Shown here: positions 1 to 45,712 of the stretch, one piece after another
How the letters are laid out: each line of letters opens with the position of its first letter
Numbering within the stretch: the first letter of the stretch is position 1
From: a virus
Lineage: Duplodnaviria > Caudoviricetes
Direction: 5' to 3' (one strand)
IMG/VR virus record: IMGVR_UViG_3300008085_000051
Location: 1-45,712 of that record
DNA: 45,712 nucleotides
Position numbers and translations under genes: made by a program
Notes under the pieces: generated by a model
Told to the model about the DNA's origin: nothing
The model's database searches: none
The model's input: only the letters and a program-made list of their open reading frames with translations

Positions 1-123
1 CAATAATTAATGATATTTGTGAAGAATTAACTGACTTTTATTCTTTGTTAAAAGAAGAGAATGAAAGAGAAGATTTTAAAAAAGAATTATATGAATACGC
101 TAATAACTGGGAGAAAATACCTA
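1..123. repeat. Terminal overlap of the circular contig (identical to 45590-45712)
   Basis: caataattaatgatatttgtg...gagaaaataccta occurs at both ends of the window; it falls inside one ORF, as expected for an assembly overlap. Confidence 0.97.
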
Positions 124-983
124 AATATATTAAAATTTTTGAAAACGAACTAATTGATTTGTATAGGGATTTTAAGGAAAATAAAATCACAAAAAAAGAA
201 CTTGAAAAAAATATAAACACTATCTTACTGAATAAAGAAGATCAATTTAATGGTTTGTTTTTAAAAAAATTCTGCTTAGACGAAAAAAATCTATTAAAAC
301 AAATTATAAAAAATTTAATTTCAAAAATTCAAAGAACAAAAAAAATCGAACAAGAAAGAGGAACTTTACCAGCAGGAGACTTGCATAAAAATATTGAAAC
401 TGCTTTTAGAAGTGGATTTTACATGCACTTTCGTGATGTTATGAATTTTAACGGAAGTAAATATAAAATAAGTTTACCGAAGAAAATAGCAAACTATTAT
501 TTTGTAAGAGAGTTTTGTTATGGTTCAATGTTTCGTTTTAATTCAAATGGACATTTTAATATTCCTTATGGAGGAATAGGATATAATGCTAAAGATTTTA
601 GAAAAAAAGTTGATTACATTTTCAGTGATGAAGTAAAAAAAATATTCCAAAATACAATTATAAAAAATAAAGATTTTGAAGATTTTTTTAATGAATTTGA
701 GTTTTCTAAAAAAGATTTTATTTTCCTTGACCCTCCTTATGATACAGACTTTAGCGATTATGAAAAAAAATCATTTGATAAAAAAGATCAAGAAAGATTG
801 GCAAAATGTTTATACAAAACAAAAGCTAATTTTATTTTGATAATTAAAAAAACAGATTTTATTCATGACCTTTATAATAACAAAAAGAATATTAAAATTG
901 ATAGTTTTGAAAAATGCTATTTATATAATGTGAAAGGTAGAAATGATAGAGATGTAGAACATTTAATTATCTACAATTTTTAA
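1..983 (+). CDS. Dam/D12-class DNA adenine methyltransferase, 3' part (full gene 45445-45589 joined to 1-983, about 375 aa)
   Basis: FNIPYGG and FLDPPY motifs; in frame across the junction with an N-terminus carrying KWPGGK and EPFFGGG. Confidence 0.93.
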   Translation, partial: IINDICEELTDFYSLLKEENEREDFKKELYEYANNWEKIPKYIKIFENELIDLYRDFKENKITKKELEKNINTILLNKEDQFNGLFLKKFCLDEKNLLKQIIKNLISKIQRTKKIEQERGTLPAGDLHKNIETAFRSGFYMHFRDVMNFNGSKYKISLPKKIANYYFVREFCYGSMFRFNSNGHFNIPYGGIGYNAKDFRKKVDYIFSDEVKKIFQNTIIKNKDFEDFFNEFEFSKKDFIFLDPPYDTDFSDYEKKSFDKKDQERLAKCLYKTKANFILIIKKTDFIHDLYNNKKNIKIDSFEKCYLYNVKGRNDRDVEHLIIYNF

Positions 984-985
984 AT

Positions 986-1456
986 ATGAAAGAAATAAAT
1001 AAAATTATTCATGGAAATTGTATAGAAGAATTAAAAAAAATTCCTGATAATTCAATAGATTTAATTTTTGCAGACCCTCCATATTATTTACAATTACCTA
1101 AAGGAAAGAGATTAAAAAGAGCGAATGGAACTGAAGTCATTCCAGTTGATGATGAATGGGATAAATTTGAAAGTTATGAAGATTATGATAATTTTACAAA
1201 GTCTTGGCTTTCTGAGTGTCAAAGAATAATAAAGCCAACTGGTTCAATTTGGGTAATCGGAATGTATCACAATATTTTTAGAGTTGGTACTATTATGCAA
1301 AATTTAGGAATTTGGTTTTTAAATGATGTAATTTGGATAAAAACAGATGCACTTCCAAATTTAAACGGAAGAAGGTTTACAAATAATCACGAAACTTTGA
1401 TTTGGGCTATAAAAGATAAAACTCACAAAAACCGAAAGGTTTATAAAACAAACTAA
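986..1456 (+). pseudogene. Truncated beta-class (CcrM/M.HinfI-like) DNA adenine methyltransferase
   Basis: DLIFADPPY, DDEWDKF, WVIGMYHNIFRVG, NDVIW and HETLIWA all present; homology stops at about 1414 with no FxGxG SAM motif; last 13 aa come from the 70-bp repeat. Confidence 0.85.
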
Positions 1457-1484
1457 CAAACAAGATATAAATATGGTTAAGATA
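1415..1484 (+). repeat. 70-bp direct repeat, copy 1 (contains BRE/TATA promoter and ATG)
   Basis: Matches 45361-45430 with 2 mismatches. Confidence 0.95.
1433..1447 (+). promoter_or_regulatory. Archaeal-type BRE+TATA promoter
   Basis: cgaaaggTTTATAAA; ATG at 1473 is 33 nt from the TATA start. Confidence 0.8.
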
Positions 1485-1724
1485 TATAATATTCACTCAA
1501 ACACTATTTCTAAAGATGATTTAGTAGAATTATCTAAATCTTTAGAATCAGGAAAAGATGTTTATTTACTGAATGAAGATTTTAGATATGAAATAATTGA
1601 TTTTGATAAATTACAAATAACAAAATCTAAAAATTATGTTAAAAACATTTATGCTTTTTATATAAAAATAAAAAATACCTTTAAAAAAAGAAATGTTTTA
1701 AAGGGAGGTAAAAAAGATGAGTAG
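1473..1724 (+). CDS. Hypothetical protein
   Basis: 83-aa ORF with leaderless start, overlapping the portal start. Confidence 0.7.
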   Translation: MVKIYNIHSNTISKDDLVELSKSLESGKDVYLLNEDFRYEIIDFDKLQITKSKNYVKNIYAFYIKIKNTFKKRNVLKGGKKDE

Positions 1725-2961
1725 ATTTGTTACAGGTAAAAAACAAGCAAAAAGAAATGTTTATACTGCTACAGGTAGTAATCCTCATGATGTGTCAAGC
1801 ACCCCAAGTACGGATTTCGTCAAATACATTAAAGACGACGCAGTTCTTAACTCTAATTTAAGACAACTTCAAGATGGTGTGTTTGAGAATTATCCACGAG
1901 TGGATGAAAATAAAAACCCTAACGCAAAAGAACAGAATGAACAACTACAAAAAGTAGGATTTGGTAAGAAATTCAAAAATCAGTTTGCAGCTATATGGCA
2001 TAATGGTAATAAATATTTTGAGATTGATGTATTAGGTAATAAATTAATAGGATTCTATGAGATTGATGCTGAGACTATGACTGCTGTTGAGAATGATAAT
2101 GGAGAGATTGTTGAATATAAACAAACTTTAGGTCCTAATGTTGATATAATCCTACCTAAAGAGAAAATAATTCACATTAAAGCACCAAGTTTAAGAACAG
2201 GAGCAATAGGTGAAGCTTTATTAACTCCTTTAAAGTATCCTTTAGCAAGAAAAAAAAGAGCTGAAAATATGATGGCAGGTATGCTTGAAAATTTACAAAC
2301 TTTATTAACAATTAGACTTAGTGAATCTGATGATGACCAAGCAAAAGCAATTAAGAATGAATTAAGGGCAAAAAGAGAACCTACGGACTTACTTAGAATA
2401 TTAACTTTACTTGAAGGGGAAGATGTGCAAAGATTAGACACTGGAACTACACTTAACTTCACAGCAATTCAAGATTATATTAACGCACAAAATGATGAGA
2501 TTATAAGAGTAGTTCAAATCCCTCCTATTGTAGCAGGGACTGTGGATAACTCTAATAGAAGTAACTCTGAAATCCAAGAAAGGGCAGTATTTGGTAGAGT
2601 TGCACATGCTTGGCAGAATTTCTTTGTAAATGAACTTAATAATGAGTTCAGAGAGAAAGTAGGTTGGAAAGATGTTAGTTTTGAATTTCCTCAAGCAGAT
2701 GATAGAAAACAAGAAGCCGCATTAGTTAGGGCTATGAAGTTTAAAGAACTAGGATATAAACCTGAAGCAATACATGAAGTATTAATGGAAGCGGGATTTA
2801 GGATTAAACCCGAGTTTATTGAAGAGGACAAAGATTTAGGTGTTAAGAAAGATATCGATGAGATGCCTTCAAGACAACCAAGACCTAAAGATGGTATTCC
2901 TCAAAACGAAGAAAAAAGACTTACTGATGTTAAGAACAAAACTAAAAAGGTGTCACAATGA
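1717..2961 (+). CDS. Portal protein
   Basis: 414 aa; position between terminase and head genes; GNKYFEI, EKIIHIK, IPPIVAG...NRSNSE motifs resemble HK97-type portals. Confidence 0.85.
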   Translation: MSRFVTGKKQAKRNVYTATGSNPHDVSSTPSTDFVKYIKDDAVLNSNLRQLQDGVFENYPRVDENKNPNAKEQNEQLQKVGFGKKFKNQFAAIWHNGNKYFEIDVLGNKLIGFYEIDAETMTAVENDNGEIVEYKQTLGPNVDIILPKEKIIHIKAPSLRTGAIGEALLTPLKYPLARKKRAENMMAGMLENLQTLLTIRLSESDDDQAKAIKNELRAKREPTDLLRILTLLEGEDVQRLDTGTTLNFTAIQDYINAQNDEIIRVVQIPPIVAGTVDNSNRSNSEIQERAVFGRVAHAWQNFFVNELNNEFREKVGWKDVSFEFPQADDRKQEAALVRAMKFKELGYKPEAIHEVLMEAGFRIKPEFIEEDKDLGVKKDIDEMPSRQPRPKDGIPQNEEKRLTDVKNKTKKVSQ

Positions 2962-3533
2962 AACAAGAAATATTTGACAAAGCATATTACCTTGCAAGAG
3001 AGAAACATTCAGTAATTGATTCTTTAGATATTGCTTCAAGAGTAATAAAAAATTACAAACCTGAAGTTACAGGTAAAAAGAGTTTTAGTTTAAACACAGA
3101 GAATTATAACTCAGGAAATATAATTGATATACTTGTAGGCTATCCTGAGAAAGATACGGAAGCTATTTATGGTGGAGTTGAGTTAGACCCTAGTGGTTGG
3201 AAGAATGTCCCTAAAAATCCACTTACATTCGATTTAAATCATTTTGGTTATGATGTAGTGCGAGGAGTTAGAAACGACCTTGAAGAAAAATGGCAAGACT
3301 TTAATGTTAAAGTATCTGATTGGTATTATGATGGAGAAGGATTAAAGGCAAAAGCATATATCCCTGAATCTGACAAGGGTAAAGAATTCTTAGACAAATA
3401 TAAACGAGGAGAATTTGGAGTTAGTGTAGAATATAAGGGTTTAGAAGATGGTAAAATAATTAAAGATTGGGAAATTACTGGTGGAACATTCCATACTGAC
3501 CCAAGTTACACAAAAACCAAACCTAAGAAATAA
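2958..3533 (+). CDS. Probable prohead protease
   Basis: Follows portal; DLNH, GLKAKA, FGVSVEY and GTFHTDPSY resemble the HK97-type maturation protease pattern. Confidence 0.6.
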   Translation: MKQEIFDKAYYLAREKHSVIDSLDIASRVIKNYKPEVTGKKSFSLNTENYNSGNIIDILVGYPEKDTEAIYGGVELDPSGWKNVPKNPLTFDLNHFGYDVVRGVRNDLEEKWQDFNVKVSDWYYDGEGLKAKAYIPESDKGKEFLDKYKRGEFGVSVEYKGLEDGKIIKDWEITGGTFHTDPSYTKTKPKK

Positions 3534-3560
3534 TCTTTTCTATTTTTGTTCTTTCAAAAA

Positions 3561-3575
3561 GCAAAGGTTTATAAA
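3561..3575 (+). promoter_or_regulatory. BRE+TATA promoter
   Basis: gcaaaggTTTATAAA following a T-rich tract. Confidence 0.75.
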
Positions 3576-3627
3576 CTTAGGGATATATATTATATATATT
3601 GGTTAGATTTAACCAGTATTATATAAA

Positions 3628-4005
3628 ATGGAAAAAGGACAAGAAAGAATTATTGAAGTGGCTAAGAATCATTTAGATAATCTAAAAGATAAACAAAAGA
3701 TTCTAAAAAACAGGTTAGAATATATTAAATTGATAGATGATGTTCAATTTATGCCAAATAATCCTTCTAGAAAATTTGAAGAAGATGCTAATTATGTTAT
3801 GACTGAGAGGGATTTATACTTGAACTCGTTAGAAACTGAGATTAACAAAATGGATGGACAAATTGAAGGTCAAGAAGAATTAATCTTTAAATTAAGTGAA
3901 GAGGGTATGAAACAATATGAAGAAGGACTTAAAAGAGAAAAAGAATACAACGACTTAGAATATAAAGTCCAAGAACTAGAACTAAAACTACAACAAAAAG
4001 AATAA
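3628..4005 (+). CDS. Hypothetical coiled-coil protein
   Basis: 125-aa E/K-rich ORF in the head operon. Confidence 0.75.
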   Translation: MEKGQERIIEVAKNHLDNLKDKQKILKNRLEYIKLIDDVQFMPNNPSRKFEEDANYVMTERDLYLNSLETEINKMDGQIEGQEELIFKLSEEGMKQYEEGLKREKEYNDLEYKVQELELKLQQKE

Positions 4006-4008
4006 ATA

Positions 4009-4254
4009 ATGGTATTTCAAAAAGGACATAAAAAAAAATCTAAAACTGTAGAAGAATTAGATAATAAAGAACAATATGGTTTAATTGAAGATGAATCTAA
4101 ATTAAATGAAGATGAATACATCAATAAAGTAATGAAAGCTTTAGGTTATGAGAAAAAAAGGGCAATGAATTATAATTATTATATTAAATCAGGTATGAAA
4201 GTACAAAGTTTATTCAAAGAAAAAGAATTAAAAGAGATATTTAAAAATGAGTGA
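4009..4254 (+). CDS. Hypothetical protein
   Basis: 81-aa ORF, N-terminal FQKGH, tightly packed with neighbours. Confidence 0.7.
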   Translation: MVFQKGHKKKSKTVEELDNKEQYGLIEDESKLNEDEYINKVMKALGYEKKRAMNYNYYIKSGMKVQSLFKEKELKEIFKNE

Positions 4255-4636
4255 AGAAAAAATTGATATTACAAAACAAGCAGAAGATTTAGCAAACGAG
4301 AAATTAGCAAAACTTAACCAAGAAAAAGAATTAAGTAAGGTATCTGACCTTGAAGCTAAATTAGCCGAATATCAAAAGAAAGAACAAGAAGCCTTAGCCT
4401 TAGAAGAAGAGAAAAAGAAATCTGAAATTTCTAAAAGACTAGAAGAACTAGAAAAAGCTAGAGAAGAAGATAAAAAGTCTTATGAAGATAAATTAGAGAA
4501 ATTATCTACTAGACAGTCTTCAGGTAAGGTTAAAACTGACCCTAAGGAAGCTTTGACTAGAGAAGAATACGAAGCAAACAAATCACAGTACAATCAAATA
4601 TTAGCTAAACATATATTGGAGAATAAAACTCTTTAA
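4247..4636 (+). CDS. Probable capsid scaffolding protein
   Basis: Charged coiled-coil ORF immediately upstream of the capsid gene. Confidence 0.6.
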   Translation: MSEEKIDITKQAEDLANEKLAKLNQEKELSKVSDLEAKLAEYQKKEQEALALEEEKKKSEISKRLEELEKAREEDKKSYEDKLEKLSTRQSSGKVKTDPKEALTREEYEANKSQYNQILAKHILENKTL

Positions 4637-4690
4637 TATTTTATTTTTTAACAAAAAACTCAAGTTATATTCATTTATTCTAAAAACAAC

Positions 4691-4705
4691 CGAAAGATTT
4701 ATAAA
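4691..4705 (+). promoter_or_regulatory. BRE+TATA promoter of the capsid gene
   Basis: cgaaagaTTTATAAA. Confidence 0.8.
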
Positions 4706-4762
4706 CTAAATGTGTTAATAAGTTATTCTTATGTTAGGGGCGCCCTGACTGACTTATAACAA

Positions 4763-5641
4763 ATGGCTATAACAAACGCAAACACAATTAAACCTGGTGA
4801 TTCAACAATCATCGCAGCAATTAGAGAATATTTCCAAGAAGATATTCAAAAAAAAGTATATGAAGCATCTATTTCTAGGAATTTACCTGGTGCAGTTACA
4901 ATTGTAGCAAATTACGCACAAGGTGTAGCAGATAGATACCAATGGACAAAATCAAGTGGTATTACTACAACAGCAACTGATAGATATGATATTGCAAGTA
5001 CAGATTTAAAACTACCTGTAGTTGAGTACGCAGTAACAAAAGATTATGTTGATGCAACTTTCAAAGGTGGAGTAGTATCTGAGAGAGAAGATGTAATGAT
5101 GGACCAAGAAGCTTACATTATGGGCGATATTCAAGAATCTCTAGTTAATGATTTAGCTAAAAAAGAGAACGAATTATTCGCAACAGTAGTATTAGCAGGT
5201 ACAGCAGTTACAGGTTCCACTTCAACTGTAGATTTAACAGTAACTTCAAGTAGATTTGGTGTAACTCAAATGAGAGCTGCAACAGCAGACCGAGGTACTT
5301 GTAGATATATTATAATGCATCCAAACATGACACAAGGTCTAGCGGATTTCATGAGTGACGCATCCAAAGCAGGAGACAACAGATTCTTAAGAGAAAATGT
5401 AGTTGGTATGTTACATGGAGCTAATGTTGTTCAATCTACATACGTTACAGATGGTAAAGTAGTTTACTTAGGTGACGATGCAGTAGTATTATTCGAAAGA
5501 AAACCTTACACATTAGCAGTTGCACAAGACCAAATTGACGACTTATTTTACAAGTTCGCTATCAAAGCAAGATTTGGTATGAAAATCAAAAGAGCTAACA
5601 GATGTTTAGTTGGAACTTTTGCTACAGAGATTATTTCATAA
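4763..5641 (+). CDS. Major capsid protein (HK97 fold)
   Basis: 292 aa; YIIMHP, VGMLHGANVVQS, ARFGMK pattern; position; biased codon usage suggesting high expression. Confidence 0.88.
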   Translation: MAITNANTIKPGDSTIIAAIREYFQEDIQKKVYEASISRNLPGAVTIVANYAQGVADRYQWTKSSGITTTATDRYDIASTDLKLPVVEYAVTKDYVDATFKGGVVSEREDVMMDQEAYIMGDIQESLVNDLAKKENELFATVVLAGTAVTGSTSTVDLTVTSSRFGVTQMRAATADRGTCRYIIMHPNMTQGLADFMSDASKAGDNRFLRENVVGMLHGANVVQSTYVTDGKVVYLGDDAVVLFERKPYTLAVAQDQIDDLFYKFAIKARFGMKIKRANRCLVGTFATEIIS

Positions 5642-5714
5642 ATAATCTTTTAATTTTAAAAAACACATTTTTTCTATTTATTTATAAACTCACTAATTAT
5701 TTTATCAAAAAAAA

Positions 5715-5729
5715 CGATAAGCATATAAA
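5715..5729 (+). promoter_or_regulatory. BRE+TATA-like promoter
   Basis: cgataagcATATAAA; ATG at 5755 at the usual 33-nt spacing. Confidence 0.6.
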
Positions 5730-5754
5730 GATAGAAATACATATATAATAACAA

Positions 5755-6369
5755 ATGGATAAAAAATTTATCGCAGCTGTAGTATTATCATTAATTGGTG
5801 GTGCAACCTTAGGGGCAACTTTGTTCCCTGTAGAAAAAGAAGTAGAAACAATTGTTAATAAGGCAATTGAAGTTCCAGTAATTGAATATCAAGAAATTTT
5901 AGTAGACGTGCCAGTAACTGAATATGTTAATATCACAAAAGAAGTTTTAGTTGATAACGAAAACCTTGATGAAGTATTAAAACATATTTATGACAATGAA
6001 GGTTCAGTAGAATATTTAGTTAACGATTTAGATGATGATGAATTAGATTTAATAGTAGATAGAATTGTATTCAGTAATGAAATTAAAACTTTATCTATCC
6101 AAGCAATTAAGGATGATTTAATTGATGAAATTGATGGTGAAATAGTCAATAGAGTAAAACTTCATGATAGATTAATTGAAAGATTAAAAATTAATGATGA
6201 AGAAGATGAAATTTTAATCAAAACTGTAGATTTTGAAGATAAAGATGCAGAAGTAGAAGTATTAGGTACATTTGAACAAGATGATATTAAATACAATTTT
6301 ACTGCTATTGTAGAGTTCAAAGATGGACTTTATGAAGAGATTAAAAGTTTTGAAGTTACTTTAAACTAA
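5755..6369 (+). CDS. Acidic protein with N-terminal signal/transmembrane anchor
   Basis: MDKKFIAAVVLSLIGGATLGATLFP hydrophobic N-terminus, then a V/E/P-rich stalk and a D/E-rich domain. Confidence 0.8.
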   Translation: MDKKFIAAVVLSLIGGATLGATLFPVEKEVETIVNKAIEVPVIEYQEILVDVPVTEYVNITKEVLVDNENLDEVLKHIYDNEGSVEYLVNDLDDDELDLIVDRIVFSNEIKTLSIQAIKDDLIDEIDGEIVNRVKLHDRLIERLKINDEEDEILIKTVDFEDKDAEVEVLGTFEQDDIKYNFTAIVEFKDGLYEEIKSFEVTLN

Positions 6370-6383
6370 CTTCTTTTTAAAAT

Positions 6384-6398
6384 ACAAACATTTATAAA
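6384..6398 (+). promoter_or_regulatory. BRE+TATA promoter
   Basis: acaaacaTTTATAAA; ATG at 6420 at 29 nt. Confidence 0.7.
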
Positions 6399-6419
6399 CT
6401 TCTAAAGACATAGTATTAT

Positions 6420-8084
6420 ATGGAAACTATAATAGTATCTATGTGTACATATAAATATAATGATTGGATTATTTATTTCTATAATGGAATAAGAAAATAT
6501 AATCCTGATATGAGAATAATAATTTATTTAATAAACTATCCTCCAGAACATGCTAATTTACTTAGATGTTTTTTCTCAGATGTAACTTTCATTGAAAAAA
6601 AAGGTAATTTTAAACTAAAACCTACATATAACGAAATGAAAGAAAAAGAGTGTGTTACCTATCTTAAAGGGACTTTTGTTAGGGAAACAATAGCTCTTAC
6701 AAATAAACCTGTAATGTGGGTAGATATTACTGCTTTAATAAGAACGGACTTAAGTGAGATTAATGATTTATTATTAAAGAATGATATAATTCTTAATAGA
6801 AGAGATTTTACTAAAGATGAAGGGACTAAAGTAATTGCAGCAGAGATATTTGGTATAAGAGATTATAAATTAGCACAATTCTATGAAAAAGAATGTTTAA
6901 AAGATGTAACTAATTGGTATCAAGACCAAACTTCTTTAGCTACATTATTAAGAGTTAAAGATATAAATATAGATTATATTAAATTTGGAGAATATAGTAA
7001 TTTCCATTTTGAATCTAATGCCAAATCTTGGAGTGATAGAGGAAGGACAGGGAATGGAACTTTTAATAAAGATGACAAAGATTATAATTTTGAAATGTAT
7101 TATAAAGATTTAAAATCTGATTACTTTGATAAAGAATTAGATTTATTCAATGATTTATTCAATGAAAATAAACCAAATATTATGTGTTATATTGATGAAG
7201 ATAGGTGGTGTTATTATACTACTGCTATGAAATTATGTAAGTATTTATCTAAAAATTTTTATATAAGTATAGTAAGAAATGTTTATGTTGATAGAAATAT
7301 AGTAGATAATTTCAATGGTGATTTAGTCTGGGCAAGATGTAGCTCACAAAGATTAAAACCTTTACTTAATATTCGTCCCGATTTGAAAGATAAGTTTATA
7401 TCTACGATGACTACGGGAGGAGAGTTATTAGATTCAAGAGTTGAATTACATATAAAAAATGCTTCTGAATCAAAATATATTTTAACTCAAAACTATGAAT
7501 CATATAAAAAGTTATTAGAAACAAATCAAAAACCTATATTAATTCCTAATGGGGTAGAACTTAATAGATTCAAACCTGTAACTCGTGACCCTACAAAAAG
7601 ATTTATAGTAGGTTTTGCTGGAAGACATAACACATCTTTAACAGATATACAAAAAGGATATACTGAGTATTTTGTAACACCTTGTAAAGAATTAAGTTTA
7701 GAAACCAAAGAAGGTAACTCAGGAGTAGGATTTATTCCTCATAGTTATATGTATAAATTTTACAATGATATTGATGTATTGATTCAAGTAAGTTGTAGTG
7801 AAGGTTGTAGTAATACTATAATGGAAGCAATGTCTAGTGGTATTCCTTGCATTATTTCTAGAGTAGGTTATCATGGAGAGAACTGTGAAGATAATCATAA
7901 CGTATTATTTGTAGATAGAGATAAAGAACAAGTTAAAGAAGCTTTAATTAAACTAAAAGATAAAGAGTTTTATGATAAAATATCTAAAAATGCAAGAGAT
8001 TTTGCTGAAAATCACTCTTGGGAGATTATGGCCGATAAATTTAAAGAAACATTCCAACAAATATTAAAAAATGAGATTAAATAA
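6420..8084 (+). CDS. Two-domain glycosyltransferase (GT-A-like N-terminus plus GT4/GT-B C-terminus)
   Basis: VMWVD and WYQDQ in the N-terminal half; IPNGV, GFAGR and SEGCSNTIMEAMSSGIPCI (EX7E) in the C-terminal half. Confidence 0.9.
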   Translation: METIIVSMCTYKYNDWIIYFYNGIRKYNPDMRIIIYLINYPPEHANLLRCFFSDVTFIEKKGNFKLKPTYNEMKEKECVTYLKGTFVRETIALTNKPVMWVDITALIRTDLSEINDLLLKNDIILNRRDFTKDEGTKVIAAEIFGIRDYKLAQFYEKECLKDVTNWYQDQTSLATLLRVKDINIDYIKFGEYSNFHFESNAKSWSDRGRTGNGTFNKDDKDYNFEMYYKDLKSDYFDKELDLFNDLFNENKPNIMCYIDEDRWCYYTTAMKLCKYLSKNFYISIVRNVYVDRNIVDNFNGDLVWARCSSQRLKPLLNIRPDLKDKFISTMTTGGELLDSRVELHIKNASESKYILTQNYESYKKLLETNQKPILIPNGVELNRFKPVTRDPTKRFIVGFAGRHNTSLTDIQKGYTEYFVTPCKELSLETKEGNSGVGFIPHSYMYKFYNDIDVLIQVSCSEGCSNTIMEAMSSGIPCIISRVGYHGENCEDNHNVLFVDRDKEQVKEALIKLKDKEFYDKISKNARDFAENHSWEIMADKFKETFQQILKNEIK

Positions 8085-8694
8085 ACTAAAGATAAATAAA
8101 GAAACTGAGAGATTAATAAGATTACAAAGGACTTCGTTAGGTGAAGATATCTCGGAAGAGTATCTGACTTCTCTAAGACAAGATTATGATTCTATAAAGG
8201 ATTATATAGGTGAACCTAAAAAAGTCTTAGATATTGGCTGTGGGATAGGAGGAATAGGATTATTTTTAGATAACTTAGCAGAAGAGTTTTACTTATTTGA
8301 TAAAACTGGTGAAAATAAAGATTTATATTATGGATATAAACCTGAGGGTTGTTTTTATAACAGTCTTGAATTAGCAGAGAAGTTTTTAAGAGATAATGGT
8401 TTTAAATCTAATTTAACTTTATTAGACTTAAGTGAAGGACAAAATATATCTAATTTAAAAGATATAGATTTAGTTATTAGTTTAATTTCTTGGGGTTTTC
8501 ATTATCCTGTAAAGACTTATTTAAAACAAGTAGATAATTTATTGTCTGAAAATGGAAAAATTATAATTGATTTAAGAAAACTAGCTTTCGACGAGAACCT
8601 AAAAGAATTTATAGACTTAGGTTATACTTATCAAGTTATAAAGGAATACCAAAAACATTATAGAGTTTTATTAACAAAAAGCAAAGATTTATAA
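8071..8694 (+). CDS. Class I SAM-dependent methyltransferase
   Basis: VLDIGCGIGG motif I; DLVISLISWGFH. Confidence 0.9.
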   Translation: MRLNKLKINKETERLIRLQRTSLGEDISEEYLTSLRQDYDSIKDYIGEPKKVLDIGCGIGGIGLFLDNLAEEFYLFDKTGENKDLYYGYKPEGCFYNSLELAEKFLRDNGFKSNLTLLDLSEGQNISNLKDIDLVISLISWGFHYPVKTYLKQVDNLLSENGKIIIDLRKLAFDENLKEFIDLGYTYQVIKEYQKHYRVLLTKSKDL

Positions 8695-8695
8695 A
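8681..8695 (+). promoter_or_regulatory. BRE+TATA promoter of the candidate ncRNA
   Basis: gcaaagaTTTATAAA, overlapping the stop codon of the upstream gene. Confidence 0.75.
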
Positions 8696-8716
8696 TACAA
8701 GAATACATATAGTATT

Positions 8717-9163
8717 ATGGCTGAAAAGGATGTGAATTCATCCCTTGTTTGCTTGGCAATGAAAAGGCACAATTTTAAGTACTGAAAAGTATTTAGGGTT
8801 GGTACCGAGTAATTATGTCCCCTAAGGTGGAGAAAACATCAGGATTGGTCTAATCTTGATGAACTTATGCACTCACACATTAAGTAACAAAATCTAGATA
8901 AAATATAGACAAGCTGTGTGGGTTTATCTAAATCCTTATTGACGAATAAGACAAATTTAGAGATGACTGAATAAGGGTACATATATGAAAGGTTGTAGGT
9001 ATTAAAAGAGTCCTACTAAACGAAGTAAAGCATGAACACCTTTACTTCAAGTGGAGTAGTGCATAAACACACTTAAACTGGTTGCCCAACGTTTGTCTAC
9101 ATTAACGAAAATATTATAAAAATGTGGGAGTCCTCGACATGGCTAATAACTGTCGAACTTTTA
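8717..9163 (+). ncRNA. Candidate large structured ncRNA (about 445 nt), family unknown
   Basis: No ORF of 60 aa or more; own promoter; at least 9 helices including a GAAA tetraloop, a long-range 9-bp pair and a 3' hairpin followed by a T-tract. Confidence 0.7.
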
Positions 9164-9170
9164 TTCTAAA

Positions 9171-9186
9171 CCGAAAGACTTATAAA
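9171..9186 (+). promoter_or_regulatory. BRE+TATA promoter of the neck/tail operon
   Basis: ccgaaagacTTATAAA; ATG at 9212 at 33 nt. Confidence 0.75.
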
Positions 9187-9211
9187 CTAAACTATCACAT
9201 AAGTTTATTCT

Positions 9212-9778
9212 ATGGGAGATTATATAGATTTGGAGTTTTTCCAAAATTATACTAGGACTTTGTATGATGGGACAACTACACCAACATCCACTACTGTTGA
9301 AACTTATATAGATTTATCAGAACAAGAGATAAACGAGACAACAAGGAGAACTTGGGGAGTTACTGTTTATACTAATGAGTTATATGATTTACCTAACCAA
9401 GAGTTATTATTGAAGAATTATCCAGTGTCTTCAGTATCTTCTATCAAACTTTCTGATGATACAGTATTAACAGAAGGAATTGATGAAGATTACATTATAG
9501 ATGGAGATTTTGTATTATTCAATAAAAATAAATACATACCAGATAGAGTTTATGTTACATATACTAAATATAATGAAGTTCGTTCAGCTGTCAAAATGCT
9601 AACAACATTACTTACACTTCAAAAATTAATACAAAGTGAAAGTAGTACTACTGATAACACTGAAAGTATTAGTATAGGCCCTATTTCATTAACAACAGCA
9701 ATAGGTACATCACAAGTAGTAAACTTAGATTATGATATTAATAAATATTGGAAACAACTTAGGAGATTAATAAGATGA
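9212..9778 (+). CDS. Head-tail adaptor (gp6/gp15-like)
   Basis: Position; LLLKNYPVSSVSSI, VYVTY and ESISIGPIS patterns. Confidence 0.7.
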   Translation: MGDYIDLEFFQNYTRTLYDGTTTPTSTTVETYIDLSEQEINETTRRTWGVTVYTNELYDLPNQELLLKNYPVSSVSSIKLSDDTVLTEGIDEDYIIDGDFVLFNKNKYIPDRVYVTYTKYNEVRSAVKMLTTLLTLQKLIQSESSTTDNTESISIGPISLTTAIGTSQVVNLDYDINKYWKQLRRLIR

Positions 9779-10134
9779 GTAAAATTAAAGATAAAATAGA
9801 TAATATCTTACAAACTTATGGTAGTGATGTTACTGTTTTATCTAATGAAATTTATGAAGAACTTGACGAATGGGGAGATGTAGTAGTTACAAGTTCATCA
9901 ATTCGAACAATCAAAGCAGTTAAGGACCAAAATTTATTAAAAAAACTGATCTTAAACTCGACAGGTAGAGTAAATACATCAAGTTCAGTATTGATAGTAA
10001 ATGCTGATGAAGTTTTTGGTGTTAGGGAAGATAAAGTAATATTTGAAAGTCAAACTTATAATATTACTGAAATTAATCCCCTTGAAATCAGTAACAAGAA
10101 ATTAGCACAAATCTTGACCTTAGGTCTTGACTAA
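9775..10134 (+). CDS. Probable head closure (stopper) protein
   Basis: 119 aa; DEWGD and DKVIFESQTYNI pattern; synteny. Confidence 0.6.
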   Translation: MSKIKDKIDNILQTYGSDVTVLSNEIYEELDEWGDVVVTSSSIRTIKAVKDQNLLKKLILNSTGRVNTSSSVLIVNADEVFGVREDKVIFESQTYNITEINPLEISNKKLAQILTLGLD

Positions 10135-10196
10135 GGGTTTGTAATAAAATTACAGATACCTTCTAAGTCCAGAGTGACTATAAAATATAACCTAGA

Positions 10197-10607
10197 ATGG
10201 CAATAAATAACGCAACTATAAGAGCAGACATTTTTAAAGAGTTAAGAGCAGTTATAAAGAATAATATATCTTCAACTGTAAAGGTGACTAATGCTTTTGT
10301 GGATGATATTGCACAATTCCCACAAGTTATAATTCATAGTCCTATTGTCCCTAGAGAAAGACAATCAATGGGAACTGAATCAAAATCATATAATAGAAAT
10401 GGTTCTATAGATATTGAAGTTTATGCTAAAGATACTAAAAGTGCCATATTATTACATGATGAAGTAGAAGAGATTTTATTTAATAATCAAAACTCTATTT
10501 CATTACAAAATATATCTATAGGAGATAGTTCAATGGTTAATATTGATGTTGGTGGTAAAATAGTTAGGGGTTTTGTTATTCCTTTGAATTTTATGTATAG
10601 TAGATGA
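10197..10607 (+). CDS. Probable tail terminator protein
   Basis: FPQVII and IDIEVYA pattern; synteny. Confidence 0.6.
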   Translation: MAINNATIRADIFKELRAVIKNNISSTVKVTNAFVDDIAQFPQVIIHSPIVPRERQSMGTESKSYNRNGSIDIEVYAKDTKSAILLHDEVEEILFNNQNSISLQNISIGDSSMVNIDVGGKIVRGFVIPLNFMYSR

Positions 10608-11044
10608 AAGTTCAATTTAGGTCAGATGGTGCAAAAAGATTTGGCGCACAAAGTAAGAATATTGATTTGGTAAGAAAGAAAGATTTTACAGAAATCATTA
10701 TAAATAAAGCTTATGATTATGCACGAAACTTAGCACCACATGATACTGGAGCATTAAAGAATGCAATACAAAAAATAATTCAAAAAAACTCAGGAAGGGT
10801 TAGGTTAGTACAACCTAGTCACCGTGATGGTCGTAACAGACCATATCACATGTGGTTTCATGGAATTAAAGCTCCAAGTCCTACAGGTAAGAACGGTGCA
10901 GGAAGAGGTTATGACTTAAGGTCAGGCAATAATAGACCAAAATCAGGTATTCCAAATTTCATGGATTTAACTTATGATTATATGGAAAGTCAAACTACGA
11001 AAAGTATACAAGAACAAGTATCGCAAATGTTCAAAAAACAATAA
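10604..11044 (+). CDS. HK97 gp10-like neck protein
   Basis: APHDTGALKNAI matches the P-x-D-T-G-x-L motif; basic protein. Confidence 0.7.
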   Translation: MKVQFRSDGAKRFGAQSKNIDLVRKKDFTEIIINKAYDYARNLAPHDTGALKNAIQKIIQKNSGRVRLVQPSHRDGRNRPYHMWFHGIKAPSPTGKNGAGRGYDLRSGNNRPKSGIPNFMDLTYDYMESQTTKSIQEQVSQMFKKQ

Positions 11045-11055
11045 ACAAATAACAA

Positions 11056-11571
11056 ATGGCAATAGGAGATACATTATCAGGAGATAATACAAAATTATGG
11101 ATTTTACCGGGAGATTCTGATTATTCAGATATTCTTGCAGATACAACATCTAAATACGAAGCAGAAGTAACTAACTGGGACAAATCTGGTGGAGACAACG
11201 ACTTTGACAGTGAAGCAGTATTTAGTGGTTTCATTGATTTAAAGAAACCAAAAGAAGCTATTGAACTTAGTCTAGATATTATATTAAGGCACGGTACTGC
11301 TAAAAGATGGTATGATTTAACTACTACTGGTTTAAAATACTTAGTTGTATTACAAAATTCAGATGATACTAACTATTATTGGGAAGCATATAACAATGCA
11401 AGAGTAATCAATCTTGAATCTGAGTTTAGTGCAGATGATAATTGGAGAGGAACTTTAAGTCTTAAATTATCACCAACTACGGCAGAGGGTTTAACAAATA
11501 TCCAAGTAGGAGAAGATGGTGCAGCTAGTAACTCTATAAATGGAGTACAAGACTGGGCTAGTTTAAGTTAA
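11056..11571 (+). CDS. Probable major tail (tube) protein
   Basis: 171 aa, acidic, S/T/G-rich; lies between neck genes and chaperones/tape measure. Confidence 0.6.
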   Translation: MAIGDTLSGDNTKLWILPGDSDYSDILADTTSKYEAEVTNWDKSGGDNDFDSEAVFSGFIDLKKPKEAIELSLDIILRHGTAKRWYDLTTTGLKYLVVLQNSDDTNYYWEAYNNARVINLESEFSADDNWRGTLSLKLSPTTAEGLTNIQVGEDGAASNSINGVQDWASLS

Positions 11572-11595
11572 TATTAATAACTTATAATTTATAAA

Positions 11596-11904
11596 ATGAA
11601 CGAAGCGGAAAGGAAATTTAAAGAGAAAGGAACAGTGAGTAAGAGATTTAGTCTCCCTTACTTATTTTGGGAAGAATGGGCTAAAGATTGTAAAGAAAAT
11701 CATAACGATACATATTATCTAAAAATGCAATCAGATCATACTTACAAAAAAGACATGCAAGTATTTATAGACTCAATCATTGTAGATATGATAGCGCTGA
11801 AAGGCGACTTACTTGAATTAAAACAAATAGTACAAGAACTAAAACAAAACACAAATAAACAGAGTGAAGTTACTACTCCAAAGGTAACAAAAACATTAGG
11901 ATAA
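11596..11904 (+). CDS. Hypothetical protein
   Basis: 102-aa ORF in the tail operon. Confidence 0.7.
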   Translation: MNEAERKFKEKGTVSKRFSLPYLFWEEWAKDCKENHNDTYYLKMQSDHTYKKDMQVFIDSIIVDMIALKGDLLELKQIVQELKQNTNKQSEVTTPKVTKTLG

Positions 11905-11908
11905 GAAA

Positions 11909-12181
11909 ATGGGAAGATTTAGTAAATTATTACAAAACAAAGGAAAAGAAATCAAGATAGGAGAAGAAGTATTCATCATCAAACCTTTAACAGGAGAATA
12001 CTTAGGCACATTTATGGAAATGGGAGATAATAAAAACGGAATTATTAACGAATTAATATTAACAAGTCTTAACCAAGCAAAACCTGATGAACCTATAACT
12101 ATGGAAGATATTAAAGAATTACCTTTAGGAATCTTGACAAAATTAATGGAAACTATTACTGAAATCAATGAGTTAAAGTAA
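11909..12181 (+). CDS. Probable tail assembly chaperone
   Basis: EIKIGEEVFIIKPLT pattern; upstream of tape measure. Confidence 0.6.
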   Translation: MGRFSKLLQNKGKEIKIGEEVFIIKPLTGEYLGTFMEMGDNKNGIINELILTSLNQAKPDEPITMEDIKELPLGILTKLMETITEINELK

Positions 12182-12187
12182 ACTAAG

Positions 12188-12397
12188 ATGGCTTTTGATT
12201 TCAATAGGTTAATACCTAACGCCGCAAAGAAAAAGCGAGAACAGAGATTTAATAATTTGTTGTATATTGTATTAGTTGAATGGGGGTGGGATTATGAAAC
12301 TTTTTTAAAAACTCCTATACCTATTTTGAATAGATGTTTTCAAGTTCATAACGAAAAAATAAAACAACAAAATAAAAACTCAAAAAAGAAAAGATAA
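12188..12397 (+). CDS. Probable second tail assembly chaperone
   Basis: WGWDYETFLKTP and a basic C-terminus; abuts tape measure gene. Confidence 0.55.
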   Translation: MAFDFNRLIPNAAKKKREQRFNNLLYIVLVEWGWDYETFLKTPIPILNRCFQVHNEKIKQQNKNSKKKR

Positions 12398-13891
12398 ATG
12401 GCAGATACAACAAACACAATAACAAACCAAATAGCAGTTCGAGGAGATAAAGAACTTGACAGTTTGAATAACAAATATAAAAGACTTGAAAAGAGTTTAT
12501 TATCTCTGAGAAGAGAAGCTGCTAAAAATAAAAAATTATTTGATAAAACCCAAGAAGTTAAAGTAGCAAAACAAAATATAGTTAATAGACAAAAAGAGTT
12601 AGTCTTAATGAAACAAAGAAATATAGAACAAAGTAGATTTGCTAGTTGGTTGAGGAAAGGTCAAGATGCACAGATTGGGTTTAATGGTTCAGCTTTAAGT
12701 ACTTTGTTTTTTGGTATGGCTATAAAGAATACCTTTGAGGGTGCTTTAAAGAGTATATTTGGAGGTTATAAAAAGATTATCCCTGCTTCTAGTGAGTTTA
12801 ATAAAAGTACAACCAGACTTAGTGCAAATTGGGAGTTCTTTAAATTTCAATTAGCTGATGCTTTAACCCAAAGCCCTTTATTTCAAAAGTTTATAGGTTA
12901 TACTATAGAATTAGTTCAATCTTTTCAAAAACTACCTACAGCTATGAAAGAAGGTATAGTTTGGGCTATGGTATTAGGTGCAGTATTAGGTTCATTTTTA
13001 CTAGTAAAATCTGTCGTTAGATTAGGTTTAGCTGGAATTACAAATGAGATGGGTACTTTTGCACTTAAAATAAAAGATGCAACTACTAAATCTGATGACT
13101 TAGGTAAATCTTTGAGTAAAATTAAAGAAGGGGGATTAGAGGTAAAAATTAAAATGCCTGAGATACCTAAAAAATTAGACGATTTAATTATAAACTCTGA
13201 TGGAACTATTAGTACTAAAGGGACATCATTTATAGATAAAGTTAAAAATAAATTTTCTAAATATTTAGATGATTTTGATATTAATGTAGATGGCATAAAA
13301 AACTTTTTTGAGAAGTTATTACCTACAAAAGTAATAGTATTTGGAAAAACATTTTTAAAAGTTTTGGGTAAATGGTTTATATTTATAGATGTTTTTATTG
13401 CTGGATTTGAAGCGTGGGGTAAAGTAAACGAGACTGAGTGGACTAATACTACTGCAAAGATATTTACATTGTTAGCAACAACAGCTACAACTTTTACAAA
13501 AAATATATTAAAATTTGTAAATATGGTTGTTATGGGGGTTACGGATATGATAACTGGTTTTTTAGCAGATATAGGAGATATGTTTGGTTTTGATTTGAGT
13601 TTTTTAAAAATAGATTTCTCAAAAACTTTTGATAATATAATTGATAATGTTTTTAATGGACTTAATGATGAAATTATTAGATATACTTCAGGTCAAGCAA
13701 TAACTGATGCAATAAAAGCCGCAGATACATATATTGAAGATGCTAGAGGTGAGACACAAGCACCCTCTGCCCCACAATATAATTTTGTAGTAGTTGAAGG
13801 TTGGAATGAAGGAGTTTCTACAGGGCAAGTTCCAGAAGATGCATTTTCAGCCTATAATATTATGAAAGGAATTCATACACCAATTAATTAA
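12398..13891 (+). CDS. Tape measure protein
   Basis: 497 aa, helical, with hydrophobic segments; canonical position. Confidence 0.75.
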   Translation: MADTTNTITNQIAVRGDKELDSLNNKYKRLEKSLLSLRREAAKNKKLFDKTQEVKVAKQNIVNRQKELVLMKQRNIEQSRFASWLRKGQDAQIGFNGSALSTLFFGMAIKNTFEGALKSIFGGYKKIIPASSEFNKSTTRLSANWEFFKFQLADALTQSPLFQKFIGYTIELVQSFQKLPTAMKEGIVWAMVLGAVLGSFLLVKSVVRLGLAGITNEMGTFALKIKDATTKSDDLGKSLSKIKEGGLEVKIKMPEIPKKLDDLIINSDGTISTKGTSFIDKVKNKFSKYLDDFDINVDGIKNFFEKLLPTKVIVFGKTFLKVLGKWFIFIDVFIAGFEAWGKVNETEWTNTTAKIFTLLATTATTFTKNILKFVNMVVMGVTDMITGFLADIGDMFGFDLSFLKIDFSKTFDNIIDNVFNGLNDEIIRYTSGQAITDAIKAADTYIEDARGETQAPSAPQYNFVVVEGWNEGVSTGQVPEDAFSAYNIMKGIHTPIN

Positions 13892-13893
13892 AT

Positions 13894-14343
13894 ATGGAAA
13901 GTTTACAAATAATAGATACAGGAATGGAAGAGAAGGGTGGAAGTGTGATTTACACTAAAGCTCACACAGATTGGATTACTTTAGATGCTAGAACACTCAC
14001 ACCAGAGATTGACTTTATATCTAATAATAACCAAACAAAAAGATTTAATGATGCTAAAACTCAACTTACTTTTGTGAGTAATAGAATACAAAGTATGACT
14101 TCACCAAGATTTACAATTCAATGTAGATTCAATACAGAAGATTTAACTGATTATCAAAGAGTATTGTTGATGGGACAGACTTTAGGATTAAAGAAAATAA
14201 AAGGTGGGATGGGTACTTTAAGTTCTATCTCAGGTAATGAATTAGGGGAAGTTTATGTTATTATCAAAAGTTTCAGAAATAATGAGAACTTAACTACTGC
14301 TACAAACATGATAAGTTGTACATTAGTATTGGAGATGGTTTAA
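13894..14343 (+). CDS. Probable distal tail protein
   Basis: Directly follows tape measure. Confidence 0.5.
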   Translation: MESLQIIDTGMEEKGGSVIYTKAHTDWITLDARTLTPEIDFISNNNQTKRFNDAKTQLTFVSNRIQSMTSPRFTIQCRFNTEDLTDYQRVLLMGQTLGLKKIKGGMGTLSSISGNELGEVYVIIKSFRNNENLTTATNMISCTLVLEMV

Positions 14344-14344
14344 A

Positions 14345-15445
14345 ATGGATGATTGGGTTGTGTTATGGAGAAATACTTTAGGTGATGAAATTATAATTAA
14401 TATTACTAATGCTAGAATTACTAAGACTAAAGAAGCTAAAAGTAATTCTGCCGAAATATTATTGCCTGCTAAAGATTATATAGTGGATGGAAATATTATA
14501 TTTACTGAAGGGGAAACTTTAGTTATCTATGCAAAGAAAGGTATTATAAATAACAATAATTTATCTGATGATGATTTATTAGGTTCATTTCAAATACTTA
14601 ATATTGACATCAACCCAGACGACCAAAACTTTAAATTAATATGTAGTGATTTAACTTATAGTCTTTTGGCTAATCTTTATAGTAGAGATATTACAGATAA
14701 AACTGATGATATCATTGGAAATATAATCCAAACTACAGCAGAGAATGGTTTAACTCAAACACCAATTACTACAAACATTGCTAGCGTGAGAAGTGATAGC
14801 ACACCTTTCCCTAGTGTTAATTTTGTTAGTCTTTGGAAAACTGCTTATGATAGTATTACTGAATTATCAAAAACTGAATATACAGGGGATGATAAAGATT
14901 ATATATTTTGGTTAGAACCTAATGGGGAATTTAATTGGGTTTATCCCTCATCAACTATTGAAGATTTAGAACTAACTAGAGGAGTTTATCCTATGTTAAG
15001 TGTTAAGCATTCAAAATCGGAAGCACAAACTATTTCAATGGTTATTTATGATGCAGGTTTAGACTTAAATGATAATCAAATACTTTGGTTTTATGTAAGT
15101 CCTAATGCTAATACTATAAAAGGTGCTATTAAATATCAACCTATGACAGATTTAGCTCCTACTGAAAAAAGGAATACAACTATAACTGATAATGATGAAT
15201 TTATTAATCTTATTAGGTCTAAAGCAAATGCACAGGCTAAAAGGATTATAGATAAAGTAGGACAAGGATTAAATGTATCAACAGTAGAAATAGAAGGACA
15301 ACACATTAATATTGCTAAATTACATAAAGTAAAAAGTGATATGAAATCATTGAGTAATCAAAGATTAACTAGAGTAATTCATACTTTAGATTTGAATGGA
15401 TGGAAAACGAGGTTGGAATTAGAAGATGACCTAGAGGTAGTATAA
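14345..15445 (+). CDS. Probable baseplate hub / tail tip protein
   Basis: 366 aa; FWLEPNGEFNW and RVIHTLDLNGWKTRLEL resemble hub proteins; synteny. Confidence 0.6.
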   Translation: MDDWVVLWRNTLGDEIIINITNARITKTKEAKSNSAEILLPAKDYIVDGNIIFTEGETLVIYAKKGIINNNNLSDDDLLGSFQILNIDINPDDQNFKLICSDLTYSLLANLYSRDITDKTDDIIGNIIQTTAENGLTQTPITTNIASVRSDSTPFPSVNFVSLWKTAYDSITELSKTEYTGDDKDYIFWLEPNGEFNWVYPSSTIEDLELTRGVYPMLSVKHSKSEAQTISMVIYDAGLDLNDNQILWFYVSPNANTIKGAIKYQPMTDLAPTEKRNTTITDNDEFINLIRSKANAQAKRIIDKVGQGLNVSTVEIEGQHINIAKLHKVKSDMKSLSNQRLTRVIHTLDLNGWKTRLELEDDLEVV

Positions 15446-15446
15446 A

Positions 15447-15779
15447 ATGACAATAACCGATAATGGTAAGAATAGAATAAGAGATTTAATTAAAGATGAT
15501 ACAACATCAATGGAAGTGGGTGGTGATGGAACTGCTCCAACATCGTCAGATGCGGATTTAGGTAATGATTTGTTATTGACTAAAACGCCCACTGTGACTA
15601 CAAGTAATAAAACATTAACATTTAGTAGTCTTTGGTATAGTACCGAGGGAGATGGGGAGACTTTTAGGGAGGGGGGAGTATTTATTAATGATATTTTACT
15701 TGATAGATATGTATATCCTGACTTTAGTAAAGATACTAACAATGAATTAACAATTATAGATATAATTAAAATACTATAA
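15447..15779 (+). CDS. Tail/baseplate structural protein
   Basis: ITDNG, VGGDGTAPTSSDADL and REGGVF pattern seen in tail-collar-like proteins. Confidence 0.6.
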   Translation: MTITDNGKNRIRDLIKDDTTSMEVGGDGTAPTSSDADLGNDLLLTKTPTVTTSNKTLTFSSLWYSTEGDGETFREGGVFINDILLDRYVYPDFSKDTNNELTIIDIIKIL

Positions 15780-15781
15780 AA

Positions 15782-16450
15782 ATGGCAAGTAATGATATAA
15801 TCTCAAACATAATTAATGATAAACAAGACATTAAGAACCAATTAGGTACAGTCCCTACAGTAATTCCTAGTGTGAAAAGATTTATTAATGCTTTCCAACC
15901 TAAAAGACATTCTACTATCTTAAACAAAGCAACAGTAGGTTTTGGTAGTTTTATATTGAATAATTCGAGTTATGGAGTTTTAGGGACAGATAAATTAGGT
16001 CGAGGTGGACACACAGATGAAACTTGGGCAGTAATTCCTAATAATAATATTTTTGATGAACATTTCTTTGATGAAGGTTATATTAATACCACTAATTCAA
16101 CAGGAACTTTGGGAGTAGATAGTTATATTTTAAATACAGAAGAAGTTTTAGAATCAACAATTATTGCTAAACTTAGACAACCCATAACTTCTGTTTATTT
16201 ATATGATAACTCTAGTTTTATTGATGGAGGTGGTGGTATGACCTTACCATTTACTTTAGGTGAAAGTACATTTTCAGACAATTCTATTAGGTTATATTTT
16301 AGTAATGATTCAGGAAGTAATTGGGTTGAAGCTAATGAAAATGAAACTTTAACATTCCCTACTTCAAGTATCAATGACGAATTAAAATACAAAATTATAG
16401 CAAACACTGAAGTAACAATATCAAATCCTATAAAAATAAAAGTAAATTAA
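15782..16450 (+). CDS. Tail structural protein
   Basis: GVLGTDKLG and YFSNDSGSNW motifs; tail region. Confidence 0.6.
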   Translation: MASNDIISNIINDKQDIKNQLGTVPTVIPSVKRFINAFQPKRHSTILNKATVGFGSFILNNSSYGVLGTDKLGRGGHTDETWAVIPNNNIFDEHFFDEGYINTTNSTGTLGVDSYILNTEEVLESTIIAKLRQPITSVYLYDNSSFIDGGGGMTLPFTLGESTFSDNSIRLYFSNDSGSNWVEANENETLTFPTSSINDELKYKIIANTEVTISNPIKIKVN

Positions 16451-16451
16451 C

Positions 16452-16466
16452 ACAAAGACTTATAAA
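16452..16466 (+). promoter_or_regulatory. BRE+TATA promoter
   Basis: acaaagacTTATAAA. Confidence 0.6.
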
Positions 16467-16504
16467 GGAACTAAACAAATAAATAACAATTATAGGTAAT
16501 AAAA

Positions 16505-17113
16505 ATGACATTATTAACAAATAAAACTACAGGGGATGAAGTACTACCTGCAGAATGGAACGAGGTAGCGACAGCATCTAATAAAGTAACAGACCAAACA
16601 CTCATAGCTGCAGACATTAGTGATTTTGATACTGAGGTGAGCAATAACTCAAGTGTAGCAGCTAATACTTCTAAAGTGGGAGTTACTACTGAAATTAGTA
16701 ATATTGTTGAAGATACTACTCCACAACTTGGGGGTAATTTAGACTTGAACGATAAAGCATTAACAAGAATTGAAACTGCAGGAGAGAACTTAGTTTCTGG
16801 TGACTTATGTTATTTAAATACTGATGGTAAATACTGGAAAGCAGATGCAAGTGTAGAAGCAACAAGTTCAACTGATTTATTATTATCTAACACGACAATT
16901 ATGGCAGATGCAACTGGTGAGTTTATTGAATATGGTGAATTCACAACAACAAGTTTAACTGCAGGTAGTGTTTATTATATGGGTGAAACTGGAGGTACTA
17001 TAACCTCAACAGCACCAACGACAAGTTTAAGTATAGTAAGAGTAATAGGTTATGCAAAAAGTACAACAGTATTAGTATTTAAACCTGATACAACATACAT
17101 AGAGGTAGCATAA
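16505..17113 (+). CDS. Virion fibre/decoration protein
   Basis: T/S-rich; DTTPQLGGNLDLN and AGENL...KADA...GSVYY...VIGYA patterns. Confidence 0.65.
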   Translation: MTLLTNKTTGDEVLPAEWNEVATASNKVTDQTLIAADISDFDTEVSNNSSVAANTSKVGVTTEISNIVEDTTPQLGGNLDLNDKALTRIETAGENLVSGDLCYLNTDGKYWKADASVEATSSTDLLLSNTTIMADATGEFIEYGEFTTTSLTAGSVYYMGETGGTITSTAPTTSLSIVRVIGYAKSTTVLVFKPDTTYIEVA

Positions 17114-17114
17114 G

Positions 17115-17717
17115 ATGACTTGGTATTATAGATTAGATAAAGAAGAAAAGGTAAATACATTAACAGATATTCCTAAAGAACAATGGGAGAAGAAACAGGT
17201 GTTACCTTACAGAAGAGAAGCAGTAACTGATGAAACTAAAGTTAAATTAGCAATTTTAAAATCTGAAGTTGTTGATAGATATTATAAAGCACCAGTTATA
17301 AAGAAAACATTAGAAGAAGTAAAAAAACAAAAAAATCGAGAACTTAAAAATACTTACACAGAATTAACTAATGAGGGTTTTGTATGTAGTAATGGGATTA
17401 GACTCGATTGTAGAGAATCAGATAAAATTAATTGGCTTACAACTAAATTAACTGCCCTAAGTTCAACTAATGATATAACTCTTAAAGATTTTAATAATAT
17501 GGTTCACACTTTAAGCTCAACTGTTGTATTAACTATGTTAGGAGAGTTAGAAAGTTACTATGAGGAGTTACTTAAAACTAAATGGTCACTCCAAATTATA
17601 TTAAATTCGTATACAACTATTGAAGAGGTTGAAGCATTTTACTGGAGAAAAGGAATATTTGATGAGACTACTGAAATGATGCCAGTTTTAACAGGATATA
17701 CATATTGGGTGATTTAA
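17115..17717 (+). CDS. DUF4376-like tail fibre-associated protein
   Basis: TLEEVKKQK...LKDFNN...TTIEEVEAF pattern. Confidence 0.6.
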   Translation: MTWYYRLDKEEKVNTLTDIPKEQWEKKQVLPYRREAVTDETKVKLAILKSEVVDRYYKAPVIKKTLEEVKKQKNRELKNTYTELTNEGFVCSNGIRLDCRESDKINWLTTKLTALSSTNDITLKDFNNMVHTLSSTVVLTMLGELESYYEELLKTKWSLQIILNSYTTIEEVEAFYWRKGIFDETTEMMPVLTGYTYWVI

Positions 17718-17718
17718 A

Positions 17719-19128
17719 ATGGGATTAAATGATGGTCTAGTTGCTTTATATCATTTTTCTGGAGATGCAACAGACTCAAGTGGAAATGGAAATAATGGGA
17801 CAGTAAATGGTGCAACTTTAACTACTGATAAAAACTCTGTAAGTAATCAAGCATATAGTTTTGATGGTGTAAATGATTATATGGCTATAAATAATGTTGA
17901 TGTATCTAATTCTGATTTTTCAATATCAGGATGGTTTATGGCAGATGTTTTAGATATAACATCTCCTATTTTTGAAGATTATTTGTCCGAAAATGATAGA
18001 AATATGTTATATCTTAACACAAATGGAGAATTAATTGCTTATAATGTTCATGGTGGAACATATGAATCAGTAACTGCAACTGGTTTAACCAATTCAACAT
18101 GGTATTTTTTTACATATATTCGTTCAGGTACAACATTCTACCTATATCTTAACGGAGTAGAGATTGGTAGTGATTCATATATTAATCCATCTAATACGAA
18201 CAATTTCTATGTTGGAAAAAGAGGTTATAATAGTGCTTATTTCGATGGAAAAATAGATGAAGTTAGAATTTACAACAGAGCATTATCTGATTATGAAGTG
18301 TTACAACTTTATGTAGGTTATGATACAGACGCAGATAGTGTTACTGCAACTGAAACAATTGGTCTGGAAGCTTATTACAAATTAGATGGTGATGCAACAG
18401 ATTCAAGTGGTAATGGTAATACCTTATACAATGTTTCAGGATTGACTTACAATACAGGATTAATAAATAATGGTGGATTATGGAATGGTACATCAACAAT
18501 TGCTGAAGTTCCAGATTTTATAGATTCATGGGGAACTAATAATTTTACTATTAATTGGTGGATTAAATATACTTATGGTGGCTATATGGTTTTTATGGAT
18601 AGGAATGACGTTAGTACAGCTTTTCAAAGGTTTGCAATAATTATGAATCATAATAGTGTTTCAGAAATAACTGGAACTTTTTATATATTTTCAAGAAATG
18701 CTTCAGGAACTATTGGTTCATTAATGCCTGCAATAAATCCTAATTTGAACGATGGTAATTGGCACATGATTACTTTTTCAAGAAATACTACTTCAACAAC
18801 CGCAAGTAAATTATATATTGATGGAAATGAAATAGCAACAACAGGTTCGATTGTAACAGAAGATATTCATGTAACAGGTGGGCATAGAATTGGGAGATTT
18901 TATAGTGTAACAACTCCTTATTGGTTAAACGCATTGGTAGATGAAATAGGCATTTGGAAAGATAGAAATTTAACTCCAACAGAAATAACTGAACTATACA
19001 ATGCAGGGGCAGGTTTAAGTTACCCCTTTACAATATCAACAGGTTACTCAAACAAAGTGAATGGAATTATATTTAGTAAGATTAATGGGATTGAAACAGC
19101 TAATATTTCAAAGATTAATGGTGTATAA
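17719..19128 (+). CDS. Tandem LamG/concanavalin A-like domain protein (candidate receptor-binding protein)
   Basis: Two copies of GDATDSSGNGN; FDGKIDEVRIYNRALS; DEIGIWKDRNLT. Confidence 0.9.
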   Translation: MGLNDGLVALYHFSGDATDSSGNGNNGTVNGATLTTDKNSVSNQAYSFDGVNDYMAINNVDVSNSDFSISGWFMADVLDITSPIFEDYLSENDRNMLYLNTNGELIAYNVHGGTYESVTATGLTNSTWYFFTYIRSGTTFYLYLNGVEIGSDSYINPSNTNNFYVGKRGYNSAYFDGKIDEVRIYNRALSDYEVLQLYVGYDTDADSVTATETIGLEAYYKLDGDATDSSGNGNTLYNVSGLTYNTGLINNGGLWNGTSTIAEVPDFIDSWGTNNFTINWWIKYTYGGYMVFMDRNDVSTAFQRFAIIMNHNSVSEITGTFYIFSRNASGTIGSLMPAINPNLNDGNWHMITFSRNTTSTTASKLYIDGNEIATTGSIVTEDIHVTGGHRIGRFYSVTTPYWLNALVDEIGIWKDRNLTPTEITELYNAGAGLSYPFTISTGYSNKVNGIIFSKINGIETANISKINGV

Positions 19129-19140
19129 TATAAATAAATA

Positions 19141-19154
19141 GAAACATTTATAAA
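19141..19154 (+). promoter_or_regulatory. BRE+TATA promoter
   Basis: gaaacaTTTATAAA. Confidence 0.55.
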
Positions 19155-19213
19155 GACTTAATGCAAATAAAACATAAATATAATAAATATAATAAAATGA
19201 TAAGAAACGAAAA

Positions 19214-20221
19214 ATGGCAATAAGGAATAGTAAATTAGGGGGTAGTAATTTTGTAGATGGTGAGGTATTATATGATTACGATTTAGATGATACGAATAAT
19301 GCTATTATAGATAGCAATGCAATCCTAGCAGAAATTGGATATAAATCTCAACAAGCAACAGGATGGACTAATGGCGGAAGTATAGTAACAGAGAAATTCA
19401 CAACTCCATCTGGATTACAATCAACAGTAGATACCAATATAATAGATGATATTTCTGCAGACACAACTTATTTGCCTGCAGGTTGGGCCAATCCAAATGA
19501 TGCCTTTGATACAAGTGATTCAACTTTAGCATCATATGCGTTATTTGATAACTATACATTAATAACTACATTAGGTAAAACTTTTGCATCAAGATTTGTG
19601 AAATATATAAAAGTTAAATGTTCATTTAATCTCACCATTCCTTCAACTTCTACAAGTTATATTAGATTATATGTTAATTATGGCGCAGGTTTTGTATTGT
19701 ACCAAACATTATTTAGTAATTCTAGCATTTTAACTGGTTCTACTGATGTCTTGCTTAATTTTAATAATACAATAACAGGATTATATATAACTATTGGGAC
19801 TTTTGGCAATTCTTCTGTAACTAATCATTCCCATCATATAAATTCATTATTATATGGAGATATTACAAGTACGGGAGAGTTTGTTACCAACTATTATAAA
19901 TGTGCTGGTGGGGTGGGAGCTTATACTAATTCAACTGTAATTTCAAGTTTAAATACAACCGATATAAATAGCTCAACTAATGCTTTTTGTGTACATGCAG
20001 AAAGTGATATACCTGCTGGAACTAATATTGACGCAGTTATAAGTAATCCCTCAGATGGAACTTTTATAACTTTACCTATTGATTCAGTTACTGGCAAATC
20101 AAATGTTATTGCAAAAGGATTAGTTGGGAATACAGATAACTTAACGTTAACATTTAATCTTAACACAACAGATGTTAATTTAACCCCCAAATTATATGGA
20201 TGGGGATTGATAAAATTATAA
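19214..20221 (+). CDS. Virion structural/tail protein
   Basis: 335 aa, T/S/N-rich and beta-rich; C-terminal TPKLYGW. Confidence 0.6.
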   Translation: MAIRNSKLGGSNFVDGEVLYDYDLDDTNNAIIDSNAILAEIGYKSQQATGWTNGGSIVTEKFTTPSGLQSTVDTNIIDDISADTTYLPAGWANPNDAFDTSDSTLASYALFDNYTLITTLGKTFASRFVKYIKVKCSFNLTIPSTSTSYIRLYVNYGAGFVLYQTLFSNSSILTGSTDVLLNFNNTITGLYITIGTFGNSSVTNHSHHINSLLYGDITSTGEFVTNYYKCAGGVGAYTNSTVISSLNTTDINSSTNAFCVHAESDIPAGTNIDAVISNPSDGTFITLPIDSVTGKSNVIAKGLVGNTDNLTLTFNLNTTDVNLTPKLYGWGLIKL

Positions 20222-20222
20222 A

Positions 20223-20528
20223 ATGGCAACTAATAATAAATATAATAAAATCGTGAATGAAATATTCAAAGGAGATTTAGGGGCTGAGAGTCAAATTCAA
20301 AATGATTCTATTCTTGCTTTAATGTTAAGACAAGATGCAATTGTAGCTTCAATGACTACAACACAGAAAACCAAATATGATGGACTGATATTACCATATT
20401 TAGGGTTCACTGATAGAGTTAAAGAAGAGGCTATTAATAATTATTTAGCTAAAATGAATTTATTAGGAAAACCTAATGTTTTTGACAATATAGAAAAAAC
20501 TATTATTGATACAAATGAAACGAAATAA
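20223..20528 (+). CDS. Hypothetical protein
   Basis: 101-aa ORF, tightly packed. Confidence 0.7.
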   Translation: MATNNKYNKIVNEIFKGDLGAESQIQNDSILALMLRQDAIVASMTTTQKTKYDGLILPYLGFTDRVKEEAINNYLAKMNLLGKPNVFDNIEKTIIDTNETK

Positions 20529-20889
20529 ATTAATATTAACGCCTGCGGGTTTCAAGACTTGGGGGCTAGTGGAAGATTTCACAGAGAATACTAAAATAGG
20601 TACAATTACTGTACCTAAAAGTACAATTACTGATCTTGCGAGTGTGCCAAGATTACTTTGGTGGATAATTCCCCCTTTTGGTAGATACTCTCAAGCTGCG
20701 GTAATACATGATTATTTATGTGTAAATTCTAATATTTGTGATAGAAAGACTGCTGATGAAATATTTTATGATTTAATGATTAAATACAAAACATATAAAT
20801 GGAAAGCTAAATTAATGTATTGTGGAGTAAGAGTTAGAGCATATTATAGAGCGACAACTAAATATATTAAAAACATTTTTAAAAAATAG
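20515..20889 (+). CDS. DUF1353 family protein
   Basis: VPK..TDLASVPR..W..PPFG.YS.AAVIHDYL...ADEIF signature; ATG at 20515 preferred over the track's start. Confidence 0.85.
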   Translation: MKRNKLILTPAGFKTWGLVEDFTENTKIGTITVPKSTITDLASVPRLLWWIIPPFGRYSQAAVIHDYLCVNSNICDRKTADEIFYDLMIKYKTYKWKAKLMYCGVRVRAYYRATTKYIKNIFKK

Positions 20890-20902
20890 AAAGATTTATA
20901 AA
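20889..20902 (+). promoter_or_regulatory. BRE+TATA promoter
   Basis: gaaagaTTTATAAA; ATG at 20928 at 33 nt. Confidence 0.75.
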
Positions 20903-20927
20903 GAGATTTAGTTAATAAATCCTTTTT

Positions 20928-21464
20928 ATGGTTAATAAAAGAGTTTATACATCAGAAAATCTTATGGATAAATCTGGTGCAACAGTAATTATGGAATTAG
21001 AACACCATAAAATCCATGAGGGAGAACATTTTACTTGTCAAGATTACGATTCTAGTGTTGATATAATTTCACCCAAAAAATGGTTATATGTTCTTAACGG
21101 AGATAATTTAATACATTTTATTTTTGAATTAAACGTATCTAAACCAGGTTTAATAGAATTCTTTGAAAGTCCGACCGTTACAGATAATGGAACTTTATTA
21201 GGATGTCATAATAATAATAGATATTCGAGTAATAATAGTACTTTAGAATGTTATTCTGACCCTACAACTACTGATGACGGGACAAGATTATTAGTTAATG
21301 TTGTTGGGACAGATGGAAATACTCCAAATGGTGGTTCAGGTGGAGCTACTAAAAGAGATAATGAATTTCTTTTACATAAAGATAAAACTTATATGATAAA
21401 ATATACTACTAAAATTAATGATACTAGAGTTAATTGTTGTGTAGAACATTATGAAGTTGATTAA
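20928..21464 (+). CDS. Hypothetical (probably virion-associated) protein
   Basis: 178 aa; HHKIHEG and NNNR motifs; own promoter. Confidence 0.7.
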   Translation: MVNKRVYTSENLMDKSGATVIMELEHHKIHEGEHFTCQDYDSSVDIISPKKWLYVLNGDNLIHFIFELNVSKPGLIEFFESPTVTDNGTLLGCHNNNRYSSNNSTLECYSDPTTTDDGTRLLVNVVGTDGNTPNGGSGGATKRDNEFLLHKDKTYMIKYTTKINDTRVNCCVEHYEVD

Positions 21465-21476
21465 ATATCATTTAAA

Positions 21477-21734
21477 ATGGTTAAAGTAGAATGGGAGAGT
21501 TGTCCGACAGGGCGTAAAGTAGAAATTAATATGGCAAAATTAACTAACGATGTAGGACATATAAAGAATAGTGTAGAATCTATTTTAAAGAAATTTGATG
21601 AATTTGATGATAAATATGCACGAAAAGAAGATGTACAGAGAATAAAAAATAGAATAAACCAATCAGTTGGAAGTATAATATTTATATTTTTAGGAATTAT
21701 TGGTTTTTTATTAAGAGATATATTCTTTAAGTGA
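21477..21734 (+). CDS. Coiled-coil plus C-terminal TM protein (holin-like candidate)
   Basis: C-terminal SIIFIFLGIIGFLL helix; end of the structural module. Confidence 0.5.
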   Translation: MVKVEWESCPTGRKVEINMAKLTNDVGHIKNSVESILKKFDEFDDKYARKEDVQRIKNRINQSVGSIIFIFLGIIGFLLRDIFFK

Positions 21735-21791
21735 TAAATACTTCACACTTTATCATACTTTATAAAAGAAATTAGTTAATAAATATTAATT

Positions 21792-22604
21792 ATGGTTGAT
21801 GAAACTAAAAAGCTAAATTCTAAACTAGAAGAAAAACTATTGATGTTATCAAATAGTGAACAACAAAGCCTATTAAAACAAATGGTTGGTGTTGATACAA
21901 GTATTGTGCCTACACATAAACACGAATTTTCAGGAAAGAATGCTAGAATAGGTGTGATTTCTGATACACATATAGGTTCTAAATATTTTAATCAAGAATT
22001 ATTTGATAGAATTATTAAGTATTTTGAGAAAAAGAAAGTTGATGCTATATATCATGCAGGAGATATTCTTGAGGGTATGAGTGGTAGACCTGGACACATC
22101 TATGAATTAGATGCAATAGGTTTATCGGCACAATTAGATTTAGCTACTAAAATATTTAAACAAACCAGTTTACCTATTTATGGAATTACAGGTAATCATG
22201 ATGATTGGTTTAGACAAAAAGCAGACATTGGTGCAGATGTGGGTGAAATGTTAGAACAAAGAATATCTAATTTTAAACATTTAGGATTAAATGAAGCTGA
22301 CGTTATATTAAATGGACATAAAATTAAATTAATGCACCCAGGTAAAGGTACGGCTTATGCTATAAGTTATCAAGGGCAGAAGTTAGTTGAATCTTTTGAT
22401 ACAACAGATAAACCTGATATTGTTTTAAATGGACATTATCATAAAGCTTTGTTCATGAATTTAAGGGATATTAATTATTTTGAAGCTGGAACATTACAAA
22501 ATCAATCAGGTTGGATGAGAAGTAAAAACATTCCAGCCCACACGGGTGCGTGGTTATTAGATTTATATAGAGATAAGAGGATAGGTGTAGAGTTTATTAA
22601 GTAA
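21792..22604 (+). CDS. Calcineurin-like metallophosphoesterase
   Basis: SDTH, AGD, GNHD, HPG and GHYH motifs; TTTATAAA at 21759 is 33 nt upstream. Confidence 0.92.
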   Translation: MVDETKKLNSKLEEKLLMLSNSEQQSLLKQMVGVDTSIVPTHKHEFSGKNARIGVISDTHIGSKYFNQELFDRIIKYFEKKKVDAIYHAGDILEGMSGRPGHIYELDAIGLSAQLDLATKIFKQTSLPIYGITGNHDDWFRQKADIGADVGEMLEQRISNFKHLGLNEADVILNGHKIKLMHPGKGTAYAISYQGQKLVESFDTTDKPDIVLNGHYHKALFMNLRDINYFEAGTLQNQSGWMRSKNIPAHTGAWLLDLYRDKRIGVEFIK

Positions 22605-22624
22605 TTCTGCCTATCTAACTCCCT

Positions 22625-23005
22625 TTATTTTGAGACTTTTTTCATTTTGTGAGTATTAGGATTACTTTGTATATAAAGTCTATCAGATTCTTCTAATTTC
22701 TCACAAGCAACACACCCAACAGTGTGATAATAATGTTCTCCAAAATCAGAGTTATCCATTTTAGGACAAATACAATTAGGTAATAACCAAGATTGATGTT
22801 TAAGTTTATTTAATTTAAATTTCCAAAGACCTTGTAAAACATAATTTATATCTCTCCATTTGTAAAGTAAATCTAAATATTCTTTTGAATTTATATCTGT
22901 TGCTTTTAATAAATCTATTATTTCATCTCTTTTTTTATGTAAAGACTTAATGTTAATTATTGCAACTTTTTTAAGTCCTTGTTTTTTAGCTAATTGTAAG
23001 TTCAT
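22625..23005 (-). CDS. Hypothetical Cys/His-rich protein
   Basis: CICPKMDN...CVAC; overlaps the ligase stop (ATGA). Confidence 0.75.
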   Translation of the reverse strand: MNLQLAKKQGLKKVAIINIKSLHKKRDEIIDLLKATDINSKEYLDLLYKWRDINYVLQGLWKFKLNKLKHQSWLLPNCICPKMDNSDFGEHYYHTVGCVACEKLEESDRLYIQSNPNTHKMKKVSK

Positions 23006-24921
23006 AGTATACCCTCTTGACTTAATTGTAATTTTATTAACCTTTCACATTCTTTTCGTATTGTTTGTAAATTAGGGTTTTGTTTCTTTAAAAGTTTTTT
23101 GAATTCTTCAGTACAAATATCATAACACACATTATAACTTAAAATTGGTATCCATCCAGGTTTAACTGTATCATTCTTGGCATTCTCTAATTGTTTAATA
23201 TGTTTATTAATTCTTGCTTGGTTACAGAACTTATGAGCAAATCCTGACTCAAAATCATTAATTTCACCAAATACTTCTTTATTCTCTTCTTTGAATTTCT
23301 CTGTGACTATCTTGGCTACGTGCCTATTTCCAAAACTATCTCTGCTAAATTCAAAAGGTTTTATTACAACACCTTCTGCTTGAAAGTTCCCATATTTACT
23401 ATTTGGTATTTCTTGATTCCAGCATTTATAATAACCTTGAAAAATAATAGGTGCTAATTCGCAACCTAAATGTTTAGATATCTCTTGAATAACATTAATA
23501 AATAAATATTTATCTTCTTCAATATCATAAATATCAATTAGTATTGCTTTTGGGTGTTTATCAAAGTCATAAGGTAAAGTGTGTTTCATCATACCCTCAA
23601 AATAATAAATATTCCCTTTAACAAAGAAACAAGTATTTAAAGATTTTATGTATTCGACTACTTCTGTAAAGTTTCCATAACTACAATTAGGATCTGATTC
23701 AGGTAAAAACTCTACAGTTCTACTACCAAACCTAAGTTCGTTATTTTCATCTCTCCAAACTCTGAAATTAGAATTATGGACTTGGACGCCTTTTACAAAA
23801 TAGTTATGATTGTCTGCAACTTCTAAATCATATCTTGGGCTTTTTTTATTATTTATCTTTTTGATAGAAATTATTTTACATACTTTAGGTAATATTTCAC
23901 AATCTAAACTTAATATTTCTTTATGATATTCAATAGGTATTTTATATTTCATTGAATCTATGATATAATCATTAATTATTTCAAATAATTTTTTTGTTCC
24001 ATTTTTTGTTAAATCAATTTGCCAACCTTTATAATTATGCTGTGTTGATTCTATATTATATTTATGTAATAAAACTTCTCTTAAGATGAAAACTTCGTGT
24101 TCAGTAAATCCTTGTGTATGAAATTTAGCTCTAGGTTTTTGAGTATCACTAAATCCTGTACTTCCATCATCCATAAACCAAACTGCTAGTGCTAATGGAG
24201 TTAAATACTCTTCTACTCCAACATTCGGGATTTTTTTCTTACCATTTTTATACATAAATTCAAATTCTTTAAAAACCTCATTACTTTTACTATGTATTCT
24301 ATATTTTTCAGTGAAATTATATTCTTTTGAATATTGTGATTTATAATATTCTTCATAGTCACATAATTCACCTAAAATATCTTTTTTCCATTTAAGATAT
24401 TTTTCTTGTTTAATTGAATGTGTTTCTGAAAACATTGGATTACAAGATTTATTCATATTTCTAAATGAACCATCTCCCAATATACTCCCAAATAAAATAC
24501 TTTTTTGAGTATCATTCAAATTTATTTTATTAGAGATTAATTTATCATTATGGTTTAAATCTTTAACCTGTTTTATTCCATTATTTGTAAAAACATTATG
24601 ATTATCTGTAACAATCAAATATCTTTCTTTACCAAAATAATCATATTTTAGTTTAACCCAGTTATCAGAAGGGGTGTGTTTATAATATTGTGTTATTGGT
24701 TTAAAAGATTTATTTCCATTTTCATCCATAGATAACGCCTTTACATCCATCTTACCATTCACTATTCTACCTATTGCAATCATACCTTTATCTGTTTGAA
24801 CTTTCATACCATAATCAAAACAACCATCTATTTTCTCTGGAATATATACTATTTCATCATCTTTAAATGTAGAACCTTCATCTTTATTAATTCTCCTTAT
24901 TTTATCAAATTTATGTACCAT
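23002..24921 (-). CDS. ATP-dependent RNA ligase (Rnl2-like) containing an intein
   Basis: Spliced motif I EKIDG|SNFR; FGSR; YFEG; IDI; AEGVVIKP; AKIVTEKFKE. Confidence 0.88.
   Translation of the reverse strand: MVHKFDKIRRINKDEGSTFKDDEIVYIPEKIDGCFDYGMKVQTDKGMIAIGRIVNGKMDVKALSMDENGNKSFKPITQYYKHTPSDNWVKLKYDYFGKERYLIVTDNHNVFTNNGIKQVKDLNHNDKLISNKINLNDTQKSILFGSILGDGSFRNMNKSCNPMFSETHSIKQEKYLKWKKDILGELCDYEEYYKSQYSKEYNFTEKYRIHSKSNEVFKEFEFMYKNGKKKIPNVGVEEYLTPLALAVWFMDDGSTGFSDTQKPRAKFHTQGFTEHEVFILREVLLHKYNIESTQHNYKGWQIDLTKNGTKKLFEIINDYIIDSMKYKIPIEYHKEILSLDCEILPKVCKIISIKKINNKKSPRYDLEVADNHNYFVKGVQVHNSNFRVWRDENNELRFGSRTVEFLPESDPNCSYGNFTEVVEYIKSLNTCFFVKGNIYYFEGMMKHTLPYDFDKHPKAILIDIYDIEEDKYLFINVIQEISKHLGCELAPIIFQGYYKCWNQEIPNSKYGNFQAEGVVIKPFEFSRDSFGNRHVAKIVTEKFKEENKEVFGEINDFESGFAHKFCNQARINKHIKQLENAKNDTVKPGWIPILSYNVCYDICTEEFKKLLKKQNPNLQTIRKECERLIKLQLSQEGIL
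23773..24822 (-). mobile_element. Intein (350 aa) with LAGLIDADG homing endonuclease
   Basis: Begins CFD; block B VTDNH; LFGSILGDG and LAVWFMDDG; ends YDLEVADNHNYFVKGVQVHN followed by Ser. Confidence 0.93.
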
Positions 24922-25118
24922 TATAATTCCCTCATAGCAAGTTTCTTAACCCACTCAAACCTTTTCTCGTAATCTTGTTCAGTATCATTAGGTTTCATTG
25001 AAACTGTGTACTCAACACCAGTACCTCTTTTTCCCATTTTATCAGGTTTTCCTACAGAAACCGTTATCTTAGCTAGTTTCTCATCAAGGACTTTTGATTC
25101 ATAATTTTCTGTTGTCAT
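24921..25118 (-). CDS. Hypothetical protein
   Basis: 65-aa ORF coupled to the ligase start. Confidence 0.7.
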   Translation of the reverse strand: MTTENYESKVLDEKLAKITVSVGKPDKMGKRGTGVEYTVSMKPNDTEQDYEKRFEWVKKLAMREL

Positions 25119-25324
25119 ATTTCTTTTAGTTACATAGTTGTTACATATATAACATAGGTATTACTTAAGTACTTATTAAGGAACATAAGTAATACTTATG
25201 TTAAGTTACATAGACATTACTTAGTTATAATATATGTCCCTTTAAAAAGTACCTATGTCATACTTAAGTATTGCCTATGTTACACTTATGTTTTATAGTA
25301 GTATTATATACTAATAGTTTGTAA

Positions 25325-25374
25325 TTTATAAACCTTTTGGTTAAAAAACTCAATCAAATGAAAAGATTTATAAA
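25325..25374. promoter_or_regulatory. Divergent pair of BRE+TATA promoters
   Basis: Minus strand ccaaaaggTTTATAAA (25340-25325); plus strand gaaaagaTTTATAAA (25360-25374), ATG at 25400 at 33 nt. Confidence 0.8.
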
Positions 25375-25399
25375 TACTAGTGTATTAATACTTTGTACA

Positions 25400-25978
25400 A
25401 TGGGAATTGAAATAAAAGAACCAACGCAAGAAGGATACAATCACACATTAGATGTGAGAGGGTTAGCACAAGGAGATTATATTATCTTAAGTGTAGATGG
25501 ATTTAGAGAAGATAATGGTAAAGTTATGACTTATGGTAAATTTGGAAGTATTTTAGCATTCGTTGATGTATTTGAATATAGTTTTTTTAATGTTGATGAA
25601 AGAAAAGTAGTAGATGTTAAATTATCTCAACCAATTAGATGTAGTTATTTTATGTCTGAAGCAATTTATAATAAAATTATTGAATCTAAAATTGAGAAAG
25701 GGAATGCAATTAAAATTGAAATGGTAGCTACAAAAACAGCAGGAAGAACAACATATAATATTAAAAAATATGATTTTAGTTTAACTAAAGAAGATAAAGC
25801 TGATTATATTAGTAAAGACGATACCACAGTAGAAGATGTAATGTTTGAAGAAATTAATTTAGAAGATTTAAAAGAACAAATTGAGAAATTTAGAATTGCT
25901 AAATTTAAAGATGAAGAAATTATGGTTTTCTTAAAAGGTAAGTTTTCAGAAAGGTTGATTAAGGAGAATTTAAAATGA
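25400..25978 (+). CDS. Hypothetical protein, possibly OB-fold ssDNA-binding
   Basis: Start moved to ATG 25400 from promoter spacing; beta-rich N-terminus (GKFG, GRTTYNI) and acidic linker; function is a guess. Confidence 0.55.
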   Translation: MGIEIKEPTQEGYNHTLDVRGLAQGDYIILSVDGFREDNGKVMTYGKFGSILAFVDVFEYSFFNVDERKVVDVKLSQPIRCSYFMSEAIYNKIIESKIEKGNAIKIEMVATKTAGRTTYNIKKYDFSLTKEDKADYISKDDTTVEDVMFEEINLEDLKEQIEKFRIAKFKDEEIMVFLKGKFSERLIKENLK

Positions 25979-26238
25979 AACTTTGGCAATTAAACACATT
26001 ATTTGGGTTAATTGTAGTGATTTTAGGTATTTTATTAGGTAATTATATACATAATTATGAGGTAGAAAAATGTAACAATCCTTACATGGATGTAGATTAC
26101 ACTGTAAGTCAATGTTATAGTCCTTTATATAAACCTATTAATAATTTAATTGAACAAGTTATCCTTAGTTTTATTATATGTTTAGTACTATTAACAATGC
26201 CATATCTAATTTCACTAGATAAAATACTTGACTTATAA
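25975..26238 (+). CDS. Membrane protein (2 TM)
   Basis: Two hydrophobic helices flanking a Cys-containing loop. Confidence 0.7.
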   Translation: MKLWQLNTLFGLIVVILGILLGNYIHNYEVEKCNNPYMDVDYTVSQCYSPLYKPINNLIEQVILSFIICLVLLTMPYLISLDKILDL

Positions 26239-26428
26239 AATGGACACTTGGAAATTAAAGACTGTAATGAATAATGGAGAGATTAGTGAAGTATTTACTA
26301 ACTTTCCTGAATTAGAAGAACGAGGATTTAAAAATGTTTTAGAAACAGAAGAGGTTGTTTTTATGTATAATCCTTATTATAAAAATGTAGATGCATTTTA
26401 TATAGACAAAACAGAAAATGAAAATTAA
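26239..26428 (+). CDS. Hypothetical protein (start approximate)
   Basis: Short acidic ORF, MDTWKLKT... Confidence 0.55.
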
Positions 26429-26705
26429 ATTAGATAGAGATTTTAGGGAAGAATTTAGAAAGAAGTTAGGGTATGGTTCAGATGTAGTAATTAACTTTAC
26501 TTTAGACCATACTAGAAAAACTACATTTATTTCGGAATACCGCATATATATAAAAAGTTTTTGGAGTAATAAGTATTTTAAATCAGTAAAAACTAGTACA
26601 AAAGAAATAACAGATATCATGAAATTAAAAGATTATATTTTGTCAGATAATACAGAGGACATATTTGATACTTGTTTAATACATAAAAATGACGCAATGG
26701 ATTAA
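26418..26705 (+). CDS. Hypothetical protein
   Basis: 95-aa ORF overlapping its neighbours. Confidence 0.65.
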   Translation: MKIKLDRDFREEFRKKLGYGSDVVINFTLDHTRKTTFISEYRIYIKSFWSNKYFKSVKTSTKEITDIMKLKDYILSDNTEDIFDTCLIHKNDAMD

Positions 26706-26949
26706 TTCAAACTTACTAGTGGAAGAAGGCAGTGTCGCAGTTATGGGACAGAAGTTCATCTTTCAGAATGGTACTTGGATGCCACACTCTAAAGCTTGGT
26801 GTAAAATAGAAGGTAATGAAAAAGTAATCAACCAAAAACGTAGGGTAGCATCTGAGAAAAAGAAACAGAAAGTGGAATCAGTTAAACAACAAACAACTGA
26901 GAAGATTAAAGAAAAAAACACTATTAAGTTAGATAGTTTTGAGTTATAA
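26689..26949 (+). CDS. Hypothetical protein
   Basis: 86-aa ORF. Confidence 0.65.
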   Translation: MTQWINSNLLVEEGSVAVMGQKFIFQNGTWMPHSKAWCKIEGNEKVINQKRRVASEKKKQKVESVKQQTTEKIKEKNTIKLDSFEL

Positions 26950-27175
26950 AATGGGACATAATGTGGATTTAATTGAGATGTATGGTTTAGAACCTGAACA
27001 CGAATGTCCTAAATGTCATAATAAAACAAATCAATCCTTAGAAGAGTATGATATTGATTGTGGTAATGTGTTTTTAGGAAATGGGGTTATAAACTTAAGT
27101 TTTTATTGCGACATTTGCGAGAACGAATGGGAACATAGATTTAAAGTTAAAGTGGAGATATTAACAAATGAGTGA
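26939..27175 (+). CDS. Zn-ribbon-like protein
   Basis: CPKC and CDIC pairs. Confidence 0.7.
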   Translation: MSYKMGHNVDLIEMYGLEPEHECPKCHNKTNQSLEEYDIDCGNVFLGNGVINLSFYCDICENEWEHRFKVKVEILTNE

Positions 27176-28097
27176 TGCAGATAAAAAACAAAAAATTCCT
27201 TTAAAAATATTACAAAAAAGTGATACTGAAATCAGTCTCCAAGATGTATATGGTGGGAAAGAATTTAAGACAAAGTTAGAAGATATTATATTACCTATGC
27301 AAAATAATATGGTTTATGCGTGTATGGGTGTAGATATTCCTAAAAGTTTTTTATTTTATGGTCCCCCTGGAACTGGTAAGACTTACACAGCTACAGCAAT
27401 TGGACAAAGCTTAGCTAACCAAACCGAGAAAAAGGTAGGATTTATGAAATATGACATTGGAACTATGGGGACAGCATATATTAATATGGGTTCTGTTAAT
27501 ATGCAATATTTTTTTGATTCAGGAAAAGCAATATTAGAACAAGTCCCGGACATAGAACATATAATTTATTTTTTTGATGAAATTGATTCTTTATTAAGTC
27601 ATAGAGGTAGTATTAATCAAAGTAAAGAGGATAATAAATTATGTGAAACTTTTATGAAGAACTTACAATATATTAATGATAGAGGAGAGAATGAAATTAT
27701 TATTGGTGCTACAAACTTTTTAGATGGACTAGATACGGCGAGTATTAGGTCAGGAAGATTCAACGAGAAATTAGAGTTCAAGTTACCTGATGAAGAACAT
27801 AGAACCGCTTTGATTTCTAATTATTTGGAAGCACAAAACAAAAGAGTTGGATATAAGGTGTTTAGGAAATATAATGTAGAAGAATTAGTTTCAATTAGTA
27901 ATAACTTTAATTGCGCCGACGTAGATTTATGTATTAAAAATAGTCTAAAAGAGAAAATTAGGCAAGAGTTGAGAAATAAACCTAAAGGAATAATTCCTGC
28001 TTGGTATGTAACGCAAAAAGGTTTGAAAGAAGAGTTTGAAAAACTAAAATTATCTAAATCTCCTTCTAAAAAAAGAATAGGTTTCATGGTGGATTAA
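27168..28097 (+). CDS. Classical-clade AAA+ ATPase (CDC48/PAN/FtsH-like single domain)
   Basis: FYGPPGTGKT, FFDEIDS, IGATN and SIRSGRF; C-terminal RIGF. Confidence 0.92.
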   Translation: MSDADKKQKIPLKILQKSDTEISLQDVYGGKEFKTKLEDIILPMQNNMVYACMGVDIPKSFLFYGPPGTGKTYTATAIGQSLANQTEKKVGFMKYDIGTMGTAYINMGSVNMQYFFDSGKAILEQVPDIEHIIYFFDEIDSLLSHRGSINQSKEDNKLCETFMKNLQYINDRGENEIIIGATNFLDGLDTASIRSGRFNEKLEFKLPDEEHRTALISNYLEAQNKRVGYKVFRKYNVEELVSISNNFNCADVDLCIKNSLKEKIRQELRNKPKGIIPAWYVTQKGLKEEFEKLKLSKSPSKKRIGFMVD

Positions 28098-28098
28098 A

Positions 28099-29286
28099 AT
28101 GAGTAAATGGGCTAATACAATAATCAACAAATTTGAAGAGAAATATTATAATGGTTTAATCACCATTAATCATATTCCTGATAATAAAGAAGAGGTTACT
28201 TTTAAAGAAGATACAGGTATGGAAGATGATAAAGGTAAGCCTATTGTAGTTAGTTATAAGATTTGGGGGTGGAAACTACCTTATAAACAACAAAAGATGT
28301 TTATCCCTGATAAAATAGGTGACCGAGATACTTTAGATTTACTTCCTATCAAAATAACAGAAACTGAAGAATTTAGTTATAAAAATGAAGTGTTGTTAAG
28401 GGTATTAAATGCTCAGACTTTCAGAATTAAACCTGATTTGTTAATGACTATGGAAGAAATGTTCGATGACTTAATACAGATTAAACATAGTAGTCCTAAA
28501 GATTATCAAGTATTTATTGCATTAATATTAAGTCAAATACCTTTAAAGTTTAATTGGAGACTTGCTACAGTGGGTGGTTTTGGTAAGACTAATACTTATA
28601 AACAAATATGTACTTTATTACCTTCCAATATGATTATTAAATTAAAGTCCGAGAGTAAACTTATGAAAGAATCACACGAAAGAACAAGTCTTGTTATTGA
28701 AGAGTTTACCGATGTTAGAAGACAGGTTAAAGTAGATACAGAGGATTTCTTTAAGATAACTGCGGATGGGAGTAGTAAAATTATTAATCCTGCTCATAAG
28801 TCTGCTGCATTTCAAACATTAGACGAATATGATATAAGTAAAATTAGTTATGGTTTTTTTTATAATACTTATTATGATGCTTTAAAAAAGAATAGAGGCG
28901 ATGAGTATTTTGATTTCGTATATGATTTTCCCACAAGACAAAGATTTTTTCCTTTATATCTTGAAGGTGAATTAGATGGAAGTCAATTTGATGTACCTCT
29001 ACAAGATATTCAAAGACTTTATGATGAGAATGAAGGCTTTTATTTAAAGTTTATAAAAAGTATGTTATATTATATTGAAAATCCCTCAGAACTTATTAAA
29101 GGTAAAGAAAATTGGGTTTGGAAAAATAATAGAGTTAGTTTATTAAATGCAGACAGATTAAAAACTTCATTAAATAAATTTTTAATAGGAATGAAAGCGT
29201 GTAGTAAAACTGAAAAAGATTTTAATAATTTAGCTGATGAAGTATGGGTAAGGTATAAATTGTATTCAGAACAATTATCTGAATAA
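28099..29286 (+). CDS. Divergent P-loop ATPase, probable MCM-like replicative helicase
   Basis: GGFGKT Walker A, LVIEEF Walker B, TRQRF putative arginine finger. Confidence 0.55.
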   Translation: MSKWANTIINKFEEKYYNGLITINHIPDNKEEVTFKEDTGMEDDKGKPIVVSYKIWGWKLPYKQQKMFIPDKIGDRDTLDLLPIKITETEEFSYKNEVLLRVLNAQTFRIKPDLLMTMEEMFDDLIQIKHSSPKDYQVFIALILSQIPLKFNWRLATVGGFGKTNTYKQICTLLPSNMIIKLKSESKLMKESHERTSLVIEEFTDVRRQVKVDTEDFFKITADGSSKIINPAHKSAAFQTLDEYDISKISYGFFYNTYYDALKKNRGDEYFDFVYDFPTRQRFFPLYLEGELDGSQFDVPLQDIQRLYDENEGFYLKFIKSMLYYIENPSELIKGKENWVWKNNRVSLLNADRLKTSLNKFLIGMKACSKTEKDFNNLADEVWVRYKLYSEQLSE

Positions 29287-29339
29287 TTTGTTGACTCAAA
29301 ATTAAAAGTAGAAACTTTAGATTTAAGTAATTTTTAAAA

Positions 29340-29354
29340 CCAAAGTTTTATAAA
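29340..29354 (+). promoter_or_regulatory. BRE+TATA promoter
   Basis: ccaaagtTTTATAAA; ATG at 29380 at 33 nt. Confidence 0.75.
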
Positions 29355-29379
29355 TACACAAATATTAATATAATTACAA

Positions 29380-30081
29380 ATGAAAAAACAAACAATAATG
29401 TTATTTGGTGATTTACATTTCCCTTATAATCATATAGATGCTTTTGATTTTTTAAAGGCAGTAAAGAAAAAATACAAACCTACTGATGTTATTTGTACTG
29501 GGGATTTAATCGATTTTAATAGTATTAATTATCATGAGAAAGACCCAAATAGTATTAGTCAAGAAGAAGAGTTAGAGGAAGCGACTTTATTAATTGAAGA
29601 ATTAGGTAAATTATTTCCAAATTTAGATATTGTTGAAGGTAACCACGACAGACTTCCAATTAGAAAGGCAAAGTCAATAGGTTTACATTCAAGATTTATT
29701 AAAGATAATAAAGAAGTATTTAATATGCCTAAAAATTGGAATTGGTATCACGAAGTTAATAGAACTTTAATTACAGGTCAAAACTTATTAGTAAGACATT
29801 ATCTAACAAAAGAACCATTTAAAACTGCAGAATATTACAACACTTGCTATGTGCAAGGACATTCACACGAAGATTTTAAACTTTGGTGGTTTATGGATAA
29901 AAATAAGAACTATTGGGGGGCTACTATTGGTTGTTTAGTTGATGATAAATCTTTGGCTATGGCATATAATAAAGGTAATTTAAAAAGACCAGAATTAGGT
30001 TGTATGGTTATAGTTGAAGGAGTACCTAAATTAATACCTCTGAGATTAAAAAATAATATTTGGACAGGTGAGTTAGAATGA
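29380..30081 (+). CDS. Calcineurin-like metallophosphoesterase
   Basis: GDLH, TGD, GNHD and QGHSH motifs. Confidence 0.92.
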   Translation: MKKQTIMLFGDLHFPYNHIDAFDFLKAVKKKYKPTDVICTGDLIDFNSINYHEKDPNSISQEEELEEATLLIEELGKLFPNLDIVEGNHDRLPIRKAKSIGLHSRFIKDNKEVFNMPKNWNWYHEVNRTLITGQNLLVRHYLTKEPFKTAEYYNTCYVQGHSHEDFKLWWFMDKNKNYWGATIGCLVDDKSLAMAYNKGNLKRPELGCMVIVEGVPKLIPLRLKNNIWTGELE

Positions 30082-30599
30082 GTAAGTTTAAAGAAGGAGA
30101 TATAATTAGAATTAAACCTAATTATGAAGATTTTGAAGATGATTTATGGTGTATTGAACAACTAGATTTGAATAAATTATACGCTGTAGAAAATCATAGG
30201 GGCTATTGGGTTGATTTAAGAGGAATTGGTAATTGTTATCCTGCACACCACTTAGAATTGGTAGATAAAGAAACTAAAGAAAATTTCCTTAAATATGGAA
30301 CCGAATACAATCCTAAAGATGTGGCATTTAAGAATTCTAAGTATTGGAATATATTAGATAAATGTTCAGAAATTGCTAAAGAAAGAGAACAAAAGTATGA
30401 TACTGTAGAAGTTAATTTTAAAGAAATTAAAGATATTGTAAATCAAATATCAAAAAAACATTTCACAGAACAAGACATTATTGATATTATGATTGCAACT
30501 AAACTATCAAGAAGAAAGACGTCCTCCGATTTAGAGGATAACGATGTTGATTTGATTAACTATGTAGCAATAGGACTACATTTAAAGAAAAATGAATAA
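30078..30599 (+). CDS. Protein with C-terminal DUF6378-like helical domain
   Basis: EREQKYD..NFKEI...MIATKLSR...DNDVDLINY pattern. Confidence 0.6.
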   Translation: MSKFKEGDIIRIKPNYEDFEDDLWCIEQLDLNKLYAVENHRGYWVDLRGIGNCYPAHHLELVDKETKENFLKYGTEYNPKDVAFKNSKYWNILDKCSEIAKEREQKYDTVEVNFKEIKDIVNQISKKHFTEQDIIDIMIATKLSRRKTSSDLEDNDVDLINYVAIGLHLKKNE

Positions 30600-30798
30600 A
30601 AATAAAGATTATTTGAGATTAGGAATATTTACAGGGTGGACTTTGAACTTAGTGATACTTAAATATTATGGTTTGATTGCTACGAGCTGGTTATGGGTGT
30701 TTTCACCTATTTGGGTACCATTATTATTGGTATTATTATTGGTATTATTTGGAGTGCTGTTTGATATTATAATAAGTTTAGTGAGGGTGTTAAAATGA
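30592..30798 (+). CDS. Small membrane protein
   Basis: SWLWVFSPIW motif and hydrophobic helices. Confidence 0.75.
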   Translation: MNKNKDYLRLGIFTGWTLNLVILKYYGLIATSWLWVFSPIWVPLLLVLLLVLFGVLFDIIISLVRVLK

Positions 30799-30989
30799 TA
30801 GTTATTTTGGGTTGTATATTTATTTCCTTTATAATTGGTGTTTTGATCGGAGAAAGAGAACTAAGAAATAAGTTTGATATAGTTCCAGGAGAAAAATATT
30901 TAACGCCTGATTGTATTGAAGGTAGATTGAGTATTGTTGAATTAGATAAAAAATATTTTATTACTAAAGTATGGGTTAAAGAAAAATGA
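30795..30989 (+). CDS. Small membrane-anchored protein
   Basis: N-terminal TM helix. Confidence 0.65.
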   Translation: MIVILGCIFISFIIGVLIGERELRNKFDIVPGEKYLTPDCIEGRLSIVELDKKYFITKVWVKEK

Positions 30990-31237
30990 TAACTTATTAT
31001 AAATTCACTAGTAGTAATTGTCCAGGTTGTAAAGTCTTGAACAATCACTTAAAAGACTTAGATACTTCAAAGTATAATATTAGTGAAGTAAATCTTGATA
31101 CAGATGAAGGTATGGAACTAGCAATGAGATATAATATTATGTCTTTACCTGTATTGATTAAATACGAAAATAATATAGAGATAGATAAAATGATAGGATT
31201 TAATATTCAATCTTTCAAGAGGATGTTTCAAAAATAA
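30986..31237 (+). CDS. Thioredoxin/glutaredoxin-like protein
   Basis: CPGC, YNIMSLPVL and IGF motifs. Confidence 0.88.
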   Translation: MITYYKFTSSNCPGCKVLNNHLKDLDTSKYNISEVNLDTDEGMELAMRYNIMSLPVLIKYENNIEIDKMIGFNIQSFKRMFQK

Positions 31238-31391
31238 CAACATTATTAGAAATATACTATAATGGAGAAGATTTAAAAACAAAAATGGTTTTTATAAAAT
31301 TCATCAATAAAGTAGATAAAGTAACCTATAAAACAACTACTTTAATCAATAAATATAGATTTGAAGATATATTAAAACAAATTAATTAAAA

Positions 31392-31568
31392 ATGCACGGA
31401 TTAGGAGCAGGTAGATATATAACTATGTGTGGTTGTTGTAATAAAAATTGTGTATTTATGTATTGTCATTCAACGAAAAATTATCATTGTTGTGGTTGTG
31501 GTTGGGATAATAACGGGCAAGGACACTTTACAATGAATCCTCATCCACCTTTAGAACTTATGAGATAA
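31392..31568 (+). CDS. Small Cys-rich (Zn-finger-like) protein, 58 aa, not in the ORF track
   Basis: MHGLGAGRYITMCGCC...YHCCGCGW... Confidence 0.6.
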   Translation: MHGLGAGRYITMCGCCNKNCVFMYCHSTKNYHCCGCGWDNNGQGHFTMNPHPPLELMR

Positions 31569-31570
31569 AA

Positions 31571-32353
31571 ATGGACTTAAAAAAGAAAATAAATGAACTA
31601 ACTGGTTTGGAATACAAATATTGTGACAAACCCCTGAAAGGTGGAGATATACTTGAACCTACAGGAGAATTATTCAAAGATGTGGTGTGTTTAGACTTCA
31701 AGAGTTTCTACCCTAGTATTATTATTAGTCTTGAATTGTTTGGTCATAAAATGAATGAGTTTCTTAAAGAACAAATGAAATTAAAGAATTTGGGAGACAA
31801 AGACGCCAAGTTAATAATGAACAGTATTTATGGTTATTTTAAACACTATGACTATGAAAAAGCATGTATAGTGACTAAATTAGGTAGGGAAACCATAAGA
31901 AACCTTAGAGAGTATCTTAAAGAACAAAATTTTGATATTATTTATAGTCATACTGATAGTGTTATGGTGTCAGATATTAAAGATAAAGATAATTTAATGA
32001 GTTTTGTAGATGTGTTTGTTAAATCTCAGTTTCTTAACTTGACTTTAAATATAGAAAATGAGTTTAAATTTATATATTTCCAAAAAATAGGAGATAATTT
32101 TGCTAAAAATAGATATGTTGGAGTTGATTATAATGATAGATTACATTTAAAAGGTATAACTCTTAATGAAGAAGAAATAAAAATGATAGATTTTATTCAA
32201 TATACATTGTCTAAAGGTAGTAACATTTGCAATACAAAAGAACTACAGCAATACTTAGAAAAATACTACAAATCTAATGAAAAAAAACAAAGGTTTATAA
32301 ATCTAGAATTATTAAATATAATTGACATGGAAAGTCATAAAGTAAATTTTTAA
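31571..32353 (+). CDS. polB: Minimal family B DNA polymerase (no 3'-5' exonuclease domain)
   Basis: KGG, LDFKSFYPSII, KLIMNSIYG, YSHTDS, KNRY and LKG motifs within 260 aa. Confidence 0.9.
   Translation: MDLKKKINELTGLEYKYCDKPLKGGDILEPTGELFKDVVCLDFKSFYPSIIISLELFGHKMNEFLKEQMKLKNLGDKDAKLIMNSIYGYFKHYDYEKACIVTKLGRETIRNLREYLKEQNFDIIYSHTDSVMVSDIKDKDNLMSFVDVFVKSQFLNLTLNIENEFKFIYFQKIGDNFAKNRYVGVDYNDRLHLKGITLNEEEIKMIDFIQYTLSKGSNICNTKELQQYLEKYYKSNEKKQRFINLELLNIIDMESHKVNF
32288..32301 (+). promoter_or_regulatory. BRE+TATA promoter inside the 3' end of polB
   Basis: caaaggTTTATAAA; ATG at 32327 at 33 nt. Confidence 0.65.
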
Positions 32354-32354
32354 A

Positions 32355-32606
32355 ATGGTAAAAGTAAAAGAAATTAAAAAAACGACAGGTAAGAAAAGTA
32401 AAGTTACTGTTAAGTCGGTTATTGTGAAAGTTAGGGAAAATCTTAATAAAAAACAAATTGAGAAAGTTTCTTTAGTTTTAGAAGAAAAGTTTGAACAACT
32501 AGATGCAGCTGAAAAAGTAGTCAAGAAAATCAAAGCTCAAATAAAGGCTATTGAAGCTATGGATATTAATGATTTAGATTTAGATGGTTACGAATTTGAA
32601 TATTGA
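32355..32606 (+). CDS. Hypothetical protein
   Basis: 83 aa, basic N-terminus and acidic C-terminus. Confidence 0.7.
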   Translation: MVKVKEIKKTTGKKSKVTVKSVIVKVRENLNKKQIEKVSLVLEEKFEQLDAAEKVVKKIKAQIKAIEAMDINDLDLDGYEFEY

Positions 32607-32955
32607 AAGCATAGGTAGTGTTTTAGCATTTTTTGGAGATAATCCTGAAAAATGTGTAGTCACATCAATGGATATACTTTTTACTCAACCTGAAATATAT
32701 CCTCACATCTTTGGTTCAGCGGGAATGGTGAGAAATAACTCTCTATCAGTTTGTGAAGTTATACAAACTCCTCCTTTGGACATAGAAGTAGAATTATCTC
32801 TAAACGTTAATTCTGATATGATGCGAGAATTATTTATGGTTGAAAATGGAATAAAATATATTCCTGAGAAAATATCTAAAAAGAAAGTAGAAGATTGTAC
32901 TATAAAAGAACTTTTATTTGCTACAAAATATAAGTTAAAATCAAAAGATTTATAA
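32584..32955 (+). CDS. Hypothetical protein
   Basis: 123-aa ORF. Confidence 0.7.
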   Translation: MVTNLNIESIGSVLAFFGDNPEKCVVTSMDILFTQPEIYPHIFGSAGMVRNNSLSVCEVIQTPPLDIEVELSLNVNSDMMRELFMVENGIKYIPEKISKKKVEDCTIKELLFATKYKLKSKDL

Positions 32956-32956
32956 A
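32942..32956 (+). promoter_or_regulatory. BRE+TATA promoter
   Basis: caaaagaTTTATAAA, overlapping the upstream stop codon. Confidence 0.75.
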
Positions 32957-32978
32957 CTTAGAGATGTTACCTATTTTA

Positions 32979-33070
32979 AGAGTTCAACCACATAAAGTTG
33001 AATTCTAGCACTTTTTGTTAGTAAGGTGTGTTCCTACCTGGATATAGCCTAAGAATTATATCTGGGTTTT
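32979..33070 (+). ncRNA. Three-hairpin small RNA or structured 5' leader
   Basis: Three consecutive stems with G-U pairs, starting 30 nt after the TATA start. Confidence 0.55.
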
Positions 33071-33080
33071 CAAATAAAAA

Positions 33081-33965
33081 ATGGTAATAAAAACAATAAA
33101 TAATATGAAATTATATAAAGTAATTTCTAAAGACGGTATGGCACAAAATGGAGGGAACTTTGATTATAACCCTTATTTTCCTAAAAATGGCAAACCTGGA
33201 AAATGGACACCTGAAGTTAAGACTAAAAAATGTAAATCAGGATATCACATTACTAATTATTGGAATATGTGGATTAATCATAAATCTGATTTGGTTTTTG
33301 AAGTAGAATGTAAAGATATAAATGAATATAATGGTGTAGGAGTCATTGATAAATATGTTAGTAGTTCTATAAAATTAATTAAAAAAATTAACATAGAATT
33401 TGACCAACATTATAATACTGGGTATAGGAATACTGGAGATAGGAATACTGGAGATAGTAATACGGGGTATAGGAATACTGGAGATAGGAATACTGGAAAT
33501 TGGAATACTGGGTATAGGAATACTGGAGATAGGAATACTGGAGATAGGAATACTGGAAATTGGAATACTAGAGATAATAATACTGGAGATAGGAATACTG
33601 GAGATAGGAATACTGGAGATAGTAATACTGGGTATAGGAATACTGGAGATAGGAATACTGGAGATAGTAATACTGGAAATTGGAATACTTGCGATTATGA
33701 AACAGGAATGTTTAATACTCAAGCAAATTCAAGTATTAGAATATTTAATAAATATATTGATATGGATATTTGGAATAAATATTCTAAACCTAATTTTATA
33801 TACTTTGATTTAAAAGAAGATTATAACGAAAGTTTCATAAAATCATTCAACGAAACGACAAAAGAAGATGTAAAATTATTATTGAAACTACCTAATTTTA
33901 ACTATGAGGTTTTTGAAGAAATCTCTGGGATAACAAAGAAAATGATAGAGAGGAAATTAAAATGA
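33081..33965 (+). CDS. Pentapeptide-repeat (NTGxx) protein
   Basis: 18 NT(G/R)xx units flanked by CKSGYH in the N-terminus and LPNFNYEVFEEISGI in the C-terminus, an architecture common in phages. Confidence 0.85.
   Translation: MVIKTINNMKLYKVISKDGMAQNGGNFDYNPYFPKNGKPGKWTPEVKTKKCKSGYHITNYWNMWINHKSDLVFEVECKDINEYNGVGVIDKYVSSSIKLIKKINIEFDQHYNTGYRNTGDRNTGDSNTGYRNTGDRNTGNWNTGYRNTGDRNTGDRNTGNWNTRDNNTGDRNTGDRNTGDSNTGYRNTGDRNTGDSNTGNWNTCDYETGMFNTQANSSIRIFNKYIDMDIWNKYSKPNFIYFDLKEDYNESFIKSFNETTKEDVKLLLKLPNFNYEVFEEISGITKKMIERKLK
33414..33683 (+). repeat. 15-bp coding tandem repeat, 18 units
   Basis: aatactggagatagg and variants. Confidence 0.95.
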
Positions 33966-34174
33966 TTATAGATACAAATACATTTGGACAAACAATAGGT
34001 CAAATATCAGGTAAATTAATGGATAAAGACTTAGAAGCATACAAGAACGGAGAATTAAGGGAGGATTTTTTTAAATTAGCAGAAGAAAGTCTCTTGATGA
34101 GGACTTTATTATTAGAGAAAATTAAAACACATCAGATTTTAGGACCAATGTTAGATGCAAAACTTAAATATTAA
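33962..34174 (+). CDS. Hypothetical protein
   Basis: 70-aa ORF, ATGA-coupled. Confidence 0.65.
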   Translation: MIIDTNTFGQTIGQISGKLMDKDLEAYKNGELREDFFKLAEESLLMRTLLLEKIKTHQILGPMLDAKLKY

Positions 34175-34385
34175 AATGAAACTTCAAGAAATAATTACAA
34201 AAGACGAACAAGATAGAGTAGTTAGAAATAAATTTTATATTTCTAATGATAAATCTGATGTAAGTCACACGATTAGTTATAAATACGCCAGAGAACAACT
34301 AACTTATAGTGGACTCATTATGGGTTTTGACTGTTCTGATTATGAATGGAATAATTACCAAAAATATAAAATAAGGAGTTATTAG
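34155..34385 (+). CDS. Hypothetical protein (start may be ATG 34176)
   Basis: ORF fills the gap in the operon. Confidence 0.6.
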   Translation: MQNLNIKMKLQEIITKDEQDRVVRNKFYISNDKSDVSHTISYKYAREQLTYSGLIMGFDCSDYEWNNYQKYKIRSY

Positions 34386-34386
34386 A

Positions 34387-35145
34387 ATGAGTTTAGAATA
34401 TAACGACGAAAACCACACTTATGAAGTTAAAGGTAAAAGACTTATAGGAGTTACTACTTTAGTTCATAAATATAGTAGTGATTTTAATAAAGAAGAAATT
34501 ATTGATAAAATATTCGAAAAAAGTTATCATCCTGAAATATATTTAGGTTCTAATGGTAAATATAGGTTCTTCACTAAAGAAATGATATCTCAATTATGGA
34601 AAAATAAAGCTGAATATGGGACTTTTATTCATCAATTAGCAGAAGATATTATTAATAACAAAGAAGTCTTAGTTAAGTGTCCTGAGGTTAATCAAATCAA
34701 GAGATTTTTAAAAGAAGGTTATGAAGTAATTGCTACAGAACTTAAAGTGTATTCGGAAGAGTTAGGTGTTGCAGGCACAATAGATTTAGTACTAAAGAAA
34801 GGCGACAAATATTATATTGCAGATTGGAAGACTAATGTAGGTAAAGATTTAAGTGATATTAATGGAGATAGATGGACAAACTACTTAAAAAAACCATTAA
34901 ATAACACTCCAGATTTACCTTTTTGGTTATATAGCTTACAAACCTCTGTATATCAATATATATTACAGAATGATGTGAAGTATAAAGACACATACAAAGA
35001 GTTTGGAGATAACTTTTTAATACATTTAACGGGAAGTAAAGATGAACAAGTGTATAATATGTCTAAAATTGATTATAAAAAGATTAATGTTCCTTTCATG
35101 CGACAGGAAGTAGAATTAATGTTAGAGGGTCTAAAGAATGGATGA
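34387..35145 (+). CDS. PD-(D/E)XK exonuclease (RecB-like)
   Basis: GTFIH, TELKV, AGTIDL, ADWKT and LQTSVY motifs. Confidence 0.88.
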   Translation: MSLEYNDENHTYEVKGKRLIGVTTLVHKYSSDFNKEEIIDKIFEKSYHPEIYLGSNGKYRFFTKEMISQLWKNKAEYGTFIHQLAEDIINNKEVLVKCPEVNQIKRFLKEGYEVIATELKVYSEELGVAGTIDLVLKKGDKYYIADWKTNVGKDLSDINGDRWTNYLKKPLNNTPDLPFWLYSLQTSVYQYILQNDVKYKDTYKEFGDNFLIHLTGSKDEQVYNMSKIDYKKINVPFMRQEVELMLEGLKNG

Positions 35146-36028
35146 AAAAATAAGATTATTTAGTATGTTTAGTGGATATGGAGGAGCAGAATTTGCTCTT
35201 CAAAAAGCGGGAGTGAATTATGAAGTTGTAGGTTATAGTGAGATTGATAAATACGCAATTCAATGTTACGAACAAAATCATAGTAAAGTTAAGAATTATG
35301 GAGATTGTACTAAGATTAATCCTAACGACATTCCAGACTTTGATTTACTTACAGGTGGTTTTCCTTGCCAAGCATTTAGTAATGCAGGTAAAAGATTAGG
35401 CGAATTAGATACAAGAGGAACATTAGTTTATGATATTGTAAGAATTGCAGAAGTTAAACAACCTAAGTGGATTGTATTAGAGAACGTTAAAGGATTTACT
35501 TTCAAGAAATTTAAAGATACTTTTGATAAAGTTTTGAGTGAGTTTGATAGAATTGGTTATAATATTAAATATCAAGTGTTGAATACTAAAGATTATGGTG
35601 TTCCACAAAATAGAGAAAGAGTAATATTTGTAATGTATAGAAAGGACTTAGAATATACTTTCGAGTTCCCCGAAAAACAAGAACTAAAATTATCTTGGAG
35701 GGATTTAAAAGATGACGAAATTAACTATAAAAAGGTAAAAAAAACTCCTTCTAGAGATATTATGAGAGAAAAATGTAAAAATATTACTACTGAAGATATT
35801 GTAAGTTGTATATCTTTAAAACAAGATAGATTTCCAAACGCGGGAATAATAGATTTTGAAGATTATTATAGATTTTTAACTCCAATTGAAGTATTTAGGT
35901 TACAAGGATTCTTAAATAATGAGATTAATCTTGAAAACCTTAGTGATACTCAAAAATATAAATTAGCAGGTAATGGTTGGAGTATTAATGTTTTTGAACA
36001 AGTGTTTAGAAATATGTTTAAGAAATGA
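35138..36028 (+). CDS. C5 cytosine DNA methyltransferase
   Basis: FSGYGG, GGFPCQ, ENV, PQNRER, RLQGF and AGNG motifs. Confidence 0.96.
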   Translation: MDEKIRLFSMFSGYGGAEFALQKAGVNYEVVGYSEIDKYAIQCYEQNHSKVKNYGDCTKINPNDIPDFDLLTGGFPCQAFSNAGKRLGELDTRGTLVYDIVRIAEVKQPKWIVLENVKGFTFKKFKDTFDKVLSEFDRIGYNIKYQVLNTKDYGVPQNRERVIFVMYRKDLEYTFEFPEKQELKLSWRDLKDDEINYKKVKKTPSRDIMREKCKNITTEDIVSCISLKQDRFPNAGIIDFEDYYRFLTPIEVFRLQGFLNNEINLENLSDTQKYKLAGNGWSINVFEQVFRNMFKK

Positions 36029-36402
36029 AACTCATTCAATTAAAAAATAAGGACCTTAAATGGGTTAGAGAGAAATTATTAATAGAACAAGGTTATACTT
36101 GTGCAATATGTGGTTGTGATTTAGAATCTGATGTTAAATCTAACCCTAAAAACATACATATTGACCATGAACATTTTGGTGAACGGAGAGTCAGAGCTGT
36201 GTTATGTAGGAGATGTAATGTTATTGAAGGTAGAGTGTGGAAGTGGTATAATAGATACACTAAAAAAAAATTAAACAATAATAAAGATTATCAAAATATG
36301 CTCAAGGGACTTAATTTTTATTACGATAATCATATAACTCAATTCATACACCCTTTAGCTACAAGAGTTAAAAGAAAGAGAAAGAAAAATGCAAAGAAGT
36401 AA
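36025..36402 (+). CDS. Endonuclease VII-like (Holliday junction resolvase)
   Basis: CAIC, IDHEH and VRAVLCRRCNVIEG motifs. Confidence 0.88.
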   Translation: MKLIQLKNKDLKWVREKLLIEQGYTCAICGCDLESDVKSNPKNIHIDHEHFGERRVRAVLCRRCNVIEGRVWKWYNRYTKKKLNNNKDYQNMLKGLNFYYDNHITQFIHPLATRVKRKRKKNAKK

Positions 36403-36895
36403 AAGATCAGGGATATTTGTGACATCAGACACACATTTTAATCACTCCACAATGATAAAAGAACAATGGAGAAAGTTTAAGACTGTAGAAGAAATGAATG
36501 AGTTTATTATCAAACAATGGAATTCAGTAGTGAATCCTAATGACACAGTTTATCATTTAGGTGATGTTGCTTTGAATAAAAAAACTGATTATGATAATAA
36601 TATACAACCAAGATTAAATGGTAATATTATATATATTAAAGGTAATCATGACCCTTTAAATATATCAAATATACAATCTATGATAATTTTATTTCAAGGT
36701 AAAAGTGTAGAATTAGTACATAATCCGATAGATAGTACATTTTCAACAGATTATGTTATACATGGACACATACATAAATATAAAGAATTTAATACTGATG
36801 AACCTAATAGATTTTATAATGTAAATGTAGAATTTCATAAATTCAAACCTAAGTTATTAAATAATATTATTGGTGAGTTGAAACTTAAAAAATAA
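36389..36895 (+). CDS. Calcineurin-like phosphoesterase (short type)
   Basis: TSDTHFNH, WNSVV...HLGD, GNHD and HGHIH motifs. Confidence 0.92.
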   Translation: MQRSKRSGIFVTSDTHFNHSTMIKEQWRKFKTVEEMNEFIIKQWNSVVNPNDTVYHLGDVALNKKTDYDNNIQPRLNGNIIYIKGNHDPLNISNIQSMIILFQGKSVELVHNPIDSTFSTDYVIHGHIHKYKEFNTDEPNRFYNVNVEFHKFKPKLLNNIIGELKLKK

Positions 36896-36908
36896 AAAGG
36901 TTTATAAA
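36894..36908 (+). promoter_or_regulatory. BRE+TATA promoter
   Basis: aaaaggTTTATAAA. Confidence 0.65.
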
Positions 36909-36943
36909 TACAAACATATTATCTATATTACTTATATTAAAAA

Positions 36944-37327
36944 ATGAAAGAAACAAAAAATACTGAAAACCTAGAAGAAATAAAAGAGTTTTATTTATCA
37001 TATCAAGACGATTTTGAAGATTTTATCTTATTTTTAGAAGATGAAATGTATTTAATAGATAAAATATATTCTGAAGAAAGTAATTGGAATAATGGAGATA
37101 TTAATTCAGGACAATATTCTCGTTCAAAAGAAGAAATTAGTAGTTTAATTTATGATGTATTAGAATACTTAAAAAAACAAGACTATAGGTGTCCTGAATG
37201 TGCTATGAAATATAATGATGATAATTATATTACAGTATCTGAGCCAAGACCTTATGGTGAGAGTTGTTGTTATGAATCTGTTGCAATAGGTTACAGGTGT
37301 AAATGTGGTTATGGAGAAAAATATTAA
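36944..37327 (+). CDS. Acidic protein with C-terminal Zn ribbon
   Basis: CPEC...CKCG. Confidence 0.7.
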   Translation: MKETKNTENLEEIKEFYLSYQDDFEDFILFLEDEMYLIDKIYSEESNWNNGDINSGQYSRSKEEISSLIYDVLEYLKKQDYRCPECAMKYNDDNYITVSEPRPYGESCCYESVAIGYRCKCGYGEKY

Positions 37328-37511
37328 AATGAGTTTACAAGAATCAAAATTAGTATTTGATGCTAAGAATTCTTATGGTGTTAGTGTTAAAGCATTTTAT
37401 TATGAGGATGTTAAGAAAGCAGTTTTAAAATATAGAAAAGAATATATTGAACAAGGGTTTTTTAGTATTGAAGTCTATGATTTAATATTTGGGTTTGATG
37501 AAAATGAATAA
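37305..37511 (+). CDS. Hypothetical protein (start may be ATG 37329)
   Basis: Short ORF in the operon. Confidence 0.6.
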   Translation: MVMEKNIKMSLQESKLVFDAKNSYGVSVKAFYYEDVKKAVLKYRKEYIEQGFFSIEVYDLIFGFDENE

Positions 37512-37592
37512 AGAATATAAAGAATATAAAGAATATAATAATAAAGAAAAAGGATTTGGAAAATCCGTTTAATTATACAATAATAAAGAAAT

Positions 37593-37769
37593 ATGGAAAA
37601 TAAAAAATATAATTTGGAAATTACTGAATTACAGAAATGCGCAATCCTTAGTGGATTGGATTTATTAGAAAGGATGTTGTGTGATGATAATCCTTCCCAT
37701 AAAGCAAATGAACTAGGTATTAGTAACATTAGGGCAATTTGTAACGAATTAAGAGAAAAATTAAAATAA
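37593..37769 (+). CDS. Hypothetical protein, 58 aa, not in the ORF track
   Basis: MENKKYNLEITELQKCAILSGLDLL... Confidence 0.55.
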   Translation: MENKKYNLEITELQKCAILSGLDLLERMLCDDNPSHKANELGISNIRAICNELREKLK

Positions 37770-37809
37770 TAGTTTTGTAGGTATCTAAAATCTACACTAA
37801 TTAAAAAAA

Positions 37810-38061
37810 ATGTATCAAAGAGTTAAATTTAGATCAACACAAGAAAATTATAGAAAAGAGTTTTTAGGACTCAAATCTAATACTTTAAGAAAACAAGATA
37901 TAGAAGACGAGAGATTTCAAAAGTTACTCGATTTTGAATTAGGAAATTTAAATAATTTAGTTATTGAAATTATAAATACGAAAACTAATGAGTCTTTTCA
38001 AAAGATTATCTCTGATGTAACTTCTTATGAAGATTGGATAATAATTAGTTGGAGAGTTTGA
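37810..38061 (+). CDS. Hypothetical protein
   Basis: 83-aa ORF. Confidence 0.7.
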   Translation: MYQRVKFRSTQENYRKEFLGLKSNTLRKQDIEDERFQKLLDFELGNLNNLVIEIINTKTNESFQKIISDVTSYEDWIIISWRV

Positions 38062-38077
38062 ATAAAAATATATTTCA

Positions 38078-38884
38078 ATGAAAGAGATATTAAATAATCT
38101 AAAACCTTTGTATCTTAATAGTAGTGATTACTCGGGCAAAGATTGGAAACTGAAAGAGGATTGTAGTGTTTTTAGTAACAGAAAATTATGTAAATATGAG
38201 ATTGTGGTAGATTTTGATAATGTAAGTCATGACCAAAAAACACAAATCTTAACTTGGTTTATAAAACATAATTTTTTATTTGTTATTTATACTTCAAGTG
38301 AGACAGGTTTGCACTTACATTTCTTTAGTAAATATAAAAATAAGTTCCATAAACGTAAACTTTTAGAATTAATAGAACAAGATTTAAAAATTCCTATAGA
38401 TTCTGGTCCAGTTATGAGAGGGTGGATTAGAGCGGAAGATTCAGTACATCCTGTAAAGAAAACAATAAAGACTTTATTATATACTAATATCTCCAAATTA
38501 GCTTATTTAAGTCCTCTTTTTTATACAAATGAATTAAGTTACTCGACACATAAAAAAGTCTTGTCACAATCAATCTTAGGCGATGAAATTATACTTTCTC
38601 CTGAAACTGAAACTCCTAAAAGTATAAGATATATGTTATCCCATAAATTTACTGATGGTAGAAGTAGAATTATATTTTGTTTAATGAGTTATTGGAAAGA
38701 TAAAGGTTTAGATAATAATAAAATCTTTGAAAATACTAAAGAATGGTTGAGAAAACAGAATTACTATATCCAAGACCATAAAATTTGGGCAAGTATATAT
38801 TCAAATAAAGCTAGAGTAAGAGATAATTATAGGTTAAATCTCTTAAATGAATTAGGTGTAGATATAAAAACGAAAGATTTATAA
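38078..38884 (+). CDS. Archaeo-eukaryotic primase (AEP) with PriX/PriCT-like C-terminal domain
   Basis: IVVDFD (DxD), SETGLHLH, IRAEDSVHP; C-terminal DGRSRIIFCL. Confidence 0.8.
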   Translation: MKEILNNLKPLYLNSSDYSGKDWKLKEDCSVFSNRKLCKYEIVVDFDNVSHDQKTQILTWFIKHNFLFVIYTSSETGLHLHFFSKYKNKFHKRKLLELIEQDLKIPIDSGPVMRGWIRAEDSVHPVKKTIKTLLYTNISKLAYLSPLFYTNELSYSTHKKVLSQSILGDEIILSPETETPKSIRYMLSHKFTDGRSRIIFCLMSYWKDKGLDNNKIFENTKEWLRKQNYYIQDHKIWASIYSNKARVRDNYRLNLLNELGVDIKTKDL

Positions 38885-38885
38885 A
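38871..38885 (+). promoter_or_regulatory. BRE+TATA promoter
   Basis: cgaaagaTTTATAAA overlapping the primase stop; ATG at 38907 at 29 nt. Confidence 0.7.
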
Positions 38886-38906
38886 TACATTCAGATTTAT
38901 TATATT

Positions 38907-38978
38907 ATGGAAGAAGACATAGCAATTCCCGAAATAATTATAAAGAAAAGAAATGGTGAATACCTTGAAGATGATTAA
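38907..38978 (+). CDS. Possible 23-aa microprotein
   Basis: MEEDIAIPEIIIKKRNGEYLEDD; leaderless position behind a promoter. Confidence 0.4.
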   Translation: MEEDIAIPEIIIKKRNGEYLEDD

Positions 38979-39133
38979 AAAAACTATACTGGGGGGTCAA
39001 AAAAATATAAATTCGCCTTTAGTATAGATTTCAAAATAAAATTCCTAAAAAATATAATTTATAACTTTTTAGTAGTAAAAATAGTTATATATTTTATTAA
39101 TGAATTGTTTTCGTTATTATATAGTAGTAAATT

Positions 39134-39291
39134 ACACAAAGTTTAACACAATTTCAAACACAAAATTAAACATAAAATTATAAACTTAATTTCTACAAAA
39201 TTTATTACATAATTTCTACAAAATCTCTACATTTTTTTTCACACACAAAAACACACACAAAATTTAACACAATTTCAAACACAAAGTTAAA
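39134..39291. repeat. 37-bp direct repeat pair (39134-39170 and 39255-39291) plus shorter repeats
   Basis: acacaaaRtttaacacaatttcaaacacaaaRttaaa twice; taatttctacaaaat twice between them. Confidence 0.8.
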
Positions 39292-39375
39292 AGTAGAATT
39301 AAATAAAAAATATAATATGAGTAAATATAAGTAAAAACTACAAGAAATAAGGATTAAATGTTAATTAAATGAGGG

Positions 39376-39570
39376 TTAATTATGAATTATTTTAAACTCT
39401 TTATTAATAAATAATAAATTTAAGAGTTTTTCTTTTTGTTTTTGGTTTTTATTAGGATAAAAATCATTAACTAGAGTTTTTAAATCTTTATAATATTCTT
39501 CTTTTATTTTTATTGAGTAAATCAAAGCATCATTATAATTATCAAAAGATTTATTATTTATTTTATACAT
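39376..39570 (-). CDS. Hypothetical protein
   Basis: 64-aa ORF, last gene of the leftward cluster. Confidence 0.6.
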   Translation of the reverse strand: MYKINNKSFDNYNDALIYSIKIKEEYYKDLKTLVNDFYPNKNQKQKEKLLNLLFINKEFKIIHN

Positions 39571-40172
39571 TTTTTCACCTCAAATAAATTTATTCTATTG
39601 TGTTTTTTATCTAAACTTTTATTATATTGTATTTTTAATACTTCACCTTTATAAAAAGCTTCACCAATTTTAAGATTTAACATTGTACCTCCTTTTAAAT
39701 TAGTTCCTAAACTTAGCACATATTTTTTTAATTGCGAACCTTGTATAAAATCTTTAAATAATATTTTACACAATATATAATTATTGTCAGGAATTAAGGA
39801 GCATATGAGTTTATTATAATATTCTGTGGTTCCTGCAAGTATTACTATATTATTATTATGTTCTAATTGGTTAAATATTTTTTTTATTATATCATTATTG
39901 TGTCTATCCTCAATATTAAACAATAAATGGAACTCGTCAATAAATATAAAAGAGTTGTTTATTTGCTCTAACTCTTCCAAAGTATCAAAAAAACTTAAAC
40001 CTTTATTTTTTAATAAAAGTTTTGTCTCTTGATGATAACAAAATACATATTTATTCGTTTTCGTATTCTCAACACTATTAATAAAGTTAAACAATGTAGT
40101 AGTTTTACCTGAGTGTTTACTCCCTACAATAGCAAATACTTTTCCTTGTTTTAGTATATTAATCAAATTCAT
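39558..40172 (-). CDS. P-loop ATPase
   Basis: VGSKHSGKTT Walker A; IFIDEFH Walker B. Confidence 0.85.
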   Translation of the reverse strand: MNLINILKQGKVFAIVGSKHSGKTTTLFNFINSVENTKTNKYVFCYHQETKLLLKNKGLSFFDTLEELEQINNSFIFIDEFHLLFNIEDRHNNDIIKKIFNQLEHNNNIVILAGTTEYYNKLICSLIPDNNYILCKILFKDFIQGSQLKKYVLSLGTNLKGGTMLNLKIGEAFYKGEVLKIQYNKSLDKKHNRINLFEVKKCIK

Positions 40173-40174
40173 AT

Positions 40175-40411
40175 TTATAAAACCTCTTTAATTACAATAT
40201 TATTTTTATTATTCTTATATTTATTGAAATAATCATAAATTATTTTATGTTTTATGAAGTGTTCTTTATTAGCTAAAATAAATAATTTCTCATCTTTATA
40301 AAATACTTCTGCAAATCTCCCTAAACTATTAGTATAACTTTTTATATTATAACCTAAAGGTTTTATATCTTTTCTAACCTTTTTTAATTCTTCTAAGTTT
40401 TCAACTATCAT
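40175..40411 (-). CDS. Hypothetical protein
   Basis: 78-aa ORF. Confidence 0.65.
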   Translation of the reverse strand: MIVENLEELKKVRKDIKPLGYNIKSYTNSLGRFAEVFYKDEKLFILANKEHFIKHKIIYDYFNKYKNNKNNIVIKEVL

Positions 40412-40629
40412 CTTTTAAACCTCTCATCAATTATTAAATTTTTCATCGTATAGTTTTTTTTATGTCTTCTGCTCTCTTTTTGAGCCTTTAAGTCGTTTAA
40501 TATTACATTTATTGAGGTTATTTTTTCATTTAATTCTCTTTCTTCCATAAATTGAATATTTTTATTTATTTCCCCTCTTATTTTCTCTATCTCAAAAATT
40601 TCAGGTTCTTTATAATTTATTTTAGTCAT
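40408..40629 (-). CDS. Hypothetical protein
   Basis: 73-aa ORF. Confidence 0.65.
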   Translation of the reverse strand: MTKINYKEPEIFEIEKIRGEINKNIQFMEERELNEKITSINVILNDLKAQKESRRHKKNYTMKNLIIDERFKR

Positions 40630-40741
40630 TTTTTATTTAAATTGTTCTTTTAATATATTACTTAATAAATGTTTTATTAATCCTTCACTTTTTAAAAAAG
40701 ACAAATAAAAATTTAAGTTATTTTTATCGGATAAATCCACA

Positions 40742-41152
40742 TTAATTTTCATTTTCTACCTCTTCAAAAATGTCTTTTAATTCACCAATAATGGTATTAA
40801 TAAAATCACCATAATCATTTAAATTAATATCACTTTTTAGTAAACTTGCTAGTTTTTCACTATTTATATTCTCTATTGTATAACCTAATCCTCGAGCTAA
40901 TTCTAAAGAATTATTTAAACTATTATCATTCTCTTTTAAATACTCAATAGCGTTTGAATAATAAATAACTTCTGTATCTGTTATTTGTCTTTCATCGTTT
41001 AAATCTCTTAAATATTCCTCTAAATCCTCAATATTATCAATTTCCTTTAATTCTTCAATATCTATATAATTAAATACAAAATCGTTAAAATTATAATATT
41101 TCTCTTCTGACTCAATAAGAGCCTTTAATTCATTTATTTGTTTATCGTTCAT
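40742..41152 (-). CDS. Highly acidic small protein (possible Ocr-like DNA mimic)
   Basis: 136 aa, strongly D/E-rich; VIYYSNAIEYL motif. Confidence 0.55.
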   Translation of the reverse strand: MNDKQINELKALIESEEKYYNFNDFVFNYIDIEELKEIDNIEDLEEYLRDLNDERQITDTEVIYYSNAIEYLKENDNSLNNSLELARGLGYTIENINSEKLASLLKSDINLNDYGDFINTIIGELKDIFEEVENEN

Positions 41153-41418
41153 TTTTTTAATTCCTCATTTAAATAATCTTGTTCTATTTGTTTTTTTGTT
41201 TCTGCCTTGAAGCCATTTTGTAACAAAAACTCTTTAATGTGTCTTAAAGTAGTCTGTGAATGGGTACCTAAAACAATAACCTTATTTAAATCTTTAATAA
41301 TATAACTTACTAATAAGCCATAACTATATAATTCTATAGTTTCTCCATTTTCTTTTATTAAAGCTTTATTATAAAAGCTTTTTTTACTGTCATATTCCGT
41401 ATTTAATATATATTCCAT
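41149..41418 (-). CDS. Phage hypothetical protein
   Basis: YDSKKSFYNKA...LYSYG...SQTTLRHIKEFL pattern familiar from phage early regions. Confidence 0.75.
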   Translation of the reverse strand: MEYILNTEYDSKKSFYNKALIKENGETIELYSYGLLVSYIIKDLNKVIVLGTHSQTTLRHIKEFLLQNGFKAETKKQIEQDYLNEELKK

Positions 41419-41509
41419 TTTTGTTTAGTGGGGGTGTGTTCCTTACTTCAACTCCCTTAAAGTATAATAATTTAAGGTTTATTATAACCTTTTGTAACTC
41501 CTAAAGAGT

Positions 41510-41695
41510 TTATTTTATTTTTAAATACACATTACAAACATTATAGTTTAATTTATTTCTCGCTACTTTTTGTAATTTATCTCCTGTAAATTTTTCTAAG
41601 TATTTTACAAATCTTAAAATTAAAGATTTATATTCTATTCTTTTTAATCTACTTATTTTGTTTATCAGTGTTTTTATTTCTTTTGTTTGTTTCAT
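41510..41695 (-). CDS. Hypothetical basic protein
   Basis: 61 aa; minus-strand promoter-like caaataTTTATATA about 32 nt upstream. Confidence 0.55.
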   Translation of the reverse strand: MKQTKEIKTLINKISRLKRIEYKSLILRFVKYLEKFTGDKLQKVARNKLNYNVCNVYLKIK

Positions 41696-42209
41696 GATAG
41701 TAATACTAATATAGAGTATTATATAAATATTTGTTCTTACGAGGAGTAGTAAATAGAATTAGTCTTTTTGTTGTTATTATGTAGTAGTGAATAGATAATA
41801 GGTGTATTAGTATGGGCGGATATATAAATGTATATAATGTATATAAATGTATATAGTACTATATGTAGGATACAATGTGTAATCTTATGTTATTGTGATG
41901 TATTACATATACTATAACATAGGATATGATGATCTAAAATTATGTAAATAACATAAAATAACATCATATAACACAAATATTGTATATAATGTAAATACTA
42001 TAAATAATGTCATTATAACCCCTTCCAATAACTCTTTTTATTGTTACATATGTCGTACTATTGTTTTTATATTGTGTTGTAGTGTGTTATATATGTATAA
42101 CAAATGTATATAGTAGTATATAGTTACATATGTTTTATACAAATGTATATACCAACATATATTTCAAGAATAAGCATAAGGTTACATAGGTGTATATATA
42201 TATAGGTCA

Positions 42210-42257
42210 TTAGATACATTGTTAGATACATTGTTAGGTACTTTGTTGGATACATTG
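42210..42257. repeat. 12-bp tandem repeat, 4 units
   Basis: ttagatacattg ttagatacattg ttaggtactttg ttggatacattg. Confidence 0.85.
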
Positions 42258-42312
42258 TTTATATCATAGTTACAACCTTAGTGTAACACAAGTATCGTTG
42301 TAAAACAACTTC

Positions 42313-42645
42313 AAGAAAAAGTCAAAGGACTGTTGTGATATTAATTCACTCTAGGCAAATATATTAATGTTTTGTGAATACAGTTGTAGTGAATATTATA
42401 TCACACTTTTATCATAACTTTCCTTTAACTCTATAGAACGTTTAAGTTATATTAAGACACTTACCCACAATCCATACTCTTGATATCCTCAACCTTTGTG
42501 TTGCCAGTCAGGTTTACTTGTCTCCAAAAGGATTTACTTGTGTCTTTGTTGTTCAGAACTTCACCAACGATTAGGTTCTAGCTATATCAGCTCAGGGGGC
42601 ATAAGCTTCTTTTTACAGAGTGACTTATGGTCCTTACTTATAATT
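42313..42645 (-). ncRNA. Candidate structured ncRNA (about 330 nt), family unknown
   Basis: Minus-strand promoter at 42667-42681; 5'/3' closing helix; several internal stems; GCAA tetraloop and G-U pairs favour the minus strand; U-tract at the 3' end. Confidence 0.6.
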
Positions 42646-42666
42646 ATACTTTATGTGATAATTTTC

Positions 42667-42736
42667 TTTATAAATATTTGGTTCGAATTTCGAACCTATA
42701 TGGTATAAAAACAGTATAAAAGCAAAGGTTTATAAA
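42667..42736. promoter_or_regulatory. Divergent promoters with an intervening palindrome
   Basis: Minus ccaaataTTTATAAA (42681-42667); palindrome ggttcgaa-t-ttcgaacc (42680-42696); plus gcaaaggTTTATAAA (42722-42736). Confidence 0.7.
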
Positions 42737-42757
42737 GGTTGAAATCCTTATAATAGT

Positions 42758-42901
42758 ATGAAAGCATATAAAAGTTTTAGTTGTCCTAATTGTGGGAGTA
42801 AAGAAGTACAAGCAGGAATACAAAATCGAGGGGTAACTTTAATATTTGCAAGATGTTTAAGTTGTGGATTTATGAGACAAAGTATGGCGAGATTTAGTTA
42901 G
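42758..42901 (+). CDS. 47-aa Zn-ribbon protein, not in the ORF track
   Basis: MKAYKSFSCPNCGSKEV...ARCLSCGF; ATG at 29 nt from the TATA start. Confidence 0.75.
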   Translation: MKAYKSFSCPNCGSKEVQAGIQNRGVTLIFARCLSCGFMRQSMARFS

Positions 42902-42905
42902 TAAG

Positions 42906-43418
42906 ATGGGTAAACATAAAGATGTAACAAGTATTGTTAGGACTAAAGCTTCACAACAATACAGAGATTTGACAATAGCGCATAATGAAAGAACTACAAA
43001 ATGGGCTGAAGCGTTAAGTAAAGTTCGTGGACTTAGTGTTGACGAGATACAGGCTGAAGTAATTGCTTTCTTCCTTCAAGAGTTAAGAAATACTGATGAC
43101 CTTGCCACTATGAGTAAAGTAAATATAGCCACTTTGACTATGAAAGAGCAGTTAAAGTTTGAGACCAAGAAAGCTCATTTAGAAAGAAAGTATAATAAAG
43201 CTATTGATGAGGGTGATGAACAACTAGCTGAAATTATATATGAAGAGATAATTGAGTTATTAACAGATACAGAAGCAGATTATAAAAAATTCAAAGCAAT
43301 TAATGATGCTATTAAAACAATGAAATCATTAGAGCCTAAGAGTATAACTGTGAATACACAATCACAGGATGATAAAATGATATTTGATATTAAAGATGGA
43401 GTATATACTGAAGAATGA
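42906..43418 (+). CDS. Probable terminase small subunit
   Basis: 170-aa helical protein directly upstream of and overlapping terL. Confidence 0.55.
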   Translation: MGKHKDVTSIVRTKASQQYRDLTIAHNERTTKWAEALSKVRGLSVDEIQAEVIAFFLQELRNTDDLATMSKVNIATLTMKEQLKFETKKAHLERKYNKAIDEGDEQLAEIIYEEIIELLTDTEADYKKFKAINDAIKTMKSLEPKSITVNTQSQDDKMIFDIKDGVYTEE

Positions 43419-44920
43419 AACTTACTATTGATGATTTAAAGAGAGATTTAGAATTTCAAGAATATTATGATACTCTTAATAGTAATCCTTACTACACTAA
43501 ACTTACTAATGAAGATAAACAGAGGTTTGAAGAGTATTGTACTCCTATGCTTAAAATGTCACTTACTATTGCTAAAAGACATCCTTTTTTATGGGGGAAG
43601 TGGGTTTGTGGTATTAATCCTTATGATTATCAGTTTAAAATGCTCGATGATATGTATAAATACAAATTTTTTATATGTAATACTTCAAGACAAATAGGTA
43701 AATCTTTAGTTATTGCTATTTTTGCATTTTGGGCCGCTTATAATAATGTTTATCCTGTGGGTATTGACAAGAAAACAAAGATAGGTATTGTTTCAGCTAC
43801 AGAAGACCAAGCAAAGAAGTTATTAAGAGATATTTATACAGTGATTCAGAACGCAGATGGAGTATTTGCAAAACTTACTAAAGGAACTGAACACTCATCA
43901 AGACAATATTTCACTAATAAAATGACTGAGAAACCTACTGCGTATAAACTTATGTTTCCAAGTGGAACTATTGAATGTTTCCCTCCTACTAAAAAACTAA
44001 GAGGTAACTCATTTAGTTTCTTGATTATTGATGAAGGCGATTTCTTAGGTTGTGAAGACCCTAATTATTTCTTTAACTCCGAAGCTTTACCTACTTTAAA
44101 GAAAACTGATGGGCATTGTATTATTTGTAGTACACCTAAAGGAACTCCGAGTTATTATAGAGATATATTTAGACCTGAGGAAGAGAATCCTGCGACTGGT
44201 TGGCATAGAGTTTGGTATAATTGGACCATTTACGAAGATGACTGGGTTAATGGATGGGTTAGACGACAACAATCTATAGAACAAGGAAAATTAAGAGACT
44301 TTGAAGCAGAGTTTGAAGCAAAATTCACATCAGGTAGATACAGTTTCTTTGACCCAGAAAAAATAGATAAATGTACAGCTTTAAGAAGTAGCATTGATGA
44401 ATGTTATGAAAAAGTGTATGCTGGGGTAGATTTTGGTAGTGTAACTTCAAGAACGGCAGTAACTTTAGCATATTTTGACGAAAAAGAACAGAAATCTATT
44501 ATTTTAAGAACTAAAGAGTTTGTACAAAAATATGAAAACGATAAACTTGTTGATTATTTTAAAAGATTAAGAGAAAGATATAGATTACATACAATAATTA
44601 CTGAGTCGTGTCCTGCTGGTGACACGCCTATAGCGTTATTAAAGAGAGCTGGGTTTAGGGTCTTGGAGTTTAATTCAAAAGCGGACAAAATCAGAAGTTA
44701 TGAGAATATGCAAATAGCAGTTAATAACCAAAAAATAGAGTTCTATCAAGACAAAACTATGTTAATGCAATTAAAAGGTTTAGAAGCAATAGAAACTAAT
44801 ATGGGCAACACTCAAATACATAAACCTAAAGGAATGAATGATGATGTTGCAGATAGTGTGATGTTCGCTATAAGTGAGTTCATCAAACCCAAAAAAGGTG
44901 GGAAGAGGTATATATTATGA
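43415..44920 (+). CDS. terL: Terminase large subunit
   Basis: PYDYQ, SRQIGKS Walker A, LIIDEG Walker B, STPKG, GVDFG and DDVADS. Confidence 0.95.
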   Translation: MKLTIDDLKRDLEFQEYYDTLNSNPYYTKLTNEDKQRFEEYCTPMLKMSLTIAKRHPFLWGKWVCGINPYDYQFKMLDDMYKYKFFICNTSRQIGKSLVIAIFAFWAAYNNVYPVGIDKKTKIGIVSATEDQAKKLLRDIYTVIQNADGVFAKLTKGTEHSSRQYFTNKMTEKPTAYKLMFPSGTIECFPPTKKLRGNSFSFLIIDEGDFLGCEDPNYFFNSEALPTLKKTDGHCIICSTPKGTPSYYRDIFRPEEENPATGWHRVWYNWTIYEDDWVNGWVRRQQSIEQGKLRDFEAEFEAKFTSGRYSFFDPEKIDKCTALRSSIDECYEKVYAGVDFGSVTSRTAVTLAYFDEKEQKSIILRTKEFVQKYENDKLVDYFKRLRERYRLHTIITESCPAGDTPIALLKRAGFRVLEFNSKADKIRSYENMQIAVNNQKIEFYQDKTMLMQLKGLEAIETNMGNTQIHKPKGMNDDVADSVMFAISEFIKPKKGGKRYIL

Positions 44921-45402
44921 TTTATTTAACAGAAAAACAATTATCTGAATACATTTTAAAGTATTCGCAAAGATTAGAAGACTCGGGATTAAACAAAGAT
45001 GAGGTAGAAATAAGATTAGAAAGTCATTTGAAGACAAATGTAGTAATAAAATACACAAAAGCCTGGCAAGATAGAGTATATAAAGAATTAATGTATATTT
45101 GGACCGAAGTTCCTGGAGGATATTGGCAATTACAGGATTTAATGCATTCACCTCATGTAGAATTTGAACATTATTCTAATAGAAGCAAACAAAGTTATGA
45201 AAAAGGTAATGTTTCTTTGAGTATGGCTAAAAAAGAATTATGTCCTGAACAATATAAGTTTTATGAGACTTCTAAGAAATTTAAAGAAATAAAACTTAAA
45301 AAAGACAAAGGAATTTATGAAGGATATGATGTCGAGGTTGAGGGTAAAATTATAATTCCTGATAAAACTCACAAAAACCAAAAGGTTTATAAAACAAACT
45401 AA
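44917..45402 (+). CDS. Hypothetical protein
   Basis: 161-aa ORF coupled to terL; C-terminus encoded by the 70-bp repeat. Confidence 0.75.
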   Translation: MIYLTEKQLSEYILKYSQRLEDSGLNKDEVEIRLESHLKTNVVIKYTKAWQDRVYKELMYIWTEVPGGYWQLQDLMHSPHVEFEHYSNRSKQSYEKGNVSLSMAKKELCPEQYKFYETSKKFKEIKLKKDKGIYEGYDVEVEGKIIIPDKTHKNQKVYKTN

Positions 45403-45430
45403 CAAATAAGATATAAATATGGTTAAGATA
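45361..45430 (+). repeat. 70-bp direct repeat, copy 2 (contains promoter and ATG)
   Basis: Matches 1415-1484 with 2 mismatches. Confidence 0.95.
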
Positions 45431-45444
45431 ATTAAGGTAATAAA

Positions 45445-45712
45445 ATGACAATGCAAACACTCATAAAATGGCCTGGTGGTAAAACAAAAGAATTTATCTA
45501 TATAAAAGATTTAATTCCTTCTTTTGAAAGATATATTGAACCTTTTTTTGGTGGTGGAGGAATATTTTTTCAGTTAGAACCTAAAAATACAATAATTAAT
45601 GATATTTGTGAAGAATTAACTGACTTTTATTCTTTGTTAAAAGAAGAGAATGAAAGAGAAGATTTTAAAAAAGAATTATATGAATACGCTAATAACTGGG
45701 AGAAAATACCTA
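45445..45712 (+). CDS. Dam/D12-class DNA adenine methyltransferase, 5' part (continues at the window start)
   Basis: MTMQTLIKWPGGKTKE...YIEPFFGGGG...IIND. Confidence 0.93.
   Translation, partial: MTMQTLIKWPGGKTKEFIYIKDLIPSFERYIEPFFGGGGIFFQLEPKNTIINDICEELTDFYSLLKEENEREDFKKELYEYANNWEKIP
45590..45712. repeat. Terminal overlap identical to 1-123
   Basis: Direct sequence identity. Confidence 0.97.

Follow-up and report, generated by a model that had tools for sequence, protein, structure and literature searches.

A structured non-coding RNA of a probable archaeal virus as a likely divergent relative of an uncatalogued manA-related phage RNA family

The manA RNA (RF01745) is described by Weinberg et al. 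(2010; PMC2864571) as a riboswitch candidate in cyanophages that often lies in what may be 5' UTRs. In the accessible text of a cryo-EM preprint (bioRxiv 10.64898/2026.07.01.735769), manA RNAs form cages of 8, 10, and 60 subunits via kissing loops, and the cages exhibit a conserved core and a variable periphery. Going by the accessible parts of both sources, the element marked 'pseudoknot?' in 2010 probably corresponds to L8-L9 of the preprint. ROOL and GOLLD, as covered in the accessible parts of PMC12286853 and PMC5737381, are large, ornate, and accessory viral RNAs of unknown function that are often found near tRNA islands, and RNA-only oligomers are the leading structural idea for them. 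The RNA reported in this work shares these characteristics with ROOL and GOLLD but is shorter. Its relatives are likewise found near tRNA genes, whereas the RNA itself has no tRNA neighbour.

The window analysed in this work is a whole virus record of 45,712 bases with direct terminal repeats. The virus encodes a portal, an HK97-type capsid protein, head-tail adaptors, a terminase, an AAA ATPase, and DNA methyltransferases. It also encodes a family B polymerase, three metallophosphoesterases (21792-22604, 29380-30081, and 36389-36895), and an RNA ligase (23002-24921, minus strand) that is split by an intein carrying a LAGLIDADG endonuclease. The RNA ligase and the three metallophosphoesterases suggest RNA or nucleotide repair. 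The family B polymerase match at 31571-32353 covers just 260 amino acids and belongs to a partial or split gene. No tRNA genes were found in the window. At 25119-25380, a strongly self-complementary region (fold z = -3.4/-4.3, 15 shuffles) contains divergent promoters, whose TATA boxes stand back to back at about 25338 and 25361. Long AT-rich, gene-poor stretches with short repeats and without fold signal are located at 41696-42905 and 38885-39375, and they are candidates for a replication origin or terminal region.

The host is likely archaeal, as judged from the promoter boxes, the scarcity of sigma-70 sites, the polymerase models, and the neighbours of the primase, and the archaeal-virus setting proposed by the first-pass annotation is supported. 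The TTTATAAA boxes are located 21-25 nt 5' of several start codons (6420, 20928, 21792, and 29380) that have no obvious ribosome-binding site. Sigma-70 sites are rarer in a scan of the window than in shuffles (12 vs 18.3), as would be anticipated for promoters of a non-bacterial type. The polymerase is best matched by the models PRK05761 'DNA-directed DNA polymerase I', which we take to be archaeal. The window also encodes a PriX-like primase with archaeal neighbours.

The first-pass annotation had proposed a stand-alone, multi-domain RNA of about 445 nt in a large non-coding gap between two promoters. The gap spans 517 bases (8695-9211) from the stop of a methyltransferase-like gene (8694) to the start of an adaptor gene (9212). 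The two promoters form a 13-nt direct repeat (8683-8695 and 9174-9186). The longest stop-to-stop frame within the gap has 57 codons, and a decayed protein gene is thus not favoured. Every helix that had been listed is found at its place, and the plus-strand RNA with its own promoter is supported by the present analysis. The features are given below, where p denotes pairing probability, and R1 and R2 denote covariance models of the phage RNA family that were built without the window sequence (R1 on the 5' part).

4763 to 5641: major capsid gene.
8071 to 8694, plus strand: methyltransferase-like gene (open reading frame), the 5' neighbour outside the RNA, whose end overlaps promoter 1.
8683 to 8695, plus strand: promoter 1, of archaeal BRE/TATA type with its box at 8688-8695; 13-nt repeat with promoter 2.
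8715 to 9165, plus strand: non-coding RNA gene of about 445 nt, both ends probable, from RNA-library contigs and covariance-model matches.
8715 to 8768, plus strand: outer manA-like head aligned by R1, the weakest part of the model.
8770 to 8801, plus strand: 14-bp hairpin with a GAAA tetraloop cap (p = 0.99); the family has an equivalent GAAA-type hairpin there.
8804 to 8828, plus strand: 5' strand of the long-range arm (partner 8975-8993) and UAAG-GU strand of the inner manA-like loop.
8837 to 8861, plus strand: hairpin with a near-palindromic loop (p = 0.96), predicted dimerisation site.
8871 to 8923, plus strand: 9-bp stem with a 35-nt loop, aligned by R2 to the family arm bearing the kissing strand (p = 0.20).
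8927 to 8961, plus strand: stem with an inner hairpin directly 5' of the conserved UGACUGAAUAA motif, read from the sequence.
8964 to 8993, plus strand: UGACUGAAUAA motif, common to manA, and 3' strand of the long-range arm.
8995 to 9016, plus strand: manA-type terminal hairpin with a 5-bp stem and a 12-nt loop (p = 0.98).
9022 to 9156, plus strand: 3' domain peculiar to the window RNA (hairpins with p = 0.97-0.99).
9159 to 9165, plus strand: T-tract read from the sequence, likely terminator; T-rich tracts also precede promoter 2 in related viruses.
9174 to 9186, plus strand: promoter 2, for the head-tail adaptor operon.
9212 to 9778, plus strand: head-tail adaptor gene (PHROG 442, E = 1.8e-4), the 3' neighbour outside the RNA.

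The gap sequence is present in RNA libraries. A run search with 8200-9800, two thirds of which is coding, returned three RNA-library runs, all of them aquifer metagenomes of one year and perhaps of one campaign. Four contigs from these runs lie within 8731-9099 with 100% identity and a depth of 3-4; they give neither strand nor ends, and library DNA may contribute to them, so that the transcript check suggested earlier is answered for presence only. Flanking genes within 4000-14000, including the capsid gene, returned no contig besides chance pieces of 19-21 nt. This lack fits a discrete and abundant RNA, although uncovered parts prove nothing with filtered contigs. No sequence variants among the RNA-library contigs were found at 80% likeness. 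The transcript would start at about 8712-8718 on the plus strand, and its 3' end would lie at the T-tract.

The plus-strand fold of 8700-9170 is better than all 100 shuffles (z = -3.33), while the minus-strand fold is equalled by one of 100 (z = -2.61). When the genome was scanned roughly, using 12 shuffles for each 447-nt window, the RNA had z = -2.3, and one of 26 other such windows was equal to it. The counts of perfect stems are not above those of shuffles. Fold energy by itself is only moderate evidence for a structured RNA. The long-range helix 8865-8873/9058-9066, around which the first-pass annotation had nested the fold, is within chance: a perfect long-range helix of at least 9 bp occurs in 33% of 500 shuffles, and the mean pair probability of this helix is 0.07-0.11. 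The nesting is replaced by a homology-supported arm (8814-8822/8975-8983) that crosses the helix.

The RNA does not reach the cut-off of any Rfam family, which agrees with the earlier remark that no family was recognised; the other half of that remark is changed by the likely relationship to an uncatalogued manA-related phage family of which the RNA would be a divergent member. The whole window has no Rfam match at E <= 1. The region 8680-9220 has just four matches at E <= 10, which are FuFi-1 (0.027), TeloSII, algC, and manA (1.7). The ROOL, GOLLD, and OLE models have no match in either search. Group I and II introns, RNase P, SRP, and tmRNA were rejected since Rfam and ARAGORN returned no match for them and the RNA interrupts no gene. 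A blastn search of the gap against 50,697 phage records also returned no match.

FuFi-1 (RF02986) has the best Rfam E-value (20.5 bits) and a similar UGCA ... GUAA-AAAU-like stretch. This match was judged to be chance: the cut-off is 59.6 bits, and the window has no GCAG/CUGC-type hairpin upstream of the motif and no terminator directly after it. The joint pattern of FuFi-1 returned at least 119 loci that are mostly true FuFi-1, and none of those listed has a manA-like core. Twelve of the 20 loci scanned are true members with 79-144 bits, having both hairpin and terminator. Inspection by eye of the FuFi-1 loci L048-L166 points to covariation between the downstream AAAUUURG and the GCAG/CUGC hairpin loop, which suggests a pseudoknot.

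The manA RNA is more similar to the window RNA. Both have a viral carrier, and both have the UGACUGAAUAA strand paired across from UAAG-GU. The conserved GUGACUGAAUAA strand of manA, whose AC is paired to the GU of UAAGGU, is found in the window at 8964-8974 with 8823-8828, with a change of G to A at the first position and p = 0.01 for the GU/AC pair in the thermodynamic ensemble. Both also have a terminal 5-bp hairpin before the closing helix, which is just 3 bp long in the window. However, the match to the manA model in 8680-9220 has 11.6 bits (E = 1.7) against a gathering cut-off of 55.2, and the whole-genome search with this model returned no match. The window RNA has about 445 nt and two modules against 192 model positions of manA. 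The strand order of its best-kept loop is reversed, and the manA order is found only in the weak outer copy (8720-8768). It also differs from manA by the absence of a kissing pair joining the loop of the arm to that of the terminal hairpin, by its own promoter and T-tract or terminator instead of a 5' UTR location, and by its likely archaeal host. Membership of manA was rejected on score, strand order, kissing pair, and location. The RNA would act in the manner of the manA/ROOL/GOLLD class, yet it is no member of manA, ROOL, or GOLLD.

The weak manA alignment of the window pointed to two motifs that were used for pattern scans. The first core pattern returned 25 loci: the window itself, seven manA-type RNAs, and 17 loci taken as chance. 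Of the 20 loci scanned, six scored 52-53 bits as manA-type RNAs and thus fell slightly short of the cut-off. The manA-type loci L017/L018/L024/L032/L035 and L020/L039 (52-53 bits) are located directly 5' of a tRNA gene and not in a 5' UTR, and the L017-type loci lie between two tRNA genes. The second core pattern returned 24 loci: the window itself, three family members (L168, L179, and L184), and 20 loci that were dropped as chance. These 20 look coding, and the two that were checked with R2 (L176 and L178) gave no match. The third pattern returned 11 loci: the window itself, eight family members, one of which repeats L168, and two that were dropped without R1 or R2 match. It added L202, L204, and L205, each with an extra 3' domain. 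The family consists of 16 loci with 11 distinct cores in total.

L168, L179, and L184 are non-coding RNAs with the compact spacing of the window RNA, and they matched 17 named records, which are 15 Prevotella Lak megaphages (MK250015-MK250029) and two copies of a 735-kb phage (LR756501). The family RNA is unannotated and has about 290-330 nt in the Lak loci (L192-L195, L197, L198, L200, and L203) and in L191, L168, L179, and L184. The family loci are mostly located within or adjoining tRNA clusters, and the Lak members have tRNA genes on both flanks. No scanned family member reaches an Rfam cut-off, and the best score is 22 bits for manA. BLAST against three records of related loci returned only chance pieces of 14-33 nt, and a plasmid search with L204 returned one chance match of 28 nt. 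No account of the doubled family was found in the literature searched, including the accessible part of PMC7162821 on huge phages; subscription papers and supplements were largely outside the search.

The family is clearly a structured RNA. The covariation test was performed on eight members, with the window excluded and the structure specified from RNAalifold results. In this test, 98.2% of cells pair, and 26 of the 50 pairs are changed on both sides. None of 500 shuffles reaches this, and slid registers give 27-44%. The covariation counts are inflated by relatedness, since only four of the eight members are not Lak-type. The strongly covarying Lak-type RNA is a finding in its own right. Two further motifs were observed around the family loci. 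A conserved 3' domain of about 170 nt follows the core in L202 (805-985) and its L204/L205 equivalents (columns 330-500 of alignment A7); it has covarying stems, a possible pseudoknot, and no Rfam match. A second short conserved non-coding motif lies between the RNA and the next gene in L168 (about 660-610, minus strand) and L184 (795-840).

The order of manA-type RNA, as in L017, is AC-UGAAUAA, a hairpin, UAAG-GU, further arms, the terminal hairpin, and the closing helix. The outer part of the family keeps this order. R1 aligns the head to the manA-type loci L017 and L020 with 25-26 bits, and R2 aligns the last hairpin of the family to the same two loci. The closing helix is in register in L168, L184, L191, and the Lak members and is also seen in L202, L204, and L205. 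The manA loop recurs inside one long arm of the family with its strands in reversed order, where it closes a second multiloop. The Rfam manA model matches L184 twice, in tandem. A kissing pair of 4-5 bp joins the inner arm to the last hairpin in all nine members, and it varies on one side only. The simplest reading of these alignments, which we consider quite probable, is that one arm of the family's manA fold has received a second manA module in circularly permuted form.

The window RNA keeps the inner loop and the long-range arm of this architecture, together with three of its hairpins (the GAAA-capped, the palindromic, and the last one). The stem of the last hairpin (8995-9016) has identical letters in the manA-type loci L017/L020 and in L168. 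The stem at 8927-8961 matches a covarying family stem by position, the R2 alignment being poor over this stretch, and it may be the capped closing helix of the permuted module. The AGUA/GAA at 8808-8811/8987-8989 presumably resembles a loop E motif. The outer head is weak: it has a 3-bp closing helix with 9017-9019 in register and a GC/GC pair (8720-8721/8767-8768), and its pairing probability is about 0 in the thermodynamic ensemble. The hairpin at 8728-8743, which was the first in the earlier list of helices, is an insertion in this head. The inner helix set has -106.5 kcal/mol, 3.4 over the minimum, and the full nested model has -98.1 kcal/mol, 11.8 over the minimum.

The window RNA also adds its own 3' domain, which includes a hairpin at 9022-9048 and the last hairpin of the RNA at 9134-9156. 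Segments of this domain can pair back with 8865-8873 and with 8906-8914; the latter has a second 9-bp match (8906-8914/9091-9099). Both helices connect the 3' domain with strands left single by the homology model, and they may be pseudoknots or may link one copy to another.

The window RNA is probably homologous to the phage family, and we hold this with good confidence from the model matches and alignments. R2 matches 8810-9019 with 32.5 bits (E = 2.5e-8), which is the best match in the genome and is followed by one of 8.3 bits, while the family members score 138-238 bits; this result is partly circular since the members were selected by motifs derived from the window. R1, whose 5' part is untouched by the second selecting pattern, has its first match in the genome at 8714-8863 (19.8 bits, E = 0.008 by rough calibration). 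In a pooled alignment, 8717-8870 scores above each of 500 shuffles and each of the 1,824 genome segments sampled, with a family segment that was chosen after an earlier comparison had been seen. Three pairs adjoining the UAAG/UGAAUAA loop are held in all nine sequences with differing letters, and the GU/AC pair is replaced by CC/GG in L191.

The long-range arm is well supported. It forms eight of nine pairs in the register fixed by the family (8814-8822/8975-8983), and 29 of 45,703 genome 9-mers pair equally, the 9-nt length having been picked after looking. The arm is present in the minimum-energy fold with p = 0.74-0.78, and p is 0.62-0.78 for the strand at 8804-8828. Its unanchored duplex energy is unexceptional (261 of 2000 shuffles). 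The 5' part aligns weakly to individual members, with z = 2.4 for L168 and 0.4 for L184, and a chance match has z = 1.9. The window RNA was not found by sequence-only nhmmer profiles.

The alignment of the middle part is marginal (15 of 500 shuffles). The 3' domain shows no significant likeness to that of L202, L204, and L205, with 311 of 500 shuffles scoring as high; the window and the long-form domain have two short words in common (GGAGUAGU and CCCAACG). No close homologue with the 3' domain of the window (9022-9156) was found. The invariant GUGACGUAAGAA stretch of the family is diverged in the window, the inner 5-bp hairpin is deleted, and the kissing pair is lost. The best duplex at the kissing position is 3 bp with -1.2 kcal/mol in the window against 4-5 bp in all nine members, and no complement of the last-hairpin loop is found in the 8871-8923 arm. 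The window RNA is therefore classified as a divergent relative and not as a full member. Both the family and the window RNA exhibit the same order of a GAAA-capped hairpin, UAAGGU, an A-rich linker, the palindromic hairpin, the arm, the stem, UGACUGAAUAA, the long-range arm, and the last hairpin, with pairing kept through changed letters. They differ in that the window has no tRNA gene in its genome and its 3' domain gives no significant alignment.

Capsid and adaptor protein scans, used to identify relatives of the virus, returned the virus itself together with six distinct relatives in which sequence is available upstream of the adaptor (L006/L012, L008, L009/L010, L011, L013/L016, and L014). 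L002 and L015 were excluded as too short or too distant. The closest capsid relatives have 78-85% identity, and the 22 adaptor proteins listed include that of the window. None of the six relatives has the RNA in the slot upstream of the adaptor by BLAST or covariance models. The syntenic homologues that had been recommended for a covariation test are thus without the RNA, and the covarying relatives were found instead in other phages by motif scans. In L006/L012, a methyltransferase-like gene is followed by promoter 1, then by a short hairpin and promoter 2. This gene, as read from the sequence, is similar to the 5' neighbour of the RNA in the window, which matches Methyltransf_23 with E = 3e-4, under the cut-off of that model. 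L006 and L008 have an element similar to promoter 1 in the corresponding position.

In L008 and L014, the two promoters enclose a protein gene, and the remaining relatives have a single promoter. The slot protein of the two distant relatives L008 (3140-3930) and L014 (4170-4960) is acidic, and its N-terminal part contains a hydrophobic stretch. In L009/L010, the gene upstream of the adaptor is apparently a glycosyltransferase that has an intein with a homing endonuclease. L013/L016 is a related virus contig binned in a Cloacimonadota genome, and this binning is likely an artefact because of the TATA-type promoter. The slot lacks the RNA in six relatives and has a protein gene in two, which indicates that the RNA is an accessory cassette. 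Promoter 2 is kept in relatives lacking the RNA, with 90% identity over 51 nt in L009/L010, and is therefore assigned to the adaptor operon. The virion-module position noted by the first-pass annotation is real but looks incidental, since the slot is a variable cassette site.

The hairpin at 8837-8861 is the predicted site of self-association. Its self-duplex is favoured by 12.5 kcal/mol, against 2.0-4.9 kcal/mol for six other hairpins of the RNA. The self-duplex of the palindromic hairpin is favoured in all eight family members tested (13.9-20.7 kcal/mol). The loop is a perfect GGCC palindrome in the family and a near-palindrome with wobbles in the window. Self-association of the window RNA is somewhat favoured by these predictions, and a decoy or scaffold role is more tentative.

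Taken together, the reading that we prefer, though with no more than even confidence, is an accessory, stand-alone non-coding RNA with a doubled manA fold that forms a self-pairing, RNA-only particle acting as scaffold or decoy. Transcription from promoter 1 would yield a discrete plus-strand RNA that starts at about 8712-8718 and runs to the T-tract. Its fold would be organised around the manA-type loop, and the 8837-8861 hairpin would mediate pairing with other copies. The abundant, dispensable, and protein-free particle would then serve during infection as a scaffold or as a decoy against a host RNA-targeting defence. Its role would be neither a switch for the next gene nor a part of the virion. 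The accessory slot agrees with the scaffold or decoy idea, and the RNA ligase and phosphoesterases of the virus fit such a setting.

The main rival, which we regard as possible but clearly less probable, is an RNA of the same family that acts as a monomer or in an RNA-protein complex without forming RNA-only oligomers. The loss of the manA-type kissing pair in the window agrees with it, the RNA ligase, the three metallophosphoesterases, and the relatives in tRNA clusters point to RNA repair or translation, and OLE works with proteins according to the accessible part of PMC12286853. However, the family shows hardly any variation in the self-complementary hairpin loop, this loop keeps its self-pairing in the window, and the RNA has no co-occurring partner gene in the loci seen. 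It is rather unlikely that the RNA is an orphan class whose motifs are convergent or due to chance and whose correct fold is nested around 8865-8873/9058-9066. The low model score and the weak pairwise alignments would be explained by it, and that nested model has -102.5 kcal/mol, which is better than the full nested homology model. Against it, two models have colinear matches, one of them on an unselected part, pairing is in register through changed letters, and the helix at its centre is within chance while the inner homology set folds better.

The remaining rivals are improbable. The phi29 prohead RNA is a virion-assembly RNA, and the location between the capsid gene and the adaptor gene together with the predicted self-association would suit a similar role here. 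The variable slot, which lacks the RNA in all six related viruses, argues against such a packaging RNA. R2 has no match in the incomplete record G001 (31.9 kb), and five family-carrying records, one of them near-complete, have no match to the capsid protein of the window. About the same low probability applies to a role as cis-regulatory leader or riboswitch of the adaptor operon, a type of function originally suggested for manA. The RNA lies 5' of a same-strand gene, and manA is commonly found in potential 5' UTRs in the text of PMC2864571. The variable slot argues against a leader as well, and a T-tract and a separate promoter, which is kept in relatives without the RNA, precede the gene, while the Lak members have tRNA genes on both flanks. 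The least probable reading is one in which the structure is incidental and the region is either an mRNA for a leaderless peptide of 22 codons (8717-8785) or a decayed protein gene. An ATG is present at the probable start, as in the apparently leaderless genes of the virus, but at least 350 further bases would be unexplained, no frame exceeds 57 codons in the gap, and the structure-level homology is to a non-coding family.

Beyond the preferred reading, we tentatively propose a broader one that is more doubtful than the RNA-only particle itself. The window RNA would represent the archaeal-virus branch of an undescribed class of 290-480-nt RNAs with a permuted-manA graft. The cassette would have moved between Prevotella megaphages and archaeal viruses, and the RNAs would form RNA-only multimers via the palindromic hairpin. 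In the window, the new 3' domain would replace the kissing loop by pairing back or across at 8865-8873 and 8906-8914. If this is true, manA would be the small representative of a superfamily of modular, stand-alone RNAs that form cages, and not a riboswitch candidate.

Large viral RNAs, among them ROOL, GOLLD, and manA, form RNA-only cages. The Lak copy is a concrete target for probing and cryo-EM, and natural variants that share the core loop and the palindromic hairpin while differing in the kissing pair would show which contacts matter. A doubled manA family in megaphages and in a likely archaeal virus, if true, would illustrate evolution by module duplication. It would also mean that accessory RNA genes cross the domain boundary, and it would argue that manA is not a cis-regulator.

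Follow-up and report, generated by a model that had tools for sequence, protein, structure and literature searches.

The intergenic locus and its promoter

The window, that is, the whole stretch of 45,712 nucleotides analysed here, is a complete 45.7-kb virus record with direct terminal repeats and 27.7% G+C, which encodes portal, head, neck and tail proteins, the terminase large subunit, a short family-B polymerase and an intein-bearing RNA ligase. Many of its genes are preceded by a purine-rich BRE-like stretch and TTTATAAA, which are archaeal-type signals, and an ATG lies 21 or 25 nt downstream in 14 of the 26 plus-strand boxes. A terminase search of 50,697 annotated phage records returned a sole relative, that of the haloarchaeal Halogranum tailed virus 1 (24%), which together with the archaeal-type promoters points to an archaeon as the likely host. 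The sequencing runs with the best coverage of the virus were labelled aquifer metagenome; no RNA run was found among the listed runs containing the virus, and the DNA contigs aligned to the stretch gave little cover and no variants.

The family-B polymerase (31571-32353, plus strand) has only 260 residues, has two relatives (266 and 272 residues) among proteins of similar length, and is possibly a split or minimal polymerase. The RNA ligase gene (23002-24921, minus strand) is split by an intein with a LAGLIDADG endonuclease, and the gene at 28099-29286 (plus strand) has no Pfam match, its nearest Atlas clusters (score 0.94) carrying DUF5906, which provides a helicase-like lead. Three DNA methyltransferase genes of different classes were located at 45-1456, 35138-36028 and 45445-45711, and one adenine methyltransferase gene crosses the end repeat of the record. 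No convincing primase match was obtained among the window frames scanned, and ARAGORN detected neither tRNA nor tmRNA in the window genome.

The element under study lies in a 1.3-kb gap between small leftward genes on one side and the terminase operon on the other. The operon begins with a plus-strand TATA box (42729-42736) located by promoter scan, followed by a 47-residue zinc-ribbon gene (42758-42901; below family cut-offs, with homologues in the related contigs L029 and L032), a likely small terminase subunit (42906-43418; assigned by position, with no family match) and the terminase large subunit (43415-44920; family match). The original prediction placed a minus-strand TATA box at 42674-42667, and TTTATAAA is indeed present there with a BRE-like stretch upstream; the entire archaeal-type promoter spans 42667-42686 (minus strand) and stands back to back with that of the terminase operon in the window, the two TATA boxes being 55 nt apart. 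Directly upstream of the RNA TATA box, between the divergent promoters, lies the palindrome GGTTCGAA-A-TTCGAACC (42680-42696), a perfect 8-base inverted repeat that may be operator-like. L028 and L032 also have it ahead of their RNA promoters, and L029 and L033 do not. The predicted transcript covers 42313-42645 on the minus strand, where the start near 42645 is placed from the box-to-ATG spacing of 21 or 25 nt elsewhere in the genome and the 3' end is guessed at a U-run.

Further along the direction of transcription, the minus strand carries two copies of the motif TTCTTGAA, the first being a conserved DNA-type motif (42310-42317) and the second (42163-42170) having a conserved upstream context. 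A repeat search also identified five overlapping copies with 12-base spacing beside AT-rich repeats (42198-42272, plus strand). These 12-base and AT-rich repeats appear origin- or packaging-site-like, and the segment 42160-42317, with its paired TTCTTGAA motifs and conserved context, is a candidate origin or packaging signal.

Homologues and the conserved core

For the homologue search upstream of terminase genes, a terminase alignment was used to fetch 21 viral and 64 metagenome loci. With the window RNA as query, L029 (E = 1.8e-9), L028 (1.5e-6) and L033 (0.015) were matched and L032 was found by eye, so that the RNA is present in four relatives, whose terminases are 45-53% identical to that of the window. 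In all five viruses the RNA is encoded on the minus strand at the matching site, ahead of the terminase operon, and pairwise identity is 48-63%; a profile built from any four members finds the fifth with E values of 3e-13 to 8e-19 (1.26 Mb searched). The promoter spacing is likewise kept, since the TATA box is followed by the first invariant core bases at 34, 34, 34 and 35 nt in four of the five members (58 nt in L029). In L033, a 256-residue gene (minus 2602-1832) is situated between the terminase operon and the RNA promoter and ends right at that promoter; its start resembles a PAPS-reductase-type motif.

The conserved structured core (42411-42632, minus strand) measures 222 nt in the window and 185-243 nt in the family, the 185-nt form being that of L033, and its G+C content is 50-52% in L032 and L033 and 36-38% in the others. 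It is predicted to comprise five helical regions and two pseudoknots, with the elements in the order GAC, P1, CCC, P2, P3, A-rich junction, P4 with P4b and GGGU, variable hairpin, P5 with its GRGU loop, and 3' strand. P1 (42600-42629), which was recognized by covariation, consists of P1a (42629-42624/42605-42600) and P1b (42619-42617/42610-42608). In an unedited MAFFT alignment, all 43 of its cells pair and six of its nine pairs change on both sides; the covariation score was reached by none of 500 shuffles, and slid controls were 24-40% paired. The P2 hairpin (42580-42592) contains three pairs with both-side changes, and the P3 hairpin (42555-42579), also recovered by RNAalifold, presents in its loop (42570-42563) the 5' strand of pseudoknot 2. 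The alignment then shows an A-rich single-stranded junction (42547-42554) with an invariant A-x-A-A-C. P4 (42454-42546; strands 42546-42540/42460-42454), again supported by covariation, encloses P4b (42534-42530/42473-42469) and the GGGU strand of pseudoknot 1, and both-side changes were observed in the hand alignment at six of the seven P4 pairs and all five P4b pairs. The P5 hairpin (42420-42439) carries a conserved GRGU loop (42431-42428) in the alignment, and its stem is weak and variable except for the two loop-closing pairs.

Both pseudoknots are predicted, the second being a long-range one. Pseudoknot 1 would join the invariant GCCC (42597-42600) to GGGU (42466-42463); the two strands are complementary in all five members and, as they are invariant, give no covariation. 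In pseudoknot 2, the 3' strand (42412-42419) would pair with the P3 loop. In this register 31 of 40 cells are complementary, whereas none of 35 other offsets gave more than 26, and two both-side changes occur; one invariant U-U column never pairs, and C-A is found at one column in two of the five members.

Over the nine helices of the five-member hand alignment, 188 of 196 cells pair and 24 of 42 pairs change on both sides, compared with a mean of 139.9 and a maximum of 157 paired cells in 20,000 shuffles. Because the hand alignment was adjusted to match the structure and the shuffles take no account of how the members are related, the P1 test on the unedited alignment is the cleaner of the two, and five distinct sequences are too few for a phylogeny-aware covariation test. 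Among the fully filled columns, 51 of 166 are invariant, many of them in junctions and pseudoknot strands. Forcing the conserved helices costs 0 to 3.8 kcal/mol relative to the free optimum. The window alone gave folding z scores of -0.61 (minus strand) and -0.63 (plus strand), with 28 of 100 shuffles folding as well, and z was near zero in four of the five members. Such values count against the structure, but they would also be expected of an RNA whose folding depends on tertiary contacts or on a partner.

Insertions are confined to the periphery of the core, namely the leader (L029), the segment after P2 (L032), the interior of P4b (window and L029), the segment after P4 (L028) and the 3' end (window and L032). 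The variable insertion of the window (42485-42519, minus strand) forms an AACCU/AGGUU stem with a GCAA loop; L029 has a different insertion there and the other three members have none. The 3' hairpin of the window (42334-42405, minus strand; 72 nt) is absent from the four homologues, and L032 carries behind its RNA core a structured 3' extension of about 145 nt (minus 546-400) closed by a long stem.

These data substantially revise the fold first drawn, which was a closed multibranch RNA of about 330 nt. The five stems named for it by TGTGATA, ATAACTT, AAGACAC, AGCT and CATAAG are exact complements in the sequence, and the ATTCACT (42344-42350/42388-42394) and AACCT (42491-42495/42510-42514) stems are also present. 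Three stems of that list hold, CATAAG/CTTATG, AGCT/AGCT and AAGACAC/GTGTCTT being conserved with compensatory changes in the homologues; P1b, P3, P4b, P5 and both pseudoknots were missing from it. The ATAACTT/AAGTTAT stem proved to be window-specific and partly overlaps pseudoknot 2, the 42334-42405 hairpin (z -2.56 against mononucleotide shuffles) occurs in the window only, and the AACCT stem with its GCAA loop falls inside the variable insertion and is not conserved. The closing end-pair, at -8.4 kcal/mol, was matched by 24% of 300 shuffles and has no equivalent in the four homologues. As these last three features (the 42334-42405 hairpin, the AACCT stem and the end-pair) occur in the window virus alone, the conserved unit is an open, pseudoknotted chain with lineage-specific insertions, not a closed multibranch loop.

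The RNA had also been grouped with an element at 8717, a kinship that was not borne out, as neither the RNA profile nor the covariance model matches that element; in two relatives (L031 and L032) the matching site is too small to contain it. The element itself (8717-9163, plus strand) is a candidate RNA preceded by a BRE-TATA of its own. None of 100 shuffles folded as well (z -3.23), and the element showed only weak look-alikes in Rfam (FuFi-1, E 0.027; manA, E 1.7).

The minus strand proposed as the RNA strand was corroborated by the five-member hand alignment, which holds 12 G-U against 2 A-C cells. On the opposite strand, a 70-codon frame with a TTG start (42496-42708) is not a conserved gene: the aligned frames contain stops in L028 and L033, an 18-residue match exists only in L029, and L032 has none. 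Covariation in five viruses, the promoter spacing and this non-conserved frame thus support the original prediction that a structured non-coding RNA is encoded on the minus strand under its own promoter, and we consider the covarying element very probably a real RNA. The view that the stems arose by chance, or as the shadow of a gene in the 42496-42708 frame, could draw on the single-sequence z of -0.6; it is largely refuted by the covariation and by the stops in the homologous frames, and is now scarcely credible. PMC5737381, which describes ARRPOF, GEBRO and PAGEV, warns that single-stranded DNA gives the same covariation signal, so that covariation alone cannot distinguish the two. A structure formed in single-stranded DNA during replication or packaging would also suit the origin-like neighbourhood; however, the upstream TATA box in all five members with its spacing kept, and the excess of G-U on that strand, make such a DNA structure very improbable.

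Distribution and comparison with known RNAs

Among the lineages with a terminase identity of at least 42% and informative upstream DNA, the RNA was present in four of seven. No RNA was found at the site in L039 (with L031), L036 or L035 (with L034; about 450 nt of upstream DNA), all of them fragment contigs, and L026, L030, L037 and L038 were left out of the count because their contigs end too early upstream. In the terminase tree (19 rows), L039 falls between the L032 and L033 clade and the clade of L028, L029 and the window; the presence of the RNA needs two changes on this tree, and a single change was obtained on none of the bootstrap trees. The RNA was most simply lost in the L039 lineage, although the contigs are fragments and a copy may lie elsewhere.

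This distribution bears on the role in packaging that had been suggested for the RNA. The phi29 pRNA is a viral non-coding RNA with its own promoter and intermolecular loop pairing, and the present RNA is similar in being a viral non-coding RNA with its own promoter and in its possible intermolecular loop pairing. A packaging RNA of this type, acting on the terminase-portal motor, would also be in keeping with a promoter that, in the window, diverges directly from that of the terminase operon, and with a surplus of complementary strands that could form rings. In contrast to phi29, however, the motor here is of the terminase type with a likely small subunit gene in these viruses, and no sequence likeness to pRNA was seen; a phi29-type pRNA is a required partner, whereas no copy was found at the site in relatives that share the terminase family (42-52% identical), and the best RNA score in a 31.9-kb record of the L039 lineage, itself a fragment, was 13.4 bits. 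Furthermore, another gene separates the RNA from the operon in L033. The three relatives without the RNA at the site thus argue against an obligatory packaging or primer role, and we regard a packaging RNA as improbable.

Wider searches extended the family no further. A DNA search of the 50,697 annotated phage records gave 17 weak matches to the promoter only, and four pattern scans of viral contigs (108, 2, 25 and 119 loci, the last covering 37 of 64 parts) yielded, once filtered by profile and by pairing, nothing beyond the same virus and chance matches. The GTDB terminase scan yielded no relative, none of 120 loci passed in the GTDB RNA pattern scan (14 of 64 parts), the portal scan gave no further RNA-bearing virus, and the covariance model R1, run over 45 sources, detected only its five training sequences. 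The next R1 match, L056 (16.2 bits), was rejected because it lies opposite a reading frame of an unrelated phage. Within IMG/VR, only the virus of the window was found to carry the RNA. Two more distant loci, L041 (minus 545-340) and L052 (minus 8090-7850; terminase 33-37%), share at the same site a different non-coding element, in which a GTCC-GCCA-GGAC hairpin lies behind TTTATA with several AAAGCGTAA repeats and no R1 match.

The RNA had been thought undescribed, and in agreement with this no match was obtained in the window at the Rfam 15 gathering threshold. Loose Rfam scans gave snoR24 for the window (E 8.2), nothing for L033 and the Na+ riboswitch for L032 (E 3.2), and the ROOL, GOLLD and ARRPOF family models matched none of the window, L032 and L033. 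The group I intron core and RNase P RNA have a similar core size, pseudoknots and peripheral insertions; unlike them, this RNA has no exons, no conserved end-pairing and no family match. A group I intron was rejected because the RNA is intergenic with its own promoter and because P4, whose sequence varies freely, cannot be the P7 guanosine site; look-alikes of R with two mismatches occur in two of the five members, and of S in none. RNase P RNA was rejected for want of a 5'-3' closing helix P1, and a motif comparison gave a CR-I look-alike in one of the five members and CR-V in none. As for the small self-cleaving ribozymes, the hammerhead and hairpin loop B core motifs are not common to all five members, and the other classes gave no Rfam match in the window, L032 or L033. 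A few short words resemble the HEARO or omega RNA consensus, but they come in a different order; the scanned frames include neither IscB nor TnpB, and Rfam gave no match. A guide or bridge RNA (omega RNA, IS110) was likewise discarded, no nuclease or recombinase family of the kind such RNAs serve being found among 58 frames, and the best match of the RNA to its own genome is 14 nt long and lies in the non-conserved hairpin. Word likenesses to motifs of the hairpin ribozyme and of the cobalamin and SAM-I riboswitches failed in order or conservation.

A new ribozyme class would be consistent with the 185-nt minimal core with its two predicted pseudoknots and invariant junction bases, and with the invariant single-stranded residues and the insertions at five peripheral sites. 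It would also agree with PMC5737381, according to which an RNA that combines pseudoknots and highly conserved bases is likely to have a demanding biochemical task, a criterion tied there to RNAs in several phyla. On the other hand, there is no Rfam ribozyme match in the window, L032 or L033 and no known catalytic motif common to the five members, the RNA interrupts no gene and lacks exons on either side, and it exceeds in size the small self-cleaving classes. On balance, we consider a catalytic RNA quite unlikely.

The closest parallels in style are the ornate RNAs of phages and plasmids. ARRPOF, of about 255 nt with several pseudoknots, resides in a gene-free region tied to replication (PMC5737381, PMC12990946) and forms homodimers (PMC12990946), and is thus comparable with this RNA in size, in the predicted pseudoknots and in a gene-free setting that may be origin-like. 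ARRPOF, however, belongs to Fusobacterium plasmids and has four pseudoknots, whereas the window RNA has two predicted ones and a virus with archaeal-type promoters. ROOL and GOLLD are virus-borne like this RNA, pseudoknotted as this RNA is predicted to be, and form RNA-only oligomers, ROOL being non-essential in one strain (PMC12286853); in contrast to them, the present RNA has at most one third of their length, a different helix order and a genome without a tRNA gene. With regard to multiple pseudoknots, the nested helices covary, pseudoknot 1 is invariant and pseudoknot 2 has its two both-side changes. With regard to homo-oligomers, which phage and plasmid RNAs of similar size and style form (PMC12286853, PMC12990946), the window RNA has a surplus of complementary strands, a feature predicted from its sequence. 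The likeness of the RNA to these ornate RNAs is therefore one of style, and it belongs to none of the families concerned.

Adjoining DNA and possible roles

The relation of the RNA to the DNA that follows it is pertinent to its function. Two TTCTTGAA copies are found also in L028, L029, L032 and L039, one in L036 and a variant in L033, and the motif (TTGAAG) follows the core at 7, 9 and 16 nt in three members and at 96 and 176 nt behind a self-contained 3' hairpin domain. As L039 and L036 keep the motif without the RNA, TTCTTGAA is an element separate from the RNA. Under a cis-acting model, which follows the logic of ColE1 RNA II and recalls the location of ARRPOF, transcription would run into the TTCTTGAA motifs and repeats, and the folded 5' part of the RNA would set up a primer, R-loop or loading site at the adjoining origin- or packaging-site-like DNA. 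The same site and direction in all five members, the placement of TTGAAG past the core or its hairpin domain and the tandem and AT-rich repeats downstream are in its favour, as is the presence in the virus of genes for a short family-B polymerase and a DUF5906 helicase-like protein, with no convincing primase match among the frames scanned. However, L039 retains both motif copies and L036 one without the RNA, the order of genes is conserved across these related viruses in any case, and the origin or packaging nature of the downstream DNA is itself inferred. A cis role is accordingly doubtful, albeit arguable.

We favour, with a probability of roughly 45%, a trans-acting accessory scaffold or decoy RNA. 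According to this proposal, a discrete stand-alone minus-strand RNA would be transcribed from the archaeal-type promoter with a start at about 42645, would fold into a compact double-pseudoknot core, and would exert its accessory effect in trans by pairing with itself or by binding a protein. The accessory, probably non-essential character is suggested by the patchy presence of the RNA among relatives, and no partner protein was identified. The core ending 7, 9 and 16 nt before TTGAAG in three members fits a cis role as well.

Self-pairing is conceivable because the RNA contains three GRGU strands (42479-42476, 42466-42463 and 42431-42428) against two complementary RMYC strands (42621-42618 and 42600-42597), so that one GRGU strand might pair between molecules to give a conjectured oligomer. 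In L032 and L033, A is changed to G in two GRGU strands together with the matching U to C. Nevertheless, this co-change is only a lead, since the clade of L032 and L033 is richer in G+C and since, in L028 and L029, one of the four RMYC/GRGU positions is mismatched.

Full-text literature searching, with most subscription papers outside its scope, found no description of this RNA. PMC10690425 reports 8,495 predicted motifs from IMG/VR, which are 29-151 nt long and had to be represented by three unique sequences each; overlap with that set is unlikely given that only one IMG/VR virus was found with the RNA, although a fragment could be listed there. The five members thus represent a real, apparently undescribed structured-RNA family in tailed viruses with archaeal-type promoters.

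Large pseudoknotted RNAs of unknown function are known mostly from bacteria and from the plasmids and phages of bacteria, and several form RNA-only oligomers. The family described here differs from them in architecture and comes from tailed viruses whose transcription signals are of archaeal type; its 185-nt L033 version provides a natural minimal form amenable to host-free in vitro work. That the RNA represents a new catalytic class, or a ring-forming RNA that acts where terminase-type archaeal viruses package or replicate their DNA, is unlikely, but, if true, either would be the first of its kind within the literature searched. Should the RNA prove catalytic or assist packaging or replication, it would constitute a new biochemical role for RNA in archaeal viruses.
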